A stretch of DNA of 64,000 nt, taken from assembly GCA_965200355.1 (NCBI GenBank), contig OZ241351.1, forward strand, positions 1,564,163 to 1,628,162, read 5' to 3'. The translations under genes and the position numbers were made by a program. The stretch's first letter is position 1, and each line of letters starts with the position of its first letter. The notes below the pieces were generated by a model, which saw only the letters and a list, made by a program, of their open reading frames with translations, ran no database searches and had not been told where the DNA came from. Shown piece by piece: positions 1 through 64,000 of the stretch. The DNA comes from an uncultured Candidatus Binatia bacterium. Its GTDB lineage: Bacteria > Desulfobacterota > Binatia > Bin18.

Positions 1-801
1 TCGCTGACCCGACTGGCTGGCGAGGCCATCAATAATCTGACCCCCACGGCGAATGTCGGTGGCGAAGCCATTAAAGTCTATCTCCTGCGACAACACGGCG
101 TGGCCGCCGATATTGGCACGGCCTCGGTTGTTGCGGCCAAGACGGCCCTCACCGTTTCTCAGGTGGCCTTTATTGTGCTGGGTCTGCCGTTTTTTCTATA
201 CCGTCTGGATATTGGCTATCATGCCTGGTGGATATTCGGGGCGGTTTTTGTCCTGGCCTACGGGTTTGTGATGGTCCTCGTGCGCTGGCAGCGGCGGGGG
301 CTGGTTGAAAAATGCGTCGGCTGGCTGCGGCATTGGTTTCCCGGCTGGAGCCGGTTGGCGCACTGGCAGGAACGGGCGCAACACATTGATGCACATCTTT
401 TTCATTTGTACGACGGAGACGCCTCCAATTTCATTGCGGCCAGCCTGTATCACTTTCTGGGCTGGGCGGTGGGGGCGGTGGAAGTCTATGTGTTTTTCAT
501 GCTGATGGGCGCCCCGGTCAGTTGGATGGACGCCCTCATTATTGAAACCATGATTCAACCCGTCACGGCTGCGGCCTTAATCATTCCCGGCGCGCTGGGG
601 GTGCGTGAGGCGGGTGGGGTCTTCCTCTGCCGCCTGCTCGGTATTGAGGAGAGCGCTGGTCTGACGCTGATGATTCTCAAACGGGCCCGAGAGGCGGTCT
701 ACAACCTCGTCGGCCTGCTCGTCCTGGCCCGAGCGGGGTATGCCCTCTTCCCGGAGAAAACTCCCCGCCCAGACCCGCGGCTGACCCGGCGTCCGGGCTA
801 G
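1..801 (+). CDS. Partial (5'-truncated by window) integral membrane protein, UPF0104 / lysylphosphatidylglycerol-synthase-TM-region (flippase-like) family
   Basis: Frame 1 is open from nt 1 (SLTRLAGEAINNLTPTANVGGEAIKVYLL...). Multiple hydrophobic helices; the GEAIKVYLL-type motif is typical of the LPG_synthase_TM/UPF0104 family. Stop at 799-801. Confidence 0.5.
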   Translation, partial: SLTRLAGEAINNLTPTANVGGEAIKVYLLRQHGVAADIGTASVVAAKTALTVSQVAFIVLGLPFFLYRLDIGYHAWWIFGAVFVLAYGFVMVLVRWQRRGLVEKCVGWLRHWFPGWSRLAHWQERAQHIDAHLFHLYDGDASNFIAASLYHFLGWAVGAVEVYVFFMLMGAPVSWMDALIIETMIQPVTAAALIIPGALGVREAGGVFLCRLLGIEESAGLTLMILKRAREAVYNLVGLLVLARAGYALFPEKTPRPDPRLTRRPG

Positions 802-3373
802 AACTCAAAGCCGGCTCTGAGATAGTAGAACCCGCCGTTGAAGCCGTAGGGCGAGGTTTTTGGATACTTCGCGCCGGCGATAGTCGCATAGGGATTGCGC
901 TGTGTATACTTGTCAAACAGGTTTTCCGCACCCACCGCGAGCGTCGCCGCCTCCATAAACGGCAGATTCAGGAAGGTATACGAGAGTTCCAGGTCCACGA
1001 GCCAGCGCGCCCCGCTATTGATGGGCAGGGCCAGCTCTTGCAGGTGGGCCTCGTAGAAACTGTCATAAAATGGAGCCGGCTGAGCAACCGCCACGGTCCG
1101 TAGGTGTGGTCAGCCGTCAGCGAAAAGCGAAATTCCGGCAAGTTCTCTTCCATGGTCCGCAGCAGCCACGGCGCGATGACGGCCGGATTATAGCTATCGA
1201 CGGCCATATCGTTCCAGTTGCCCACCAGCATGAACAGGGTGTTGCCGGCGACCGACGTCAACGGATAGGTGGCCACCACATCCACCCCCTGCGTGGTCAG
1301 GTCAGAGTCGTTGGTAAAGAAGTTGACTGTGCTGAAGGAGGAAGCCTCTGCCACCCCTTGGGCCAGCAACGCCTCAACATCCGCCTCTGTCAGGGCCAGC
1401 GGCGAGGTCAGCCAAATGCGGTCTTGGACCTTGATGCGGTAATAGTCCACCGTCACTTCCACCTTGCCCAGGTTGAAGACTGTGCCAATCGAATAATTGA
1501 CCGATTTTTCCGGCTCCAAGGGCTTGCCGCCCTTGACCACGGCGACCGGGTGGTCCGGCGGCAGGGTGCCTTGTTCTACTAATCTCCCCCCGATGAAATT
1601 TGTACTGACTTTGCGGAAATTGGTCTGCCCGACCGTCGGCGCGCGAAAACCCGAGCCGACCGAGCCGCGCACTGCAAAATTTTCCAGAAATTGCCAGCGC
1701 GCCGACGCCTTGCCGTTCAGCGTATCGCCGATTTTTTCATAGTCCTCATACCGGCCGGCGAGAGCGATGGTCAGGTTTTTGAACACCTCCGCTTCCAGGT
1801 CCAGATAGCCGCCGTAGCTGTTCCAGCGATGGGTGCCGGCCACACTCGGGCTGTGAAGCCTTGAAAGCCGTTGGAACCGATGCTGAATCCCTGCCGGGCT
1901 ATGCCCTCGTCGCTGAACCAGGAGTTCGGGTCGCCAGATTTGATCTCGAACTCCTCTTCCCGGTACTCCAGCCCGAAGGCCAAGTGCAAGGCCGAATAGA
2001 ACAGTCCGACATCGAACGGCCGAGAGATGTCGAAGTTAAACGTCTTGTCAAACTCCCGGTAGCCGCCAGGCTCATACGAGGTCGGAACATTCATCCGCAT
2101 GGCAACCAGATTCGGATTGACGGTATTGTGCATGAAAAAGGACGCAGTGTGATGTCCAAACGAGGCGCTGACGTCATAGGACCAGCCATCGAGCAGCCTC
2201 AGGCCGGTGCTGGAGAGTTCGCCGCGGAGCCCAAAGGCGATACTCCAGTCCTCAACAACCCCACCGAAACGGGGTGTGAACCCGCCCGGAAACCGCTCGT
2301 TGAAAGCCCAGCAGTGCTCGGGCAAGGCCGCCAACGCCTGGTCGTAGTTCGCCGCCGGGTTTTGGAAGACGGTCGGCCGGCCGTCTTCCTCAGGCCCCTG
2401 AAATACGCTGCCACGGGTGTTGGGATTGCGGTAGAAGAAGCCACCCTCGACCTTGCGCTCGGCATAATTGCCAAAGGCGTACAGCCGGCTGTTGATCTCC
2501 TCCAAGTCCAAGCCGAGGTTGCCGAAGAATTTGTAGTCGTATTGCACCTCTGGCGCGCCCCAAATCTGGGCCGCCGGCCGCCGCACGTGTTCGTTCCCGG
2601 CCTCAATCAGCCCGCGCGCATCGCTGCGTTGCACGCTGCGGCTGGTCTCGTCGGCATTCAGAAACTCGAAGCTGAAGTTGGCAAAGCCGTGCTCGGTCAG
2701 GGGCACGCCCAGATTGGCGGCCACTTGCACCTTGTCGCCGTCTCCGTGGTAGTTCTGGCCATAGCTGGTCTGGACGCTCAGCCCCTCGGTGTCTTCGCGC
2801 AGCTTGAAGTTCATCACGCCGGCAATGGCGTCCGAGCCATATTGAGCCGCGGCCCCGTCGCGCAGCACCTCAACTTGCTCCAGGGCAATGGCGGGAATCA
2901 CGGAAACGTCTGGAGCCTAAGAACCGTCCGAGACCCCACCTCCCAGAAAGGTAATCACCGAGGCGCGGTGGCGGCGTTTGCCGTTGACCAACACGAGGGT
3001 AGAGTCCGACGGCAGCCCGCGTAGCGTGGCTGGCCGCACGAGCGTCGCCGCGTCGCTGATGGGTTGTTGGTTGACGTTATAAGACGGCACGGTGGCCGAC
3101 AGCAGGGAGTCCATATCCCGAATGCCGTAGGTCTGTAAGTCTTCGCTCTGAATGACATCCACCGGCACCAGTGAATCCTGGGCCGAACGACCCGCCACCC
3201 GAGAGCCGATGACCCGGAGTTCTTCAAGACCAAGGACCTGTTCCTGTTGTCCGGGCTTGGGCTTCGGCCGGCTCTGGTGCCGCCGTCTCTTGCGCGCCAA
3301 TCCCCAGGGCGCTGGTAAGGATGAACACCCCCGCGAAAAGATACGACTGCCACCACTGACACTGCCTCATATT
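798..3373 (-). pseudogene. Degraded TonB-dependent outer-membrane receptor (upstream paralog of the 3483..6131 gene), broken into >=4 frame fragments
   Basis: ORF fragments 798..1094, 968..1843, 1771..2901, 2917..3300 and the signal-peptide piece MRQCQWWQSYLFAGVFILTSALG (3224..3412, a third frame) together tile a TonB receptor: plug domain, beta-barrel, C-terminal ...YYLRAGFEF. They sit in different frames, so there are several frameshifts. A 150-aa stretch is identical to the intact copy. Confidence 0.7.
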
Positions 3374-3482
3374 GCTTCCCCTCCTCCCGAGTGTCCTGTG
3401 TCGCTTTTCCACCTCAACGCGGGGGCTGGTGTGAAGGCCACCTCCCCCGCGTCATCCGCAAGACCGGCCAGGATGTCCGGGC

Positions 3483-6131
3483 TTAGAACTCGAAGCCGGC
3501 CCGCAGATAGTAGAACCCGCCGTTGAAGCCGTAGGGCGAGGTTTCCGGGTATTTCAGGCCGGCACCAGCCGCTTGCGGGTTCCTGCGCGGGTACTGATCA
3601 AAGATGTTTTCCGCGCCAAAGGCGACGGTCGCCGCCTGCATAAACGGCAGGTTCAGGAAGGTGTACGAGAGTTCCATATCGACCAGAAAGCGCTCGCCGG
3701 CATTAAAGCCGAAGCTGCCGTCGGTCGGGTAGTCGCGGAAACGGTCGTAGAAATACAACCGGGACAGGAAGCGCCACGGCCCCCAGTTGTGGTCGGCTGT
3801 CAGCGAGAACCGGAACTGCGGCAGGCCCTCTTCGATTTGCCGTACCAGCTTATCACTGATGAACTCTGGGGTGCGGCTGTCCACTTCGGTCTTATTCCAG
3901 TTGCCGACGAGCGTGAACTGCGTAAAGCCAGCCACCGATTGCAGCGGGTAGCTCGCTACCACGTCGATGCCCTGGGTGGTGGTGTCGAAGTCGTTGGTGT
4001 AGAAGCGGAGCACCGATATCTGGTTCGGCCCGACCACGGCGTCGAATTCTGCCCGGCTGATGCCCCGCTTGGCGAGTTCGTCGGCCACATTAAAGCGGCT
4101 GCTGCGAACGATGCGGTCCTGCATCTTGATACGATAATAATCGACGGTGACATCGACATCGGCCACGTTGAAGACAAGGCCGGCCGAATAGTTGACAGAT
4201 TTTTCTGGCGTCAAATCGCTGGCGCCGAAGAAGACCGAAGCCGGATGGTAGGCCGGAAAGGTGGCGTCGTCCACTAACAGGCCGTCTGAAAACGACGTCG
4301 TAATTTTGTTCACATTGGCTTGGCCGGGTGTGGGGGCGCGGAAGCCCGAGCTGACCGCTCCGCGCACGGCCAGCATCTCCACCGCCTGCCAGCGGGCCGA
4401 CACCTTCCCGTTGACGGACTCGCCGATTGGATCGTCAAAGTTCTCATACCGGCCGGCCACGCCCAGGGTCAGGGACCGAATCACTTCGGCCTCCAGGTCC
4501 ATATACAGGGCGTAATTCTTCCGCTCATAGTCACCGACGATATTGGGTCCGAATCCGGTAAACCCGTTCGAGCCAACGCCCAGCCCCTGCGGCCCGAAGC
4601 GGTCGAAGTCGGCATACCAGGAGTTTTCGCCCCCGAGTTTCACCTCATATTCTTCAATGTGATACTCGAAGCCGAACGCCATGTTCAGGTCGGAGTAGAG
4701 GAGGCTGCCGAGGTCCACGGGCCGGGAGATGTCCAGATTGAACGTCTTTTCGGTTTGGGAGACACCGCCCGGTCGGTACTCGGTTGGGATGGCGGTCCGC
4801 ATATCGGCCAACTGCGGGTTGATGGTGTTGAGCATGAAATAGTCCACGCTGTTCTCGCCGAAGTAGGCGCTCACATCGTAATACCAGCCGTTGAGCAGGG
4901 CGGAGGCGCTTTCCAGGGTTCCGGTCAGGCCAAAGGCGATGCTCCAGTCCTGCACGTAGCCGCCGAAGCGGGGAGTAAAACCGCCGGGAAAGCGCTCGAT
5001 GAACGAAAAGCAGTCCGGGCCGTTATCGGCAACTTCTCCAAATTGGGGCACGTTGCCGCGGAGAGGAATATCGCGACAGCCGCCCGACCTGCCGTCGGGC
5101 GACAGGTCAATCACCTTGACGGTGGGGGTGCCGTCTTCCAGCGAGTCGCCCCTGAAGACCCCCCCACGGGTATGAGGATTACGGAAATAGAAGCCACCCT
5201 CGACCTTGCGCTCGGCATAATTGCCAAAGGCGTACAGCCGGCTGTTGATCTCCTCCAAGTCCAAGCCGAGGTTGCCGAAGAATTTGTAGTCGTATTGCAC
5301 CTCTGGCGCGCCCCAAATCTGGGCCGCCGGCCGCCGCACGTGTTCGTTCCCGGCCTCAATCAGCCCGCGCGCATCGCTGCGTTGCACGCTGCGGCTGGTC
5401 TCGTCGGCATTCAGAAACTCGAAGCTGAAGTTGGCAAAGCCGTGCTCGGTCAGGGGCACGCCCAGATTGGCGGCCACTTGCACCTTGTCGCCGTCTCCGT
5501 GGTAGTTCTGGCCATAGCTGGTCTGGACGCTCAGCCCCTCGGTGTCTTCGCGCAGCTTGAAGTTCATCACGCCGGCAATGGCGTCCGAGCCATATTGAGC
5601 CGCGGCCCCGTCGCGCAGCACCTCAACCCGCTCCAGGGCAATGGACGGGATCGTGGAAATGTCGGCCCCCTGCGCTCCCCTGGAGTTCGGAGACCCCAGG
5701 AAATTGATCACCGACCCACGGTGGCGGCGTTTGCCGTTGACCAGCACCAGGGTGGAGTCCGGCGGCAACCCGCGTAGCGTGGCTGGTCGCACGAAGGTGG
5801 ACTCGTCGCTGATGGGTTCCTGGCCGACATTATAAGACGGCACGGTGGCCGACAGCAGGGAGTCCATGTCCCGAATGCCGTAGGTCTGCAAGTCTTCGCC
5901 CTGAATAACATCCACCGGCGCCGGCGAATCCTGGGCCGAACGACCCGCCACACGGGAGCCGACCACGCGTAGGTCGCCCAAGTCTATGATATCTGTTGAT
6001 GCCGCCGCCTCCGTCTCTTGAGCCGCGGCTGGTTCTTGCTGGTTCGTGTCTTGCGCTTCAGCCGCAGAGACACCCATCACGGTCAACACACTCACCAAAA
6101 GGCCGACCTGCCACCACTTCAGCTTTCTCAT
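3483..6131 (-). CDS. TonB-dependent outer-membrane receptor (882 aa), intact
   Basis: N-terminal signal peptide (MRKLKWWQVGLLVSVLTVMGVSAAEA). Plug motifs (DLQTYGIRDMDSLL, TLVLVNGKRR). Long barrel region. C-terminal aromatic ...LRAGFEF. Strong SD GAAGGAGG 8 nt upstream of the ATG at 6131. Confidence 0.9.
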   Translation of the reverse strand: MRKLKWWQVGLLVSVLTVMGVSAAEAQDTNQQEPAAAQETEAAASTDIIDLGDLRVVGSRVAGRSAQDSPAPVDVIQGEDLQTYGIRDMDSLLSATVPSYNVGQEPISDESTFVRPATLRGLPPDSTLVLVNGKRRHRGSVINFLGSPNSRGAQGADISTIPSIALERVEVLRDGAAAQYGSDAIAGVMNFKLREDTEGLSVQTSYGQNYHGDGDKVQVAANLGVPLTEHGFANFSFEFLNADETSRSVQRSDARGLIEAGNEHVRRPAAQIWGAPEVQYDYKFFGNLGLDLEEINSRLYAFGNYAERKVEGGFYFRNPHTRGGVFRGDSLEDGTPTVKVIDLSPDGRSGGCRDIPLRGNVPQFGEVADNGPDCFSFIERFPGGFTPRFGGYVQDWSIAFGLTGTLESASALLNGWYYDVSAYFGENSVDYFMLNTINPQLADMRTAIPTEYRPGGVSQTEKTFNLDISRPVDLGSLLYSDLNMAFGFEYHIEEYEVKLGGENSWYADFDRFGPQGLGVGSNGFTGFGPNIVGDYERKNYALYMDLEAEVIRSLTLGVAGRYENFDDPIGESVNGKVSARWQAVEMLAVRGAVSSGFRAPTPGQANVNKITTSFSDGLLVDDATFPAYHPASVFFGASDLTPEKSVNYSAGLVFNVADVDVTVDYYRIKMQDRIVRSSRFNVADELAKRGISRAEFDAVVGPNQISVLRFYTNDFDTTTQGIDVVASYPLQSVAGFTQFTLVGNWNKTEVDSRTPEFISDKLVRQIEEGLPQFRFSLTADHNWGPWRFLSRLYFYDRFRDYPTDGSFGFNAGERFLVDMELSYTFLNLPFMQAATVAFGAENIFDQYPRRNPQAAGAGLKYPETSPYGFNGGFYYLRAGFEF

Positions 6132-6151
6132 CGCACTCCTCCTTCACCAGA

Positions 6152-6340
6152 AACTTCTACAAGCCTTTGCCAACTTCTACAAGCCTTTGCCAACTTCTAC
6201 AAGCCTTTGCCAACTTCTACAAGCCTTTGCCAACTTCTACAAGCCTTTGCCAACTTCTACAAGCCTTTGCCAACTTCTACAAGCCTTTGCCAACTTCTAC
6301 AAGCCTTTGCCAACTTCTACAAGCCTTTGCCAACTTCTAC
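6152..6340. repeat. Perfect 20-bp tandem direct repeat (unit CTTCTACAAGCCTTTGCCAA), ~9.5 copies, in the divergent intergenic region between the TonB receptor and hpnJ
   Basis: Counted directly: AAGCCTTTGC recurs at 6161, 6181, ... 6321 (9 times) with exact 20-bp period. The array begins ~20 nt upstream of the receptor start codon. Confidence 0.95.
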
Positions 6341-6374
6341 CTAATCCCTGGCTTTCCCTCTTGGCTGCCCATGT

Positions 6375-6400
6375 GTATAATGCCGGGCTTTATAAGGAGA
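6375..6400 (+). promoter_or_regulatory. Putative sigma70 -10 (TGTGTATAAT) and SD (AAGGAG) for hpnJ
   Basis: TATAAT preceded by TG-rich sequence about 25 nt upstream of the ATG at 6411. AAGGAGAG lies 10 nt upstream of the ATG. No good -35 hexamer. Confidence 0.3.
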
Positions 6401-6410
6401 GCAGCACGAC

Positions 6411-7853
6411 ATGCGGACATTGTTCTTGAATCCACCTGCGTATGAAAACTTCGATGGAGGCGCCGGCTCACGCTATCAGGCGACTCGGGAGGTCTGGTCG
6501 TTCTGGTACCCGACCTGGCTGTGCTATCCGGCCGGCATGATTGACAACAGCCGCGTTCTGGACGCCCCGCCCGAAGGCTTGAATCAGGCCCAGACCGTTG
6601 AAATCGCCCAAGCGTACGATTTTGTTGTGCTGCACACCAGTACCCCGTCGGTCAAACTGGATGCGCAGACCGCGGAGTTAATAAAAGAAAAGAATCCGGC
6701 CTGCCACATCGCCTTTGTGGGCGGTCAGGCCACGGCTGAGACGGAGAAGACCTTACAGATTTCTGAGGCCATTGATATCGTCGCGCGAAAAGAGTTTGAC
6801 TACTCCATGAAGGAAGTCGCTGAGGGCTGGGAGTGGAAAGATATCCGCGGCATCAGCTATCGTCAGGACGGACACATCCATCACAATCTTGACCGTCCGA
6901 CGCTGACCAATGAAGAGCTTGACCAATTGCCCTTTGTCACCCAGATTTATGATCGGGATTTGGACTTCCGCAAGTATAACAGCCCGTATTGCCAGTATCC
7001 GTATGTGTCGTTATACACCGGCCGGGGCTGTCCGGCGCGCTGTACGTTTTGTCTGTGGCCGCAGGTGACCACCGGCCATTCCTACCGCACCCGCTCGGTG
7101 GGCAATGTCATTGAGGAAGTGCAGGAAATGCAGCGCCTCTTTCCAGGGATGAAAGAAGTCTTCTTTGATGACGACACGTTTACGGCCGACCCGAAACGCG
7201 CCCGTGAGATCGCCAAAAAAATGGGCCGTCTCGGCCTGTGCTGGTCCACGAATGCCCGCGGCAATGTTGACTACGAGACCCTCAAGGTGCTGAAAGATGG
7301 CGGGCTGCGGCTGTTTGTGGTCGGCTATGAGTCGGGCAACGCTGCCATTCTCAAAAATATCAAAAAAGGCGTGGCCCTCGAAACCTCGCGGCGGTTTACG
7401 CGGGACTGCCACCAGCTTGGTATCCTGATCCACGGCACCTTTATTCTGGGCCTGCCGGGAGAAACCCGTGAGACCATGCAGGAGACCATGCGTTTCGCCC
7501 GGGAGATGAATCCAGAAACCATTCAGGTCTCCTTGGCTTCCCCCTATCCTGGCACCGCCTTCTACGATTTCGCCCTTGACAACGGCTATATCAAGGCCGA
7601 GGACATGGTGGGTGAGTCGGGCTATCAGCAGTGCGTGATTAACTATCCCAACCTGTCCGGGGAAGAAATTTTTGAAACGGTTGAGAAATTTTACCGCTCG
7701 TACTACCTCCGTCCGCGCTATATCTTCAAAGCCGTCAAAAAGATGGCGCGCGACCCGGAGGAGCGCAAACGGATGTGGCAGGAAGGCAAAGATTTTTTCC
7801 GTACCATGCGCAAACGGCGGGAGATGAACGTCTCGTCTTCTCCGGCGGTCTAG
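6411..7853 (+). CDS. hpnJ: Hopanoid-biosynthesis-associated B12-binding radical SAM protein HpnJ (cyclitol-ether/ring-contraction enzyme)
   Basis: 480 aa. N-terminal B12-binding-like domain plus radical SAM core (YTGRGCPARCTFC). The conserved C-terminal region is typical of the HpnJ family. Immediately followed by a GT2/GT21 glycosyltransferase (hpnI) and a YdjC-family gene (hpnK), the canonical hpnIJK context. Confidence 0.75.
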   Translation: MRTLFLNPPAYENFDGGAGSRYQATREVWSFWYPTWLCYPAGMIDNSRVLDAPPEGLNQAQTVEIAQAYDFVVLHTSTPSVKLDAQTAELIKEKNPACHIAFVGGQATAETEKTLQISEAIDIVARKEFDYSMKEVAEGWEWKDIRGISYRQDGHIHHNLDRPTLTNEELDQLPFVTQIYDRDLDFRKYNSPYCQYPYVSLYTGRGCPARCTFCLWPQVTTGHSYRTRSVGNVIEEVQEMQRLFPGMKEVFFDDDTFTADPKRAREIAKKMGRLGLCWSTNARGNVDYETLKVLKDGGLRLFVVGYESGNAAILKNIKKGVALETSRRFTRDCHQLGILIHGTFILGLPGETRETMQETMRFAREMNPETIQVSLASPYPGTAFYDFALDNGYIKAEDMVGESGYQQCVINYPNLSGEEIFETVEKFYRSYYLRPRYIFKAVKKMARDPEERKRMWQEGKDFFRTMRKRREMNVSSSPAV

Positions 7854-7878
7854 CGCGTCTCCTCCCGACCGGGGGGAG

Positions 7879-9108
7879 ATGGTGTCTGACTTCCATGTCC
7901 CACAAGAAGACACCTGCCCCAACGCTGGAGATTGGGAGAGGATGGGGACGTTTATTCTGCTGATCGTCTTCTGGTTCCTGGCCGGCCTGCTGTGCTGTGC
8001 CCTGGCCTATTGCCTCTTTAGTGTCTATGCGGCCTGGCGCTTTTTCCGCTCGCGTCCGACGCCTCCCACTCCCCTGCCCCCGGTCACGATGCTCAAGCCG
8101 CTCAAAGGCGCACCGCCCGACCTGTATGACAGTCTGGCAAGCTTTTGCCAGCTCGATTACCCGACTTTTCAAATCCTGTGCGGCGTCCGTGACCCCGATG
8201 ACCCGGCCGCGGCGGTTGTGACCAAAGTGCAGCACGACTTTCCCCAGTGCGATATTTCCCTGGTTGTTGCGCCGGCGGTGATTGGGACCAATTACAAGGT
8301 CAGCACCCTGCACCACCTGACCGCCCAGATGAAGTATGACTATCTGGTCATTACCGATAGTGATGTCCGGGTTGCCCCCGACTACTTGCGAACAATCATC
8401 CCCCCCTTGACCCAGCCGGAAACCGGACTGGTGACCTGTGTGTATCGCGGCGGTTCCCGCCGGCCCGTACCAGCCCTGCTGGAATCGCTGATGATTAACA
8501 CGACTTTTACCACCCAGGTCGTGGTCGCCAGCCAGGTAGAACAGCCCTCGTATGCCTTTGGCGCAACCATGGCGCTTAAACGCGCCGGCCTCGACGCGAT
8601 TGGGGGGTTTGCCCGGCTGTCTGATTATCTGGCAGACGACTATTATCTTGGATATTTCATTGCCCAGGCTGGGTATCAGATTCGCGTGCTGCCCGCTGTC
8701 GTGGAAACCCGCCCAGACGCGGGTTCGTTGCGCGAGTTGTTTACTCATCAGTTGCGTTGGGCGCGGACGCAACGCAACTGTCGGCCCGGCGGGTATATCG
8801 GGACGGTGGTGACGTTTGGCACGGTCTGGGCCGGCGTCAGCTTGGGCTGTTTTTGGGCGTCGGTCGAGATGACGGTTCTTGCCCTCAGCGTCCTCGGGCT
8901 ACGCCTGCTGAGCGCTGCTCTGATGAACGCGGTTTTTCTCCAATCGAGGCTGCCGCGGTCGGCTCTTCTGCTGACCCCACTCACCGACCTGATCTCTTTT
9001 GTGGTCTGGTGTGCCAGCTTGTGGGGCAACACGGTCCGTTGGCGGGAGTATACCTTCCGGCTCAAAAAAGATGGGCGTATGGTGCGCGTCAGTTCAGTTA
9101 AGCCCTGA
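7879..9108 (+). CDS. hpnI: Hopanoid-associated family-2/21 glycosyltransferase HpnI (N-acetylglucosaminyl transferase onto bacteriohopanetetrol)
   Basis: N-terminal TM helix. GT-A fold motifs (YLVITDSDV DxD-like, QLRWARTQ). Membrane C-terminus. The start may be the ATG at 7942, which has a GGGAGAGG SD. Gene order hpnJ-hpnI-hpnK. Confidence 0.7.
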   Translation: MVSDFHVPQEDTCPNAGDWERMGTFILLIVFWFLAGLLCCALAYCLFSVYAAWRFFRSRPTPPTPLPPVTMLKPLKGAPPDLYDSLASFCQLDYPTFQILCGVRDPDDPAAAVVTKVQHDFPQCDISLVVAPAVIGTNYKVSTLHHLTAQMKYDYLVITDSDVRVAPDYLRTIIPPLTQPETGLVTCVYRGGSRRPVPALLESLMINTTFTTQVVVASQVEQPSYAFGATMALKRAGLDAIGGFARLSDYLADDYYLGYFIAQAGYQIRVLPAVVETRPDAGSLRELFTHQLRWARTQRNCRPGGYIGTVVTFGTVWAGVSLGCFWASVEMTVLALSVLGLRLLSAALMNAVFLQSRLPRSALLLTPLTDLISFVVWCASLWGNTVRWREYTFRLKKDGRMVRVSSVKP

Positions 9109-10023
9109 TGCTTGTGTTCCCGCACGCAGCCCAGGCAGGGCGCAGTACGGCACGAGTCGAATGTCCTGTTGAACGAGCAGCTCGCGCACGGTCGGATTCG
9201 TCAGCGCGGCCAGCTCAACATCTCGGCGATAGGTCGGCGTCCAGCGTTCGACCTCGGGACACGGCCGGCCGGCCGGATGGCAGTACAGTTCCGTGACACC
9301 GGCTTGGAGGCGCGGGAACAGGCCCCGCAGATAGGGGGCATCCAGCGCGCCGCTTTGATGCAGGCCAAACAGATGGTCCGGGTAGGGGATGCCGGCCTGC
9401 CGCAGCTTTTTTGCTGTTATCCGGGCGAGGGGGGTAAAGACCACAGACTCTCCGCGTTTCCTCAATGCCTGGCGTGGGTCAATTGTCAGGCTGGTCGCCA
9501 GGTCTTCGCGGGTCAGACGCATAGCCGGGATAGGGTATTCCTGGGCGAGGGCCAGAAGAACGTCCATAACGACCGGGTGCATATGGATGTTGAGATGGCC
9601 ATCAATATGGGACAGGGGTAAGCCGGTGTTCAGAAAACGTTCAATCTGAGCACGGCACTCGACCCGGATTTCTTGCCGCGCCCGTGGGGAAAAATAATAC
9701 TGCAAGCCGGACCGGATTGGAGCCTGGCTGAAATTCCCCTGACTATCGGTGATCGCGCGTAGGTGCGGTTTGGAGAGCACCGCCCGCCCCTGGACTAAGG
9801 TCAGATGCAGGCCAACCCCGAGGCTTGGTGTTGAGCGGGCGAGGTCAACCGCTGCCTCCCAGGCCGGCGCCGTGACCATGAGGCTGGTATTGGTCAGAAT
9901 GCCCTGCTGATGGGCGTGTAATATGCCGGTATTGACCTGAGTGGACAGGCCGAAGTCGTCTCCGTTGACGATGAGATAGCGGGCGGCGGGGCCGGCCGGC
10001 TCCGCTCTTGCCTTTAGCGGCAC
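9094..10023 (-). CDS. hpnK: YdjC/ChbG-family carbohydrate deacetylase, HpnK-like (deacetylation of GlcNAc-BHT)
   Basis: LIVNGDDFGLS...NTGILHAHQQGILT N-terminus and H/D metal-binding residues are typical of the YdjC (ChbG) family. Convergent with hpnI, overlapping it by 15 nt. Confidence 0.7.
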   Translation of the reverse strand: MPLKARAEPAGPAARYLIVNGDDFGLSTQVNTGILHAHQQGILTNTSLMVTAPAWEAAVDLARSTPSLGVGLHLTLVQGRAVLSKPHLRAITDSQGNFSQAPIRSGLQYYFSPRARQEIRVECRAQIERFLNTGLPLSHIDGHLNIHMHPVVMDVLLALAQEYPIPAMRLTREDLATSLTIDPRQALRKRGESVVFTPLARITAKKLRQAGIPYPDHLFGLHQSGALDAPYLRGLFPRLQAGVTELYCHPAGRPCPEVERWTPTYRRDVELAALTNPTVRELLVQQDIRLVPYCALPGLRAGTQASGLN

Positions 10024-10029
10024 GGAATC

Positions 10030-10150
10030 CCCCTCACCCTAGCCCTCTCCCTCCAGGGGAGAGGGAATGTAGGGGCAAGCCGCTATGTCTACGACTGCGA
10101 CCATGTGTTTCTCCGAGAGGGAATGTAGGGGCAACCCCCTGTGGTTGCCC
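10030..10150. repeat. Two copies of a dispersed REP-like repeat (core AATGTAGGGGCA(A/C)CCCCCTGTGGT(G/T)GCCCGGC) plus a 9-bp-stem hairpin CCCTCTCCC/GGGAGAGGG
   Basis: GAGAGGGAATGTAGGGGCAA occurs at ~10047 and ~10115. The same core recurs at 36666, 36745 and 37333. Confidence 0.8.
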
Positions 10151-10170
10151 GGCCGCTGTCTCTCAATCCC

Positions 10171-10917
10171 TCAGCCCTCTTCGAGCGCGTCAAGCCGTTC
10201 GATAGCGGGCAGAATGGCGCGTTCGGCATATTCGAGGTCTTGCGGAAAGTCGATTTCCGTCCAGGGCAGGTCGTCAACCCGCTCAAAGCCAGCAGGGTGC
10301 TGAGCCAGCAACACCGAAAAGGCTTCTTCGTGCTCAATGGTGTCTCGGCCCTGAGCCACACAGTCCTCAAGAATAGAGCGGAGGAGCGGGACGGCCTCTC
10401 GGGCGACCTTGAAAAAACCGACCGACTCGCCCACGAGGTCGTAGTCACCCGCGCCACCCCGGATAATGGTCAGCACCCGCCCGGCCCGGGTGAGCAGCAT
10501 TTGTTCCTCGCCGGTATTCTCGGAACTCGGGTCAAGTAAGAAGCAGCTGGCATGTCTGGAGTGCACTAAGCGTTTCAGCAAACGCACCGGGAACAGCACA
10601 TCGGCGTCCATGACCAGCAGGTCGGCATCAAACTCGTGACGCGCGCTCCAGAGCGACAGAATGGCCCCCTTTTTGTACTGCTCGTTCCTGATATAGCGCA
10701 CGGCCACCGGGCCGCAGCGCGCGCCGATTGCTTTGACAATCAGGGCTCCCCGATAGCCGATCACGATAACCGCTTCTCTGACCCCAGCCGCGCCCAACGC
10801 GGTGAGGGTGCGTTCGAGCAGGGTCTTGCCATTGACCTGAATCAAACATTTGGGCCGCTGGTCGGTGGCGGCCTGAAGGCGTTTGCCAACGCCGGCCGCA
10901 AGGATAATGGCCTTCAT
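10171..10917 (-). CDS. LicC/MobA-like nucleotidyltransferase (candidate cytidylyltransferase for a phospho(no)-alcohol such as 2-aminoethylphosphonate or phosphocholine)
   Basis: MKAIILAAGVGKRL...KCL signature of sugar/phosphoalcohol NTP-transferases. 248 aa. Last gene of the minus-strand operon; 4-nt overlap with the aminotransferase. Confidence 0.65.
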   Translation of the reverse strand: MKAIILAAGVGKRLQAATDQRPKCLIQVNGKTLLERTLTALGAAGVREAVIVIGYRGALIVKAIGARCGPVAVRYIRNEQYKKGAILSLWSARHEFDADLLVMDADVLFPVRLLKRLVHSRHASCFLLDPSSENTGEEQMLLTRAGRVLTIIRGGAGDYDLVGESVGFFKVAREAVPLLRSILEDCVAQGRDTIEHEEAFSVLLAQHPAGFERVDDLPWTEIDFPQDLEYAERAILPAIERLDALEEG

Positions 10918-12002
10918 CGCCTCCCCCCTGTCAACACTGCTTTCAGGGCCTCAAGAAAACGCTGAAAATCGTCCAGGGTCAGATGGCCCATATTGGCCAC
11001 GCGGAAGATATCGGTGCGGAGTTTGCCCTGCCCCTCGTAAATGACAAAGCCTCGTTGTTTGAGGCCGGCGTGTAAATCGGGATAGGAAACGCCCTGGGGT
11101 AAGACGAGAGAGGTCAGGGAGTTCGACCGCAATGCTGGCGGAAGGAGAAAGGCGAGGCCGAGTTGTGCAAAGCCGTTGCGCAGGAATTGCGCGGCCAGAC
11201 GGTAGCGTTCGACCCGTCCCGCTGGTGTTTCCGCCAGGAGTTCGTCAAGGGCAGCGTCGAGTGCATACCAGGCCGGGATGGCCGGAGTAAAAGGGATGCT
11301 GCGTCGTTCCTGGGCCTCCCAGTGCAGGGGCAGGTGGAGATATAACGAACGACGGGGAGCGTCCTGCATGGCTGCCATGACTTCGTTCCGAACCAACACA
11401 AAGGCTACACCCGGCTGGCCTTGGATACATTTGTTTGCCGTACAGGCGCACAGGTCCACGCTGTCACGCCCAACATCGAGGTCTTCGCCGCCCAGCGCAC
11501 TCACTGCGTCCAGCAGAAACAACCGGCCCTGCCGGCGCACGATACGGCCAATTTCCGTTACCGGGTTGAGCAGGCCGGTTGTGGTCTCATGCTGGACCAG
11601 GGCCACGGCCGTAATAGCGGGGTCAGCGCTCAAGGCAGAGGCAATCTGCTCCGGGTTGGGCGCTTGGGTCCAGGCATAGGTCAGTTCTACGGTCGGGATA
11701 CGGTGGGCTTCGGCCATCTGGCGCATCCGGTCGCCATAGACGCCGTTGTTAATGACGAGGAGCTTTCCGCCCGCGGGCAAGGCTGAGGCAATCATGGCCT
11801 CAACCGCCAGGGTGCCCGAGCCGCTGACCACCACCCCGGTATAGCCCTCCGGGGCGAACGCCTGGAGGAGCTTGGCGCGCACCGCGGCCAGCAGGTCGGC
11901 AAATTCTGCTTCGCGGTGGCAGAGGTCTCCCCGCAGCAGGGCCTGCCGGACACGTGGAGAAACATTGACCGGGCCGGGGTTCAGAAGAATGTATTGCTGC
12001 AT
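10914..12002 (-). CDS. phnW: Class-V aminotransferase, 2-aminoethylphosphonate:pyruvate aminotransferase (PhnW)-like
   Basis: Start taken at MQQYILLNPGPVNVS (ATG at 12002), not the longer ORF start that overlaps the upstream gene. Motifs LLNPGP, ANKCIQGQPGVAFV and FRVANMG parallel PhnW/AGT-family enzymes. Confidence 0.6.
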   Translation of the reverse strand: MQQYILLNPGPVNVSPRVRQALLRGDLCHREAEFADLLAAVRAKLLQAFAPEGYTGVVVSGSGTLAVEAMIASALPAGGKLLVINNGVYGDRMRQMAEAHRIPTVELTYAWTQAPNPEQIASALSADPAITAVALVQHETTTGLLNPVTEIGRIVRRQGRLFLLDAVSALGGEDLDVGRDSVDLCACTANKCIQGQPGVAFVLVRNEVMAAMQDAPRRSLYLHLPLHWEAQERRSIPFTPAIPAWYALDAALDELLAETPAGRVERYRLAAQFLRNGFAQLGLAFLLPPALRSNSLTSLVLPQGVSYPDLHAGLKQRGFVIYEGQGKLRTDIFRVANMGHLTLDDFQRFLEALKAVLTGGRR

Positions 12003-12006
12003 CACC

Positions 12007-12606
12007 TCAGTGTCCTGTGGTCCTCTGCCGGCTTGCGATGGCCTGCATAAAGCGCCTGACGATGTGCTGTGGCGCGTGCGTAATCCGACCGATATGCCGC
12101 TCCTCCCGGTCTGGCGCAATTTTAATCAGCAGAAAGGACGGTCCCTTTTTTTCGGACAGGTCTGGTGCCAGCATCTCCTGCGCCGCGGCGCGTAATTGGT
12201 CGGCATCCTCCGCGTGGCGCACATCAACATAGCCGCTCGCCCGCGCCACTGCATCGAGCGCTACGCGGCTGGAAATCGTCGGCTGGTTGCCTGTCGAGCC
12301 GTAGACTTCGTTATCAAAAACCATATGGACCAGATTGCGGGGCTGCTGCGCGCCAATCAGGGCGAGTGCGCCCATATTCATCAGGACATTGCCATCACCG
12401 TCAAAGACGACCACGCGCCGCTCGGGTTTGCTCAGGGCCACCCCAAGTGCAATGGACGCAGCCAGGCCCATTGAGCCGATCATGTAAAAATTGCCGAGCC
12501 GGTCCTCAAGATTGAAGGACTCCCGCGCAATAAACCCATTTGCATGGACTACCAGGGCGTCTTGCAGGACAGGGACCACCACCCCCAGGGCCTGGGCTAG
12601 GTTCAT
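12007..12606 (-). CDS. Phosphonopyruvate/sulfopyruvate decarboxylase, beta (C-terminal TPP-binding) subunit
   Basis: GNFYMIGSMGLAASIALG...DGDGNVLMNMGAL...NEVYGSTGNQ is the ThDP-binding C-terminal domain of the Ppd/ComE family. ATGA overlap with the alpha subunit. Confidence 0.65.
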   Translation of the reverse strand: MNLAQALGVVVPVLQDALVVHANGFIARESFNLEDRLGNFYMIGSMGLAASIALGVALSKPERRVVVFDGDGNVLMNMGALALIGAQQPRNLVHMVFDNEVYGSTGNQPTISSRVALDAVARASGYVDVRHAEDADQLRAAAQEMLAPDLSEKKGPSFLLIKIAPDREERHIGRITHAPQHIVRRFMQAIASRQRTTGH

Positions 12607-13088
12607 GCGGCCACTCCAGGCGGGAGAATCAGCGCCGCCGGGCGACTGGTCTGCTTCAGGGTCGAGGCCGCCCAGCCAATCGCGTCCTCAAGGGTCTGTT
12701 CTTCAAGCACCCGGTACGGAATTTTCAGGGTGGATAACAAGGCGGGCAGGATGTCGCCCATAATAAGATGCTCCGGCGCATCCTTGCCCTGATAGCCGCG
12801 CCACGTAATCAGCAGCAGACAGGGCAGGGCATAGATCAAACTGAGAGAAGACAGGGCATTCAGGCAGACCCCCAGACCCGAGTTCTGCATAATGACAACG
12901 GGTTGTTTGCCTGCCATATAGGCTCCTGCGGCCAGGCCCACCGCCGCGTCCTCGCGCGTCTCGGCAATATAGCCCCCCCGTTCTTCAAGCGTGGCAATCA
13001 CCCCCTTGACCAAGGAGCACGGCACTCCGGTAAAAAAATCAAAGCCGGCCTGCCTGAGATGGTGCACAAAATGGGGTCCACTGACCAT
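12603..13088 (-). CDS. Phosphonopyruvate/sulfopyruvate decarboxylase, alpha (N-terminal pyrimidine-binding) subunit
   Basis: 161 aa; FFTGVPCSLVKGVI...VVIMQNSGLG is typical of the ComD/Ppd N-domain. The split 161 + 199 aa architecture matches ComDE sizes. Confidence 0.65.
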   Translation of the reverse strand: MVSGPHFVHHLRQAGFDFFTGVPCSLVKGVIATLEERGGYIAETREDAAVGLAAGAYMAGKQPVVIMQNSGLGVCLNALSSLSLIYALPCLLLITWRGYQGKDAPEHLIMGDILPALLSTLKIPYRVLEEQTLEDAIGWAASTLKQTSRPAALILPPGVAA

Positions 13089-13112
13089 GAGGGAACGGGC
13101 CTCCTTTTTGGG

Positions 13113-15980
13113 CTATTGGCTTGGTTGGGTCGGACTCAATCGGCTCACCTCACGCCCCCTGTCTCCTGTCGAGTCCTGCCCGGGGAGTGCTGGAGCGGCG
13201 AGCCTCGAATCCTGCCGGCTTCCTTCCGTTCGATATAAGAGCAGGGGCAGAATCACAATAGAGGCGAGCAGGACGCTCCCGACTGCCAGGGTCAGCAGGA
13301 GGCCCATGCTGAAAATGCCATAGTACTGAGCGACCATCAGACTCCCAAAGCCGACCATGGTCGTCAGCGAAAACAGCACAACCGCCTGGCCGGTACTGCC
13401 GGCAATCAGGCTGCCGACCGAGCCGACCTGACCGGCCCGAAAACGATGGACGAGATGGATACCATTCTCTACGCCAATGCCGATAATCAGGGGGGCGGCA
13501 ACCATATTGGCCAGATTAAATTGCACATTCCCCAGCCACATCAGGCCCGCGGTCCAGACCATGCCCAGACCGAGTGGCAGGACGGCCAGCAGGGCATCCG
13601 TGACCCGTCGGAGCGCCACAAAGGTGACAACCAGGATGGCGAGGAAGGCATACCCGGCCGCCTCAATATAACCGGCCTGCATCGCCCCAATAGACTCGTA
13701 GCCAATAATCGGGGAGCCGGTCACATCCGGGTCAACCGTGCGCAACTGCCGAATGAACTCCGTTAGTGGCTCGCGCTCCCAGATATTTTCCTTGGGATAG
13801 ATCTGTAAAAGAAACCGTTGGCCGTCGCGGCTGACAAAGCGGCTGCGCAACTGAGACGGGACATCCGCAAAGGTAATCGGCCCAGCCGGAGATAAATTAT
13901 TCTTGAGCAGAGACCATTTGTCCTGAAAGTCGACAAACAGCGCGTCCTGAAAAAGGGCCAGACGCTGCTGAACATTCTGTTCGGGCAGGGTGCGGAGCGC
14001 TTCAAAAACGGCCAGCAGATGATGGCGGGCCTCATGCAGGAGCGTTTCGCTGGTGTCTTCCTGGGTGCGAATTTTCAGACGGAGTTTATCCAGGGTCTGG
14101 GCCAGCGGCTTGACTGCCACCGGCTGGGGGTCCGTGCGGAGCGGAGGGAGCTCGCTCAGCAGCGGGCGCATAGCAGCAAGGATAGGCAGGCGTTCCTGTT
14201 GTCCGTCCGGAATCAGTGAGGCGACGCTCTCCACAGTTTCCACGCTGGACAGGGCGGCAAATGCCAGGGCCTTTTGCCGCGCCGCTTCTGGCGTCGAGGC
14301 GGTCGCCAAGGAGTTCCAGGACGAGCGTTCAGAGTTTTCAATGATGCGTTTTTCCCACTCAACAGACTCGGTGCCGTGCGCCTGGAGGTTCAGCAAATTA
14401 TAGTCAAAGGAGACCCAGGGCAGCGCCAGGAGTCCCGCCGCGGTGGCCAGGCCGGCGATGCCGAAGAGGACCCCGCTCTTCTGTTCGACGTATCGGCCCA
14501 GCCCAGAAAACGCTGTCTGCAAGAGCGTCTGTCGTCCGACGGCAACCCGCCAGGGCCAGAACGCATCCATCCCGACGATCATGGCCGGCAAGAACGTCAG
14601 AATCGCCACAACCGACAACAGAATGCCCCCGCCCGAAATGATGCCGAGTTCCTGCACGCCGCGAAAGTCCGCCAGTATGACCGCAAAAAAGGCGAGCGCG
14701 GTGGTCAGCGCCCCCGCAATAATGCTGGGGACGGTCTGTTCAAACACGATGGTAATGGCTTCGGCCTGGTTTTTGCCCTTGCCCCGCTCTTCCTCATAGC
14801 GGGTCATGAAATGGACGCCGAAGTCGTCGGCCAGGCCGAGCAGCATTGGGGCGATAAAGACGGTAATAATCGTCAGATGACCGACTGAGAGGGTGACAAA
14901 ACCCAGCGTCCAACTCAGACCGATCATGAGCGCTGAAACAATGAAGAGCGGGTGCCGAATTCGCCGGAAAAAGATCAAGTACAGGAGCGCAATACCCGAC
15001 AGGGACACCACGGTTGCCACGGCCGTATCGTGCTGAGCGCTGAGCATTTCATCATTGCCCAGCGCCTTTGTGCCGGTGACGCCAGCCTCCAGACCCGGAA
15101 ACTCCCCTTTCAACTCGGCAATCGCCTGCCGAATAGCGGCCATCGACTCCTGAAGGTCGTTGAAACCCGCGCTGGCGTCTTCTTTTGCCTCGACCATGAG
15201 GAAGAGGTATTGACGGTTCTCGGCAATGAGGAAGCCGTCATCATCGAGCTGGGCGGTCCCACCAAAAAACTCGGCCCAGGGAGAGCGGTAGCGGTAGTCT
15301 TGTCCGTGCAGCGCGCGTGCAATCTCCTGTAATAATGCGGTGAGGAAGGACAACTGAGAGTCGGAGAACTCACCCGAGTCCTCATCCAGCGGGGCTCCCA
15401 GCCCGAGGAAGTCGTCAACCAGATGCGACACAACGGCCCGACTGACTTGGGTGTTAATCGCCTCGAACAGCGTATTCAGACCGGGGTTTGTCAGCAACTC
15501 GTGAATGATCTCTTGCGAGTCTGCCAGACTCCGCTGTAAATCGCGCAGATCCTCAGCCGGCAGATAGAGCAGCTTCTTGCCCTCTAAGGAGGAAGCATCG
15601 ACGCGGTAAAAAATCTCGGCAATATGCTCCTGCTCCCGAGCGAGCCGTTCACCCAGACGGGTCACAAAGGCTTTGCCCTGGGGGATGTCTTGCGGGGCAA
15701 CCACCACCGCCACCTGATCCACCCCGACAAATTCTTCGGAATACTCTTCGTCGAGTTGCAGGTAGCGCTTATCGGTCGAAATCAGATCATTGCGGCCGGT
15801 GACGAGTTCGAGGTGGCGGGCGGTGTAGACCGAGGCCGCAACCGAAAGCAGGAGACACAGGGCCAGGGCCGTCTTGGCGTAGGCAACGATTCCCCGAGCG
15901 CAGGCTCGCAGGGCGCGTTTTTCCAGGGCAACGAGGCGGTGTTTCAAAGAAGGGCTGACCTGCACGGATACGGTCTCCAC
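13113..15980 (-). CDS. hpnN: RND/MMPL-family hopanoid transporter HpnN-like (955 aa)
   Basis: 12-TM RND topology with two large periplasmic loops. The size and MMPL-type motifs match HpnN. Sits in an operon with MlaC- and MlaA-like genes and next to hpnIJK. Confidence 0.75.
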   Translation of the reverse strand: METVSVQVSPSLKHRLVALEKRALRACARGIVAYAKTALALCLLLSVAASVYTARHLELVTGRNDLISTDKRYLQLDEEYSEEFVGVDQVAVVVAPQDIPQGKAFVTRLGERLAREQEHIAEIFYRVDASSLEGKKLLYLPAEDLRDLQRSLADSQEIIHELLTNPGLNTLFEAINTQVSRAVVSHLVDDFLGLGAPLDEDSGEFSDSQLSFLTALLQEIARALHGQDYRYRSPWAEFFGGTAQLDDDGFLIAENRQYLFLMVEAKEDASAGFNDLQESMAAIRQAIAELKGEFPGLEAGVTGTKALGNDEMLSAQHDTAVATVVSLSGIALLYLIFFRRIRHPLFIVSALMIGLSWTLGFVTLSVGHLTIITVFIAPMLLGLADDFGVHFMTRYEEERGKGKNQAEAITIVFEQTVPSIIAGALTTALAFFAVILADFRGVQELGIISGGGILLSVVAILTFLPAMIVGMDAFWPWRVAVGRQTLLQTAFSGLGRYVEQKSGVLFGIAGLATAAGLLALPWVSFDYNLLNLQAHGTESVEWEKRIIENSERSSWNSLATASTPEAARQKALAFAALSSVETVESVASLIPDGQQERLPILAAMRPLLSELPPLRTDPQPVAVKPLAQTLDKLRLKIRTQEDTSETLLHEARHHLLAVFEALRTLPEQNVQQRLALFQDALFVDFQDKWSLLKNNLSPAGPITFADVPSQLRSRFVSRDGQRFLLQIYPKENIWEREPLTEFIRQLRTVDPDVTGSPIIGYESIGAMQAGYIEAAGYAFLAILVVTFVALRRVTDALLAVLPLGLGMVWTAGLMWLGNVQFNLANMVAAPLIIGIGVENGIHLVHRFRAGQVGSVGSLIAGSTGQAVVLFSLTTMVGFGSLMVAQYYGIFSMGLLLTLAVGSVLLASIVILPLLLYRTEGSRQDSRLAAPALPGQDSTGDRGREVSRLSPTQPSQ

Positions 15981-16038
15981 TCACCCAACGCGCTGGGATG
16001 TCTCAGACGAAGAGAGGCGGGGGCAGCGAGGCCGGCGT

Positions 16039-16647
16039 TTATCCGGCCTCGTCGGTCTTGGCGTTTGCAATGATCTGCTGCATCCGCTTCACCAACTCTT
16101 CGTAGGACTGTTTGGACATGAGCGATTGCACTTGTCTGCGCAGGTTGCTGGCCATACTGACCCCGTCGAGCCGAACGTCCCAGATTTTCCATACGCCCTC
16201 CGACTGATTGAGCCGAAAACCGATGGTCACCCGCCCCTCATCTGGATTCACGACCGAGACCTCGGTCAGGGCCTCGTTGCCTTGCTGCTGCATGTCGCCG
16301 TATTCGAACTGGGTGTCCGCCAGAAATTCCGACGCTCTGGGGTAGGCCAGTTCACGCAGCAAGCGTGTCAAAAGGCCGATGAAATCAGCCTCCTTCTCTT
16401 GGCCGAGGGTGTCCCAGTGGGGTCCCATCAGCCAGCGCGACAGTTGCGTAATGGCCAGGTTTTTTTCGATCTCTTCATTGGTGCACTGCGGGGGAGCCGA
16501 GGGCAAACCAAAGTCTTGACCACACGACTGCATAGTCGAGAGCAGCCGCTCGGTCACCTCCGCCGGAGAATCTGCCCAGCCGAGCCGGGGAAAAAGGAGA
16601 CCGACCACCAAAAGGAGAATTGTGACCACGATCAAGCTCCTCAACAC
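16039..16647 (-). CDS. MlaC/Ttg2D-family periplasmic lipid-binding protein (HpnM-like)
   Basis: 202 aa with signal peptide. Size and pattern fit toluene-tolerance Ttg2D/MlaC proteins found in hpn clusters. Confidence 0.55.
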   Translation of the reverse strand: MLRSLIVVTILLLVVGLLFPRLGWADSPAEVTERLLSTMQSCGQDFGLPSAPPQCTNEEIEKNLAITQLSRWLMGPHWDTLGQEKEADFIGLLTRLLRELAYPRASEFLADTQFEYGDMQQQGNEALTEVSVVNPDEGRVTIGFRLNQSEGVWKIWDVRLDGVSMASNLRRQVQSLMSKQSYEELVKRMQQIIANAKTDEAG

Positions 16648-16688
16648 GCCAGTCGCCGTTTTCCTGATGTTTGCACGAGGCCGGCGGC

Positions 16689-17459
16689 CTATTCTGCGAT
16701 CTGCCTCTCCCGATTTTGCAGATAGAAGTCTTGCACTGCGCTATACATATCAAGAGAGTAGCGGTCCACACTCTCGAAGAGTTCCAGATTGAGAGAGCGT
16801 TCGTTGACCGCACTGCTGACCAGGGTGCCTGTATCCGTTGCCATGACTTCGACCGTGGATAAAAAATAGATCTTCGGGTCCATCGCTCCGTCAGCCACCC
16901 GGCCAATAGCATCGCGCACCGTGGAAGGGCCGATAAAGGGCAGCACCAGATACGGACCCGAAGCCACGCCATATTTCCCGAGCGTTTGCCCAAAGTCTTC
17001 TTCGCTGACTTCGAGTCCGAACTGCGTTTTGGCCACATCGAAAAAGCCGAACCCACCGACGGTTGTGTTAATCGCAAAGCGCCCGGCTTCCCGCGCCGCC
17101 CCGTCCAGCTTGAGCTGAAAGAGGCTATTCGCAAAGCGCGGCACAACCCCGATATTATGGAAAAAACGGCGCACGCTGAGACGCGCCGGCTCCGGCACCG
17201 CCCCGGCATAGGAACGGGCGACCGGGCGGAGAATATGTTCGTCCATCCAGATGTTGAAAGAGAACATCTTCTCATTAAAGGGTTCAAAAACAGACGGTTT
17301 GTACACCGGGGTGGATCTGTCAAGCATGTCCAGCGAGTCATCCAGCCCCGACTGCATTGCCCCATTCTGAGCCCCGGCCTTTGGCACATGCGGGCCAAGT
17401 CCGAGAACACTGACGAAACACACAACCATCATCACACCGCTCAGTCGTTGTTTTTGCAT
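16689..17459 (-). CDS. MlaA/VacJ-family outer-membrane lipoprotein
   Basis: Signal peptide, then conserved VacJ region (FNEKMFSFNIWMDEHILRPVARSY...GRFAINTTVGGFGFFDVA...LVLPFIGPSTVRD). Confidence 0.8.
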   Translation of the reverse strand: MQKQRLSGVMMVVCFVSVLGLGPHVPKAGAQNGAMQSGLDDSLDMLDRSTPVYKPSVFEPFNEKMFSFNIWMDEHILRPVARSYAGAVPEPARLSVRRFFHNIGVVPRFANSLFQLKLDGAAREAGRFAINTTVGGFGFFDVAKTQFGLEVSEEDFGQTLGKYGVASGPYLVLPFIGPSTVRDAIGRVADGAMDPKIYFLSTVEVMATDTGTLVSSAVNERSLNLELFESVDRYSLDMYSAVQDFYLQNRERQIAE

Positions 17460-17477
17460 TGTTCTACTCTCTGCATA

Positions 17478-17900
17478 CTAGGCGTTTCGGGTTGGCAGCA
17501 AAACGGTCGCCGTACCAATGACCCAGCGTTCGCCGTCATCGTTCTCCATCCAGATATCACACTCAGCCGTCCGTCGCTCCGTATCCTTCTGGGTGACAAA
17601 GCCGAGCAGGTGAATCGCGCAGTCGGGCAGGACCGGGCTGCGAAACGTCGTACCGATCCGGGTAATCTGGGCGGCTTGGTTCCACTCGCCGATCAGTCGG
17701 GCCAGCAAGCCCATACTCAGGACCCCAGGCGCGATCATGCCCGGCAGGCCCTCCTGGCGGGCCCCTTCGTCGTCCGTGAAGCGGGGGAAATCCATACCGG
17801 CCGTTTTGGCGTATTTGCGGACAAAATCCTTGGTCAGGAGCAGGTCGATAGGCGGCAACTCGTCGCCCTCTTCGACCTCTTCAAAATAGCGCGTCTTCAT
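17478..17900 (-). CDS. MaoC-like (hot-dog) enoyl-CoA hydratase subunit
   Basis: 140 aa hot-dog fold. ATGA overlap with the upstream MaoC-like partner gene. Confidence 0.65.
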   Translation of the reverse strand: MKTRYFEEVEEGDELPPIDLLLTKDFVRKYAKTAGMDFPRFTDDEGARQEGLPGMIAPGVLSMGLLARLIGEWNQAAQITRIGTTFRSPVLPDCAIHLLGFVTQKDTERRTAECDIWMENDDGERWVIGTATVLLPTRNA

Positions 17901-18340
17901 CGCTGCATAATCCTATGGTCAACAATCGCAACCTGCTGGCCGTCCTGGTTCGTGATCTTATTCCGCAGGACGATAAAATACATGGAGCCGCTGCGCCCGG
18001 TTTTCTCGTAAATATCGTGGATGGTGCTGACCATTTTCAGCCGGTCCCCGGGTCGGACTGGAGCAAAAATTTCAACATCACGTCCACCGTCAAAGCCGAC
18101 CTTGCCGAAACGCGGCATATGCTCGGGCGTCATTTTTTTGGGCCGGAGCCGGGTCACATACGTCGGAGCCGCCACCAGACCGCCATAGGGGCCGTTCGCA
18201 GCCGCTTCTGGGTCGGTGTAGAGCGGGTTGGTCTCTCCCAGCGCCTCGGCAAATTGCAGGATGTCGGCTGTCTCAACCGCTGGAAAGTCGGTTTCGTCAA
18301 ACACCTGGCCTAAAATGGACCGATCAAATTCCAGTGCCAT
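17897..18340 (-). CDS. MaoC-like (hot-dog) dehydratase subunit, partner of 17478..17900 (ChsH1/ChsH2-type split hydratase)
   Basis: 147 aa. Two adjacent small hot-dog proteins are typical of heteromeric MaoC hydratases. Confidence 0.65.
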   Translation of the reverse strand: MALEFDRSILGQVFDETDFPAVETADILQFAEALGETNPLYTDPEAAANGPYGGLVAAPTYVTRLRPKKMTPEHMPRFGKVGFDGGRDVEIFAPVRPGDRLKMVSTIHDIYEKTGRSGSMYFIVLRNKITNQDGQQVAIVDHRIMQR

Positions 18341-18351
18341 GCGTGTCTCCT

Positions 18352-19038
18352 CTACGCGCCCGACCCACCGTTGGGCGCCGGCCGGGCTGGGGTGCGTCGG
18401 ACCCGAAAATCAACCGGACGGTAGCCGCCGGTTCGGAGCGCCTCAACCAATTCTTCTGTATTCGTAATATCTTGCTCAAACGCGGTGGCGCAAATCCCGA
18501 CAAAGCTGACCAGATGGGCATCGCTGCCCCCAAAGGCGTGATAGCCATACGTATCAATCAGCGCGGCCACCCGTTCATTTTCGCCTTTTTTGCTGCCCCC
18601 GTTCAGAGCTTCAACGCCCACAACGCCGGCGAGCGGAGGACGGTTTGCATAGTGTTCAATCAGGCCGATAGTGGGCCGCCCTGGGTGACACGGCATGGCC
18701 ACCCCGCCCATGCGCGCCACTTCGTCAATCAACTCCTGGGCTCGCAGCCGGACGTTGGAGAAGTCGAAGCGTCGCAGCATGGCGTCGTTGACCCCATATA
18801 CCAGCACATGACCATACTCGGTCTCGACTTCAGACGCTTTAAGAATCAGCAGGTCATACTTATCTTCCAGCGCCCGGTAGTCACTCTGGGTGTCGAACTG
18901 ACGGTGTTCGGTCAGCACGATGCCGTCCAGCGGCCGTTCGCCTCGTTTCCGGGCCAGCCATTTGAGATAAGCCTCAACCGGGGCGCGGCTGTCGTCCGAG
19001 GCTTCAGAATGAAGGTGGAGGTCAATTACTCGTGCCAT
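18352..19038 (-). CDS. PHP-domain metal-dependent phosphoesterase
   Basis: MARVIDLHLHSEASDDS N-terminal His-rich PHP motif. 228 aa. Confidence 0.7.
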   Translation of the reverse strand: MARVIDLHLHSEASDDSRAPVEAYLKWLARKRGERPLDGIVLTEHRQFDTQSDYRALEDKYDLLILKASEVETEYGHVLVYGVNDAMLRRFDFSNVRLRAQELIDEVARMGGVAMPCHPGRPTIGLIEHYANRPPLAGVVGVEALNGGSKKGENERVAALIDTYGYHAFGGSDAHLVSFVGICATAFEQDITNTEELVEALRTGGYRPVDFRVRRTPARPAPNGGSGA

Positions 19039-19138
19039 GGGATATCTGCGTCAATGGTCAGCGTCATTTTTCTGGCTGCAAAATACGGCCCTATAGTGCC
19101 AGAAGCCAACGATTTGAGTCAATTGGGTCAGCCGAGTC

Positions 19139-19582
19139 CTATGCGTCGGACCCCACTGACGAGGCGACCGGCGTGAACAGTGGCACCGAGACATCTGGCG
19201 TCAGGTCCTCGAAGGTGACTTCGACCGGCATGCCGATGGTGACGCTCTCCGGGTCACAGCCCACGATATTGGTCAGCACCCGTACCCCTTCTTCCAGTTC
19301 GACATAGGCCATGACGTAGGGCACTTTGGTGCGAAAACCCGCACTCTGATTCTGACGGGTAATCGTAAAGGTGTAGACCGTCCCCTTGCCGCTACAGCGC
19401 AGCCACTCAAAGTCCGGCGACAGGTCTTCGAGGCAAAAGGCCCGGGGATAGTAAAAGACCGTTCCACATTCACGACATTTCTGGACATACAGCTCGTGCC
19501 GGGCGCAGGCTTCCCAGAACGGGCGGGACTCTTCATCGACCCGTGGAACCGGACGACTCGTTTTCTTTCTCTCATCAGCCAT
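19139..19582 (-). CDS. DUF35 protein (OB-fold + rubredoxin-like Zn-ribbon), the scaffold/partner subunit of SCP-x-type thiolases/aldolases
   Basis: CxxC...CxxC (CRECGTVFYYPRAFC) followed by an OB-fold. Start set at MADERKK, which has a GAGGGA SD. Confidence 0.75.
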   Translation of the reverse strand: MADERKKTSRPVPRVDEESRPFWEACARHELYVQKCRECGTVFYYPRAFCLEDLSPDFEWLRCSGKGTVYTFTITRQNQSAGFRTKVPYVMAYVELEEGVRVLTNIVGCDPESVTIGMPVEVTFEDLTPDVSVPLFTPVASSVGSDA

Positions 19583-19622
19583 AAGCATTTCCCTCGTTGC
19601 TGGCCTCGTTGCTGAACCGCGT

Positions 19623-20771
19623 CTATACGCCGAGGACCAGAGAGGCACCGCTGTGCCGCAGCCCGAGCGTGCCACCCGTTCCATGACAAAAGGCGAGGGC
19701 GCAATTTTCGACTTGCCGCTCCCCACACTCGCCGCGTAACTGCTTGACCGCCTCAATCACCAGAAAAATACCGCGCATCCCAGGGTGGTTGGAGGATAGC
19801 CCGCCGCCGTCGGTATTGAGCGGGAGTTCCCCGCCCAGACCAATACGGCCGTTCTGGACATACGCCCCGCCTTCCCCTTTTGGGCAAAATCCCAGGCTTT
19901 CGAGGGTAATACAGACGGTAATGGTGAAGGAGTCATAAATCATGGCCATGTCAAAGTCGCTATGACTCACCCCGGCCCGCTGCATGGCCGTGGGACCGGA
20001 CTGCTTGGCCGCCGCGTCAGTAATATCGCGCATCCCGGCGCTGGTATGCGCGCAGGACTCTGCCGCACTCAGGAGATACACCGGCTTTTTTCTGAGGTCG
20101 CGCGCCCGCTCCGCAGAGGTGACCACCAGCGCGCCGCCGCCGTCGGAGATCATGCAGCAGTCCAGCAAGTGCAGCGGTGACGACACCTCGCGCGAGGCCA
20201 GGACGTCGTCAACGCTAATCGGATCGCGAAACTTGGCGTGCGGATTCAGCGCGGCGTGTTGGCGCGTGGTCACGGCAATCTCGGCCAGCTGTTCACTGGT
20301 TGTGCCGAATTCATACATATGCCGCTGGGCGGCCAGGGCGTAGGCCCCAACGGTGGTCGGACCGTAGCAGCCTTCAAATTGTTCGGGCGGGTCGCCGCTC
20401 CCACCCCCCCCGGTGCCAACGGCAAAACGGTCTGAGGACCATTTGCTGCCGTACAGGATCAGGGCGACCGTGCAGTAGCCGGCGGCAATCGCCGCCGCGG
20501 CATGGGCCGTATGCGACACAAAGGACGAGCCCCCAATCGAGTTGGAGTCCAGGAAATCGGGGTTGAGATTCAGATGCTCGGCCAAGGCGATAATCCCCAT
20601 CCCGCCCACCCCCGAGGTCAACAGGCCGTCCACGTCTTTGATACTCAGCCCGGCATCGTCCAGCGCGCCGCGCGCGCTCTCGGCCATGAGCTGGTATTGG
20701 GTCTTATGCGGAGCCCAACGGAGCGGGTGCTCGTAGACGCCGGCCAGCGCGGCTTTTCGACTGATACTCAT
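19623..20771 (-). CDS. SCP-x/Ltp-type thiolase-fold protein (thiolase or retro-aldolase)
   Basis: 382 aa thiolase fold lacking the classical thiolase N-terminal motifs. Adjacent to the DUF35 gene, as in Ltp2-ChsH2, BbsAB and the archaeal thiolase/HMGCS/DUF35 complexes. Confidence 0.75.
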   Translation of the reverse strand: MSISRKAALAGVYEHPLRWAPHKTQYQLMAESARGALDDAGLSIKDVDGLLTSGVGGMGIIALAEHLNLNPDFLDSNSIGGSSFVSHTAHAAAAIAAGYCTVALILYGSKWSSDRFAVGTGGGGSGDPPEQFEGCYGPTTVGAYALAAQRHMYEFGTTSEQLAEIAVTTRQHAALNPHAKFRDPISVDDVLASREVSSPLHLLDCCMISDGGGALVVTSAERARDLRKKPVYLLSAAESCAHTSAGMRDITDAAAKQSGPTAMQRAGVSHSDFDMAMIYDSFTITVCITLESLGFCPKGEGGAYVQNGRIGLGGELPLNTDGGGLSSNHPGMRGIFLVIEAVKQLRGECGERQVENCALAFCHGTGGTLGLRHSGASLVLGV

Positions 20772-21607
20772 ACGCTTCCTCTTTCATTGAAGAACGCCTG
20801 AATGGCGTCGCAGGCGGCCTGCGGTTTTTCAAGTGGCAGCCAGTGACCGGCCTCGGGAATGACCGCCAGTTGGGCATTCGGAATATGGTCCCGCAGCTCT
20901 TCGGCCTGAGCGACGGGCGTGGTGGCGTCATCGGCGCCGGCCAGCACCAGTGTCGGCCGGTCAATCTGTCCAAGCTGGGCTCTCAGGTCAACCTGCTGGC
21001 AGGCCAGCAAATCAAAATAGCGGACCCGCGGGTCGGTTTTAATCTGCTCCATCCAGCCAGCCTGGATAATCTCCTGCGGTGTCTGCGGTGAGCACGACAC
21101 CTTGGTAAACGGCTGTCCCCGCCGGCCTTTCATCACCGCCTGCCAGGTGCTGAGTAACTCATCCGGGATAGTGAATTGCGCTGCGGTGCAGGTCAGGACG
21201 AGGCATTCGACCATATCCGCGTGGCGCAGGGCCAAGTCCAGGGCAATGGCACCCCCCATCGAATGGCCAATAATCACCACCGGGCGGACAGCCAAGGTCT
21301 GCCACAAGCGATAGGTAAAGTCGCTATACGCGGCCACGCTTTTGAGACTTTCTGTTCCGCTCGAACGTCCGTGGCCTGGAAAGTCGAAGGCGAGCGGACT
21401 GTGAGCCGCGGAGAGAATATCCAGCATTTTATGGGCGAAATGCCCATTACTGCCCGCCCCGTGGACGTATAAAAAGAGTCGGCCTTGGCTGACATCAGGC
21501 ACGACCGGCGGCAGCGTTGTCTGGCCGGTGTGAAAGTAATGCACCGCATAGCCATCAACATCAATATATTTGGTTGGCATAGCCCCTCGCTTTGGAAAAA
21601 CTGTCAA
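20768..21607 (-). CDS. Alpha/beta-hydrolase fold protein
   Basis: GHSMGG nucleophile elbow; 279 aa; overlaps the thiolase start by 4 nt. Confidence 0.75.
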   Translation of the reverse strand: MTVFPKRGAMPTKYIDVDGYAVHYFHTGQTTLPPVVPDVSQGRLFLYVHGAGSNGHFAHKMLDILSAAHSPLAFDFPGHGRSSGTESLKSVAAYSDFTYRLWQTLAVRPVVIIGHSMGGAIALDLALRHADMVECLVLTCTAAQFTIPDELLSTWQAVMKGRRGQPFTKVSCSPQTPQEIIQAGWMEQIKTDPRVRYFDLLACQQVDLRAQLGQIDRPTLVLAGADDATTPVAQAEELRDHIPNAQLAVIPEAGHWLPLEKPQAACDAIQAFFNERGSV

Positions 21608-21755
21608 AAGATGTACTGACTAATCGGGCAGGGTCGAGTTTGTCAAGAGTGAGGCGCGAGAGGAAGGCCGACGGAGGTCACACGTCAAGCCACGCTCCAT
21701 GCCACCGCTCAGCCCTGGCCGGCTCTATCATGCCCAGCCCAGCCTGAAGAGCCAG

Positions 21756-24700
21756 CTACAGCGCTGCCACGCTGAGGTCGTTTGTGCGCTCGGCCAGCCG
21801 CCGCTCAAACGCGGCTAGCTCGTCATCCAGGATCGTGAAGTATTTGGCTTGGGGATGGTGGAAGACGAGCGCCGAGACCGAGGCTTCTGGCTCCATCATA
21901 TAGCCCTCGGTCAGCCCAACGCCGATTGCAGCGGTGATGGGCAACACCCGAAACAAACCTGCCTGGTCTTCGAGGCGTGGACAGGCCGGATAGCCGAAAC
22001 TTACCCGGACGCCACGGTAGCGCGCCTTGAAGCGCTCTCGCATGGTCAACTCCGGTGGGTCGGCAAAACCCCACATCGCCCGCAGGCGCTGATGGAGCAG
22101 TTCGGCAAACGCCTCCGCGCCCTCAATCGCCAGGGCTTGCAGGATATGGGACTGAAGATAGCGGCCCGCCTCACGGTACTGGGCCGCGAGTTCGCGGACC
22201 CCGTGGCCACAGGTCACGGCAAACAGCGCGATATAGTCCTGTTCACCGCTGCTCGCTGGAGCCACAAAATCACTCAGACACAGGCCCTCGCCATGTTGCT
22301 GGCGGGGAAAGACAAACGTGGCGGCAATCTCTTGGCCGTTGGCCCGATACAGCCGCAGGCGGTCGCCGTCGGCCTGGGCCGGAAAAAATTGATATACCGC
22401 CCGCGCCCGCAATAATTTTTTGGCCACCACCTCATCTATCACGGCTTGGACCTGCTGGTGTAACTCGCCCGCTTTTTTGTCACCCTGGGCTAACAAGGTC
22501 TCAAGATTCCCTTTGAGGCCCAGATGCTTGCCGTACAGCATGGTGGGGTTGAGATAGGCAAAAATCGCGTCCAGGTCATACGCATCAAGCGTATGCAGCC
22601 GCAGGTCGGGCGGATGTGGGGCCGGCTGTGCGTGTGAAAGCAGCGTAGGTTGGATAGCTGGCGTCTCGGCTGCGCCCGGTTGGGGTGCGCGCGCCGGGCG
22701 TGCCAGACGTGCCCGCTCTTTCTCAAGGTCTCGTAGCAGCGCCCCGCGCCGGTCTGCATCCATAATCTGGTTGGCCAGGTCCAGACCACGCATGGCATCG
22801 TTCGCGTAGCAGACCAGGCCGGCATACTCGGGGGCAATTTTATTGGCGGTAAAACGGGGAGTCAGCGCGGCCCCGCCAACCAGCAGGGGACAGCTCACTT
22901 GGGCCGTGGTGAGGTCCTGGGCCGTCACCACCATCTGTTGGGCCGATTTGACCAGTAAACCGGACAGACCTACGAGGTCGGGTTGATGGGTGCGCACGGC
23001 TTCTATCAGGGTTTCGGGCGCAACTTTAATGCCGAGGTTGACCACCCGGTAGCCGTTGTTGGCCAGGATGATCTCCACCAGGTTTTTCCCGATATCATGC
23101 ACATCACCCTTGACGGTGGCCAGGAGGACGGTGCCTTTGAGCCCCCCGTCCGGCGAAGCGGAAACGGGTCCAGCGCCTTCAGGGTGTTGGACACCTTCCC
23201 CCTTTTTCTCCATAAAGGGTTCGAGATGCCCAACCGCCGCCTTCATGGCCTCCGCACTCTGCAAGACCTCGGCCACAATGAGTTCGTTGTTATTAAACAG
23301 CCGGCCGACCTTATCCATCCCCGCCATGAGCGGTCCGTTGATAATGTCCAGGGGGGCGCGCTCGGTGAGGGCGGTGTTGAGGTCGTCTATCAGCCCGTCT
23401 TTGGAGCCCTCTATGATGGACCGCGCCAGCCGTTCATCTAGCGGCAGGTCGGCGCGCGTATCCCGCACGGTACTCTCTTTCTTGTGTCGAAAGTGAGCGG
23501 CAAAGGCGGCCACCGGGTCTGGGCCATGCCAGTAAATGAGATCGTTGGCCAGGCGTTTTTCTGCTTCGACAATCGAGGCGTAGCGTTCGAGCTTTTCCGT
23601 GTTCACTATCGCCAAGTCGAGCCCGGCCTTGACACAGTGGTAGAGAAACACCGAGTTCAACACCTCGCGCCCGGCCGGGGGCAGGCCAAAGGACACATTG
23701 CTGATGCCCAGAATGGTCTTGCAGGCCGGCAGCGCGTGTTTAATCAGCCGGACGCCGGCTATCGTCTCCTCACCCGCGCCAATATAGTTGCGGTCGCCAG
23801 TTCCCAGGGGAAACACCAGCGGATCAAAAATAATATCTTCGGCGACCAGGCCGTACTTCTGGGTCAGCAGCGCATAGCTGCGTTTGGCCACGGCGAGCTT
23901 CCGCTGCCGGGTAACGGCCATGCCCTGTTCCGGGTCTTCATCGATACAGCCCACCACCACCGCCGCCCCGTAGCGTTTGAGCAGCGGCACGACTTGGGCA
24001 AACCGTTCCTCGCCGTCCTCCAGGTTGATTGAGTTGATAATCGCCTTGCCCTGGGAACGCTCAAGCGCGGCTTCAATGACCTGCGTGTCGGTCGAGTCGA
24101 TCATCAGCGGGACTTTGATCTTCCGCACCAGCATATCCAGAAAGGCGGTCATATCGCCGCGTTCTTCACGGTCCGGGTCGGCCAGGCAGACATCCACGAT
24201 ATGGGCCCCGCCCCGCACCTGTCGGCGGCCGATTTCCGCGCCCTCTTCAAACGCGCCGTCGCGGATGAGCCGCTTGAATTTGCGCGAGCCAATGACATTC
24301 GTGCGCTCCCCGACCAGCACCGGGCGTTTGTCTTCGTCAATCACCAGGGGTTCAAGTCCCGAGACCACGCTGCGGGTCGTTGTCGGCGGCCTGCGCGGCG
24401 GCTTGCCCTCCAGCATCTGACTCAGCAAGGCGATATGGGCGGGGGTCGTGCCACAGCAGCCGCCCAGCATATTGAGCCAACCGGCATCGACAAACCGTTC
24501 GAGCTTGGCCACGACCATCTGGGGGGATTCGTTGTAGTGGCCTTCTTCGTCTGGCAGCCCGGCGTTCGGAATACACAGCGTGGGAAAACGGGAGAATGCC
24601 GCCAAGGTCCGGAGATGATCGGTCATGAAATCGGGTCCGGTCGCACAGTTGAGGCCAAGTGCCAACAGGTCCCGATGGGCCACGGAGGTATAGAGGGCCT

Positions 24701-25361
24701 CCACTCCCTGGCCGGCCAACATCGTTCCCATGGTTTCAATCGTGACCGAGACGGCAACCGGGACGCGGAGCCCGACCGTCCGAAACGCAGCGTCAACCCC
24801 CAAGAGGCCGGCTTTCAGGTTGAGGGTATCCTGGGTCGTTTCCATCAGCAGTAGGTCAACGCCCCCCCGGAGCAGGCCGGCTGCTTGTTCCGCATAGGCG
24901 TGCCGCAGTTGGCCGAAGGTCGTCCCGCCGGTGACTGAAATCGTTTTGGTCGTTGGCCCCATGGAGCCGGCCACAAAGCGGGGCCGGTGTGGAGAGCTGT
25001 GACGACGGGCACAGGTCTGGGCGAGTTGGGCCGCGGTCTGGTTAATGGCACTCGTCTGCTCGTGCAGACCATACTCGGCCAGGACGATACGCGACGCGCC
25101 AAAGGTATTCGTTTCAATGATATCCGCCCCGGCCCGCAAGAAGTCGTCGTGAATCTGGGTGATGGCGTCAGGGCAAGTCAACACCAAGTGTTCATTGCAG
25201 CCTTCGTAGGCCAGCCCGCCGAAATTGTCCGGGCTCAGATTTTGGGCCTGGATAGATGTCCCCATAGCGCCGTCAAAGAGCAGGACCCGCTCACGCAGGA
25301 GGGCGCACAGGTCACGCGCCCGGGCCGATAACGAAGGCAGTCTGTCGTTCACATTGCCCAC
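21756..25361 (-). CDS. metH: Cobalamin-dependent methionine synthase MetH (1201 aa)
   Basis: Homocysteine-binding, pterin-binding, B12-binding (GDVHDIGKN) and AdoMet-activation domains, in canonical order. Confidence 0.9.
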   Translation of the reverse strand: MGNVNDRLPSLSARARDLCALLRERVLLFDGAMGTSIQAQNLSPDNFGGLAYEGCNEHLVLTCPDAITQIHDDFLRAGADIIETNTFGASRIVLAEYGLHEQTSAINQTAAQLAQTCARRHSSPHRPRFVAGSMGPTTKTISVTGGTTFGQLRHAYAEQAAGLLRGGVDLLLMETTQDTLNLKAGLLGVDAAFRTVGLRVPVAVSVTIETMGTMLAGQGVEALYTSVAHRDLLALGLNCATGPDFMTDHLRTLAAFSRFPTLCIPNAGLPDEEGHYNESPQMVVAKLERFVDAGWLNMLGGCCGTTPAHIALLSQMLEGKPPRRPPTTTRSVVSGLEPLVIDEDKRPVLVGERTNVIGSRKFKRLIRDGAFEEGAEIGRRQVRGGAHIVDVCLADPDREERGDMTAFLDMLVRKIKVPLMIDSTDTQVIEAALERSQGKAIINSINLEDGEERFAQVVPLLKRYGAAVVVGCIDEDPEQGMAVTRQRKLAVAKRSYALLTQKYGLVAEDIIFDPLVFPLGTGDRNYIGAGEETIAGVRLIKHALPACKTILGISNVSFGLPPAGREVLNSVFLYHCVKAGLDLAIVNTEKLERYASIVEAEKRLANDLIYWHGPDPVAAFAAHFRHKKESTVRDTRADLPLDERLARSIIEGSKDGLIDDLNTALTERAPLDIINGPLMAGMDKVGRLFNNNELIVAEVLQSAEAMKAAVGHLEPFMEKKGEGVQHPEGAGPVSASPDGGLKGTVLLATVKGDVHDIGKNLVEIILANNGYRVVNLGIKVAPETLIEAVRTHQPDLVGLSGLLVKSAQQMVVTAQDLTTAQVSCPLLVGGAALTPRFTANKIAPEYAGLVCYANDAMRGLDLANQIMDADRRGALLRDLEKERARLARPARAPQPGAAETPAIQPTLLSHAQPAPHPPDLRLHTLDAYDLDAIFAYLNPTMLYGKHLGLKGNLETLLAQGDKKAGELHQQVQAVIDEVVAKKLLRARAVYQFFPAQADGDRLRLYRANGQEIAATFVFPRQQHGEGLCLSDFVAPASSGEQDYIALFAVTCGHGVRELAAQYREAGRYLQSHILQALAIEGAEAFAELLHQRLRAMWGFADPPELTMRERFKARYRGVRVSFGYPACPRLEDQAGLFRVLPITAAIGVGLTEGYMMEPEASVSALVFHHPQAKYFTILDDELAAFERRLAERTNDLSVAAL

Positions 25362-25481
25362 CCAAGTCCTGAAGGGGCACCCGTGTCAACATCTGTATAG
25401 CGATTGGGGGACACGGTGACGCTTTTCCTTATACGGAGGCCGACGTGGAGCATACAGGGAATGCAGACGGCCGTCTCAAAC

Positions 25482-25515
25482 GGCACTACGCGCAGCATTG
25501 ACCGCGCGTAGTGCC
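25482..25515. promoter_or_regulatory. Perfect 12-bp-arm palindrome (GGCACTACGCGC-N10-GCGCGTAGTGCC) in the divergent metH/res intergenic region; candidate operator
   Basis: Read directly. A second 10-bp palindrome GACGGCCGTC sits at 25466-25475. No adjacent U-tract on either strand, so a terminator is unlikely. Confidence 0.35.
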
Positions 25516-25746
25516 GCCTCTTATATACGCCGAGAAATTGCTTGTCTAATGGGGTAGGGGTGTGGACGGGGGACGGTCAACAGAGAAGGAGAAAATGTCG
25601 GGACGGTCTCAATCGGGATTGCCACCACACAGGCGAAGCGCTAGGGGAGAGGAGCGAGGGCCTGTCCCTGTCACTTTTTGCCGAAGAGTCCGCTGGACCA
25701 GGAATGTTCCGAACACAGAAAAAACCACCCAAGGGAAGGACGGCGA

Positions 25747-28700
25747 TATGGCCGACCAGAGCCAGCCGGAGGGCGCGCTCGTCCAATCTGAGAAAACGGC
25801 CGCTCGTCAGTCTTCCTTCCCGGAGCCAGGCGTTCTGATGGACCAGCGCTTCTTCCAACAGCCTGTTTTGAATTCGCCCTACGAGTATCCCAGGCAGCAC
25901 TGGGAGCTTGATGAGCAGGGACAGCCAACCCAGCGGATCATCGCAACCCGCCGCCGGGCCGAGTTTATTACGCCCATTCCAAAGCCGCGCAAACGCAAAG
26001 GCTCCGCGCACCAGCAGTCACTCGCCTTAGATGAAGGCCACGGACTCTCAACCGCTGAGCAGCAGTACGACCCGACCTCCATTATCACCGCGCTCCGTCG
26101 TCAGGTGGACCAGTGGCGCAGCCGACCGAATCCGGCCGACTGGCAGGTGACACCCGAGACCGCTCGTCTGCTGCAACACTGGAGACAGCATCAGTTCAGC
26201 ACTATCCGGCCCTTCTTCTGTCAAGTGGAAGCCGTGGAAACCGCGATCTGGCTGACCGAGGTTGCTCCGAGAGCGGGCAAGACCGGCAAGGATTTTCTGG
26301 CACATCTCACCAACGCCAATACCGACGCCAATCCGGGTTTACAGCGCGTGGCGCTCAAGCTCGCCACCGGCGCGGGCAAGACCACGGTTCTTGCCATGCT
26401 GATCGCCTGGCAGACCATCAACGCGGTCCGCCGCCCAACGAGCAGAAGATTTACCCGTGGCTTTCTGGTCGTTACGCCCGGTTTGACGATCCGTGACCGG
26501 CTGCGCGTCCTGCAACCGAACGACCCGGACAGCTATTACGCCAGCCGGGAGCTGGTGCCGGGCGATATGCGCGGCGACCTCAGCCGGGCCAAAATCGTCA
26601 TTACCAACTATCACGCCTTCAAGCGGCGTGAGCGCATGGCGCTTTCAAAAGGCGGTCGCTCGTTGCTCCAGGGGCGCGGGGCCGCCTTGAACACCTTGGA
26701 GACCGAAGGGCAGATGCTTCAGCGCGTCATGCCCGACCTGATGGGCCTGAAAAATATCGTGGTGATGAACGATGAGGCCCACCACTGCTACCGCGAGAAA
26801 CCGGAAAAAGATGACGAAGGAATACTGAAAGGCGACGAGCGAAAAGAAGCGGAGAAAAACAATGAGGCGGCGCGGCTGTGGATTTCTGGCCTGGAAGCCG
26901 TGGGCCGCACGCTGGGTCTGGCGCGGATTATCGACGTATCGGCCACACCGTTCTTTCTGCGCGGCTCGGGCTATGCCGAGGGCACGCTGTTTCCCTGGAC
27001 GATGAGCGACTTTTCCCTCATGGACGCCATCGAATGCGGAATTGTCAAGCTGCCCCGGGTGCCGGTGGCAGACAACATCCCTGGCGGCGAAATGCCGAAA
27101 TTCCGCAATCTGTGGCAACATATTCGACCCCGGATGCCGAAAAAGGGCCGGGGCAAAGCCAAGACCCTTGACCCGCTCAGCCTGCCGGTTGCACTCCAGA
27201 CCGCCCTGGACGCCCTGTACGGCCATTACCAACAGACCTCTGCGTTATGGCAGCAGAAGGGCATTCAGGTGCCGCCCTGTTTTATCGTGGTGTGCAATAA
27301 CACCTCGACCTCCAAGCTGGTGTATGACTATATCTCCGGCTTTTGGCGGGACAATGACGACGGTTCACCGACACTCGAGCATGGCCGCTTGCCGCTGTTC
27401 CGAAACCATGAGGCCGACGGGACTCAATTGGCGCGTCCGCGTACCCTCCTCATCGACAGCCAGCAACTCGAATCCGGGGCTGCCCTGGACACCAATTTTC
27501 GGGCGATGGCGTCAGATGAGATAGCACGCTTCCGCCGCGAGATTATCGAACGGACCGGCGACCATCGCCAGGCCGAAAACCTGTCTGACCAAGACCTGCT
27601 GCGGGAAGTCATGAACACGGTCGGCAAGCCGGGCCGGTTGGGCGCGTCGATTCGTTGCGTGGTGTCGGTTTCCATGCTGACCGAAGGCTGGGACGCCAAC
27701 ACGGTCACGCACGTGTTAGGCGTGCGCGCCTTTGGCACGCAATTATTGTGCGAACAGGTCATTGGGCGGGCCTTGCGCAGGCAATCCTACACGCTGAATG
27801 AGAAGGGGCTGTTGAATGTGGAATACGCCGATGTGCTGGGGATTCCGTTTGACTTTACCGCCAAGCCGGTTGTTGCTCCGCCCCAAACGCCCCGCGAGAC
27901 CGTGCAGGTTCAAGCGGTGCGGCCCGACCGCGACCATTTGGCCATTCAGTTTCCCCGGGTCGCCGGCTATCTCGTTGAACTGCCGGAGGAACGACTCAGC
28001 GTGCAGTTCAACGCCGATTCCGTTCTGGAATTGACCCCAGACCTGGTTGGCCCCTCAATGACCCGGAACGCGGACATTATTGGCGCGGATGTTGACCTGA
28101 GCCTGAAGCATCTGGACAACCTGCGTTCCTCAACCGTGGCGTTCCACGTGACCAAGCGCCTGCTCTACACCAAATGGCGCGACCCTGGCGCAGCACCGAA
28201 GCTCCACTTATTCGGGCAGTTGAAACGCATTTCGGGCAGTTGAAACGCATCACCACGCAATGGCTGGCGACCTGTCTGGTCTGCAAAGGCCGGACCTACC
28301 CCGCTCAACTCCTGTATCAGGAGCTGGCCGATATGGCCTGCGAGCGCATTACTGCTGGTATCACCCGTTCCGTCATCGGCGACCGGCCCGTAAAAGCCGT
28401 GTTGGACCCCTACAATCCCACCGGCTCGACCACGCACGTGCACTTCCATACCTCCAAAGCGCACCGCTGGCAGACGGATGCCCGGCGGTGTCATATCAAC
28501 TGGGTCATCCTCGACAGCGATTGGGAGGCCGAATTCTGCCGGGTGGTTGAGTCGCACCCCGCGGTGCGGGCCTATGTGAAAAATCACAACCTCGGCCTGG
28601 AGGTGCCCTACCGCTCCGGCTCGACCCTGCGGACCTATATTCCCGACTTTATCGTGCTGCTGAACGACGGGCATGACGACCCGTTGCATCTGATTGTTGA

Positions 28701-28854
28701 GATCAAAGGCTATCGGGGCGAGGACGCCAAGTACAAGAAGGCGACGATGGAGACCTACTGGATTCCCGGCGTGAATAATCATGGGCAGTATGGCCGCTGG
28801 GCGTTTGCCGAGTTTACTGCGGTTTATGATATTGAGCGGGAATTGGGGATGTGA
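25747..28854 (+). pseudogene. res: Type III restriction enzyme Res subunit (SF2 DEAH helicase + C-terminal PD-(D/E)xK nuclease), frameshifted by a 20-bp tandem duplication
   Basis: Walker A (KLATGAGKTT) and DEAH (VVMNDEAHHCY). C-terminal PDF...IVEIKG nuclease motif lies in ORF 28174..28854. The two ORFs join seamlessly if one copy of TTCGGGCAGTTGAAACGCAT is removed. Confidence 0.8.
28211..28250 (+). repeat. Perfect 20-bp tandem duplication (TTCGGGCAGTTGAAACGCAT x2) inside res, creating TGA at 28241-28243
   Basis: Read directly: 28211-28230 equals 28231-28250. Confidence 0.95.
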
Positions 28855-28885
28855 GGGGTTAGTGGATAGTGGGGAGTGGGGAGCG
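28855..28885. repeat. GGGGTTAGTGGATAGTGG repeat copy immediately 3' of res (same family as the repeats flanking the four-helix-bundle cassette)
   Basis: TGAGGGGTTAGTGGATAGTGGGGAGTGGGGA directly follows the res stop codon. Confidence 0.7.
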
Positions 28886-31190
28886 ATTCTTCTACGAGGC
28901 GATTGAAGGCTGTCTGTGTTCCTCCGGCAAAGCGCTTGACGGTCGGTAAGTAATAGATTATCCGCCCCTTGAGAGTACGCTGTGCTCCTCGCGATCACGA
29001 GCCGGCCGAAATCCTGGGGCTTTTTTATGCTTGCCCGCTGGACACAATTCTATGCCTCGAAAAGCGAAGAAGACGGCCAAGACGGTTGAAACTCTGCGGC
29101 ACCCCGACGCCTCGCGTAAGAACATCCCCACGGCTGAGTTTCAGGCGGTGATGCGTAAGGACGAACAGAGTCCGATTCAGGTTGCCTATGAGCGGCGCAA
29201 CCGCGACCTGGACCCGTAACTGGTGTGGCGGGGGAAGGATGAACAGGACGGGGCGGATTTGGTGGTGCAGGCTCCGCCGTTGTACATTCAGGAGAAGGTG
29301 CATCCGAAGGTGTTGATTGACGATTTGCGGCAGCGCAGCAAGGAGACCGGCGACGCGAGCGCGCAGCCGGATTTGTTCGCGGATTTTAACGGGCTGCCGA
29401 GCGCGGACGCGCAGACCGAGTTTTATCAGCACGACGCCAACTGGTCGAACCGGATGATTTTGGGCGATAGCTTGCAGGTGATGGCGTCGCTGGCCGAACG
29501 CGAGGGCCTGCGCGGCAAGGTGCAGTGCATTTACCTTGACCCGCCTTACGGCATCAAGTTCAACAGCAACTTTCAGTGGTCAACCACGAGCCGCGATGTC
29601 AAGGACGGGAAGGCAGACCACATCACGCGGGAGCCGGAGCAGGTGAAGGCGTTTCGGGATACGTGGCGGGATGGGATTCATTCGTATTTGACGTATTTGC
29701 GGGACCGGCTGACGGTGGCGCGGGATTTGTTGGCGGAGAGCGGTTCCATCTTCGTGCAGATTGGGGATGAGAATGTCCATCGGGTGCGGGCGGTGATGGA
29801 GGAAGTTTTCGGACAGGACAACCATATTGCAGATATTGTTGTCCTGAAGACAAGTAGCCAAACGTCCCAATACCTTGCTGGAATAGCTGACTATGTAGTT
29901 TGGTATGCCGTCGATAAGGAACGCTTGAAGTACCGGCAACTGAACAAATTCAAAAAGCTTGGAGAAACAGGAACAACCCAATACCTATGGGAACTATCGC
30001 TAGACTTACAGGAATCGCGGATATCTAAGGAACGGAATCCCAGAGGGCATGTGTTTGCCGCTGACAATCTCTCCAGTCAATCCGGCGGTGAAACGACTAG
30101 GTTTGAATTCACCGTATCAGGAAAGATATTTCGGGTCGCTAGAGGAGGCTGGAAGACGAACTTGCAAGGAATGAGGCGTCTGGAGAAAGCTCACAGACTC
30201 AAGCCAATTGGTAAATCCTTGATGTATCGGAGATTTTTGGACGATTTTCCAGTCTATCCTATCGCTAATGTCTGGGACGATGTCTTGGCGACAGGATTCT
30301 CTGAACAGAAGGTATATGTTGTTCAGAGTTCTCAGAAGCTAGTCCAACGCTGCGTCCTCATGACCACCGACCCCGGCGACCTCGTTCTTGACCCAACCTG
30401 CGGTTCTGGCACGACGGCCTACGTTGCTGAACAGTGGGGCCGGCGGTGGATTACGATTGATACGTCTCGCGTCGCCTTGGCCCTGGCCCGTGCCCGTATC
30501 ATGGGTGCTCGCTATCCCTACTACCTGCTCGCCGACAGCCGCGACGGCCAAATCAAAGAAGCCGCGCTGGCCCGCAAAGCTCCCTCGGAAGTGCCCATAT
30601 ACACCGACATCCGCCAAGGCTTCGTGTACGAGCGCGTCCCCCACATCACCCTCAAGGCCATCGCCAACAACGCCGAAATCGACGTAATATGGGAGAAATG
30701 GCAGGAGACGATTCAGCCGCTGCTTGAACAACTCGGAGCCATCGTCGGCGATTCGCCCCTACCGGAATGGGAAGTACCAAGAGACCTGCCGGACCCGTGG
30801 CCGCCGGAGGCTGCGCCGCTGCACGAACAATTCTGGACGGCGAGGGTGGCGCGTCAGCGCGAAATCGACGCCTCCATCGCGGCCAAAGCCGACTACGAGT
30901 ACCTCTACGACAAGCCCTACGAGGATAAGAAAAAAGTTCGGGTGGCCGGGCCGTTTACGGTCGAAAGCCTGTCTCCGCACCGGGTGTTGGGTGTCGATGA
31001 AAACGACGAACTCATCGACCGTGTAGCTGAAAGCACGGTCGGGTACGGCGAAAAGCAGGACTTCGCCGCAGTGATTCTGGAAAACCTCAAAACCGCCGGC
31101 GTGCAGCAGGCCCACAAAGACGACAAAATTACCTTCACCGCAATCACCCCCTGGCCGGGCGATTTGATCTGCGCCGAAGGCCGGTTTGAT

Positions 31191-31310
31191 AGTGGAGTAG
31201 GGGAGAAGGGAGAGTGGATAGAGGGGAAGTGGATAGTGGATAGAAGGGAAGTGGATAGTGGCGAGCAAGACAGCGAAAAACTATCCACTCTCCCCTCATC
31301 ACTATCCACT
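31191..31310. repeat. GTGGATAG-rich hairpin element (4 direct GTGGATAG copies opposed by CTATCCAC copies) lying in-frame inside mod
   Basis: GAGTGGATAGAGGGGAAGTGGATAGTGGATAGAAGGGAAGTGGATAGTG ... AACTATCCACTCTCCCCTCATCACTATCCACTG; a MITE-like inverted repeat. Confidence 0.75.
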
Positions 31311-31608
31311 GAAAATCGCGGCGCGATTTTCATCGGCCCGGAGTTTGGTACGGTCTCGCGCCCGGATTTGGTGGCTGCGGCTCGTGAAGCCGCGGAGGGC
31401 GGTTTTGACGCGCTGATTACTTGCGCCTTCAATTACGACGCGCGCTCGTCCGAGTTTGACAAGCTCGGTCACATTCCTGTGCTCAAAGCTCGCATGAACG
31501 CCGACCTGCATATGGCCGACGATCTGAAGAACACTGGCAAGGGCAATTTGTTCGTCATTTTTGGCGAGCCGGATATTACCGTGGCGAGTGAAGAGTGGTT
31601 AGTGGATA

Positions 31609-32001
31609 GTGTCGGAAACAGAATTGCTCCGTATGACATCTTTACGCTCGTATCGGGACTTGACGGTTTGGCAGAAATCAATGGACTTGACGGTGAGGAT
31701 TTACGCGCTGACGCAGCGCTTTCCTGCCGACGAGAAATATGGGATTACCTCACAAATGCGGCGGGCGGCGTCCTCGATTCCGGCGAACATCGCGGAAGGG
31801 CAGGCAAGGCGCACGACGGGGGAGTTTCTTCAGTCGCTTGGCATTGCGCGGGGCTCGCTGGCAGAACTGGAGACCTTTCTGACCTTATCCGAAAGGCTGG
31901 AGTTGATCGACAAGAAGGCTTCCGAGACCTTGTTGAACGACTGCGCCGAGATAAACAGAATGCTCTACGCCCTGATGCGCTCACTAACCCCTATCCACTA
32001 A
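31609..32001 (+). CDS. Four-helix-bundle protein (TIGR02436 / 23S-rRNA-intervening-sequence protein family)
   Basis: 130 aa with YRDLTVWQKSMDLTVRIYALTQRFPADEKYGITSQMRRAASSIPANIAEGQARRTTGEFLQSLGIARGSLAELETFL, characteristic of the IVS-encoded four-helix-bundle family. It lies in a frame different from mod and is bounded by GGTTAGTGGATAGTG (31596-31610) on the left and a CTAACCCCTATCCAC tandem array on the right. Confidence 0.8.
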   Translation: MSETELLRMTSLRSYRDLTVWQKSMDLTVRIYALTQRFPADEKYGITSQMRRAASSIPANIAEGQARRTTGEFLQSLGIARGSLAELETFLTLSERLELIDKKASETLLNDCAEINRMLYALMRSLTPIH

Positions 32002-32071
32002 CCCCTATCCACTAACCCCTAACCCCTATCCACTAACCCCTATCCACTATCCACTAACCCCTATCCACTAC
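31982..32071. repeat. Tandem array (~6 copies) of the 14-15-bp unit CTAACCCCTATCCAC (reverse complement GTGGATAGGGGTTAG)
   Basis: Read directly; forms the right border of the four-helix-bundle cassette. Confidence 0.9.
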
Positions 32072-32348
32072 TCTCAGGTCACGGTCCACGGGGTGGACGT
32101 ATATCCCAACACCGGCGAAATCCGTAGCGACAGTGCCGACGGCATTGCCTGCTGGTTTATCGACACCGACTACAACGAAGAGAGTTTCTTCGTTCGTCAC
32201 GCCTATTTCCTCGGTGCCAACGATCCCTATAAGGCGCTCAAGACGACCCTCAAAGCCGAGATTAACGCAGACGCCTGGGCAACCCTCAACCGCGACACCT
32301 CCCGCCCGTTCGCCAAACCGGAGTCGGGCCGGATTGCGGTCAAGGTCA

Positions 32349-32687
32349 TCAATCACCTGGGGGATGAGGTGATGAAGGTGTTTCGACTCGACTAAAGGCA
32401 TTCTCTCTCGTATCAAAAGTCAGAGATACCTGGGTGCCGAGCTGACGTAAAACCGCGTCTATCGTGCCGGCCTTGGTGGCATGGTCCGGGTTCAGCATAC
32501 GTCGCACCTCGTTTTCGCCAACGTCCAGGGCGCGGGCGAGGCAACGTTGTGAGATGTTGGCCTGACGATAGGCTTCGTAGAGGGCCGCTTTGAGGACGAT
32601 CTGTAATGGCGGGATGACCAACGGCCGCCGCGTGCTGGCGCGTGTGGGCTCGGGTAAGGCCCGGCCCTCGCAGACCGTCGTTGCCAT
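32349..32687 (-). CDS. HicB-like antitoxin / XRE-type HTH protein; upstream reading frame stays open to 32813 without a canonical start
   Basis: C-terminal HTH (ISQRCLARALDVGENEVRRMLN). The in-frame upstream extension ...GRFIVTFPDFGWGATDGATCEEALEEAKDLLRELMATT resembles the HicB N-domain but contains no ATG or GTG. No hicA-like partner was recognised. Confidence 0.4.
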   Translation of the reverse strand: MATTVCEGRALPEPTRASTRRPLVIPPLQIVLKAALYEAYRQANISQRCLARALDVGENEVRRMLNPDHATKAGTIDAVLRQLGTQVSLTFDTRENAFSRVETPSSPHPPGD

Positions 32688-32815
32688 CAGTTCCCGCAGT
32701 AAGTCCTTGGCCTCTTCCAGCGCCTCCTCACAGGTCGCGCCATCAGTGGCCCCCCAACCAAAGTCGGGAAACGTGACGATAAACCGCCCGTCTTCGACAG
32801 GCAGAAGGACACTCT

Positions 32816-33655
32816 CTAGCGATTATCCCCGAACGCGGCGTCGCGCTCCTTGGCCCGCTTGGACCCGGAAAAGGTGTCTTCGCCCTTTTCCAGCCGATAC
32901 ATGCGGGTGAGGGCGTATGACTGAAACGCGCCGGTGACGCCGGTCCGAAAGCCAGCTTCGTCCTGCATCTGGTTCACCGAGAATTTGGCGATCCGCAGTG
33001 CATAGGCATCTTGCAGGGCGATCCGCTGAGCGAGCTTGCGCGTCTCTGCGGCGAGCTGGTCGCGCGGCACAACCTCGTTGACCAGCCCAAGCCGCTCGGC
33101 CTCTGCCGCGGTAATCCAATCGCCAGTAAAGAGATATTGCTTGGCTTTGCGAAAGCCGATGTCCCAGGCTAGACTGGCGTACTGGACATGGGCCCCCGCC
33201 CAGCGGACCGTGCGGTCGCAAAACTTGGCATCGTCCGCAGCGATAATGAGATCACAGGCCGAGGCCAACATCAGCCCGCCCATAATGCAGTAGCCCTGGA
33301 CTTGGGCAATGGTCGGTTTGGGGCAATCCCGCCAGCGCAGGGTGCAGTCGAGATAGAGGTCCCGGCCGCGTTTATATTCACCCGGCATTCCCTGTGGATA
33401 CGGACGCTTTTTCCAGTCCTCCCGTTCTTGCGGCGTCCCAATGTCATGGCCGGCAGAAAAATGCTTGCCGGCGCCGGCCACGATAATGACTTTGACCGAC
33501 TCGTCTTCCGCGGCGGCGGCCAGGGCCTGATCAAACTCTTCCAGCATCAACCGACTCTGGGCATTGAGTGCCTCAGGGCGGTTGACGGTGATGGTCAGGA
33601 CCGCCTCATCCTGTTGCTGGGTCAGGGTTGTATAGCTCATAATTCCCTCCTTCAT
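32816..33655 (-). CDS. Enoyl-CoA hydratase/isomerase (crotonase) family protein
   Basis: VKVIIVAGAGKHFSAGHDIG oxyanion-hole motif; 279 aa. Confidence 0.85.
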   Translation of the reverse strand: MKEGIMSYTTLTQQQDEAVLTITVNRPEALNAQSRLMLEEFDQALAAAAEDESVKVIIVAGAGKHFSAGHDIGTPQEREDWKKRPYPQGMPGEYKRGRDLYLDCTLRWRDCPKPTIAQVQGYCIMGGLMLASACDLIIAADDAKFCDRTVRWAGAHVQYASLAWDIGFRKAKQYLFTGDWITAAEAERLGLVNEVVPRDQLAAETRKLAQRIALQDAYALRIAKFSVNQMQDEAGFRTGVTGAFQSYALTRMYRLEKGEDTFSGSKRAKERDAAFGDNR

Positions 33656-33681
33656 TCAGGGTGAACGGTCCCGCCGGGGCT

Positions 33682-34329
33682 TTAGGTTCTGATGGCCAGT
33701 TCTTCTTTTGCTTCTTTGCGGGCGCGCCGCCCCAGATAGCCACCGTGGTGGAATTTGGCATAATCGGCTTTGGTAAAGCGTTTGCGCGTCATAAGGACCA
33801 AGGTCAGGGCATCGCCCAGGGCCAGGATGGCGGTGGTGCTGGCCGAGGGGGTCAGGCCGATTGGGCAGGGCTCTTTAATGGTGCCAACGCTGAGAACGAG
33901 GTCGCTCTTCTGGGCAATGGGGGAGCGCGGATGACCGGTCACGGCGATGAGCGGGAGGGCGTATAGTTGTTTGGCCCGGTGGATGGTTTCCAGGACTTCG
34001 CGCGTTCTGCCGCTATTGGAAAATGTCATGATAACGTCGTCTTTGCTGACCAGACCCAGGTCGCCGTGAGCGGCCTCACCGGGATGCAGAAAACAGGCCG
34101 GCGTGCCGGTTGAGGACAGCGTAGTCGCAATTTTCATGGCAATAATCCCGACTTTGCCCATGCCGGTAAGAATGACTTTGCCACGACAGTGCTCCAGCAG
34201 GTCCACTGCGCGCAGAAAGTCGTTGTTGAGGCGAATGGAACGGATCGCCTCGGCTTCGGCTTCGAGAATGGCTCGGGCGTGGGTCAGCTCATCCGGGTGT
34301 TGGGTGTGGTCTGGGCGGTCTTTTGACAT
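33682..34329 (-). CDS. SIS-domain protein (KpsF/GutQ-like sugar-phosphate isomerase domain only)
   Basis: Start set at MSKDRPDH. GKVILTGMGKVG and VIMTFSNSGRTRE are SIS motifs. No CBS domains. Confidence 0.65.
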   Translation of the reverse strand: MSKDRPDHTQHPDELTHARAILEAEAEAIRSIRLNNDFLRAVDLLEHCRGKVILTGMGKVGIIAMKIATTLSSTGTPACFLHPGEAAHGDLGLVSKDDVIMTFSNSGRTREVLETIHRAKQLYALPLIAVTGHPRSPIAQKSDLVLSVGTIKEPCPIGLTPSASTTAILALGDALTLVLMTRKRFTKADYAKFHHGGYLGRRARKEAKEELAIRT

Positions 34330-34433
34330 GGCTGTTCTCGGGTGTGGTGGCGAGTGGCGAGTCGTGAGTGGAAAGTAGAGGGGAGGGCCGGGGTGGACGC
34401 CCCCACTGACCATGCGTCTTGCTCCCCAATTTT

Positions 34434-36584
34434 TCAGCGTTGCCAGCGCGCGCGGCGGCCGCGGGCCAGGGCTTTGTTTGTGCTGCGCGGGGTGGCTTTT
34501 TTGGGGCGGCCCCGCGTAGCAGGTTGCTTGGTTGGCGCTGCCGGCGTTTCTGAGGCCGTGGGCGGAACGGCGGCTGTTTCACCGGGTAAACCCAGAGAGC
34601 GGCGTTCCAAATCCTGTACACGGTCGCGGAGGGCCGCGGCCTGCTCAAAATCCAGGGCCGCGGCCGCGGCCTGCATGTCCTGACGGGTCTGGGCGATCAG
34701 CTTGGGCAGGTCCTTGGTAGCGATATATCCTTCGCTGTCCTCAGAGACGCTGGGGAGCGTCACCTGGTCGGCGGCATAGACCTTCACCAAGGGCGAGGAC
34801 AGGGCCTTGCGGATACTCTCGGGGGTGATGCCGTGCTGCTTATTATACTTGGACTGGATGCGCCGCCGGCGCAGGGTTTCATCAATGGCCCGCTGCATCG
34901 AAGCGGTCATTTTGTCAGCGTACAGCAGGACGGTCCCGTTCACGTTCCGCGCGGCCCGGCCAATGGTCTGGATCAGAGAACGCTCAGAGCGTAGATAGCC
35001 CTCTTTGTCCGCGTCCAGAATGGCGACCAGAGAAACCTCGGGAATATCGAGGCCCTCGCGCAGCAGGTTGATGCCAATCAGGACATCGAAGCGGCCCTGG
35101 CGCAGGGCACGAATAATTTCCACGCGCTCAATCGTGTCGATATCCGAGTGGAGATAGCGGACCCGAACGCCGATTTCCTGATAGTAATCGGTCAGGTCTT
35201 CAGCCAACCGCTTGGTCAGCGTGGTGGCGAGGACCCGCTCGCCTTTTTCGCTCCGCTGCCGGATTTCTTCGAGCAGATCGTCTACTTGCTCACCGGCCGG
35301 CCGGACCGCAATGTCGGGGTCCAGCAGACCGGTGGGACGAATGAGCTGTTCAACCACGCGGCCCTTGCTCTGTGCGCGTTCATAGTCGCCCGGCGTTGCC
35401 GAGACATAGACCGTCTGGCCGGCGCGCCGCTCGAATTCCTGAAAACTGAGGGGGCGGTTGTCCAGAGCGGAGGGCAGCCGAAAGCCATACTCCACCAGGG
35501 TGGTCTTGCGCGAGCGGTCACCGCGATACATGCCGCCAATCTGAGGGACGGTGACATGGCTCTCGTCAATAAAGACGAGGTAGTCGTCAGGAAAATAGTT
35601 GAGCAGCGTATGGGGCGGCTCGCCCGGCTGGCGGCCATCCAGATGACGCGAGTAATTCTCAATGCCCGGACAAAAGCCCATTTCGCGCAGGAGCGCGAGA
35701 TCATACCGGGTGCGCTGCTCCAGGCGCTGGCTTTCAAGGCGCTGGTCTGCCTGTTGCAGTTCTTTGAGTCGTTCTGCCAGCTCCTCTTGGATGGCCTGGG
35801 TGGCGCGCTGCATCCGGCCCGAGGTGGTGACGTAGTGGCTGGCCGGGTAAATGGCGATTTTATCCAGCCGGCGCAAGACTTTGCCTCTGAAGGGATCAAT
35901 CTCGGCAATCGTCTCGACCGTATCGCCAAAGAATTCGACCCGCACTGCGCGGCTCTCCTCGTAGGCCGGAAAGACCTCAACCACATCGCCCCGGACCCGA
36001 AACGTGCCGCGATGAAAATCAAAATCGTTGCGCTGGTACTGAATATCGACCAGCTTGCGGAGCAGCGCGTCGCGGTCTACCTGGCTGCCCTCTTCGATAA
36101 AGAGGATGAGATCAAAATACGATTCGGGCGACCCGAGCCCATAGATACAGGAGACACTGGCGACGATAATAGTATCGCGTCGCTCCAGCAGTGCCTTGGT
36201 TGCGGAGTGGCGCATCTTATCGATTTCTTCGTTAATCGAGGCGTCTTTCTCTACATAGGTATCGCTCTGAGGGACGTAGGCTTCGGGCTGGTAGTAATCG
36301 TAATAACTGACGAAATAGCGAACCGCATTGTCCGGGAAGATGTCTTTGAATTCATTATAGAGCTGGGCCGCCAGGGTTTTATTAGGTGCCATCACCAGCG
36401 TTGGCCGGTTCAGCCGCGCAATGACATGCGCCATGGAAAAGGTTTTGCCCGAGCCGGTGACACCCAGCAGCACCTGATGGGGCAGTCCGTCTTGCAAGCC
36501 TTGGGTCAGCTGAGCAATCGCCTGGGGCTGGTCGCCCTGGGGCTGAAAGTCCGAGACGAGTTTGAAGGCAGTGTGGGCGGGCAT
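34434..36584 (-). CDS. uvrB: Excinuclease ABC subunit B (UvrB) with an unusual ~45-aa basic C-terminal tail
   Basis: Walker [10 protein letters not shown], beta-hairpin region, helicase motifs, UVR domain ([14 protein letters not shown]). Tail ...[32 protein letters not shown]. Confidence 0.9.
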
Positions 36585-36659
36585 GTCGGCGCATCATAGC
36601 AGGGAAGTGGGAGAGGGTCAGCTAGGGAGCAAGCGACACCACGGGCCTCATACCTCCCA

Positions 36660-36790
36660 GGGGCATAAAAATGTAGGGGCACCCCCCTGTGGTGGCCCAG
36701 CCCTGTGGTGGCCCGGCTTGGTCGGCAGACCTCACAACGGCCCATGCAGATGTAGGGGCACCCCCCTGTGGTGGCCCGGCTTGGTCCCGT
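36660..36790. repeat. Two to three copies of the REP-like repeat ATGTAGGGGCACCCCCCTGTGGTGGCCCGGC
   Basis: Copies at 36666-36700 (with internal duplication CTGTGGTGGCCC x2) and 36745-36778. They generate spurious ORFs that read VGAPPCGGPA. Confidence 0.85.
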
Positions 36791-36850
36791 TGCAATCCGT
36801 GCAGGGTTATGGCTCACTACCCCTATCCTAGCCCAGTGAAGGAGGACGGT

Positions 36851-37264
36851 ATGATCCAGCAGTGGTGGAAAATAGCACGAACAACGCTGAGCCTGCTCGC
36901 ACTCGGAGCGGTTGCCGGCATGTCCGCGGCTTGGGCCGACCAGCCGGCTGAAGGAGAGGCGGCAACGGTGCGGAAATTTACGATCGTCAATGTATTATAC
37001 GAAGGCGACAAGATGTTTGTGCCGTCTGTGCTGATCGCCGAGCAGGGCGACACGGTGCGGATCAAGGTCGTCAATAAAATTCCCGGCGACCCGCCCAACC
37101 ACGGCTTTGCCATTCCGGCCTTTGGCGTCGAAGAGGTGGTCAACAGCGGAGAGACCAAGACGGTCGAGTTTATGGCAGACAAAGCCGGTCTGTTTGACGT
37201 GAAGTGCCAATTACACCCCGCCCATCTTTCTGCCCAACTGATTGTGCATGAGAGCGGGAAGTAG
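36851..37264 (+). CDS. Cupredoxin-fold (plastocyanin/azurin-like) periplasmic protein
   Basis: Start at MIQQWWK with SD GAAGGAGG. Signal peptide. Putative type-1 copper ligands: HGF...C(QLH)...H. The longer ORF beginning at 36689 is repeat-derived. Confidence 0.6.
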   Translation: MIQQWWKIARTTLSLLALGAVAGMSAAWADQPAEGEAATVRKFTIVNVLYEGDKMFVPSVLIAEQGDTVRIKVVNKIPGDPPNHGFAIPAFGVEEVVNSGETKTVEFMADKAGLFDVKCQLHPAHLSAQLIVHESGK

Positions 37265-37295
37265 GCCGGATGGTATGGCGGTTCCTACGGGCCGC

Positions 37296-37370
37296 CAGCC
37301 CCCTCGCCCTCGCCCACCAGGGACGAGGGCATAATGTAGGGGCACCCCCCTGCGGTGGCCCGGCCCCCTC
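37296..37370. repeat. Imperfect hairpin (GCCCTCGCCC-ACCA-GGGACGAGGGC) plus a fifth REP-like copy (TAATGTAGGGGCACCCCCCTGCGGTGGCCCGGCC)
   Basis: Read directly, between the cupredoxin gene and the LptFG stop. Confidence 0.6.
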
Positions 37371-39645
37371 AGCCCTGATTGCGCCAGGCAAAGAGGCCGG
37401 CCAGCAGCGCCGCGCCGAGCGCCGGCCCCCAACCGGCCAGGGTGGGAGACAGGAGGCCGCCATAGCCGAGTGAGGCACACACCCCGGTCAACAGCACATA
37501 GCCCACGCCAAGGACGACGCTCACCAGCAGGGTGACGGCTGGGCCCGGAAACGGCGGACCGTGCAGCGCAAAGAACAGGACGATAGCCGGCAGCAACACG
37601 CAGGCCAGGGGGGCGGCGTATTTGACGTTGAGGTCAACCCAATAGGTGGTGACGTCATAGCCGGCGACTTCTGTCCCGCTGATTTCCTGGGCCAACTGCC
37701 AGACGCTCAGGTGCATGGTATCAAGCTGGATATCCGGGGCTTCCCCTAACTGTATGAGCGGCTCGGCCGGCTCGCGCTGAAGGCCGTTTTCCGAGATACG
37801 AATACGCACCGGGTCGTCGAGCTCCCACATCCCATTGCCGATATGCTTGGCGCGGCGCGCATCGGTGCGGCTGAGGGGCAAGCCCTGCTCACTCAGTTCG
37901 TAGATCGACACATCGGTGGCTTCTTCCAGGGCCGGGTCGAGCCGGGTTGCCTGAGACACATGGCTGCCGGCCCGGTACCAGACTATTTTTTGTAAGATAC
38001 CGGTGGGGAGGGTGCGATCCTTGATTTGTGTCTCTTTGAGGCGGTCGGCCAGGGCGTTTGAGCGCGGCACGATGGATTCGTTCAGCACAAAGGAGACGGG
38101 GGTGACAAGGCCGGCAACCAGGAGCAGGCAGGACAGCGGGCGGGTGGCAGAAACCCCGCAGGCGCGCATACCGAGCAGTTCCCGGTGAAAAGACAGCGTG
38201 CTGACGGTGAGAGCGGTTGCCAGCAGCAGGGCCATGGGAACAATGCGTGAGGCCAGCAAGGGGGTGCGGGCGCTGTAGAACCGGAGGGCCTCACGCGGTG
38301 TGGCATGGTGACGGGCAAACCATTCGAGGCGTTCAAGAATATCAACCAGGAGATAACCCATGAGCAAAAAGCCAAAGGCCAGGCCCAACATGAGGAGATA
38401 GTGTTGCAGCACGTAGCGCGGCAAGAGGCAGGGGCGTGTGTGGAGGGCCGCTGGAGCTGCTGCCTCGGTGGGGTCCTGAACCGGCTGTTCAGCGCGTGTG
38501 GGCCGTTTGACCCAGGGCCGGTCTTGCAACCCGAGGAGGAGGCCGGCCAGCCCGCCGACGAGCAGATTGGGCAGCCAGACGCCCAGCCCGACGGGCACTG
38601 CGCCGGCCTGGACAAGCCCGTCGCCGAGTTGGGTGCAGCCGTAATACCCCACGGTCAGCACCAACCCCAGAACGCCGCCCGACGCGCGCGAGAAGCGGGG
38701 GCCCAGATAGACGAGGGGCAGGGCGAACAGGCTGAAAACGATCCCGGCCATCGGCGCTGCAAAACGACGGTGCAGCTCGGTGCGCGCCCCCCGCGCTTGT
38801 GGGTGCTCTCCTGCCAGGGCGGTTGCTCGCACGTGGTCAATCAGCGCCGGCAACGAGAGCCGGGTCAGCGGCTGAGCCGGCCACGTCTCGGTGCGCGGTG
38901 TTTCCCGCAGCACGGTCTCAAAGGTTTGGAAACGGGTCTCTCCCCCGCCTTCCTGGGGGGAGAGGAGTATAACGCCATCGTATAAAATCAGCCGCGCGGT
39001 CCCCTGCGCCAGGGGCTGTACGCGCCCACGTTCGGCAAAAAGCGTCTGTCCGGCAAAATACTCCTGGCTGGTATCCGGCACCCATAAGAGGATGCCGCGC
39101 AGGCTATCCCCCCGGGCCGAAATTTCCCGGGCGCTCATGCGGGCCTCCCCGAACTCATGCACGCGGCCCGGACGTAGCGCCACGCCGGGATTTTGCTGGA
39201 TCATGCGGCCCAGGGCGTCATCCAGCGCGCGCAGGGCGGCGGGGGCGGTAAACAGCGAAAAGCCCAGCCCGAACAGCGTCAGGACCGTGCCAAAGCCCAG
39301 AATCGGCAGCGCCAAATGCCGCCGGGCCAGACCCGCGGCTTCAAGGGCCAGCAGTTCCCGGTCAGACCGGAGACGGCCCAGCCCGACCAGGGTGCCCACC
39401 AGCACGGCAAAGGGCAGGGTGCGAGACAGGAGCGGGACCAACTCATAAAAAGCGATCCAGCCGACCGCGGCCAGGCCCAGACCCCGATTGATTACCAAGT
39501 CAGAGAAGCCGAGCAAGTCTTTGGTCAGCACCAGTGCGGTCAGCCCGAACACGGCCCACAGGGTGGGCGCAAACAATTCGGCGACAATATAAAAGCCGAG
39601 CGGCTGGCCGAGTCGGCGTGGTGAGAAAGACGGGCGGGCACACAT
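37369..39645 (-). CDS. Fused LptF-LptG-like (YjgP/YjgQ family) permease, 758 aa with two tandem permease modules
   Basis: Two successive YjgP/YjgQ-type modules, each with an N-terminal TM bundle, a periplasmic beta-jellyroll region and C-terminal TMs. The second module begins around ...YVLQHYLLMLGLAFGFLLMGYLLVDILERL. Confidence 0.6.
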   Translation of the reverse strand: MCARPSFSPRRLGQPLGFYIVAELFAPTLWAVFGLTALVLTKDLLGFSDLVINRGLGLAAVGWIAFYELVPLLSRTLPFAVLVGTLVGLGRLRSDRELLALEAAGLARRHLALPILGFGTVLTLFGLGFSLFTAPAALRALDDALGRMIQQNPGVALRPGRVHEFGEARMSAREISARGDSLRGILLWVPDTSQEYFAGQTLFAERGRVQPLAQGTARLILYDGVILLSPQEGGGETRFQTFETVLRETPRTETWPAQPLTRLSLPALIDHVRATALAGEHPQARGARTELHRRFAAPMAGIVFSLFALPLVYLGPRFSRASGGVLGLVLTVGYYGCTQLGDGLVQAGAVPVGLGVWLPNLLVGGLAGLLLGLQDRPWVKRPTRAEQPVQDPTEAAAPAALHTRPCLLPRYVLQHYLLMLGLAFGFLLMGYLLVDILERLEWFARHHATPREALRFYSARTPLLASRIVPMALLLATALTVSTLSFHRELLGMRACGVSATRPLSCLLLVAGLVTPVSFVLNESIVPRSNALADRLKETQIKDRTLPTGILQKIVWYRAGSHVSQATRLDPALEEATDVSIYELSEQGLPLSRTDARRAKHIGNGMWELDDPVRIRISENGLQREPAEPLIQLGEAPDIQLDTMHLSVWQLAQEISGTEVAGYDVTTYWVDLNVKYAAPLACVLLPAIVLFFALHGPPFPGPAVTLLVSVVLGVGYVLLTGVCASLGYGGLLSPTLAGWGPALGAALLAGLFAWRNQG

Positions 39646-39727
39646 TGCTGGAAGTCTGTCTGTGAGGGCCGACGGCCTGCTCCTGCTTGATTCGTGGCTG
39701 GTTTTCTCTTATACCGGGCAGAGTCAT

Positions 39728-40534
39728 TCGGCTACTGTGCAGCAATTCATGAAGGCGATTATTTTAAGCGCGGGGCAGGGCAAGCGCCTCCTGCCCCTGA
39801 CCGCAACAACCCCCAAATGTCTGCTACCAGTTGATGGCAGCCGGCCGGCCCTGGAAATCCAACTCCAGACGCTGGCCGCGTGCGGCATTCAACGCGCGAC
39901 GGTTATGACCGGCTTTGGGGCCGACAAGGTGGAACATTTTCTGGCCGGCCGCCGGCTGCCGCAGATTGCCGTGACCACCCGCTTTAATCCGTTCTTTGCC
40001 GTATCGAATAATCTGGCCACGTGCTGGACTGCCATCCCAGAAATGACTGAGGATTTTGTGCTGCTGAACGGCGATACCTTATTTGAGCCGGCGGTGTTAG
40101 AGCGTCTTCTGCTCGCCCCGTTTGCGGCGATCCGTCTGGCGATTGATCGCAAGCCCAGCTATGACGAGGATGACATGAAGGTCTCGATTCGCCACGAGCG
40201 TCTCCTGGCCGCGGTAGGAAAAACACTGTCACCGGCGGTCGTGCATGGCGAATCCATCGGGCTGATGACTGTTCGGGCCAGTGGCGTGTCTGCCTTCCGG
40301 GCTGCCCTGGAGCAGGCCATGCGCGACCCGCGCGGCCTCCAGCGTTGGTATTTATCAGTCATTGATTCTCTGGCCGCCTCCTCCCTGGTCGAAGTGGCCT
40401 CCATTGAGGGGCTGTGGTGGACCGAGACAGATACCCCAGACGACCTGGCCGAGGCCCAAACCCATTTTTCCTCTCAACCGGCGCGCTGCTCCGCTTGTGA
40501 GACCGCGGCACCGGTTGGCGAGCCGTCAAGATAG
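39728..40534 (+). CDS. LicC/MobA-like nucleotidyltransferase (second copy)
   Basis: MKAIILSAGQGKRLLPLTATTPKCLLPV signature. Start set at 39728. Confidence 0.65.
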   Translation, partial: SATVQQFMKAIILSAGQGKRLLPLTATTPKCLLPVDGSRPALEIQLQTLAACGIQRATVMTGFGADKVEHFLAGRRLPQIAVTTRFNPFFAVSNNLATCWTAIPEMTEDFVLLNGDTLFEPAVLERLLLAPFAAIRLAIDRKPSYDEDDMKVSIRHERLLAAVGKTLSPAVVHGESIGLMTVRASGVSAFRAALEQAMRDPRGLQRWYLSVIDSLAASSLVEVASIEGLWWTETDTPDDLAEAQTHFSSQPARCSACETAAPVGEPSR

Positions 40535-43084
40535 GGCCTCGGGCTCGTCCTGATAATGCTGAGCATCGGGCTCCGGGGGAGGGTGAAATCCAAGTAAGCG
40601 GCGGACGTGTTGGGCAACCGTCTCAAACTCGCGCAGGGCCGGGCGAGGGGAGAGCTCGACTGACACCCCAAAAAAACGGGCCATGTCTCTCTGGACGAGG
40701 GCCGCGTGCAAGGCGTTCAGGTCGCGCCGTGGCTGGATAAAGCCGCGTTCGATCAAGCGGGCACACAGATAAGATATGCCGCGTTGCGGCTGGACGCTCC
40801 TGCGGGGGGTGAGCCGTTTCGCCTGCGCTTGGTTGATAACCCATTCCTTGCCGCGTCCCCATATATGATCCGGGCGTTGTGGCAAGGGATAGATATGTAG
40901 TGGGGTGTCCGTGGTCGCGGCTTCAGCCAGCATGGATTCGCTCTCACCAGTCACGATTAAGATATCGGCAAGAGCGAGGTAGCCCATATAGGGATTGGCC
41001 TGGTGGTCGGGCTGCCAGGAGTACACAAAGTGTGATGGTCCCAGTCCCTCACCCAGGGCCGCGGCCGCGGCTGTGCTGGTGCGGCGACTGGTGGTGGCAA
41101 AGACTTTGCCCTTGACGGTCTCGGCAAACGCCCGGACATCTTGTCCCATTTTTCGGGCAATGTGGGGATCAAATTGATAGCGCGGGGTTGCCCCGCCGAC
41201 CAGGAGCATAATCCAGGGATGCGGGGCGTCCTGGACGAGAGGCCGCCAGTGGGCCGCGGCCTGCTGGAGCCGTTCAGGGCTGATTTGGGTCAGTGGCGCG
41301 AGGGTCTCAATCCGGCGCGGATGCGGGGGAAAACGAAAGTGGGCGCAGCCAACACTCACATCTGTTGGCCGGAGCGGACGACTTCCTTTGCGACCGAGTA
41401 TCACGAGTTGGGTCTGTCCCCCACTCTGTTGTTGGACCCAACGGGCAACCTGAGCCGGCTGCCAGCCGGCGGTAATGATCAGGTCGGGCCAGGGCGGGGC
41501 GAGCACATCGGAACGGCCCCGTTCCAAACCCATCAGGGTTGAACGGTGCTTCCCAAGCAGGCCCCCGTATAACAGGCCCGGCTCTCGAAAAGACAGCGTC
41601 TTGGTCGTGTAGGGCCAACCGAGGCTCTTGGCAAGACCGAGCGCTTGGGTTGTGGTGCCCGGCTTGTGGGAGGTGAGGACCCACACCACGGGTTGGCGGC
41701 CGAGGTTCCCCCCACAGACCTGGATGTGCGGGCTGGTGGGAGGCACGGGCTTTTTTTTAGGCGTCCAGCCTCTCCAGCCGGCCCCGTGGCTCATCTCGAT
41801 TGTGAGGTGCCACTGGACGCCTGGGTAGCGAGGGCTGAGGCGGTCCAGATGCGCGCGCCACCAGGCCAGGGGTCGTGCTCGGCCCCGGAGGGGGGGGCCA
41901 TGTGGGAGGGGGTATGCACACGAACCGTGGCTGACCGCAAGACACACAAAGCGCCGAGCGTGGTGAAAGAGGTCTGCCAACATCCAAGGGACATCTTCAT
42001 CGGGAAGAAAATCCAGCGTCGCTGTACACACCACGCCGTCTGCAACTGGGCCGGCGGCAGGGGCTGGGGCGGCGCAGGCTGGGTTATAGTGGGAGACGAG
42101 GGGGTCAGGACGGCGAGTCAAAAAGGGACTGAGGCCAAAAGAGTAATCCAGCAGCGTGCGCTGCGGTGTCGTGGCTCTGAGTTTTTCTACCTGCTCCTGA
42201 AACTCGCGGCTGTGACCATTCCGGGGCGCTGGTCTCGGGCCGGGCGAAGCGTCCCGGAGACGGGCGCACAAGGTCTGGTAGCCGACACTGGGCCGCTGGG
42301 CCTGAAAGACCTGGTAGCCGGCGGCGTCTGCGGTCTGCTCCAGGTCAAACCAGACCTGTCCAACCGGATTGTGCTGGTAGGCGAAGCGCTGAGGAAACGG
42401 CTGCCAGGGCTGAGCATGAATCGTTGTATAGTGTAACAGCTTGGAGCGTTTTGGCGCGTACTCAGTGTCCCGGGCGTTCCAGTCTGGGTCAAGCGCTCCC
42501 CACAGGCCGGGAACGGCGCGGGCCGCAGCCTCTAGCTGCTGGCGCCGCTGCTGTTGGGCGGCCTCCAGCGTCCAGATTGCGGCCATCTGCTCACAATCGA
42601 GCAACATCACCGAGGTATCGTGACCGTGAATGGACAGAAAACCGGCCTTGCCCAGAGGCGTGTCAAACAATGCACCTGGGTCGGCTAAATACAGTTGATC
42701 GGTATCATTATAGAGCGCCCGCCCGTGCCCTTGGGCAAAATACGGGATGGCAAAGCGATAGTTCGTAAAGCCGGTCAGCCAGCCGCGCCGGTCAAAACCG
42801 GCCAAGTCTTTCATCAGGTAGACTGTATAGACACGGGCAGGGTCACGCACCTGTTCAATGGACCAGATAAAAACACGCTCGGCCCGATGCTGGCCCGGCT
42901 CCGTCCCGACAAAGATGCGAACCGGCGGCTGCGCACTCGGGGCCGTCCCTGCCCGGACCCCGAGGACGACCCGTTCGAGTTGGGTCCGGGTGCCCGGTCT
43001 GGCATACGGCTCGGGGCGCAGCATTGCCCGCACGCTCTTGCGCAGTCTTGTGGCAAAATCCGAGACGGCCATAGCGTGGTCCAC
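40526..43084 (-). CDS. Large two-domain putative glycosyltransferase (N-terminal GT-A/GT8-like nucleotide-sugar transferase domain + C-terminal ELM1/DUF1022-like domain)
   Basis: N-terminal region has a DxD-like YNDTDQLYLAD. The C-terminal ~350 aa resemble the ELM1/DUF1022 family (VWVLTSHKPGTTTQALGLAKSLGW). 852 aa. Confidence 0.4.
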   Translation of the reverse strand: MDHAMAVSDFATRLRKSVRAMLRPEPYARPGTRTQLERVVLGVRAGTAPSAQPPVRIFVGTEPGQHRAERVFIWSIEQVRDPARVYTVYLMKDLAGFDRRGWLTGFTNYRFAIPYFAQGHGRALYNDTDQLYLADPGALFDTPLGKAGFLSIHGHDTSVMLLDCEQMAAIWTLEAAQQQRRQQLEAAARAVPGLWGALDPDWNARDTEYAPKRSKLLHYTTIHAQPWQPFPQRFAYQHNPVGQVWFDLEQTADAAGYQVFQAQRPSVGYQTLCARLRDASPGPRPAPRNGHSREFQEQVEKLRATTPQRTLLDYSFGLSPFLTRRPDPLVSHYNPACAAPAPAAGPVADGVVCTATLDFLPDEDVPWMLADLFHHARRFVCLAVSHGSCAYPLPHGPPLRGRARPLAWWRAHLDRLSPRYPGVQWHLTIEMSHGAGWRGWTPKKKPVPPTSPHIQVCGGNLGRQPVVWVLTSHKPGTTTQALGLAKSLGWPYTTKTLSFREPGLLYGGLLGKHRSTLMGLERGRSDVLAPPWPDLIITAGWQPAQVARWVQQQSGGQTQLVILGRKGSRPLRPTDVSVGCAHFRFPPHPRRIETLAPLTQISPERLQQAAAHWRPLVQDAPHPWIMLLVGGATPRYQFDPHIARKMGQDVRAFAETVKGKVFATTSRRTSTAAAAALGEGLGPSHFVYSWQPDHQANPYMGYLALADILIVTGESESMLAEAATTDTPLHIYPLPQRPDHIWGRGKEWVINQAQAKRLTPRRSVQPQRGISYLCARLIERGFIQPRRDLNALHAALVQRDMARFFGVSVELSPRPALREFETVAQHVRRLLGFHPPPEPDAQHYQDEPEALS

Positions 43085-43087
43085 CTT

Positions 43088-44830
43088 TTACGCGGTTTGC
43101 TGTACGTAAGGAGGCGAAGCCGCGGTGTCAACTGGCCTGAGCTGGCCGGCCTCCAGGCGATACACGTGGTCAGCAATATCCAACAACGCCGGCTGGTGGG
43201 ATATCGCCAGGATGGTCATTGTGCCCCGCAGGCGCTGAACGGTCTGGCAAATAGCGGCCTCGCTCTCAGGGTCAAGCGCGGTGGTGGCTTCATCCAGAAT
43301 GAGGAGTTGGGGCGCATGGACGAGCGCCCGCGCAATGGCAATCCGCTGTCGCTGGCCCCCGGACAATCGGGCGCCCCGCTCTCCGACCCTGGTTGACATT
43401 CCGTCCGGCAGGCTCTGCACAAACTCCCACGCCTCGGCGGCGCGTAAGGCCGCTTTGACGTCGGCTTCTGTCAGCCCGCTATCGCCCAGCGTCACATTGG
43501 CAAAGACGCTTTCGTGGAGCAGCAGCATTTCTTGCGGAACATAGCCGATAGCCGTGCGCCACGCGGTCAGGTCCATTGAGGTCAGCGGCACCCCGTCGAT
43601 AGCGACGGCGCCGCTCTGGGGCTGGAGCAGGCCGGCAATCAGGTCTACCGTAGACGTTTTCCCCGTTCCTGACGGGCCGATAAGGAGGGTCACATGTCCG
43701 GCTGGAATGATGCACGAGGCCCGCTCAAGGATGGGTTTCTCGGCATACGCAAAGCTGACTTCCTGGAGGGTAACGCTGTGGGTCAGCTGGGGGTGGCGGG
43801 TGCCGGTGTTGGTCTCTCTGGCCGCCTCTGACTGCTGGAGGGTGTCTTGGAGAGACCAGTAGGCGCTCTCCCGAGCGGCCATGCGCTGATACTGACGCTG
43901 GGCCTTGTTCAGGCTGCTCAGGGTGCGCCCGAACAGCAGAACCAGCATAATCACCGCGTCAATAGACAGCGCCCAGTACGTGAGGGCAATATACAGGCCC
44001 CCAACCAGACAAGCGATCAGCAGCGGGTCCTGTAAGGCGCGGAGCGCCTCATTGCTCAGGACTTCGCGCTGCAAGGCGCGGTTTAAGCGTTGGGTACTCC
44101 GCTCGAGCAGGGGGCCGACCTGCGTCTCGCGGCCCATCGCCTTGAGCGGCTTGACCGCGTACAGCACGTCGGTCAGTTGTCCGAGCACGGCCTTGAGCAG
44201 AACCGTCTGGCGGGCTCCGGCCCGCCGCGCCAACCGGACGAGGCGATGTAAGCCAAAGATGAGCAGTGCCCCAAACAGGGCCGCCCCCAGGGTCGCCGAC
44301 CAGGAGACAGAAACGGCAAGGATGACGTATAAGAGGGTTTGGATGCTGAAGGCCAGAATCGTGACCGCATACAGATAGGCTTCAGAGGCCCGCGTGGCTT
44401 CGGTCGCAAACGCATTGGCAAAGCCGCCGACCGGCTGGCGCACATAGTATTCCCAGCGAGCGGCCAGGAGGGAGCGCAACAGGCACAGCCGCAGGTCGGT
44501 GGCCACATGGGCGACCATATAGCCGACCTGCTTTTGGGCGAGCAGGACAAAGGCCGCTTTGAGGAGCATACCGGCGACGATGATCAGACACAGCAGGCCG
44601 ATGCTGGGCTGAAGACCAAACATGGCCAGGACCGCCCGGCTGGTCTGTTCCAGGCTGGTGGGAGTGGTGTCGGGTGAGAGGGCTGGATTGTGGACCCGGG
44701 TTGCCAGACCCAAGAGCGGCAAGAGGCTGGAGAAACTCAGGCCCTCGGCAAAGGTTGCGAATATGAGACAGGCCAGGGTGAGCGCGCTCCGTCCGGGATA
44801 GGCGCGGGCAAAGGCAAGCAGGAGACGCAT
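43088..44830 (-). CDS. ABC exporter, fused TMD-NBD (MsbA/lipid-A-exporter-like)
   Basis: 6-TM domain, then Walker A GPSGTGKTS, signature LSGGQRQRIAIARAL, Walker B LILDEATTALD. Confidence 0.85.
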   Translation of the reverse strand: MRLLLAFARAYPGRSALTLACLIFATFAEGLSFSSLLPLLGLATRVHNPALSPDTTPTSLEQTSRAVLAMFGLQPSIGLLCLIIVAGMLLKAAFVLLAQKQVGYMVAHVATDLRLCLLRSLLAARWEYYVRQPVGGFANAFATEATRASEAYLYAVTILAFSIQTLLYVILAVSVSWSATLGAALFGALLIFGLHRLVRLARRAGARQTVLLKAVLGQLTDVLYAVKPLKAMGRETQVGPLLERSTQRLNRALQREVLSNEALRALQDPLLIACLVGGLYIALTYWALSIDAVIMLVLLFGRTLSSLNKAQRQYQRMAARESAYWSLQDTLQQSEAARETNTGTRHPQLTHSVTLQEVSFAYAEKPILERASCIIPAGHVTLLIGPSGTGKTSTVDLIAGLLQPQSGAVAIDGVPLTSMDLTAWRTAIGYVPQEMLLLHESVFANVTLGDSGLTEADVKAALRAAEAWEFVQSLPDGMSTRVGERGARLSGGQRQRIAIARALVHAPQLLILDEATTALDPESEAAICQTVQRLRGTMTILAISHQPALLDIADHVYRLEAGQLRPVDTAASPPYVQQTA

Positions 44831-44878
44831 GGCGAGAAGAGCGGCAGAGTGTGGAGACGGGAAGGAGCCCAGGGCGCG

Positions 44879-46123
44879 CTAGCGCGCGGCGCGTTCCTCT
44901 CTATTCCAGAACTGGACCACGCGCAGGGAGTGTAAACCGAAGGAAACGGCCTGCCAGACCACTATCAGGGCAAAGGTCAGCACCGGGAAGCCCAGGAGCA
45001 GGCCGACCATGAAGACGGGAACGTTGATATTCCGTCGCGAGATCCACGTTCGCATCCGCTCATCAAACCGCGTACAGCCATGAATAGACCGGCCAACCCG
45101 GGCGCTGAACAACGCGGCGACGATACGGTCCGCAACATACAAGACCGCCATCCAGACGGCCAACTGCATCACCGGAGCGGTCAGAGTTCCGGCCCCTAAT
45201 GCCCACGCCCAGGCAAAATACCATAACGGCGGATGGATGATGTCCAGGCCGTGGTCCAGAATATCGCCCAGCCGGGAGGCGCTGAAGGTCAGACGGGCCA
45301 GCTTACCGTCAACAGAATCCAGCACACTCATGGTGTAGGCCAGGCTAAAAGCTGTGACCCAATAGCCCTGGGCAAAGAGGGGTATGGCCAGGAAGGTGAG
45401 GCCGACATTCAAAAGCGAAACCAGGTTGGGATGCACCCGCCAGCGCGCCAGCGGACGAACGACGCGCCAGACTAAGGGCGGGTAGACATATTTGGTAAAG
45501 AAATCGGTCGAGCCCTTATAATTGGACCAGAACAGAAAACGTTCCGCCCGGTCCCGGCCGGTGGGGTTGACAATGCGAAACAGATAGACGGGCAGGTCGC
45601 GCCGCAGCTTGCGGATATAGGATGGAACGTCACTGAGGCGCACCTCCTGTAGGCTTCCGTGCTGTATGTTTTTCTGGGCAAGCTCGGGCGGGGAGAGACC
45701 CGGCGTGTCGGCGTTGAGCAGCGAAACGTCTCCGTCCAGGCGCAGGACCGCGGTCTGCTCTGGGCCGCAGTCCCCACGGGCCGCCCAGGAACCGGACCGG
45801 CCGGCAAGATGGCGCAGGAGCCGGCTGTCAACCACGGCCCGAGCCTCCAGGACAAGCAGGGGGCTGTTGGGGGTGTCTGGCGGCAGACCGGTCCGATAGT
45901 CCGCCAGCGTTTGAGCGCCCTCCCCCCACTGGAGCGGAAGTTTCTGCCTCAGGCGGGCGGGGAGGAGTGAAGGCAGATGGGTGGTCTCAGCGGCAAGTTG
46001 AATATAGACCGCGCTTAGCTCCAGGCCGGCTTCAAGCAGCGTATGGAGCTGGCGTTCAAGCAGCGTCATGCCGAAGACGCGGAGTGCGCTCCTCGGGTCT
46101 GTTGCGTCAATCCAAATACGCAT
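44879..46123 (-). CDS. CDP-alcohol phosphatidyltransferase-family membrane protein with an N-terminal degenerate NTP-transferase-like domain (IPCT/DIPPS-like architecture), copy 1
   Basis: Start set at MRIWIDATD. C-terminal motif DSVDGKLARLTFSASRLGDILDHGLD (D-G-x2-A-R...G-x3-D-x3-D). Paralogous to 51780..53015. Confidence 0.65.
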   Translation of the reverse strand: MRIWIDATDPRSALRVFGMTLLERQLHTLLEAGLELSAVYIQLAAETTHLPSLLPARLRQKLPLQWGEGAQTLADYRTGLPPDTPNSPLLVLEARAVVDSRLLRHLAGRSGSWAARGDCGPEQTAVLRLDGDVSLLNADTPGLSPPELAQKNIQHGSLQEVRLSDVPSYIRKLRRDLPVYLFRIVNPTGRDRAERFLFWSNYKGSTDFFTKYVYPPLVWRVVRPLARWRVHPNLVSLLNVGLTFLAIPLFAQGYWVTAFSLAYTMSVLDSVDGKLARLTFSASRLGDILDHGLDIIHPPLWYFAWAWALGAGTLTAPVMQLAVWMAVLYVADRIVAALFSARVGRSIHGCTRFDERMRTWISRRNINVPVFMVGLLLGFPVLTFALIVVWQAVSFGLHSLRVVQFWNREERAAR

Positions 46124-46179
46124 CTTGATTCTCAGGAGGCTCAGGACTATCAGTACGAAAGCCGAAAGGAAATCCCGCA

Positions 46180-47015
46180 ACATGCAGCAGCACGGCCATT
46201 CTGAAAATGCCCAACCTGCCGAGCAGCCTGGTCTGACGGCCTTGGTGCTTGCCGGACGCCGCGGGCCGCAGGAGAGGGTCGCCCAGGCCGCGGGCCAGAG
46301 CCACAAAGCCTGTATCCCGGTTGCCGGCGTCCCCATGCTCGTGCGGGTGCTGACCAGCCTCCGAACGGCTGGGCCGGTGCGGGACATCGTGGTCAGTAGC
46401 GACGATGCGTCAGTCCTGGCCGACTGTGGGGAGGCCGGCGGGGTCAGATTCCACGCCAGTCAAGCCTCTCCGGCAGCCAGTGTGCTGGATTACTTTGAAG
46501 CGCACGGAGCACGGGGTCCGGTGCTGGTGACAACGGCTGACCATGCGCTGCTCACCCCGGTTATGGTCAAGTATTTCTGTACTGCGGCCCAGCACTGCGA
46601 GGCCGATATCGTTATTGGGCTGGTCTCCGCTTCACTCTTTCGCGCGTCATATCCCGCGTCACGCCGGACCTTTCTCGTGTTGGCAGATGAGGGCTGGAGC
46701 GGAACGAATCTTTTTCTCCTGCGGACCGCACAGGCGGCGCGGGCGGTGCGGTTTTGGGTGCGCGCCGGGCAGTTTCGGAAGCGACCCTGGCGGCTGGTGA
46801 GTACGTTTGGATGGGGGAATCTGGTGCGCCTGCTCTGTCGTCGGCTCGACCGGCCGGCGGCTCTGGTCCAGGCTTCCCGCGTTCTGGGTGCCCGGGTCGG
46901 CCTGGTCGAGATGCCATTTGCCGAGGCGGCCCTTGATGTAGACACTCCTGCGGACCTGGTGATGGTTGAACATATCCTGGCCGCCCGTGAACAAGACGGC
47001 CAAACGGACATCTGA
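46180..47015 (+). CDS. MobA-like NTP-transferase-fold protein (third nucleotidyltransferase-like gene)
   Basis: ALVLAGRRG...ACIPVAGVPMLVRVLTSLRTAG pattern; start at MQQHGHS with an AAAGGAAA SD. Confidence 0.5.
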
Positions 47016-47035
47016 AGCAGACGAGGAAACGGTGT

Positions 47036-47755
47036 ATGGCCAAGAGGCACGATATCGAAACCCTGATGGAACAGACGGAGCAGCCGTTCAACTCGCCAGC
47101 GTTTGATACCTTCACCGCGGCCTGGGCAGTCTCGCAACGCACGAAGAAAGCCGCAGAAACGCCGGACCGAGCCGAGGTTCAGTCCACCCCGGACGCGCAG
47201 CCGGACCAGACCCCGGCTGTGGAAAATGACCCGGAAGTTTTACGCCGCAAAACAGAACATATGTTTCACGGCCCTGTGCTTGATACCTTTACCGCGGCCT
47301 GGGCAGCCTCAAAGGACAAGATCAAACCCCGTCCCGCACCCAAGCCGAACAATGAGCATATTGTCCGCCAGATTTATACCCATCTCTGCATGGCCGGGAT
47401 GCAGGGCGACGTGAGGCCCATCCTCCAGCCGTTGTCGGACGCTGTGGAATGGCACTCGCCCGGACCCGAGGCCATCCCCTGGGCCGGGACCGTCCGGGGG
47501 CGCAAGCAGGTCGTGGAGTGGTTTGCCACGCGCGGCAAAACGCTAGAGGTCGAACAATTGGTGCCCAGAGAATTCATTACGCAGGGCAATCAGGTGATTG
47601 TCATGTGCCAGGAACGCAGCCGGGTGAGGGCCACCGGCAAAAGGTACGACGTGGCCGTCATGGCCGCCTGGACCCTGCTGCACGGTGTCGTGACGCATTA
47701 TCGTGAGGCGTATGATACGGCGACGGTGCTGGCCGCCTTGATTTCTTCTTCCTGA
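47036..47755 (+). CDS. Hypothetical protein with duplicated N-terminal ~30-aa motif and C-terminal SnoaL/NTF2-like domain
   Basis: FNSPAFDTFTAAWAVSQ and FHGPVLDTFTAAWAASK are internal repeats; a 27-bp exact DNA repeat occurs at 47102 and 47278. The C-terminal ~120 aa resemble ketosteroid-isomerase/SnoaL-like domains. Confidence 0.4.
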   Translation: MAKRHDIETLMEQTEQPFNSPAFDTFTAAWAVSQRTKKAAETPDRAEVQSTPDAQPDQTPAVENDPEVLRRKTEHMFHGPVLDTFTAAWAASKDKIKPRPAPKPNNEHIVRQIYTHLCMAGMQGDVRPILQPLSDAVEWHSPGPEAIPWAGTVRGRKQVVEWFATRGKTLEVEQLVPREFITQGNQVIVMCQERSRVRATGKRYDVAVMAAWTLLHGVVTHYREAYDTATVLAALISSS

Positions 47756-47802
47756 TCGTACCTGCCCCTCTCCTCAACCACCTCGCTCATGGCTACTTGT
47801 CC

Positions 47803-48045
47803 TTATCTTTTTGAAGCAGGTTGGAGGCTTGGGATAACAATAATCCGCTCTTCGTTTGTTTCTGGATTCCGTACCACGACCTCGGTGTAGCCCTGGCCTG
47901 CTTGTACCTGCAATGCACGACTGATTTGGAGTGATTCACGAACCGAGTCTGCCATTGAGGCAAAATGACCCTGCTCGGTGATATTCTTCAGGCTATCCAA
48001 ACTCCGCTCATCAAAGCTAAAAACAACACGACGAGTCTTTGGCAT
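47803..48045 (-). CDS. Small hypothetical protein (possible ribbon-helix-helix DNA-binding fold) in a low-GC islet
   Basis: 80 aa; N-terminal RVVFSFDERSLDSL looks like a beta-strand followed by helices. Local GC ~48% against ~63% for the window. Confidence 0.3.
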   Translation of the reverse strand: MPKTRRVVFSFDERSLDSLKNITEQGHFASMADSVRESLQISRALQVQAGQGYTEVVVRNPETNEERIIVIPSLQPASKR

Positions 48046-48170
48046 ACTGTTCCCCCTTATTATGTCTATAAGGTAGTCTGTATTGATATTAAATTGTTAA
48101 GCAATAGATATCAAATGAGATGTCGATGTAGACGTGTGGCTATTCTCCCCTTCACCATGCCTCCTCCGCT

Positions 48171-49478
48171 TCACGGCTTTATCAAGCCAATCACGTATTC
48201 CTGGTGCATTCGTTCCTCGATTTGTGAATGTCTTTGTGACCCCCAGCGGGCCGGCATCATGCGTTTGTCGCGGGCCAGATGGCGAACGCCAATGCCGGTC
48301 AACTCAAAGCCAACTTTTTCACCGAGGGCGGCCAAGCCTTTATGGGTTTCGACATCCAGACCGCGGAGGTTTGAGGTGCCAACAACAATCACTGCTGGCT
48401 TGCCTTTTTTCAAAACGCGCCCCATCTCCCCGATTACCGCGGCCATCTCACCGAAATAGCGCCGCAGGGCCGCGGCCTTTTTTGCGTCTCGTTCGGCCAG
48501 TTGTGTCAGCGTTGTTTCGCATTGTCGGGGTAAATCGTTGAATTGAGTCGGGCCGGCCGTGTCGTGTCCTAGATAGTGCGCGCGAATCCTGGACAGGGTG
48601 TCGATAGGCCAACCAAACCAGACCAGCGAGAACTTATGCGCCCGCATGTAATCAATCGCGTTGTTGGCATAGGGTGGTGAGGTCACGATGAGATCAACGC
48701 TGGCAGACGGCAAGCCAGTGTTGGCCGCGCCGGCCGCCAGAACGCGGGCAGGGTGCTGTGGTGTCGTCGTATAGGCGGCATTGGTGCTGAGGGTCTGTTT
48801 CAGTCGCTTGGTGAATTCGACGAACCCCGAGTTGGGTTTTTTGTCAACGACCCTATGCGGGCGCGTATGCGCCAAGTCGCGGGCCAGCGAAACGCCGCCG
48901 GATTTTGCAATAATGGTTGACGAAAAAACAATCTTGAAGAAAGTTTGCAGCCCCTCTGGTTGGACTTTTTCGATGCCTTGCAACAGCGCGAGGAGTTCCA
49001 ACTGCTGTTGGGGGACAAACCAGAAATCAATAAACGCGCGCGTTTTCGGATCAAAACGCCGGTCCAGGGCGTATTCCAGTTGGTCACGGTCTCGGTGCAG
49101 GGCACGTTGGGCTGCATGGATCAACCCGGTTCCGGTTTCCCATGCGTAGGCTGCGTTGACAGGACGCAGCTTGGCCGTCGCAATCAGGCGCGCGAGGGGG
49201 TCAATATCACAGCCGATGGCCCGCCGGCCCAGACGCGCGGCCTCTACCAGGGTCGTGCCTGAGCCGGACATGGGATCAAGCACGACCTCGCCGGCGTCCG
49301 TGAAAGATTCGATGAAAAACTGTGGGAGTTGTGGCGGAAATTTAGCGGGAAAGGGATGCCACGTATGAGTGGTGTGCTTTTGGTTTGCGCCGTGGAAATC
49401 CAGGTCGGCGCGTAAGGCTGCCGGCAAGCGGGTACGGCAATGAGCGTGCAGACGGTTTCCTGGAGTACTCGTCATCTC
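48171..49478 (-). CDS. DNA amino-methyltransferase (N6-adenine or N4-cytosine; motif I then motif IV order, alpha-class), apparently orphan
   Basis: Start set at MTSTPGN; the upstream part of the ORF is low-complexity and overlaps the protease gene. Motif I DPMSGSGTT, motif IV SPPY (IVTSPPYANNAIDY). No restriction-endonuclease candidate adjacent. Confidence 0.7.
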   Translation of the reverse strand, partial: EMTSTPGNRLHAHCRTRLPAALRADLDFHGANQKHTTHTWHPFPAKFPPQLPQFFIESFTDAGEVVLDPMSGSGTTLVEAARLGRRAIGCDIDPLARLIATAKLRPVNAAYAWETGTGLIHAAQRALHRDRDQLEYALDRRFDPKTRAFIDFWFVPQQQLELLALLQGIEKVQPEGLQTFFKIVFSSTIIAKSGGVSLARDLAHTRPHRVVDKKPNSGFVEFTKRLKQTLSTNAAYTTTPQHPARVLAAGAANTGLPSASVDLIVTSPPYANNAIDYMRAHKFSLVWFGWPIDTLSRIRAHYLGHDTAGPTQFNDLPRQCETTLTQLAERDAKKAAALRRYFGEMAAVIGEMGRVLKKGKPAVIVVGTSNLRGLDVETHKGLAALGEKVGFELTGIGVRHLARDKRMMPARWGSQRHSQIEERMHQEYVIGLIKP

Positions 49479-49587
49479 GGAGGTGGTAAGCAGCTTTTTG
49501 TTTATCGGACCGTCGGGACCAGGCCTGAATTGCCCCGACGGCGGGAAAACCGTGCACAATGGAGCGTCAGGCGGTGAAACCGAGGAG

Positions 49588-50622
49588 CTACGTTGCCTGG
49601 AGCGCTTCTGCACTATCCGGGTTTTTGGGGGTGGGGGCCGGACGAAAATACCGCTCTCTGTCCGAGGAACGCACGGTAACGTCTTTGATCTCGGTCCCGT
49701 GGAGGAGGGTGAGGGTGATATCGGCCCCGGCCTCCCCAACCGCCCACAGCTTGCGATAGAAGTCGGCTTGGTCTTTGACCGGCTGACCGGCAACCTTGAG
49801 GACCAAATCGTTGATCTGCACCCCGGCTTGCTCTGCCGGCCCGTCCGGTGCCACAAACATGATAATCAGCTTATCGCGGAACTCCTCGGTAAAGAGTCCG
49901 AGCCAGGGCCGCGGGGCGGCCTTGGTGCGGCCGGTCCGAATCAGGTCGGTGAGGATGGGCTTGAGATGGTCAATCGGCACAAACATATTCCCGGCCAAAG
50001 ACTCCCGGCCGGGCAGGGCGTCATTGACTAACAGCGAGCCAATGCCCAGCAGCTTGCCGTCCGGTCCAATCAGCGCAGCGCCGGCATAGCGGGGATGTGG
50101 CGGGGCGGTGAAAATGGCGTCTTCGAGCAGGTATTCCCAATAGCCGGCAAATTCTCGCCGTGAGGTCACCAAAGTCGGGCGGACCGAAGCCGCATTGCTG
50201 TCGCTGGCAATAATGACTTCTGTCCGCTCAGCCAAGTCGGCAGACCTGCCAAGTGGCATGGGGGTCACGTTGAGGGGTTCGTTGGCGCGTAAAAGACCAA
50301 AACCGGTTTGGGTGTCATGGGCCACAACGGTGGCCAGGATGGGTTTCCCGTCTATGCCCGTGACCTCAACCCGGCGGGCTTCCATGACCAAATAGCCGAT
50401 GGTGAGAATATGCCCCTGGGTATCAATGACCACGCCGCTCCCGCTCCGTTGTTCCCCAAGAAACTGGGCCGTGCGCGCACTGGCCGGGACCTCAGCCCGA
50501 ATCGTCACCATGGCGGACAGGACATCGCTGGCGACGGGCTCCGGAACGGCCAACTGCGGGCTGAACACCGGGGTCAGGAGACCGACCCAGAACAGCAGTA
50601 ACGACGATGGGCGGGTATTCAT
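49588..50622 (-). CDS. HtrA/DegP-like trypsin-fold periplasmic protein with one PDZ domain; catalytic Ser (and probably Asp) substituted
   Basis: Signal peptide, trypsin-fold, PDZ (GVQINDLVLKVAGQPV). The position aligned to GNSGGPL reads YAGAALIGP (Ser to Ala). Confidence 0.55.
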   Translation of the reverse strand: MNTRPSSLLLFWVGLLTPVFSPQLAVPEPVASDVLSAMVTIRAEVPASARTAQFLGEQRSGSGVVIDTQGHILTIGYLVMEARRVEVTGIDGKPILATVVAHDTQTGFGLLRANEPLNVTPMPLGRSADLAERTEVIIASDSNAASVRPTLVTSRREFAGYWEYLLEDAIFTAPPHPRYAGAALIGPDGKLLGIGSLLVNDALPGRESLAGNMFVPIDHLKPILTDLIRTGRTKAAPRPWLGLFTEEFRDKLIIMFVAPDGPAEQAGVQINDLVLKVAGQPVKDQADFYRKLWAVGEAGADITLTLLHGTEIKDVTVRSSDRERYFRPAPTPKNPDSAEALQAT

Positions 50623-50624
50623 AA

Positions 50625-51641
50625 TCAGACTCTCTGTGCAGACTGCTCTGCTTCTAGCGCCAGGTTTGTGGAAGAGTCAAGAGTGAGGCCGGGCGAGAGA
50701 GGCTGCTCGGCAGCATGGTGGAAACTGGCTGTTTTCGGGTCATACCCGCGGGCGGTCAGGGTGATCTGAAAACGCGGTCGCCCGTTCGCCGTGCCGTATG
50801 ACACGATCCGATACAAGTGGTAGCGTGAGCGCCGCTGTGGCCGCCGACCAATCGCCGCGGAGGCGGGGACCCCGACAACCGGAATCGGCCCCCAGGGTCC
50901 GGGGATACTCGCCCTGACGGTGCGGTGCACATGGCCGTGCAGAATAAGCTCCGCGCCAGTTTTGGCGAGCACGGCCCGTAAGTCAGCCGCGTCGGTGAGG
51001 CGGCGGCGGGCCGTGAGGGCGATGGGTTGGGGCGGATGGTGAATGAGCACGACCCGACACAAGGGCGTGTTTGCCAAGGCGTGCAGGAGCCGCTCAAGTC
51101 GGTCGAGTTGCGTTTGACCGACCGTGCCTGAAGCAGAGAAGGGGGCTGTTGCGCGCGCGGTTGAGACGCCGACCAGGGCGACCGGTCCGCAGGTCCGCAG
51201 GGTTGGAAACTCGGTTGGCGGAAAGTCTGGGGGCAGCCGCGTCGGACCTGACCACGTATCCGGCAGGATATGCGAGCGCATATAGTCGCCCCAATATGCC
51301 CACGGACAAGATTCGCTCCGGCGCGTATAGGTGTCATGGTTGCCGGGGATCAGGGAAACGCGCTGTGGGCCGCCCATTTTTTGCAACCACGGGAGGGAGG
51401 CGGAGAACTCGTCTTCGAGCGCCACATTCGTCAGGTCGCCGGTAATGACCACATGGCCCGGCCCTTGGGTGTGTAAATCGTCAATCAGCGCGGCCAGGAC
51501 TTCGGGGCGGTATTCCTTGCGACGCCGCAAGGACCACGACACGACGCCCAAGACGCGCTTGTTCAGAATATCTCCGGGACGCCGGACCCGGACCGGGGTG
51601 ACGTGCAGGTCTGATAAATGGGCAAGCGTAAAGGCTGGCAT
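50625..51641 (-). CDS. Calcineurin-like metallophosphoesterase
   Basis: LSDLHV...VVITGDLTN...GNHD...HGHVH motif series. Confidence 0.8.
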   Translation of the reverse strand: MPAFTLAHLSDLHVTPVRVRRPGDILNKRVLGVVSWSLRRRKEYRPEVLAALIDDLHTQGPGHVVITGDLTNVALEDEFSASLPWLQKMGGPQRVSLIPGNHDTYTRRSESCPWAYWGDYMRSHILPDTWSGPTRLPPDFPPTEFPTLRTCGPVALVGVSTARATAPFSASGTVGQTQLDRLERLLHALANTPLCRVVLIHHPPQPIALTARRRLTDAADLRAVLAKTGAELILHGHVHRTVRASIPGPWGPIPVVGVPASAAIGRRPQRRSRYHLYRIVSYGTANGRPRFQITLTARGYDPKTASFHHAAEQPLSPGLTLDSSTNLALEAEQSAQRV

Positions 51642-51779
51642 GGTGTGTTGCTCCAGATGGTGCTCTCCAATCTATACCACCTCTCTGGCGTATGATAAGA
51701 CCGCCCGGCCGGGGGCAGCAGCTCGGGGTGACGACTGGCCGGCGGTGGTCAAGTTGCTCGGTGACGCAGAGGAGCGAGA

Positions 51780-53015
51780 TTGATGAAGCCGATGGCGGGA
51801 GCCGGGCGGGTGCAGGTATGGCTCGCCGAACAATCAGAGGCCGGAGCGCAGGCTGAAAACGCTGCCACGATTCCGGTCGAAGTGTGGGGCCTCTCACCGG
51901 TAGAACGCCTCCGGCGCACCCTCCGGGCCGCGGGGGTGCCTGAGGCGCAGATTGCAACAGGCCCACGCCGTCCTCCGGTTCCCCCTGACAGCCCCCTCCT
52001 CGTTTTTCGTACCGATTATGTTTTTGACGAGCGCTTAATCCGCGTATTGCTGAAGAAGAGTCTTGAGCGGAGCGGTGGCCGTAGCCTGGCGCTCGTCGAT
52101 CCCGATACCCCCGCAAGCATTGTCGCGCTTGTGACATCAGGCAGTCAGACCGGAGCGCTGCCGGCCGGCCCGACCGGTATGGATGCAGTGCCGCGGGAAC
52201 ACCTGCACTGCCGAGTGCCGAATGACCTTGTTGCTGCCTATTCTTCGGCCCTGCGTAAATACGACCCACCCTATCTTCTCCGGGTGGGGGCGCACTCACG
52301 GACCCAGATTGAAAATCATCTGTTTCGGGCGTCGTATAAGGGGATTACCGACGTGGTGACCAAATGGGTCTGGCCGCTGCCGGCCCGCGCTGTGACGCGC
52401 CGGCTCGCCCGCGCCCATGTTGCGCCCAATATCGTGACCGGGCTGAGTTGGCTGCTGGTGAGTGTCACGACCTGGCTCTTTGTTGAGGGACAATTTGGCT
52501 CTGGCTTAGTATGTGCCTGGCTCATGACCTTTTTGGATACCGTGGATGGCAAGCTGGCCCGCGTCACCTGCACCACAAGTCGAATGGGCCATGTGCTGGA
52601 CCACGGCCTTGACCTCATCCACCCGCCATTCTGGTATATCGCCTGGGCGACGGGCCTGGCCGGCAGTTTTTCTTCGGCCCTGCTCTGGCAGGAGCCGGTC
52701 GTGGCGATTATCGTTGGCGGGTATCTGCTCGGACGGCTTCTCGAAGGGCTCTTTTTGCTGGTGTTTCACCTGGAAATTCACTCGTGGCGGCCCATTGATT
52801 CGTTTTTTCGGACCATTACCGCCCGCCGGAATCCGAACCTGATTCTCTTGACGCTCGGGACCCTGGCCGGTCGTCCCGACCTGGGCTTCTGGCTGGTGGC
52901 GGTCTGGACCGTCTGTTCTCTGGGGTTTCACACGCTGCGCCTGGGCCAAGCCTGTGTGCAACGCTGGCGTGGCCGGCCGATTCACACCTGGCAGGAAGTC
53001 GGGAGGCCGGCATGA
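51780..53015 (+). CDS. CDP-alcohol phosphatidyltransferase-family membrane protein with N-terminal NTP-transferase-like domain, copy 2 (paralog of 44879..46123)
   Basis: DTVDGKLARVTCTTSRMGHVLDHGLDLIHP motif. Overall collinear similarity to copy 1 (FRASYKGITDVVTKWVWP vs FWSNYKGSTDFFTKYVYP). Confidence 0.65.
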   Translation: MMKPMAGAGRVQVWLAEQSEAGAQAENAATIPVEVWGLSPVERLRRTLRAAGVPEAQIATGPRRPPVPPDSPLLVFRTDYVFDERLIRVLLKKSLERSGGRSLALVDPDTPASIVALVTSGSQTGALPAGPTGMDAVPREHLHCRVPNDLVAAYSSALRKYDPPYLLRVGAHSRTQIENHLFRASYKGITDVVTKWVWPLPARAVTRRLARAHVAPNIVTGLSWLLVSVTTWLFVEGQFGSGLVCAWLMTFLDTVDGKLARVTCTTSRMGHVLDHGLDLIHPPFWYIAWATGLAGSFSSALLWQEPVVAIIVGGYLLGRLLEGLFLLVFHLEIHSWRPIDSFFRTITARRNPNLILLTLGTLAGRPDLGFWLVAVWTVCSLGFHTLRLGQACVQRWRGRPIHTWQEVGRPA

Positions 53016-53111
53016 GGCACAAGGGGGCGGCGCATGGGGCCCAGCGCCGGCCGTATCAGCCAGGAATGACGCTTGTGGACAGCATAGGTCGATCTGTATT
53101 CCGGGGCTTCC

Positions 53112-54089
53112 GTGCGACTCGGGCTGTTCAGTAATTGTCAGGCCGGTCTGAGCCGGGGGTCTCTGGGGGCGGTTCAACAGGCCCTCAAGCACGCGCCCGA
53201 GGTCGTGCATGTGACAACGCGGTCGAGCGCAGAGGTGCCCGAAGCGCTGGCCGACCTCGCTCGCCGGGGTGTGACGCTCCTTGCGGTGAATGGCGGAGAT
53301 GGCACGCTGCAACGTGTCTTGACTGAGGTGCTGACCGGCTCGGCCTTTGAACCGCTGCCGGCGATTGCGCCGTTGCCTGGCGGACGAACAAATATGAGCG
53401 CCGCGGACATGGGCAGTACGGCGTCGCCGGCCGCTGGACTTATGGCGTTAATCCGCGCGTTGCGGACCAATACGCTGGAGCAGCGGGTCGTGCGCCGGCC
53501 GGTCTTGCGCGTCGCCTGCGGCCCGGACACGAGCCCGCAGTATGGTCTGTTTTTCGGTGCGGGGGTGATCCAGCGAGCGCTCGCCTTGAAGCATCGGCTC
53601 TATCCCAAACGGCGTTTGCAGGGCCTGTTCGGGGCCGGACTCTTTTTAGGCGGGGCCCTGCTGCGGGTGGCGAGCGGTGCCCCCAGCGGCACGTTTGCCC
53701 CAGATGATATTGGCTTGGCGTTTGACCAGCGGGCCAAGGAGCCGTTCAGCGAGCAGCTGGCACCACAGCCGTTGCAACTCGTGATGGCAACCACGCTGCA
53801 CCGGCTCTTCCTGCGGCTCTGTCCGTTTTGGGGAACCGAAGCGGCCCCGCTTCGGTTTACTGCCATTGCGGCACATGCCGCCCGGAGCCCGGTTGCTGTC
53901 TGGAAGGTCTTACGTGGGCTGCCCCCGCCGCGGTTTGCGCTGGACTCGGGCTATTGCAGTCACAATGTGGAGCAGCTGACCGTGCGCCTGGATTGCGGTT
54001 TTACCATTGATGGCGAACTCTTTGAGCCGCAGCTGGGTCGGACCCTGCATCTTGCGACCGACCAGCGCCTCCGTTTTATTCGCGCCTAA
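53112..54089 (+). CDS. DAGK_cat/YegS-family lipid kinase (diacylglycerol / sphingoid-base / ceramide kinase-like)
   Basis: LAVNGGDGTLQRVL motif, which is the catalytic GGDG loop. GTG start. Confidence 0.7.
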   Translation: MRLGLFSNCQAGLSRGSLGAVQQALKHAPEVVHVTTRSSAEVPEALADLARRGVTLLAVNGGDGTLQRVLTEVLTGSAFEPLPAIAPLPGGRTNMSAADMGSTASPAAGLMALIRALRTNTLEQRVVRRPVLRVACGPDTSPQYGLFFGAGVIQRALALKHRLYPKRRLQGLFGAGLFLGGALLRVASGAPSGTFAPDDIGLAFDQRAKEPFSEQLAPQPLQLVMATTLHRLFLRLCPFWGTEAAPLRFTAIAAHAARSPVAVWKVLRGLPPPRFALDSGYCSHNVEQLTVRLDCGFTIDGELFEPQLGRTLHLATDQRLRFIRA

Positions 54090-54103
54090 GTAGGCGAGAC
54101 AGT

Positions 54104-55087
54104 ATGCGAGATGACGTGCACGCACCCCTGCCGGCTCTGACCGCCCTCTTGGCTCAAGAGTGGACCCAGCCGGTGCCTGAAGCCGCCCACGTCGTGGCCG
54201 CCGCAATTCAACAGCGTCATGCCGAGGCAATAGATGCCGTACTGTTTTACGGTTCCTGCCTCCGCACTCAGCAGACTGCCGACGCGGTGCTCGACTTTTA
54301 CGTGCTCGTCCGCTCGTACCGGTCTTGCTATGACAGGCGGCTGCTCAGATGGCTGAACGCCCTGCTGCCGCCAAATGTGTTCTATATTGAGGCCAGGCAG
54401 GGGAGGCGGACGCTACGGGCGAAATACGCGGTGATCTCGACCGCGGATTTCGAGCGGGCGACGACTCCAACCGCTGTCCCCGCTCTGATCTGGGCCCGCT
54501 TCTGTCAGCCAGCCCGGCTCGTGTTTGTACGTAGCGAGGAAGTGCGGGAGCGCGTCATACACGCCGCAACACAAGCGACGCTGACCTTTCTTTCGCGCGC
54601 GGTTCTCTTTTTTGCGCAGCGTGACTTGCGTCGCCCTTTTCACTTGGCTGACCTGTGGCAGAGGGGATTTCGAGAGACGTATCGGACCGAGCTGCGGACC
54701 GAACGGCCGGAAACCATCCGGGCATTATACGCCGCCTGGCCGGAACGCTACGACCGAATCGCACGCTTGGGGCTCAAACTGCTGGAGCAGCAGGAGAGAT
54801 GGGCCTGTCAAGAACGCGCTGGACGATGGGCGGTTGCGCTGCCACGGCGGACCCGCTGGGCCGGCCGGGTCAGTTGGGCCGGCCGGGCGACCGGAGCAAA
54901 ATGCCTGTATGCGGTGCGGCTCCTCAAAACCGCGCTGACCTTTGACGATTGGCTGCCCTATGTCTTATGGAAACTGGGCCGGCATAGCGGGGTCTGGGTG
55001 GAACTGTCAGAGCGACAGCGACGTTACCCCCTGCTCTTCGGCTGGCCGGTATTGTTCAGGCTTCTTCGCCAACGTGCTCTGCGTTAA
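54104..55087 (+). CDS. Hypothetical protein; possible nucleotidyltransferase-fold (Tam41/Mmp37-like phosphatidate cytidylyltransferase) protein
   Basis: AVLFYGSCLR...VLDFYVLV resembles a minimal hG[GS]...D NTase motif. Assignment is weak. Confidence 0.25.
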   Translation: MRDDVHAPLPALTALLAQEWTQPVPEAAHVVAAAIQQRHAEAIDAVLFYGSCLRTQQTADAVLDFYVLVRSYRSCYDRRLLRWLNALLPPNVFYIEARQGRRTLRAKYAVISTADFERATTPTAVPALIWARFCQPARLVFVRSEEVRERVIHAATQATLTFLSRAVLFFAQRDLRRPFHLADLWQRGFRETYRTELRTERPETIRALYAAWPERYDRIARLGLKLLEQQERWACQERAGRWAVALPRRTRWAGRVSWAGRATGAKCLYAVRLLKTALTFDDWLPYVLWKLGRHSGVWVELSERQRRYPLLFGWPVLFRLLRQRALR

Positions 55088-56192
55088 GCGGGGCAGCGCG
55101 CCGCCGGCCCATCCGGGCGACCAGATGCCTGAGGGCCGAGAGAATACCGCGTTCACTCGTCTGCTGATAAACACTCGCGGGAGAGAGTTCCCCTTGCAAT
55201 TGCCGATGGAGCCGACCGAGATGATGGTAGGGGACATTGGGTAAGAGATGGTGGAGGGCGTGATAGCGGAGACCCACCGGAGCGGCAAGAACGGTGAAGA
55301 CTGGCCAGCCACATAGATTGACGGAATCGAGCAGTTGTTCGGTGATATTCAACCGCCGTCCGGTATGGTCATACCGATGCGCGGCTAAGGTTCGGATTTG
55401 GTTGACGATCAACATGCCGGCCGTCACGATATACCACTGCACGAGCCAGACCCCAGGGATCTGTCCAGCATACCAGCTTACGCCCACCAGCCAGGCGACC
55501 AGCGCGGCTGCCCATTCTTGACTGCGCCACCGTCGTCGATACTGCCTCCCCGGCAGGGGGCGGCGATACGCAACATTGATCACCAGGGTTGAAGCCCGCT
55601 GAATAACGATCTTGCGCAACGGAGGAATCACTGATGAAAGAGGACCGATGATCCCCCAGCGCAGCGGCAACAAAAGTGGCACAACGCAGACGCTCAGCAC
55701 AAACCAGACCAAGCCGAGAGGAGTGCCATGAGCGAGCGGCATATATTCGGGGTCGCCGACTGTTCCGAAGGTGTGAGAGCGGTGATGGTCTCCATGTGCA
55801 CCCACATACATGAGACTCGGCAGCATGACCGGCAGACCGACCACGGCGTGCCAGGCGATTTCAAAACCAGGCAGGCTGCCCCGCTTCTGGTGGGCAATTT
55901 CATGAATGAATAAGGCCGCGCGGAGAAGGGCCAGGAGAGCCACGCTCGTCGCGGCGCAATAGGCCGGAGAGCCAAATGAGTGCTGGACGCTCAACCAAAA
56001 GGCCGTCCAGCCCACAAGAGAAGACAGCAAAAGGTCCAGCCAATAGAGGCCGGCCTTGGGCCGGAATATGGAGGCAAAGCGCTTCCGTATCTGCGCGGCG
56101 AACTGCTCGTCCGCTACTTCGCCAAGACCTTCGTTTTGAAATGCCACAGGATGAATGCTCCGGTTTGACCTTGGGCTCTGCCGCCTCATCAT
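55056..56192 (-). CDS. Membrane fatty-acid/sphingolipid desaturase family protein
   Basis: Three His boxes (HEIAHQ, HGDHHRSH, HALHHLLPNVPYHH) with 4 TM helices. Confidence 0.8.
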   Translation of the reverse strand: MMRRQSPRSNRSIHPVAFQNEGLGEVADEQFAAQIRKRFASIFRPKAGLYWLDLLLSSLVGWTAFWLSVQHSFGSPAYCAATSVALLALLRAALFIHEIAHQKRGSLPGFEIAWHAVVGLPVMLPSLMYVGAHGDHHRSHTFGTVGDPEYMPLAHGTPLGLVWFVLSVCVVPLLLPLRWGIIGPLSSVIPPLRKIVIQRASTLVINVAYRRPLPGRQYRRRWRSQEWAAALVAWLVGVSWYAGQIPGVWLVQWYIVTAGMLIVNQIRTLAAHRYDHTGRRLNITEQLLDSVNLCGWPVFTVLAAPVGLRYHALHHLLPNVPYHHLGRLHRQLQGELSPASVYQQTSERGILSALRHLVARMGRRRAAPLNAEHVGEEA

Positions 56193-56383
56193 ACAGGAGC
56201 CTCTATAAGAGCGACCGGAACAGCCCTGTCAAGAGCAGAGGGTTAAGAGCGAAGGGTCAAGAGCGAAGGGTGAATCGATGGGGAAGCCTCTGAGGAACAG
56301 CGTCATTCTCAGGCAGGCACGCGGCTGGCTGTGTTGCCCCTTGGTTAAAAGGGAGAAATCTGTTATCTAGCGTCCGACTTTAC

Positions 56384-57433
56384 ATGATTCGAGTTACCGT
56401 GAGCACCCGAGCAATAACACCCCGCGCCCCGCTGGTGAAGGCTGGGACCCGCATTCTTGTGACCGGAGGAACTGGCTTTATTGGCTCGCACCTTGTGGAT
56501 GCGCTCATCGAACAGGGCGTCCGGCCGCGGGTGCTCGTTCGCCCGACGAGTGATCCCGCCCGCCTCGCTCACGAGCAGACCGGTAAGGTCGAGTTGGTCG
56601 CGGGGGCACTCGAAGACCCCGACAGCCTGGCACGGGCGGTCTCTCAAGTTGATACCGTCTTTCATCTTGCCGCGGTGACAAAGGCGCACACAGAAGAGGC
56701 GTATCTGGGCGCGAATGCTGAAGGAACGCAGCGGCTCGTTCAGGCCATGCGGGCCGCACAGCCGCGCCCGCAGCGTCTTGTCTATCTCAGTTCACTGGCC
56801 GCCGCGGGTCCGGCTCAGGCCGGTCGGCCGGTTGAACCGCACGATACCCCCTCCCCCATTACCGCCTATGGACGCAGTAAGCTCGTCGGGGAACGAGCCT
56901 GCTTGGCCGCGTCCGATACTTTCGAGGTCGTCGCCTTACGGGCGCCGGTTGTGTACGGTCCACGAGAAAAAGACTTTTTTTTGCTCTTTCGTCTGGCCTC
57001 TCGGGGCCTTTTGCCAACGCCAACAGGACCGGATGGTGTGGTGCAGCTTGTCCATGTGACGGATTTGGTCCAAGCCCTGCTCCGTGCGGCTCTCATGCCT
57101 GAGGCGCGCGGGGTCTATCACGTGGCGGAATCCCGTCCCTATGCCTGGGGTGAGATTGCGGCCTATTTGGGTCAGGCCGTTGGGCGTTCGGTTCGTCTGG
57201 TCCGTATCCCACGATTGCTGGTGCGAATGGCGGCAACGGTCAGCGAAGGAGGCGCAGCCGTCCTCGGGCGCGCAACGATATTCAACCGTGAAAAAGTCAA
57301 GGAACTCCTGGTTCCTGGCTGGCTGTGCGAAACCGCGCTGGCCAAGCAAGAGTTAGGATTTGAGGCGCAGATCCCGCTGGCCACCGGATTTGCGGCAACC
57401 GCGGCATGGTACAAACAACAGAAATGGTTATAG
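56384..57433 (+). CDS. NAD(P)-dependent epimerase/dehydratase-family (extended SDR) protein; candidate CerR-type ketosphinganine/ceramide reductase
   Basis: ILVTGGTGFIGSHLV Rossmann motif; 349 aa. Immediately upstream of the Spt and GNAT genes. Confidence 0.75.
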   Translation: MIRVTVSTRAITPRAPLVKAGTRILVTGGTGFIGSHLVDALIEQGVRPRVLVRPTSDPARLAHEQTGKVELVAGALEDPDSLARAVSQVDTVFHLAAVTKAHTEEAYLGANAEGTQRLVQAMRAAQPRPQRLVYLSSLAAAGPAQAGRPVEPHDTPSPITAYGRSKLVGERACLAASDTFEVVALRAPVVYGPREKDFFLLFRLASRGLLPTPTGPDGVVQLVHVTDLVQALLRAALMPEARGVYHVAESRPYAWGEIAAYLGQAVGRSVRLVRIPRLLVRMAATVSEGGAAVLGRATIFNREKVKELLVPGWLCETALAKQELGFEAQIPLATGFAATAAWYKQQKWL

Positions 57434-57530
57434 CGAACACCGTCATTGGGCTTGGGGGATTGAGGTGAAACCGGGACCGCAACATGTCATGCAAACTGAC
57501 AATCGAGGATGTCACGGAGAGGGGGACGGG

Positions 57531-58724
57531 ATGAACCTTTTCGAGAAATGCGCTCGTTTTACGCGTGCTCGGGAGGCTCAAGCAACTGGCTATTATCCGT
57601 TTTTTACACCCATAGAGTCGTCTGAAGGGACTGAAGTCGTCGTGCGCGGTGAGCCCAAGGTGATGATGGGCTCAAATAACTATCTCGGCCTCACCCACCA
57701 TCCAAAGGTGTTGGAAGCCGCTGAGGCCGCTCTCAGGCGCTATGGCAGTGGGTGCACTGGCAGCCGCTTCTTAAATGGGACGCTGGACTTGCACGATGAA
57801 CTCGAAGCGCGTCTGGCTCGTTTTCTCAACAAAGAGGCCGCGCTCGTTTTCAGTACAGGCTATCAGACCAATCTCGGTATCCTGGCAACCCTGATCGGAA
57901 AAAAGGACTATCTCTATCTCGATAAGCTCGACCACGCCAGCGCGGTAGACGGCTCTCAGCTTGCCCACGGGACGGTGCTGCGCTATCCGCACGGAGACCT
58001 CGACGCCCTGGAGCAGCAATTGCACAAGACCCCGGCCAAGGCGGGCAAGCTGATTGTTACGGATGGCATTTTTTCTATGGAGGGCGATATCGCCGACCTG
58101 CCGAGTTTGGCGGCCCTGGCCGAGCAGTACCAGGCCGAGATCATGGTTGATGATGCCCACTCCCTTGGGGTGTTAGGCCAGAACGGTGGCGGGACGGCGC
58201 AGCATTTCGGGGTAGAGGACCGGGTCGGTCTTATTATGTCGTCCTTCTCCAAGTCTCTGGCAGCGATTGGCGGTGTGGTGGCTGGTCCAGAGCCCGTTAT
58301 TCACTATCTGAAGCACCACGCCCGCTCTTTGATTTTCAGCGCCAGTATGCCGCCGCCGTCGGTGGCCACGGTGTTGACCGCCTTGCAGATTATTGAAGAA
58401 GAGCCCGAACGACGGACCGCCCTGTGGCGAAATACGCGCCGGATGCAGGCTGGGCTCAAGCAGCTCGGCTATGACATCGGAACGAGTGACACGCCGGTGA
58501 TTCCTATTATTGTCGGCGATATGTGGCTGATGGGCATGATCTGGAAAGAACTGTTTGACTCCGGCATTTTTACCAACCCGGTTATCCCGCCGGCCGTCCC
58601 TGAGAATTCGTGTCGGATTCGGATTTCCATGATGGCCACCCACACCGATGAACAGATCGACTTTGTCCTAGCGGTCTTTGCCCGTATCCGGCCCCACATC
58701 CAGATGGAAAAAGTTGCGGTGTAG
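57531..58724 (+). CDS. spt: Alpha-oxoamine synthase family enzyme, serine palmitoyltransferase (Spt)-like
   Basis: Start at MNLFEKC with SD GGAGAGGGGG. MMGSNNYLGL and FSKSLAAIGG (PLP-lysine region) are typical of the SPT/KBL/BioF family. Lipid context favours Spt. Confidence 0.7.
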   Translation: MNLFEKCARFTRAREAQATGYYPFFTPIESSEGTEVVVRGEPKVMMGSNNYLGLTHHPKVLEAAEAALRRYGSGCTGSRFLNGTLDLHDELEARLARFLNKEAALVFSTGYQTNLGILATLIGKKDYLYLDKLDHASAVDGSQLAHGTVLRYPHGDLDALEQQLHKTPAKAGKLIVTDGIFSMEGDIADLPSLAALAEQYQAEIMVDDAHSLGVLGQNGGGTAQHFGVEDRVGLIMSSFSKSLAAIGGVVAGPEPVIHYLKHHARSLIFSASMPPPSVATVLTALQIIEEEPERRTALWRNTRRMQAGLKQLGYDIGTSDTPVIPIIVGDMWLMGMIWKELFDSGIFTNPVIPPAVPENSCRIRISMMATHTDEQIDFVLAVFARIRPHIQMEKVAV

Positions 58725-58751
58725 AAGCGTTGCCGCCGTGCCGCGCCAGAG

Positions 58752-59894
58752 ATGCCCAGAGATGTACGGATAGACCCGGTCCGTGACCGGCAGGACTTGC
58801 GCCAGTTCATCCACCTGCCGTGGCAGCTGTATCGGGACGACCCGGCCTGGGTCCCGCCCCTGCTTTTTGATCTGAAAAAACTCCTCTCTCCCAAACGGCA
58901 CCCCTTCCACCAACACGCCGACGTCCAATATCTTCTTGCCCACCTGAATGGGCAGGTCGTGGGACGGATTGCGGCCATTGTCAATCATCGGCATATCCAG
59001 TTTCACAACGAGTCAGTGGGCTTCTTCGGTTTTTTTGAGAGTATTGACGACCAGGGGGTTGCCCAGGCGTTATTAACCAGCGCGGAACACTGGGTCGGCA
59101 CGCACGGGGTGCGGAGCATTCGGGGACCGATGAGTTTCTCGACCAATGAGGAGTGCGGGTTGTTGATTGATGGTTTCAGCACGGCCCCCATGGTGATGAT
59201 GCCCCACCAGCGCCCCTACTACGCCCGCTTGCTCCGCACCGCGGGCTATGCCAAGGCGCGGGACCTGTTGGCGTATTTCATTGATCTGCGGAAAGACGCG
59301 ACTATCCCGGAACGGCTCGTGCATGGGGTGCAACGGCTCCAGCAGAAACAGGCCATCACGATCAGGCAGATTCATTTGGCTCGATTTGAAGAAGAAGTGC
59401 GCCTGTTGCAGGCCATCTACCACAGGGCCTGGGAACATAACTGGGGCTTTGTGCCGATGACTGAGGCTGAGGTAGACCTGCTTGCGGATTCGCTTCGCCT
59501 CGTTGCGGACCCCCGGCTGTGCCTTATTGCCGAATTGGAGAATAAGCCGGTTGGTTTTACCCTCGCCCTTCCAGACTATAACCAGGTCCTCCAGCGCATG
59601 AATGGCCGCCTCTTCCCGTTGGGGGCGCTGAAGTTGCTCTGGTACAAGCGGCGGATTGACGCGCTCCGGGTCCTGTTGCTTGGCACCAATCCAGATGTTC
59701 GGGTACGCGGTCTGGATGCGATGCTGTACCTCAAACTCTGGCAGGACGTGCCGGCCTACGGTTACCGGCGCGTGGAATGTTCGTGGATTCTGGAAGAGAA
59801 TTGGGCGATGCGGCGCGGTCTCGAACGCATGGGCGCGCAGGTATATAAAACTTACCGGATATTCGAGAAAACATTGTCAGCGGGGGACAAGTGA
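58752..59894 (+). CDS. GNAT-fold protein of the bacterial ceramide synthase (bCerS)-like family
   Basis: N-terminal FIHLPWQLYRDDPAWVPPL motif and ~380-aa length resemble the bCerS-type GNAT family. 28-nt gap after spt. Confidence 0.5.
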   Translation: MPRDVRIDPVRDRQDLRQFIHLPWQLYRDDPAWVPPLLFDLKKLLSPKRHPFHQHADVQYLLAHLNGQVVGRIAAIVNHRHIQFHNESVGFFGFFESIDDQGVAQALLTSAEHWVGTHGVRSIRGPMSFSTNEECGLLIDGFSTAPMVMMPHQRPYYARLLRTAGYAKARDLLAYFIDLRKDATIPERLVHGVQRLQQKQAITIRQIHLARFEEEVRLLQAIYHRAWEHNWGFVPMTEAEVDLLADSLRLVADPRLCLIAELENKPVGFTLALPDYNQVLQRMNGRLFPLGALKLLWYKRRIDALRVLLLGTNPDVRVRGLDAMLYLKLWQDVPAYGYRRVECSWILEENWAMRRGLERMGAQVYKTYRIFEKTLSAGDK

Positions 59895-60148
59895 CAGCAG
59901 ACAATCAATGCGGTGCAGGCCGGCGCTTCCTGTATCACTGGTTTCGACGGGAGACGGTGAAGCGCGCCCTGAAAGTGGCCAGTGTCGTGGGACCCATCCT
60001 GACCGTGATCAATCAATATGACCTGCTTTTGAATCTCGAATTCTCTCCTCGGCTCGGTCTCAAGATCGCCCTGACCTTCCTTGTGCCGTACAGCGTTTCG
60101 TCCTATTCGTCCGCCAGGGCCTATATGGACAGAGAGCGTTCCGGCTGA
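59891..60148 (+). CDS. Small hypothetical membrane-associated protein (85 aa)
   Basis: GTGA overlap with the preceding gene. One hydrophobic segment. No recognisable family. Confidence 0.2.
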   Translation: MTADNQCGAGRRFLYHWFRRETVKRALKVASVVGPILTVINQYDLLLNLEFSPRLGLKIALTFLVPYSVSSYSSARAYMDRERSG

Positions 60149-60162
60149 CACCGGCCGCCACG

Positions 60163-60978
60163 CTAGAACGCGGCAAGGGGAGTTGCGAACTCCTGCTCAG
60201 CCTGAGGATTGGCAATCGGGTCGGCGCTCAGGTCCACCTCCTCGGCCGTCCGCATGGTGCCAATGATCCAGTCGGCCAAGACGTTCACCACGTTGAGATT
60301 CTGGTAGGGATAACGATGGTGAATATAGTGATGGGTACGCACGAATCGAAACGCCTGGGTGCGTTCAATCCAGCGGTTGCGAGGGACGTGTATACAATAG
60401 TGAATATACTCGTACAGGGCGTAGTCGAGGGCGAGGGCCAGGAGCCCCCCAACACAGACGGGCCAGCCAAACGCCCAGCCGAAGCCGAGCAGGAGGGGCA
60501 GATGCAGCCCGATGAGCAGGGGCGCATTCCACCACGCAAAGGTGACTTTTTTGGGATCAACTCCAGGCTGGATATGATAGGTCGCGTCAGCCCGGAAGAG
60601 CCCGTGGTGGACGAGGGCGTGAGCCCGGAATGAGTAGGGTAGGGTCAGGGTGTGCATCAGATATTTGTGCAACGCCCATTCAAAAAAGCTGGAATACAGA
60701 ATGAGTCCAATAAAGCCGATTGTGCCCTTTGCCAGTCCCCAGAGAAGCGGTTCCAGTGTCAATGTGTGCTCCCTTTCCTGCGTTCCCCTCCCCCACCTCA
60801 GCTCTTCGCCTCGCGAACAGAGGAAGGACGCGCTGGGGATGCGGTGTGCAATTCGTGCGTGCACGCTCTTGATGAAGTCTTGACTGTATAGAGAAAAGCG
60901 CCCGGCCTGGCAATAGCCTCTCCGTTGGCGCGTGCCGGCTGGACCGTGCTGGTTCCAGGCGGCGGCAGGTGCGATCAT
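60163..60978 (-). CDS. Fatty-acid hydroxylase superfamily protein (sphingolipid/fatty-acid hydroxylase or sterol-desaturase-like); start uncertain
   Basis: His boxes HKYLMH, HALVHHG and HHYIHHRYP in the C-terminal 190 aa. The N-terminal ~80 aa of the ORF are low-complexity, so the true start is probably internal. Confidence 0.6.
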   Translation of the reverse strand: MIAPAAAWNQHGPAGTRQRRGYCQAGRFSLYSQDFIKSVHARIAHRIPSASFLCSRGEELRWGRGTQEREHTLTLEPLLWGLAKGTIGFIGLILYSSFFEWALHKYLMHTLTLPYSFRAHALVHHGLFRADATYHIQPGVDPKKVTFAWWNAPLLIGLHLPLLLGFGWAFGWPVCVGGLLALALDYALYEYIHYCIHVPRNRWIERTQAFRFVRTHHYIHHRYPYQNLNVVNVLADWIIGTMRTAEEVDLSADPIANPQAEQEFATPLAAF

Positions 60979-61055
60979 ACTTGACGCTCGAAGAGAACTT
61001 GCCTAAAGGGTGGAAGCGCCTCAGCCCTATTTGATTACAGCCGGGAGGGTGTCCC

Positions 61056-62186
61056 ATGTCTACACAAGCCGCGATTCCCATGCAGGACTATTTTGTCATT
61101 TCCGCAGACTGCCATGTACTGGAGCCGCCCGACCTCTGGGAAAAGCGGATTGCGGCCAAGTTTCGCCACCGGATTCCGCGTTTGACGGTCGATACCAACG
61201 GGCGGAAATGGCTGGTCGTTGAAGGGCAGGACAAAAAGCGTATCCGCGACTTCACCCTGAGCGGAGAAGATTTAGAGCGGGCCAAGGGCGGGAGTTTCGA
61301 CCTAGAACGGCGGCAGCAGGATTTGGCCAGGGACGGGATTGACGCGGAAGTCATTTATCCCAATCGGGGGCTGCTGATGTGGACCTCGCCTGACCCGGCC
61401 ATGCAAACCGCCATGTGTCGGGTCTGGAATGACTGGGCGATTGAGGTGTTCAGCCCAGCGCAAAAACGCTCCGTCCCCACCGCCGCCATTGCCCCGCAAG
61501 ACGTTGACGCTGCCGTACAGGAGGTCCAGCGCGTTGCCAAGCTCGGCTATAAAACCGTTTTTCTGCCCGTCACCGTTCCAGACCAGCCCTATAATCTCAC
61601 ATTATACGATCCCCTGTGGGCAGCCATTCAAGAAACCGGGATGCCCCTGAGTTTCCACGTGGGAACGGGCAAAGACCCGCGCACCGCCTCGGGCAATGGT
61701 GGTGCGATTATTAACTACGTGGTCCATGCCTTATCAACGGCGATTGATCCGGTGGTCCATCTGTGCGCGTCTGGGGTGTTGGAGCGTTTCCCCGCCCTCA
61801 AGTTTGTGACGGTCGAAGCCGGGATTGGCTGGCTGGCCTGGACACTCTGGGTCATGGACGAGGGTTTTCACAAACACCACTTCTGGATTGCGCCCAAGCT
61901 GTCGATGCCGCCGAGTGAGTATTTTCGCCGTCAAGGCTATGCCACCTTTCAGGACGATCCGGTTGGACTGGAGACGCGCCAATGGATTGGTATTGACCGG
62001 CTCTTGTGGGGGGATGATTATCCGCATCACGAAGGCACTTGGCCGCGTTCACAGGAAGCCATTGACCGGACTATGGGCGATCTCACCGAGTCCGAACGAC
62101 GCCAGGTCTTGGGGCTCAACGCGGCCCAACTATACGGTTTTGATCTGCCCACGGGTCAGCCAGATGCTGAGGAGAGTCGCATATGA
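61056..62186 (+). CDS. Amidohydrolase-2 family metal-dependent hydrolase/decarboxylase
   Basis: SADCHVLEPP...HVGTG...GDDYPHHEG, the TIM-barrel metal-ligand pattern of the ACMSD/LigI-type family. Confidence 0.75.
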   Translation: MSTQAAIPMQDYFVISADCHVLEPPDLWEKRIAAKFRHRIPRLTVDTNGRKWLVVEGQDKKRIRDFTLSGEDLERAKGGSFDLERRQQDLARDGIDAEVIYPNRGLLMWTSPDPAMQTAMCRVWNDWAIEVFSPAQKRSVPTAAIAPQDVDAAVQEVQRVAKLGYKTVFLPVTVPDQPYNLTLYDPLWAAIQETGMPLSFHVGTGKDPRTASGNGGAIINYVVHALSTAIDPVVHLCASGVLERFPALKFVTVEAGIGWLAWTLWVMDEGFHKHHFWIAPKLSMPPSEYFRRQGYATFQDDPVGLETRQWIGIDRLLWGDDYPHHEGTWPRSQEAIDRTMGDLTESERRQVLGLNAAQLYGFDLPTGQPDAEESRI

Positions 62187-63598
62187 GCGCCGGACGGCTT
62201 GAGACGCTACGCCTGGACTGGGGGGAGGCCGAGAAAGCGCCGGCAGACCGGAAGCGCTGGCTGGGCGCGTGGCTGGTCAGCCGAGACGGAGAAGAGAGCG
62301 ACTATTTTTACGACGGTCCCGGCGGGCGGCACACGACACATCGGGTGCCGCCCGAAGCTATCGGCTTTCGCCTGCGGTGGTACCCGAGTGAAAATGAGGT
62401 CAGCATCAACCTTGAACTGGGTCCTATGGCCAGTGTGGTTGACGACTACCTGTTTGCCGAGCCGGCTGGCCCGGATGCCGAGGTGCTGATTGGCGAAGAT
62501 TTTTCCTCCCCGTATGCCTCGCACCAAGGCAAGGACCTGGGGGTCACCACCTGGAAGGGCGAGGAGTGGAAGCGGGGCGGGGGCACGACCTGGGGCTGGT
62601 ATAGCTACGACCCCGAACTGGACCTGTTCTACTACGGGACCGGAAATCCAGGCGCCTGGAATCCAGACCAGCGGCCGGGGGATAATAAGTGGTCGATGAC
62701 GCTGTTTGCCCGGAATCCTGATACGGGCCAAGCCAAGTGGGCGTATCAAATGACCCCGCACGATGCGTGGGATTATGACGGAATCAATGAAAACGTGCTG
62801 ATTGACCTGCCTAATGGAGACGGAAAAGTCCAAAAGGTTCTGGTCCACTTTGACCGCAACGGCTTTGCCTACAAGGTTGACCGGACATCCGGCCGGGTCC
62901 TGGCCGCGGATAAATTTGGCCATGTGAACTGGGCCAAAGAGATTAACCTGGAGACCGGCCGGCCAGTCGAAAACCCCGACAAGCGTACAAAAGAAGGGGT
63001 GAATACGGAAGGCATCTGCCCCGGAGCCATGGGAACCAAGGACCAACAGCCGGTGTCCTATTCACCGAGAACCAATCTTTTTTATGTGCCAACCAACCAT
63101 CTGTGCATGGATTATGAGGGAATGAAAGTCCGCTATATTGCCGGCGTGCCCTATGTTGGCGCGGTTGTCAAAATGTTCCCCGGCCCTGGCGGGCACCGAG
63201 GGGAATTCATTGCCTGGGACCCGGTGGCTGGTGAGAAAAAATGGGGCATTAAGGAAAAATGGTCGGCCTGGAGCGGGGCGCTTTCGACCGGCGGTGATGT
63301 GGTGTTCTACGGGACCATGGACGGCTGGTTCAAGGCGGTCCACGCTGTGACTGGCGAAGAACTGTGGAAGTTCAAAGCCGGCTCTGGCATTATTGGCGCG
63401 CCCATGACCTATCTCGGACCGGATGGCAAGCAGTACGTGGCGATTCTCTCCGGGATCGGTGGTTGGTCGGGTCTCGTCGTTGCCGGCGACCTGTCAACGG
63501 ACGATCCCACCGCGGCGCTGGGTGCGGTGGGCGCATTTGCCGACCTGGGAAAAGACACAAATAAAGGCGGGATGTTGTACGTCTTTGCGCTTGAGTAA
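62183..63598 (+). CDS. xoxF: 5'-truncated PQQ-dependent alcohol/methanol dehydrogenase (XoxF/MxaF-type) lacking signal peptide and N-terminal propeller blades; probable gene remnant
   Basis: C-terminal ~370 aa are collinear with MDH large subunits (WGWYSYDPELDLFYYGTGNPGAWN, PHDAWDYDG, ...GGMLYVFALE). The N-terminal ~100 aa are unrelated and non-secretory. ATGA overlap with the amidohydrolase. Confidence 0.65.
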   Translation: MSAGRLETLRLDWGEAEKAPADRKRWLGAWLVSRDGEESDYFYDGPGGRHTTHRVPPEAIGFRLRWYPSENEVSINLELGPMASVVDDYLFAEPAGPDAEVLIGEDFSSPYASHQGKDLGVTTWKGEEWKRGGGTTWGWYSYDPELDLFYYGTGNPGAWNPDQRPGDNKWSMTLFARNPDTGQAKWAYQMTPHDAWDYDGINENVLIDLPNGDGKVQKVLVHFDRNGFAYKVDRTSGRVLAADKFGHVNWAKEINLETGRPVENPDKRTKEGVNTEGICPGAMGTKDQQPVSYSPRTNLFYVPTNHLCMDYEGMKVRYIAGVPYVGAVVKMFPGPGGHRGEFIAWDPVAGEKKWGIKEKWSAWSGALSTGGDVVFYGTMDGWFKAVHAVTGEELWKFKAGSGIIGAPMTYLGPDGKQYVAILSGIGGWSGLVVAGDLSTDDPTAALGAVGAFADLGKDTNKGGMLYVFALE

Positions 63599-63630
63599 GC
63601 GAGCGTGCTCGACCCGCCGTAAAGCCTCTT

Positions 63631-64000
63631 ATGCTCAACCACGCTGAGGGGGGACGACGAGCAGCCCCCCACGCTGCCGTTTGTCTCACCCTCCTCCTGC
63701 TCCTGTCTGTCCCGTTCCTCTTGGTCACCGCTTGGGCAACCGAGACGGAGGAGGCGACCCAACTGTTGCGTGTTTGTGCAGACCCCAACAATCTGCCGTT
63801 TTCTAATCGGCAGCAAGAAGGGTTTGAGAATAAAATCGCCGCGGTCCTGGCCCGTGGGTTGGGCCGCGCAGTCGCCTATACGTGGTGGCCCCAGCGCCGG
63901 GGATTTCTGCGCAGTACGCTGAACGCCGCTCGGTGTGATGTGGTCATGGGTCTGCCGGCCGATATGGATATGGTCTTAACGACGCAGCCGTATTACCGTT
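63631..64000 (+). CDS. xoxJ: Partial (3'-truncated by window) MoxJ/XoxJ-like periplasmic solute-binding-fold protein associated with quinoprotein dehydrogenases
   Basis: Signal peptide, then LRVCADPNNLPFSN, typical of the MxaJ/XoxJ family. ORF runs off the window end. Confidence 0.5.
   Translation, partial: MLNHAEGGRRAAPHAAVCLTLLLLLSVPFLLVTAWATETEEATQLLRVCADPNNLPFSNRQQEGFENKIAAVLARGLGRAVAYTWWPQRRGFLRSTLNAARCDVVMGLPADMDMVLTTQPYYR

Follow-up and report, generated by a model that had tools for sequence, protein, structure and literature searches.

The stretch of DNA analysed here (the window) comprises 64,000 nt from the genome of an uncultured Candidatus Binatia (Binatota) bacterium. Pfam and NCBIfam searches confirmed that the five genes listed in a preliminary description exist with the domain content claimed there: two small nucleotidyltransferases (NT1 and NT2), a large transferase (ELM1big), an ABC exporter (ABC) and a CDP-alcohol phosphotransferase (CDPOH1). 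CDPOH1, ABC and ELM1big are oriented in the same direction and separated by 48 and 15 nt. The NT1 reading frame spans positions 39662-40534 (+) and opens with a GTG at 39662; translation probably begins at the ATG at 39749, since this methionine is where the alignments with homologues begin, and position 39728, previously given as the start, is not a start codon. For CDPOH1, a 502-aa ORF was rejected as an over-extension. Functions were assigned by homology, and the proposed pathway steps draw in addition on gene context.

Table 1. Features of the gene cluster, numbered by window position. The ceramide core genes occupy 55056-59894.
Feature	Position	Strand	Basis
Fused LptF-LptG permease (LptFG), 758 aa, divergent from NT1	37369-39645	-	PF03739 twice
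NT1, CpgD-like (IPCT/LicC-fold) cytidylyltransferase, 261 aa from ATG	39749-40534	+	PF00483/PF12804
ELM1big, three-domain transferase, 848 aa	40526-43072	-	
ELM1big, ELM1/KdoT-like GT-B domain, about aa 450-830	40583-41725	-	
ELM1big, methyltransferase-like domain, about aa 300-430	41783-42175	-	
ELM1big, GT8 domain, about aa 30-262	42287-42985	-	
ABC half-transporter, exporter fold; putative flippase of the completed lipid	43088-44830	-	ABC_membrane + ABC_tran
CDPOH1, CDP-alcohol phosphotransferase, 414 aa	44879-46123	-	
CDPOH1, membrane domain, aa 208-413	44885-45502	-	
CDPOH1, N-domain, degenerate nucleotidyltransferase fold, aa 1-200	45524-46123	-	
NT2, MobA/CofC-like nucleotidyltransferase, 277 aa	46182-47015	+	PF12804, 3.5e-13; weak CofC TIGR03552 match
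SnoaL-like protein, 20 nt past NT2	47036-47755	+	PF12680
Metallophosphoesterase, CC_1158 equivalent	50625-51641	-	PF00149
CDPOH2, paralogous CDP-alcohol phosphotransferase	51780-53015	+	PF01066
DAGK_cat lipid kinase, CpgB (ceramide kinase) equivalent	53112-54089	+	PF00781; synteny
CpgC-like protein, no significant family match	54104-55087	+	Faint Pol-beta nucleotidyltransferase match, E 0.36
Fatty-acid desaturase	55056-56192	-	Pfam
CerR-like reductase	56384-57433	+	Pfam
Serine palmitoyltransferase (Spt)	57360-58724	+	Pfam; NCBIfam top matches are serine palmitoyltransferase models, 529 bits
bCerS-like GNAT	58752-59894	+	Pfam

The five genes had been described as a second island. The gene order in 80 related loci and on two annotated plasmids showed instead that they are contiguous with the downstream ceramide genes and form one cluster. 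Using the window proteins in tblastn searches of these 80 loci, we found a conserved order of CpgC-like gene, kinase, CDPOH2, metallophosphoesterase, NT2, CDPOH1, (ABC, ELM1), NT1 and LptFG. Among the 50 loci flanked by at least 7 kb on either side, NT2 was present in 40, ABC in 31, CDPOH2 in 30 and ELM1 in 27, and the metallophosphoesterase was kept beside CDPOH2 in 32 of the 50 as well as in both plasmid clusters. In Binatia, Myxococcota-type MAGs, Dongiaceae and the Diaphorobacter plasmid, the head-group genes are interleaved with those for the ceramide kinase, the CpgC-like protein, the metallophosphoesterase, Spt and the bCerS-like protein. The earlier proposal that genes for head-group activation and transfer are linked to sphingolipid synthesis was supported.

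The cluster corresponds gene for gene to the Caulobacter CPG2 cluster (CC_1152-CC_1161) as described in PMC11324152. On Roseomonas pRo-1 and Diaphorobacter pDCB2, annotated clusters follow the order CC_1152-CC_1161, with HIT, LptF/G and metallophosphoesterase genes among them, and this gene order agrees with that description. Orthology to CpgA and CpgD is deduced from synteny via these intermediate genomes and from residue numbering rather than from alignment. We consider it rather probable that the island forms one half of a single phosphosphingolipid cluster, responsible for extending the head group, for glycosylation and for export, and that this cluster is homologous to the Caulobacter CPG/CPG2 cluster.

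NT1 matched the IPCT part of NF041135 and PDB 4jd0 over its full length and is 50% identical to the nucleotidyltransferase at the CC_1152 position of the Diaphorobacter cluster. Its residues G9, R13, K23, N107-G108-D109, M143 and K158 fit G12, R16, K26, N110-G111-D112, M147 and K161 of CpgD by residue numbering, not alignment; in CpgD, the N-G-D and Met residues contact glycerate (PMC13228409). CpgD is a CTP:phosphoglycerate cytidylyltransferase, for which CDP-glycerate synthesis has been demonstrated biochemically (PMC12275187). In contrast, the inositol enzyme 4jd0 (IMPCT) has C-G-D and Ser where NT1 has N-G-D and Met. Because the cluster matches CC_1152-CC_1161 gene for gene and NT1 shares the glycerate-contact residues of CpgD, phosphoglycerate is the best-supported head group, as in Caulobacter CPG2, with weaker cases for inositol and AEP. 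It is better supported than inositol-P, AEP, ethanolamine-P and glycerol-P, which had been put forward before.

If NT1 were instead a CTP:inositol-1-phosphate cytidylyltransferase, CDPOH1 could move inositol-phosphate from CDP-inositol onto ceramide, and the GT8 domain could glycosylate the inositol to give a glycosyl-inositol-phosphoceramide. GT8 enzymes acting on inositol are known, such as plant IPUT1, which glycosylates inositol on GIPC. NT1 and CDPOH1 match the IPCT/DIPPS NCBIfam model with 49 and 31 bits, but the family cut-off is 580; these hits and the full-length alignment of NT1 with 4jd0 do not discriminate, since the best structural match of CpgD itself is IMPCT (PMC12275187). A separate nucleotidyltransferase and CDP-alcohol transferase pair has also been proposed for Bacteroidetes inositol lipids, but those clusters adjoin MIPS (PMC9246714). 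Pfam analysis of nearly all window ORFs of at least 150 aa revealed no inositol-phosphate synthase. None was seen either in the cluster portion of L045, a compact related locus whose ORFs of at least 200 aa inside the cluster are all explained by cluster genes, apart from one overlapping ORF pair at the contig end. Together with the NT1 residues and the gene-for-gene match to Caulobacter, this makes the inositol reading quite unlikely.

The paralogous CDP-alcohol transferase reported earlier was confirmed as CDPOH2, which is 36% identical to CDPOH1 over residues 81-404 (E 5e-53). In line with the preliminary description, the two are not ordinary PgsA, PssA or PcsA enzymes; among solved structures, AF2299 and IPCT/DIPPS come closest to them. 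In CDPOH1 the CDP-alcohol catalytic motif is intact. Its N-domain is degenerate, as had been claimed: the sequence has neither the G-x-G-x-R loop nor the PK lysine, both found in NT1, and it is therefore unlikely that the domain makes its own CDP donor. CDPOH2 forms a separate clade, nearly always located beside a metallophosphoesterase, kinase or CpgC-like gene. The single Roseomonas copy, in a Caulobacter-like arrangement, is 42% identical to CDPOH2 and 34% to CDPOH1. By synteny through intermediate genomes, and not by alignment with CpgA, we regard CDPOH2 as the equivalent of CpgA (CC_1159). As only one CDP-alcohol transferase takes part in CPG2 synthesis in Caulobacter, the reaction assigned to CDPOH1 below is tentative.

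NT2 is the positional equivalent of Caulobacter CC_1153; it matched PDB 2dpw (TTHA0179, 4e-18) and is 44% and 39% identical to the nucleotidyltransferase that neighbours a bCerS-like gene in the clusters of Roseomonas and Diaphorobacter, respectively. The SnoaL-like gene adjoins NT2 with 50-87% identity in most close Binatia loci (L002-L016, L018 and L034) and partially in L026 and L037. The CpgC-like protein is 35% identical to the hypothetical gene following the kinase in Roseomonas.

The third small nucleotidyltransferase of the preliminary description, PntC-like, was located at 10171-10917 next to an AEP transaminase. It could provide CMP-AEP, from which CDPOH1 would transfer aminoethylphosphonate to ceramide; sphingophosphonolipids occur in some bacteria. 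The transaminase scored over its NCBIfam cut-off, a split phosphonopyruvate decarboxylase and an LicC-like nucleotidyltransferase are present, and PDB 6pd1 (PntC-AEPT) aligns with NT1-type nucleotidyltransferases. However, the AEP genes are flanked by the HpnK-like and HpnN-like hopanoid genes, at a distance of about 30 kb, and PEP mutase was not found in the window. In the 80 related loci, the PntC-like query matched only NT1 near CDPOH1 (about 30% identity), no AEP module was seen beside CDPOH1, and the partners of CDPOH1 were consistently NT1 and NT2. We therefore regard a phosphonolipid product as highly unlikely.

ELM1big had been described as a two-domain GT-A and ELM1 transferase; the ELM1 assignment held, but there are three domains, the middle one a methyltransferase-like fold in which no conserved SAM motif was found. 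The second Arg of the KdoT SRRT motif is required for activity (PMC12856342). Here the motif is invariant in the ELM1 domain, and its second Arg is retained in Dongia. Homologues are named 'ELM1/GtrOC1 family putative glycosyltransferase' by NCBI. A free-standing ELM1 gene of Dongia stops 4 nt short of a CDPOH1-clade gene and has ABC exporters nearby; ELM1, CDP-alcohol transferase and ABC exporter genes recur together in Dongiaceae. In Entotheonellaceae, ELM1big (49% identical), a nucleotidyltransferase, ABC (50%) and a CDP-alcohol transferase form one operon. Since the nucleotidyltransferase and CDP-alcohol transferase of this module are only 34% and 28% identical to their window counterparts and no sphingolipid genes were found within 10 kb, the acceptor lipid of ELM1big and ABC need not be a sphingolipid.

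For ABC, the best NCBIfam matches were the HepA family and then MsbA (225 bits, cut-off 602), with 203 against a cut-off of 1000 for PglK; the best full-length bacterial structure match was PglK (7e-51). The protein is an exporter of the PglK/MsbA fold. A relative in the Diaphorobacter sphingolipid cluster is 47% identical. LptFG scored 297 bits with TIGR04408 (LptG), over the cut-off, and 222 bits with TIGR04407 (LptF; cut-off 230). Ties to Lpt transport and to a KdoT-like glycosyltransferase had been missed before.

LptFG, an ABC exporter and a KdoT-like enzyme would also be expected in an ordinary LPS pathway. ELM1big, ABC and LptFG could be ordinary LPS genes, with roles as core transferase of the KdoT type, flippase of the MsbA type and housekeeping Lpt permease, that happen to lie near sphingolipid head-group genes because both sets serve the outer membrane. 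The KdoT substrate is Kdo2-lipid A, GT8 enzymes, LgtC among them, take part in LPS core synthesis, the LptG score exceeds its cut-off, and a KdsD-like arabinose-5-phosphate isomerase is encoded 3 kb beyond LptFG. We consider this unlikely, however: LptF/G lies inside the sphingolipid cluster in four lineages, adjoining NT1 or CDPOH1 (Binatia, Myxococcota-type, Dongiaceae and plasmid clusters, one plasmid conjugative), and the Caulobacter cluster likewise has a dedicated LptF2/LptG2 (PMC11324152). Moreover, the Diaphorobacter sphingolipid cluster contains the ABC gene without any ELM1 gene, ELM1 genes are operon-like with CDP-alcohol transferases in Binatia, Dongiaceae and Entotheonellaceae, and no lpx or waaA genes were found in the window.

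The cluster probably serves to make an acidic outer-membrane sphingolipid, attach sugars to it and export it; it is related to the ceramide-diphosphoglycerate system of Caulobacter but has additional, uncharacterised enzymes. Ceramide would be formed by the Spt, bCerS-like and CerR-like proteins (56-60 kb) and phosphorylated by the CpgB-like kinase, and the CpgC-like protein, CDPOH2 and the metallophosphoesterase (50.6-55 kb) would supply the first anionic head group. NT1 would convert CTP and 2-phosphoglycerate to CDP-glycerate, as CpgD does, while NT2 may produce a second nucleotide-activated intermediate. CDPOH1, with a probably non-catalytic N-domain, would then use a CDP donor to add one more phospho-acid or phospho-alcohol unit to the lipid head group. 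Sugars would be attached by ELM1big, with UDP-hexose as predicted donor for the GT8 domain and probably a CMP-activated acidic sugar for the ELM1/KdoT-like domain. Finally, ABC would flip the lipid over the inner membrane, and LptFG would pass it to the Lpt bridge towards the outer membrane.

Compared with Caulobacter crescentus CC_1152-CC_1168 (CpgA-D, CC_1153, CC_1158, LptF2/G2), a proteobacterial system, the Binatota cluster has the same gene families in the same relative order, traced through Roseomonas and Diaphorobacter: IPCT-fold cytidylyltransferase, CofC/MobA-like nucleotidyltransferase, bCerS-like GNAT, LptF/G, metallophosphoesterase, PF01066 transferase with cytoplasmic N-domain, ceramide-kinase-type DAGK, CpgC-like protein and Spt. 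It differs in having two deeply diverged PF01066 paralogs rather than one, fused LptF and LptG, the ABC exporter in place of the Wzx-like flippase CC_1166, and no HIT gene; the SnoaL-like gene and the GT8-methyltransferase-like-ELM1 enzyme are additions, Caulobacter having no ELM1 gene. New are the deeply separate CDPOH1 clade, the ABC flippase candidate and the fused glycosyltransferase. In the CDPOH proteins, as in archaeal IPCT/DIPPS (PDB 4mnd) and AF2299 (4o6m), a cytoplasmic domain of nucleotidyltransferase fold precedes a CDP-alcohol phosphotransferase domain that has six helices and carries the complete catalytic motif. However, identity is only 16-18%, separate nucleotidyltransferase genes accompany the degenerate N-domain, and the context is a membrane lipid pathway rather than a compatible-solute pathway. 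Like MsbA and PglK, flippases of lipid-linked substrates, ABC is a half-transporter and aligns with PglK over its full length, but it is below both NCBIfam cut-offs, nearest to the HepA model, and has relatives in sphingolipid clusters. ELM1big shares PF06258, the GT-B fold and the SRRT motif with Acinetobacter baumannii KdoT (A1S_2903, GtrOC1), an ELM1-like CMP-Kdo transferase. Whereas KdoT, encoded in an LOS core locus, has a single domain and a mass of about 35 kDa, the ELM1 domain here is the C-terminal third of a fusion protein whose gene shares an operon with those for a CDP-alcohol transferase and an ABC exporter.

The five genes and the domains that the preliminary description had assigned to them were borne out by Pfam and NCBIfam: the CpgD-like nucleotidyltransferase NT1, the glycosyltransferase ELM1big, an ABC exporter, the CDP-alcohol phosphotransferase CDPOH1 and the MobA/CofC-like nucleotidyltransferase NT2. 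Gene boundaries were refined using gene calls on an identical metagenomic contig and exact protein matches; a 502-aa ORF for CDPOH1 was rejected as an over-extension. CDPOH1, the ABC exporter and ELM1big share one direction and are separated by gaps of 48 and 15 nt. NT2 and CDPOH1 are divergent with 58 nt between them, a SnoaL-like gene follows NT2 after 20 nt, and a fused LptF-LptG permease gene (LptFG) is divergent from NT1. Other Binatia contain a short-chain dehydrogenase and an acyl-CoA dehydrogenase between ELM1big and NT1 (L010, 15755-17682); the window lacks this pair, and here the 3' ends of ELM1big and NT1 overlap by 9 nt. Scans for promoters and terminators gave no signal above shuffled expectation.

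Coordinates of the head-group genes and their paralogues in the window
Feature	Position	Strand	Remarks
LptFG	37369-39645		fused LptF-LptG
NT1	39662/39749-40534	+	homologue alignments begin at ATG 39749
ELM1big	40526-43072	-	848 aa
ABC exporter	43088-44830	-	
CDPOH1	44879-46123	-	414 aa
NT2	46182-47015	+	277 aa
Third small nucleotidyltransferase	10171-10917		
CDPOH2, CDP-alcohol transferase paralogue	51780-53015		36% identity to CDPOH1, E 5e-53

In a scan with one genome per species the closest relatives were Candidatus Binatia MAGs with at most 79% identity over the full length and one partly matched locus at 85%. More distant relatives (40-52%) were found in Myxococcota-type, 'Deltaproteobacteria', Terriglobia-labelled and Dongiaceae genomes. 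Comparison of 20 window proteins with 80 related loci by tblastn revealed a recurrent gene order: Spt/reductase/desaturase, CpgC-like, DAGK-type kinase, CDPOH2, metallophosphoesterase, NT2, CDPOH1, (ABC, ELM1), NT1 and LptFG. In Dongiaceae the order is metallophosphoesterase, LptF, LptG, CDPOH1, fatty-acid hydroxylase, GNAT, NT2 and NT1. On plasmid pRo-1 of Roseomonas gilardii an NTase, a bCerS-like gene, desaturase, LptF/G, HIT and metallophosphoesterase are followed by only one CDP-alcohol transferase, a kinase and a gene annotated as hypothetical. In Diaphorobacter the IncP plasmid pDCB2 comprises NT1 (50% identical), NT2, GNAT, CDPOH1 (40%), LptG, LptF, HIT, metallophosphoesterase, CDPOH2 (44%), CpgC-like, desaturase, kinase and ABC (47%). 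This conjugative plasmid stems from Diaphorobacter sp. JS3051 (L083; NZ_CP065408.1, 53-68 kb), and mercury-resistance genes adjoin the cluster.

The order on both plasmids is that of CC_1152-CC_1161 from Caulobacter according to Olea-Ozuna et al. (PMC11324152). There, CC_1152 (CpgD) and CC_1153 are nucleotidyltransferases required for ceramide diphosphoglycerate (CPG2), CC_1155/56 encode LptG2/LptF2 and CC_1158 encodes a phosphoesterase; CpgA (CC_1159) belongs to PF01066 and carries a cytoplasmic domain at its N-terminus, CpgB (CC_1160) acts as the ceramide kinase, and CC_1161 corresponds to CpgC (PMC11324152). Because this order is conserved in related loci, on plasmids and in Caulobacter, the genes previously regarded as a second island instead make up the remaining half of one phosphosphingolipid cluster. 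In Myxococcota-type loci, L050 and L044 among them, CDPOH1 directly adjoins NT1-LptFG, and therefore ABC plus ELM1big behaves as an inserted module. Between the two cluster halves of the window a DNA methyltransferase ORF (48171-49856; N6_N4_Mtase, 366 aa in the gene call) coincides with a G+C dip to 0.57. Most related Binatia show remnant matches of 13-14% to this ORF and 40-76% is matched in L006, L011 and L016; it has the look of a variable insertion.

Concerning the head group, CpgD was shown to make CDP-glycerate, and structurally it is matched best by the inositol enzyme IMPCT (PMC12275187); IPCT-like hits therefore do not discriminate between donors. NT1 has the position of CpgD, next to a CC_1153-type nucleotidyltransferase in a sphingolipid cluster, and its homologues (46-63% identical) adjoin NT2 or CDPOH1 and LptFG in related loci and on pDCB2. 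In CpgD the nucleotide is contacted by G12, R16, T88, N90, T93 and G111 and glycerate by N90, N110, M147, K161 and S170 (crystal-structure preprint PMC13228409), and the catalytic residues R16, K26 and D112 are conserved with IMPCT (PMC12275187). NT1 has G9, R13, K23, S86/N87/N88/T91, N107-G108-D109, M143, K158 and S169, matched to CpgD by numbering rather than by a true alignment, with an offset of mostly 3-4 and of 1 at S169. When IMPCT (4jd0) was aligned to NT1, Cys and Ser were found at the positions of N107 and M143 (CpgD N110 and M147).

Inositol phosphate and 2-aminoethylphosphonate (AEP) had been named among the possible head groups. Proposed CDP-inositol clusters of Bacteroidetes adjoin MIPS; in contrast, no inositol-phosphate synthase was detected among the Pfam-annotated ORFs of the window, and in the compact locus L045 every ORF of at least 200 aa inside the cluster is a cluster gene, except for two overlapping ORFs at the end of the contig. 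The AEP genes themselves are genuine: the AEP transaminase passes its NCBIfam cut-off. They are located about 30 kb from the head-group genes among hopanoid genes, no PEP mutase was found in the window, and in the tblastn comparison AEP genes were next to CDPOH1 in none of the 80 related loci. The AEP module (10171-13088) consists of a PntC-like NTase, the transaminase and a phosphonopyruvate decarboxylase split into two ORFs, and is flanked by a YdjC/HpnK-like gene (9094-10023) and an MMPL/HpnN-like gene (13113-15980); its product may conceivably be a hopanoid decorated with AEP or some other molecule of the envelope. Owing to the CpgD-type residues, the lack of a recognizable inositol-phosphate synthase in the window and the remote AEP genes, phosphoglycerate appears to be the best-supported donor for NT1, an assignment which rests on residue numbering. 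The earlier interpretation thus holds in part: uncommon lipid head groups are supported, the candidates named for them (inositol phosphate, AEP and others) less so than phosphoglycerate.

CDPOH1 scores 36-37 bits against PF01066 (cut-off 22) and contains the complete family signature D-x2-D-G-x2-A-R-x7-8-G-x3-D-x3-D across transmembrane helices 2-3 (LDSVDGKLARLTFSASRLGDILDHGLD), here with an x8 spacing. Residues D269, D272, G273, A276, R277, G286, D290 and D294 are invariant in sets of 11 and 59 sequences. At the start of the N-domain (MRIWIDATDPRSALRVFGM) the G-x-G-x-R loop and the lysine are missing, both of which are present in NT1 (MKAIILSAGQGKRLLPLTATTPK), and this justifies the earlier term 'degenerate'. 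A true bifunctional IPCT/DIPPS (NF041135) requires a competent N-terminal cytidylyltransferase domain and a score above the equivalog cut-off; this identity was ruled out for CDPOH1 because the nucleotide-binding loop is lost.

The CDPOH1 family is small (159 clusters at 50% identity with E<=1e-30 in a set of 1.84 billion representatives). When 120 sequences were placed in a neighbour-joining tree, they fell into two deep clades, CDPOH1 and CDPOH2. In this tree CDPOH2-type genes nearly always adjoin the kinase, the metallophosphoesterase or a CpgC-like gene, and CDPOH1-type genes mostly adjoin NT1, NT2, LptFG, ABC, ELM1 or GNAT. The position of a CpgA ortholog, between the metallophosphoesterase and ceramide kinase/CpgC, is occupied by CDPOH2 and not by CDPOH1, a CpgA-type paralog. 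A single CDP-alcohol transferase, belonging to the CDPOH2 type, is present in Caulobacter and Roseomonas, whereas Binatia, Myxococcota-type genomes, Dongiaceae and Diaphorobacter possess CDPOH1 as a second transferase, usually next to the CpgD-like NTase. Even for CpgA itself, the use of CDP-glycerate to convert ceramide phosphoglycerate (CPG) to CPG2 is a proposal. The simplest reading would be that CDPOH1 adds a further phospho-acid onto the head group. Some larger proteins of 740-842 aa (P0297, P0326, P0331, P0338, P0357 and P0385) combine a CDPOH1-like region with a further, fused domain of ~380 aa.

ELM1big had been described as a two-domain transferase, a reading now replaced by three domains. 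The GT8 part, with a GT-A fold, contains a D-x-D motif, in which D123 is invariant and D125 nearly so, and the C-terminal metal/donor motif H...(K/Q)PW as invariant H214...Q221-P222-W223 (59 homologues). An active methyltransferase in the middle domain is unsupported because the region of SAM-binding motif I is unconserved in these homologues. The ELM1/KdoT part exceeds the Pfam gathering score of PF06258, has a GT-B fold and includes the conserved SRRT motif ('TTSRRT'), with S662-R664-T665 invariant in the same set. The only characterised bacterial ELM1 protein is KdoT from Acinetobacter, an inverting GT-B CMP-Kdo transferase with the SRRT motif by the donor carboxylate and with the second Arg required for activity (PMC12856342, PMC10936431). 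KdoT uses CMP-Kdo as donor and Kdo2-lipid A as acceptor, and the gene context of ELM1big differs from an LOS core locus. A gene for a KdsD/KpsF-like arabinose-5-phosphate isomerase (33682-34413; SIS domain only, 243 aa, 183 bits with a cut-off of 204) is situated 3 kb past LptFG; its product could provide the KdoT-like domain with a Kdo-type sugar or serve plain LPS synthesis.

In three lineages, Binatia (operon-like), Dongia and Entotheonellaceae, ELM1 genes are linked with CDP-alcohol transferases. The stand-alone ELM1 of Dongia (PF06258 at 7e-53, 31% identical, SPRT instead of SRRT) stops 4 nt short of a third CDPOH1-clade gene, and two ABC exporters are close by. This locus of Dongia sedimenti (L067, 8786-17091) also contains two genes without family match, its ABC exporters are convergent, and the main sphingolipid cluster of this genome (L079) is ~20 kb away. 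In an Entotheonellaceae MAG (JBHZQT010000015.1; L084, 10001-16861) a four-gene operon encodes ELM1big (49% identity to the window), an NTase (34%), ABC (50%) and a CDP-alcohol transferase (28%). No sphingolipid genes (ceramide, kinase) were found within 10 kb of this operon, which limits confidence in a sphingolipid acceptor for the window; ELM1big and ABC may act together on different anchors or head groups.

NT2 passes PF12804 (50.5 bits, cut-off 27) and reaches 30.8 bits against CofC (TIGR03552; cut-off 105); its closest structure is the uncharacterised TTHA0179. The ABC exporter scored 225 bits against MsbA (TIGR02203; equivalog cut-off 602), and an MsbA ortholog was ruled out in favor of an ABC exporter of the same fold. 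It accompanies the cluster even without ELM1, as on pDCB2, and is a candidate flippase replacing the Wzx-like CC_1166 of Caulobacter.

Elsewhere in the window a ResIII-type helicase (893 aa) and a large N6_N4 DNA methyltransferase (930 aa) at 25562-32015, with a lower G+C content (0.56-0.57 at 28-32 kb), possibly represent a restriction-modification or defence insertion. A TonB-dependent receptor (968-2901) is divided into two overlapping ORFs, barrel 968-1843 and plug end 1771-2901, a possible frameshift or pseudogene.

Taken together, homology and gene context, from which each functional step is deduced, indicate a CPG2-type phosphosphingolipid cluster in Binatota; biochemical support is confined to two Caulobacter proteins, CpgB and CpgD, and to KdoT from Acinetobacter. 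Compared with the Caulobacter cluster, the new elements are the fused GT8/ELM1 glycosyltransferase, the ABC flippase candidate and the extra, conserved CDP-alcohol transferase clade, a candidate for an additional or as yet unassigned head-group step. In Caulobacter, anionic sphingolipids can partly replace LPS. Our literature search for Binatota and sphingolipid found no report, and the CPG-type pathway seems to reach into an uncultured phylum. The ABC exporter and the fused LptFG are a candidate flippase and extractor. The link of ELM1/KdoT-type enzymes to CDP-alcohol transferases in three lineages suggests a role of bacterial ELM1 beyond LPS core synthesis, and the conjugative IncP plasmid of Diaphorobacter is a possible vehicle for the horizontal spread of outer-membrane sphingolipid synthesis.

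A bolder and, in our judgement, rather improbable reading is that Binatia and several other lineages build an LPS-like glycolipid on a ceramide anchor, which is capped, flipped and carried to the outer membrane. If so, a poly-anionic head group of the phosphoglycerate type would be extended by the CDPOH1 clade and capped by the fused GT8/ELM1 protein with a Kdo-like acidic sugar and a hexose, before the dedicated ABC exporter flips the glycolipid and the dedicated LptFG takes it to the outer membrane. NTase, CDP-alcohol transferase, ELM1big and ABC would then form a portable 'phospho-glycolipid assembly and export' cassette, which would also work on other lipid anchors, as in Entotheonellaceae.

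Follow-up and report, generated by a model that had tools for sequence, protein, structure and literature searches.

We identified a ~23-kb locus, about 37.4–60.8 kb of a 64-kb stretch of DNA (the window) from an uncultured Candidatus Binatia bacterium, that likely corresponds to the phosphosphingolipid cluster CC_1152–CC_1168 of the Caulobacter type and, judging by its sequence, probably makes ceramide and converts it to a charged phosphosphingolipid (probability about 0.7). The direct observations are homology, folds, intact catalytic motifs and conserved gene order. Chance falls far short of explaining the arrangement: about 10 Binatia-type loci share the full gene order, and dozens of species spread over several phyla have the head-group cassette. 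The locus is an unsurprising, nearly complete member of an already known system, a placement we regard as solid.

The first-pass annotation had set the cluster at 51780–60978, which is too narrow given that cluster homologues run upstream to about 37369. Its seven named open reading frames are all present where it put them, with the domains it described. The ceramide core, kinase, CDP-alcohol transferase and hydroxylase type of its overall interpretation held up, but the aminoethylphosphonate (AEP) link, the single locus with hopanoids and the novelty did not. It overlooked a Tam41-like gene, a phosphoesterase, the 14-kb upstream half and an 85-aa NrtS-like gene.

The probable ceramide core and its flanking enzymes

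Three forward-strand genes at 56384–59894 have full-length matches to positional orthologues in the sphingolipid clusters of Sphingomonas, Pseudomonas, Roseomonas and E. coli (yghO), and the sequence evidence supports the Spt/bCerS/CerR core proposed earlier. Against the Sphingomonas parapaucimobilis locus, E values were 8e-79 for the GNAT, 4e-39 for the SDR, 2e-95 for Spt and 2e-75 for the desaturase; that locus is laid out cerR-acp-spt...desaturase-bCerS, the order given for the S. wittichii orthologues of CC_1164/1163/1162/1154.

The alpha-oxoamine synthase (class I/II aminotransferase) lies in an open reading frame at 57360–58724 and most likely starts at 57531 (57531–58724, 397 aa), because public assemblies call that gene and the NCBIfam models begin there. 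We assigned it as a serine palmitoyltransferase from NCBIfam scores, best PDB match and motifs (HAS, DDAHS and SFSKS all present). As the first-pass annotation held, it is Spt-like rather than BioF/Kbl, scoring 529 bits with SerpalmtaseCFB (cut-off 640) versus 394 with bioF; among solved structures, Sphingobacterium multivorum SPT (PDB 3a2b/8guh, residues 3–392) is the top-scoring characterised relative at 432 bits, with Sphingomonas SPTs at 303 and 297 and Kbl/BioF at no more than 274.

The tandem-GNAT N-acyltransferase of the bCerS/YghO family (58752–59894) was assigned on full-length homology and predicted fold. Its identity with the corresponding cluster GNATs of Sphingomonas, Pseudomonas and Roseomonas is 33–40% from end to end (E 1e-78 to 1e-82), and with E. 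coli YghO 39%; the alignment is collinear with 51 invariant columns, and the structure model has a tandem-GNAT fold. The N-terminal motif reported earlier is real, with DPxWVPPL invariant when the protein is aligned with the GNATs of the proteobacterial clusters.

The third gene encodes an extended SDR of the epimerase family (56384–57433; PF01370), a CerR-like 3-keto reductase with GGTGFIG at residue 28 and YGRSK at residue 162. It is 28–35% identical (E 1e-33 to 1e-40) to spt-adjacent SDRs of three proteobacterial clusters. It resembles CerR-position genes no more strongly than other extended SDRs (HpnA model, 116 bits), and the CerR assignment rests mainly on position: the gene heads the cerR-spt-bcerS operon in all Binatia loci.

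Convergent with the cassette is a membrane fatty-acid desaturase-family gene (55056–56189, reverse strand; PF00487) with three His boxes (HEIAH, HGDHH, HALHH), 40% identical (E 2e-75) to the bCerS-adjacent desaturase of S. parapaucimobilis and found in the same position in 24 of 80 related loci; its sequence makes it a candidate ceramide desaturase or hydroxylase. Beyond the core, a reverse-strand open reading frame (60163–60978) most likely starts at TTG 60762, preceded by AAGGGAG, giving a 199-aa membrane protein (60163–60762) in line with the 194–199 aa of its cluster mates. Its His boxes (HKYLMH, HALVHH, HYCIH, HHYIHH) and homologues place it in the fatty-acid-hydroxylase superfamily; the protein itself has no Pfam match, but homologues about 50% identical carry PF04116, which bears out the hydroxylase type named by the first-pass annotation. 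It is loosely associated with the locus, being syntenic only in five close relatives. A small membrane protein gene (59891–60148, forward, 85 aa) overlaps the GNAT stop by 4 nt; outside the six closest Binatia loci it is not conserved at this site. It matches NCBIfam NrtS (29 bits, cut-off 25) and is not an ACP.

The putative head-group cassette and the upstream half

The cassette comprises a reverse-strand metallophosphoesterase gene followed divergently by three forward-strand genes for a CDP-alcohol phosphotransferase, a DAGK-type kinase and a 327-aa protein. Order and orientation are identical to those on Roseomonas mucosa p1, where the last gene is annotated as hypothetical (42%, 46%, 36% and 37% identity, respectively), and agree with the domain descriptions of CC_1158–CC_1161. 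The CC_1158-like phosphoesterase (50625–51641; Pfam Metallophos) matches its Roseomonas counterpart in the same divergent position with an E value of 1e-53. The CpgA-like CDP-alcohol phosphotransferase (51783–53015) has an N-terminal cytoplasmic domain of about 200 aa, PF01066 (CDP-OH_P_transf) at residues 215–307, the motif DTVDGKLARx8Gx3Dx3D at residue 252 and three hydrophobic segments. Its 46% identity to the Roseomonas cpgA-position gene extends over 376 aa including the N-terminal domain, and it is 42% identical to that of Pseudomonas; this full-length homology agrees with the head-group role proposed for it earlier. The CpgB-like DAGK/LCB5-type lipid kinase (53112–54089; PF00781, DAGK_cat; GGDG at residue 61) is likewise a full-length homologue of cpgB-position kinases from proteobacterial phosphosphingolipid clusters (36% and 30% identity), and stands as the candidate ceramide kinase it had been called.

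The 327-aa CpgC-like protein (54104–55087) is a Tam41-like nucleotidyltransferase that we propose to be a CTP:ceramide-1-phosphate cytidylyltransferase. A representative of its family passes the Pfam Tam41_Mmp37 model, and the window protein itself falls short of it. Compared with the Tam41/Mmp37 CDP-diacylglycerol synthase (PDB 6ig2, 7ecd), which acts on phosphatidate, it is 14–15% identical and, at about residues 248–322, adds a helical region at its C-terminus. A natural fusion of DAGK and Tam41-like domains (P0491) lies directly downstream of a CDP-alcohol transferase gene, and a fusion of NTP_transf_3 with a Tam41-like domain also exists. Across 63 evaluable loci from Binatia, Myxococcota, Nitrospirales, Desulfobacterales, Alpha- and Gammaproteobacteria, the kinase gene is directly upstream of the Tam41-like gene in 61, the phosphoesterase is in divergent position in 53, the CDP-alcohol transferase is retained in 43, and all four occur together in 41.

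The upstream half begins with a fused LptF-LptG permease (37369–39645, reverse, 758 aa) that carries PF03739 (LptF_LptG) twice, scores 297 bits with NCBIfam LptG (cut-off 240) and 222 with LptF (cut-off 230), and is 25–26% identical to LptF/G genes of the Sphingomonas and Roseomonas sphingolipid loci. It is a candidate lipid extraction or export component comparable to Caulobacter CC_1156/CC_1155, but it could also be the housekeeping LptFG, and it is syntenic with the cassette in 7 of the 80 loci. The adjacent CC_1152-like NTP transferase of the LicC/phosphocholine-cytidylyltransferase type (39662–40534, forward; NTP_transferase/NTP_transf_3) is 51% identical (E 5e-75) to a 'phosphocholine cytidylyltransferase family protein' of the Pseudomonas BYT-5 cluster and lies near the cassette in 24/80 loci. 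That cluster also matches an 852-aa ELM1/GtrOC1-family, putatively glycosyltransferase-like protein (40526–43084, reverse; Mito_fiss_Elm1; 37% identity over 765 aa, E 6e-141) and, through its spt-adjacent ABC transporter, a 580-aa MsbA/HepA-type exporter and candidate flippase (43088–44830, reverse; ABC_membrane and ABC_tran; 48% identity, E 2e-178) that is near the cassette in 26/80.

A second CDP-alcohol phosphotransferase (44879–46387, reverse; PF01066) has an open reading frame of 502 aa, though the true start is probably further downstream; its DSVDGKLARx8Gx3Dx3D motif is intact at residue 357, and it is 35% identical to the Roseomonas cpgA-position gene. The CC_1153-like CofC/MobA-type nucleotidyltransferase (46179–47015, forward; frame open from 46068, first ATG at 46179) has the weak NCBIfam F420_cofC similarity (E 2e-7) that was reported for CC_1153 itself. 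It is 44% identical to the bCerS-adjacent NTP transferase of Roseomonas and 36% identical to that of Pseudomonas.

Alternative substrates and head groups

The cassette could instead act on glycerolipids and merely adjoin a ceramide operon, the kinase making phosphatidate from diacylglycerol, the Tam41-like enzyme CDP-diacylglycerol, the CDP-alcohol transferase a phospholipid phosphate and the phosphoesterase the phospholipid. The best-characterised relatives of every cassette enzyme do belong to glycerolipid metabolism, spt and bCerS do not occur within 10 kb of the cassette in most of the 80 loci (one or the other does in only about 20–30), and purified CpgB has roughly equal kinase activity on diacylglycerol and ceramide in vitro (PMC10331486). 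However, deleting cpgB in Caulobacter abolishes ceramide phosphate and leaves phosphatidate in place, and cpgA and cpgC mutants lose ceramide phosphoglycerates only. The cassette is also contiguous with cerR-spt-bcerS in all Binatia and several alphaproteobacterial loci, shares a replicon stretch with the ceramide genes in Pseudomonas and Roseomonas, and is accompanied in 56/80 loci by the CC_1153-like gene, which flanks bCerS in Proteobacteria. We consider the glycerolipid route unlikely. A synthase using alanine, glycine or cysteate instead of serine, yielding a deoxy-sphingoid or sulfonolipid-type lipid, seems more doubtful still. The window synthase scores below the equivalog cut-off in all NCBI Spt models, a cysteate-C-fatty acyltransferase is among its solved relatives (250 bits), and Ding et al. 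term such proteins only 'Spt-like' (PMC11334938); against this, bona fide SPTs lead all other alpha-oxoamine synthases by about 130–180 bits, the protein shares 38–42% identity with the Spt proteins of three clusters with relatives that experiments connect to ceramide, and its gene is co-operonic with the bCerS-like and CerR-like genes.

The first-pass annotation raised ceramide aminoethylphosphonate or another phosphosphingolipid as a hypothesis; on the former reading the CDP-alcohol phosphotransferases would move AEP from CMP-AEP, made by genes ~40 kb upstream, onto ceramide. Kennedy-type enzymes of this family are in principle able to use a lipid alcohol together with a head group activated by a nucleotide, and the sphingolipid locus has two of them. 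The window also encodes a split phosphonopyruvate/sulfopyruvate decarboxylase, an NTP transferase and an AEP aminotransferase that passes TIGR03301 (363 bits, cut-off 361). These genes (10171–13088), however, sit between hpnK and hpnN as part of the hopanoid hpn cluster, and the closest gene of the sphingolipid locus is about 21 kb away. No PEP mutase domain was found in the scanned window ORFs of at least 200 aa, AepZ, Ppd and Hpn homologues were near the cassette in 0/80 related loci, and the examined stretches of the Pseudomonas and Roseomonas replicons, which hold the closest annotated cassette counterparts, had no AEP genes. A kinase with a Tam41-like enzyme also points to activation of the lipid rather than of the head group alone, and we rate this the least probable alternative. 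Nor do the two clusters form the single locus once suggested, as the ~21 kb between them is taken up by unrelated genes, among them metH, uvrB and a restriction-modification system.

Known systems and the proposed pathway

The gene combination had been thought new, but the same set is already described in Caulobacter and other Proteobacteria (PMC9393093, PMC11324152), and Spt-like genes with bCerS/CerR have been reported from 40 phyla (PMC11334938). Our sequence comparisons were to positional orthologues in other Proteobacteria, with Caulobacter compared by description; on that basis 11 of the 17 genes CC_1152–CC_1168 have counterparts of the same domain type here (CC_1152, 1153, 1154, 1155/1156, 1158, 1159, 1160, 1161, 1162 and 1164), and the order phosphoesterase, CDP-alcohol transferase-kinase-Tam41-like, then spt is shared. 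AcpR, AasR, the HIT protein, LptC2, the CC_1166 flippase and CC_1167 are missing from the whole window; in their stead the locus has an ABC exporter and an ELM1-like protein, which the version on the Pseudomonas plasmid also carries. The Binatia locus further differs in its contiguous cerR-spt-bcerS, single LptF-LptG polypeptide, two CDP-alcohol transferases (CC_1159-type), desaturase between cassette and core, and host phylum. The closest annotated loci examined, on Pseudomonas sp. BYT-5 plasmid pBYT5-2 and R. mucosa p1, are functionally uncharacterised and share 12 genes at 28–51% identity; unlike the Binatia locus they have an ACP, a fatty acyl-AMP ligase and separate lptF and lptG, and in Roseomonas a sterol-desaturase-family gene adjoins bCerS. 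The E. coli yghO locus (RefSeq spt, acyl carrier protein, epimerase-family protein, fatty acyl-AMP ligase, lptF and lptG) also has the ACP and ligase that the Binatia locus lacks, and no cpgABC-like cassette in the 30 kb examined. The three ceramide genes do not cluster in Bacteroidota (PMC11334938), whereas in the Binatia locus they form one operon.

We infer the substrates throughout, the CDP-ceramide intermediate, the head-group identity and the export role. In the pathway we propose, Spt would make 3-ketosphinganine from serine and an acyl thioester; acyl-CoA is the probable donor, given that a search of the window found no dedicated ACP or acyl-ACP synthetase gene. To our knowledge, the Bacteroidota-type Sphingobacterium SPT likewise has no dedicated ACP gene alongside. 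The bCerS-like enzyme would then N-acylate 3-ketosphinganine, and the CerR-like SDR would reduce the 3-keto group, giving dihydroceramide. The desaturase-family enzyme may then modify the ceramide, perhaps together with the short enzyme of the hydroxylase family. The CpgB-like kinase would form ceramide-1-phosphate, and the CpgC homologue with CTP a CDP-ceramide-type intermediate, to which one or both CDP-alcohol phosphotransferases may attach a (phospho)alcohol head group from units activated by the CC_1152- and CC_1153-like nucleotidyltransferases. The metallophosphoesterase would remove a terminal phosphate or nucleotide, and outward transport of the anionic lipid would fall to the ABC exporter and fused LptFG.

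In Caulobacter, where the head group is phosphoglycerate, genetic and enzymatic work identifies cpgB as the ceramide kinase and shows that cpgA, cpgC, CC_1152, CC_1153 and CC_1158 act in making ceramide phosphoglycerate (PMC9393093, PMC10331486, PMC11324152). Because the lipid with a single phosphoglycerate persists in a cpgA mutant, a simple sequence of kinase, cytidylyltransferase and CpgA cannot be the full explanation. The main value of the Binatia locus is comparative support for the proposed CDP-ceramide route.

Predicted ceramide core and its genomic setting

All seven ORFs that the first-pass annotation listed as a sphingolipid cluster at 51780-60978 are present with the domains it gave them (CDP-OH_P_transf, DAGK_cat, FA_desaturase, Epimerase/SDR, class I/II aminotransferase, GNAT and a His-box membrane protein). 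The same ORFs are called in public annotations of two nearly identical contigs, where the synthase starts at 57531 and is 397 aa long. The hydroxylase-like gene most plausibly starts at TTG 60762 behind AAGGGAG, giving 199 aa, typical of its cluster mates. Two ORFs had not been listed: a 327-aa gene at 54104-55087 and an 85-aa gene at 59891-60148 encoding a small NrtS-like membrane protein. The latter overlaps the stop codon of the GNAT gene by 4 nt, an apparent translational coupling, and is kept at the same position in the six closest Binatia loci. We considered this ORF as an acyl carrier protein (ACP) and rejected the assignment in favor of NrtS-like.

The core consists of a CerR-like SDR (56384-57433), a probable serine palmitoyltransferase, Spt (57531-58724), and a bCerS-like GNAT (58752-59894), all on the plus strand in one operon with gaps of 97 and 27 nt that is kept in Binatia loci. 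A tblastn search with the GNAT of a plasmid collection, in which some records are mislabelled chromosomes, yielded annotated reference loci; our reference proteins are positional orthologues from Sphingomonas parapaucimobilis, a Pseudomonas sp. BYT-5 plasmid and Roseomonas mucosa, and not the Caulobacter proteins. The S. parapaucimobilis replicon has the order NAD(P)H-binding protein, ACP, Spt, histidine kinase, LptF, LptG, desaturase (opposite strand) and N-acetyltransferase, which is that reported for the S. wittichii orthologues of Caulobacter cerR, acpR, spt, lptF2/G2 and bcerS (Swit_3897-3908; PMC11324152 supplement).

Spt matches PF00155 at 194 bits, and its alpha-oxoamine synthase motifs are intact (HAS at residue 135, DDAHS at 207, SFSKS at 238). 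On NCBIfam it scores 529 bits for Spt-CFB and 398 for Spt-beta, against 394 for bioF and 374 for Kbl, though 529 bits is below the curated equivalog cut-off of 640 (NF047600) and the remaining Spt models are likewise below theirs. Against PDB sequences it scores 432 bits with the Sphingobacterium SPT and 303 and 297 with the Sphingomonas SPTs, and the best Kbl/BioF-type chain reaches 274; identity to the S. parapaucimobilis protein is 38% (E 2e-95). By these scores, Spt is nearer to SPTs of known function than it is to Kbl, BioF, ALAS or CqsA, and the grouping with BioF or Kbl that would have spoken against a ceramide pathway is not what the bit scores for models and structures favor. Ding et al. 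2024 define 'Spt-like' by adjacency to bCerS and CerR homologues, and the spt gene here lies beside both.

The GNAT has a weak PF00583 match and no matches in a sequence search of the PDB. It is 33% identical to the S. parapaucimobilis GNAT over 383 aa (E 8e-79), 38-40% identical to those of the Pseudomonas plasmid and R. mucosa, and 39% identical to E. coli YghO. The Sphingomonas gene sits at the position of Swit_3908, given in the literature as the CC_1154 orthologue. Ding et al. set bCerS homology at E ≤ 1e-30 and coverage of at least 50% against reference sequences; the GNAT reaches these figures against the Sphingomonas, Pseudomonas and Roseomonas GNATs (E 8e-79 to 2e-82, coverage at least 94%), which are positional orthologues and not a characterised protein. 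An eight-sequence alignment is collinear throughout with 51 invariant columns, among them the DPxWVPPL stretch that had first drawn attention to this gene. The AlphaFold2 model (pLDDT 84) had tandem-GNAT amine N-acetyltransferases as its top Foldseek matches (E 5e-15), and the nearest solved folds include glucosamine N-acetyltransferase and MshD; these predicted fold neighbours would suit N-acylation of a long-chain amino alcohol.

The SDR matches PF01370 and carries the GGTGFIG (residue 28) and YGRSK (residue 162) motifs of an NAD(P)-binding extended SDR, with 31% identity to its S. parapaucimobilis counterpart (E 4e-39). It scores 116-135 bits with CerR-position SDRs and also 116 bits with the HpnA model, and the libraries contain no curated CerR model. 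Since the sequence is no closer to CerR-position genes than to HpnA-type SDRs, we class it as CerR-like by position: it is the first gene of the operon, directly upstream of spt in the window and in 11 Binatia-type loci, and an SDR adjoins spt also in the Sphingomonas, Pseudomonas and E. coli loci. The desaturase is 40% identical to that of S. parapaucimobilis (E 2e-75). A search for dedicated ACP or acyl-ACP synthetase genes near the core had been proposed; tblastn with three AcpR-position ACPs and one fatty acyl-AMP ligase found no homologue in the window, which together with the CFB-type affinity of Spt suggests that its donor is acyl-CoA.

Among the matches listed from species-representative genomes, the closest relatives of the 327-aa protein are on Candidatus Binatia chromosomes (80-85% identity), and Spt is 91-95% identical in those loci; the exact window proteins also occur on a 3.83-Mb contig. 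The locus is flanked by PQQ-dehydrogenase and cytochrome c genes, which fit the methylotrophy described for the phylum (PMC8262859). The PQQ-dependent dehydrogenase at 62183-63598 (471 aa) lacks the N-terminal third, its Pfam match beginning at model position 215 of 595, and abuts an amidohydrolase gene; L001, a contig with an identical GNAT, has a 606-aa version and two extra small ORFs (L001:13432-16501), a difference that looks like a strain-level deletion. Elsewhere in the window, a TonB-dependent receptor is split into two overlapping minus-strand ORFs (barrel at 968-1843, Plug remnant at 1771-2901) beside an intact 882-aa receptor (3483-6131), and 968-2901 is possibly a pseudogene. Rfam showed no RNA family in the window, and promoter- and terminator-like sites in the 50-61 kb region were no commoner than in shuffled sequences.

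Proposed head-group cassette and upstream half of the locus

Upstream of the core, a phosphoesterase (50625-51641, minus strand) faces away from a CDP-alcohol transferase (51783-53015), a kinase (53112-54089) and the 327-aa gene (all plus strand). In R. mucosa the order metallophosphoesterase (minus), then CDP-alcohol phosphatidyltransferase, diacylglycerol kinase family protein and hypothetical protein (plus) is exactly that of 50625-55087, and the Pseudomonas plasmid has the same cassette genes. Identities to Roseomonas and Pseudomonas are 46 and 42% for the transferase, 36 and 30% for the kinase and 37 and 37% for the 327-aa protein; the phosphoesterase has 42%. The Caulobacter counterparts (PMC11324152 supplement S1) are the calcineurin-type phosphoesterase CC_1158, CC_1159/CpgA (PF01066 with a cytoplasmic N-terminal domain and three TM helices), the ceramide kinase CC_1160/CpgB, and CC_1161/CpgC with an InterPro Tam41/Mmp37 domain. 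The window transferase is of PF01066 type, and its alignment to the Roseomonas homologue covers residues 32-405, N-terminal domain included, the architecture described for CC_1159. The kinase (PF00781) has GGDG at residue 61, and no CxxxCxxC is visible in its translation; a DAGK/LCB5 domain with GGDG and without CxxxCxxC is the CpgB hallmark listed in PMC10331486. Lying between the cpgA-like and cpgC-like genes as CpgB does, it is a candidate CpgB-type ceramide kinase by sequence. The earlier proposal of a candidate ceramide kinase and a candidate head-group transferase is supported by a domain-for-domain match to CC_1160 and CC_1159.

Loss of cpgB in Caulobacter abolishes ceramide phosphate, and the purified CpgB enzyme acts as a kinase on ceramide; cpgC mutants make no ceramide phosphoglycerate, and the bis-phosphoglycerate form is missing from mutants in cpgA, CC_1152 or CC_1153 (PMC9393093, PMC10331486, PMC11324152); cpgA mutants retain the mono-phosphoglycerate lipid. 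In the closest relatives, and in most Binatia and Myxococcota loci, the cpgA-like and cpgB-like genes are separated by one further gene (388 aa, L007:7871-9037), whose product has a hydrophobic, signal-like N-terminal segment and matches no Pfam domain; in the window the two genes are just 96 nt apart, and tblastn found no copy elsewhere in it.

Searching the whole window with Pseudomonas, Roseomonas and Sphingomonas proteins indicated that the locus is larger than the interval first reported and extends upstream. These genes are a fused LptF-LptG (37369-39645; one polypeptide of 758 aa, 25-26% identical to LptF/G of the Sphingomonas and Roseomonas loci), a LicC-type NTP transferase (39662-40534; 51% to the CC_1152-position gene), an ELM1-family protein (40526-43084; 37% over 765 aa), an ABC exporter (43088-44830; 48% to the exporter adjoining spt), a second CDP-OH transferase with intact motif (44879-46387; 35% to the Roseomonas cpgA-position gene) and a CofC/MobA-like nucleotidyltransferase (approximately 46179-47015; 36-44%), whose weak CofC similarity is as reported for CC_1153. 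Compared with the 17-gene Caulobacter cluster (CC_1152-CC_1168), 11 genes have counterparts, and AcpR, AasR, the HIT protein, LptC2, CC_1166 and CC_1167 are absent. The same LptF-LptG fusion, at 41-44% identity, lies beside a CC_1152-like gene in several Myxococcota/'Deltaproteobacteria' loci.

Between the two halves are a SnoaL-like gene, a DNA methyltransferase and an HtrA-type protease, which are kept solely among close Binatia or nowhere and are excluded as parts of the locus. Two stretches, 25562-32015 and 48171-49856, hold restriction-modification-type genes, namely two DNA methylase ORFs (one of them a 930-aa N6/N4 enzyme), an ORF with an endonuclease domain and a ResIII helicase-like gene; the other methylase ORF lies between the halves and occurs in only 2 of 80 related loci.

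The Tam41-like protein and conservation of the locus

The 327-aa protein had no Pfam or NCBIfam match even at E ≤ 10, and a profile of 32 homologues run against PDB sequences gave solely an insignificant match to a YGS...D nucleotidyltransferase. It qualifies as a Tam41/Mmp37-type nucleotidyltransferase, IPR015222 being the domain reported for CC_1161, and it is 37% identical over 317-322 aa (E 1e-54 and 1e-46) to the gene after the kinase in proteobacterial clusters. An exhaustive HMMER search found homologues in 1552 clusters at 50% identity, 1129 of them at E ≤ 1e-10, and one representative passes Pfam Tam41_Mmp37. Two natural fusions were found: P0491 (L088:4390-6378, 662 aa) joins DAGK_cat to the Tam41-like domain and is encoded directly downstream of a CDP-OH transferase gene, and P0408 (594 aa) joins it to a MobA-like NTP transferase domain (NTP_transf_3). 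A 652-aa 'ATP-binding protein' between spt and lptF in Sphingomonas was considered as a CpgB/CpgC fusion and rejected, as it is a hybrid histidine kinase.

Scanning species-representative genomes with the 327-aa protein gave at least 600 stretches, 587 of them confirmed, and our counts come from the best 80 loci, which span Binatia, Myxococcota/'Deltaproteobacteria', Nitrospirales, Desulfobacterales, Alpha- and Gammaproteobacteria and a few others. Upstream genes could be evaluated in the 63 loci with at least 5 kb of upstream sequence: the kinase is immediately upstream in 61, the divergent phosphoesterase is present in 53, the CDP-OH transferase in 43 and all four genes in 41. A convergent desaturase follows the Tam41-like gene in 24 of the 80, and within 10 kb of the cassette spt occurs in 21, the GNAT in 32 and the SDR in 19. 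The whole order from phosphoesterase to GNAT is kept in about 10 Binatia-type loci, and the upstream-half genes occur with the cassette in between 7 and 56 of the 80, depending on the gene. In E. coli, the RefSeq-named neighbours of yghO (L087, NZ_AP022222.1 767732-797932; also L003) are spt, acyl carrier protein, epimerase-family protein, fatty acyl-AMP ligase, lptF and lptG. Of 5426 complete E. coli genomes, 4056 contain at least 80% of a 6.2-kb query from this region (3' part of lptG, spt, ACP, epimerase-family gene, fatty acyl-AMP ligase and yghO).

Zik et al. described the gene after the kinase as having no conserved domain; it is clearly Tam41-like. An NDP-activated ceramide had been put forward for CC_1161 by Olea-Ozuna et al., who also suggested comparable roles for the other genes, so the CDP-ceramide idea itself is not new; the new part is the structural and comparative support. 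The Tam41-like gene nearly always adjoins, and is sometimes fused to, a ceramide-kinase-type gene, and this adjacency and fusion make the proposed nucleotide-activated intermediate directly testable.

Hopanoid genes, proposed pathway and significance

It had also been proposed that an aminoethylphosphonate (AEP) module in the same window pointed to a ceramide aminoethylphosphonate-type or other phosphosphingolipid made alongside hopanoids from a single locus. The genes at 6411-15980 encode HpnJ, HpnI and HpnK, each scoring higher than its NCBI cut-off, together with an HpnN-like transporter, and the stretch between hpnK and hpnN (10171-13088) codes for an NTP transferase, a split phosphono-/sulfopyruvate decarboxylase and an aminotransferase of AepZ type (363 bits, cut-off 361). 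Among the scanned window ORFs of at least 200 aa, none showed a PEP mutase domain, and AepZ, decarboxylase and Hpn homologues are near the cassette in none of the best 80 of at least 587 loci. The linked set of PEP mutase, decarboxylase and AEP transaminase that would mark ceramide aminoethylphosphonate synthesis does not accompany the sphingolipid genes, and approximately 16-37 kb is filled by others (Mla proteins, thiolase-type genes, metH, a restriction-modification system, uvrB and more). Because of their position, the PEP mutase result and the lack of co-occurrence, we tie the AEP-type genes to the hopanoid cluster and reject the link of either to the sphingolipid locus; their placement hints at a phosphonate- or sulfonate-type decoration linked to hopanoids rather than sphingolipids.

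From the homology, folds, motifs and synteny we infer the following chemistry. Spt, the GNAT and the SDR would make dihydroceramide, the kinase would convert it to ceramide-1-phosphate, and the Tam41-like enzyme would form a CDP-ceramide-type intermediate. The CDP-alcohol transferases, which are most like phosphorylated-acceptor enzymes (archaetidylinositol-phosphate, PIP and DIPP synthases), would build the polar head, with the LicC-like and CofC-like nucleotidyltransferases supplying activated head-group units; the order of steps is tentative, since Caulobacter without cpgA still makes the mono-phosphoglycerate lipid. The phosphoesterase may trim the product, and the ABC exporter and LptFG may export the lipid.

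The gene combination had been regarded as undescribed as a single locus, but the three-gene core, cpgABC and the wider cluster are already published for Proteobacteria. Spt-like genes with neighbouring bCerS and CerR have been reported from 40 phyla (PMC11334938), and CpgB homologues have been noted as broadly distributed. What is new is a nearly complete cluster in Binatia, a phylum that is widespread, uncultured and in part associated with sponges; a published analysis of Binatia genomes does not mention sphingolipids, and we found no literature link between Binatota and sphingolipids. Also new are the clear Tam41 fold, the natural fusions and the cross-phylum adjacency, which give the CDP-ceramide hypothesis concrete form. 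This mechanistic output, the Tam41-like gene and its association with the kinase, is the more useful to the field. Binatia joins the lineages predicted to make complex anionic sphingolipids, and nearly the whole Caulobacter-type synthesis-and-export gene set travels jointly well beyond Proteobacteria. For environmental lipidomics, the prediction is that bacteria are a source of ceramide-phosphate-type lipids in samples from sponges and soil.
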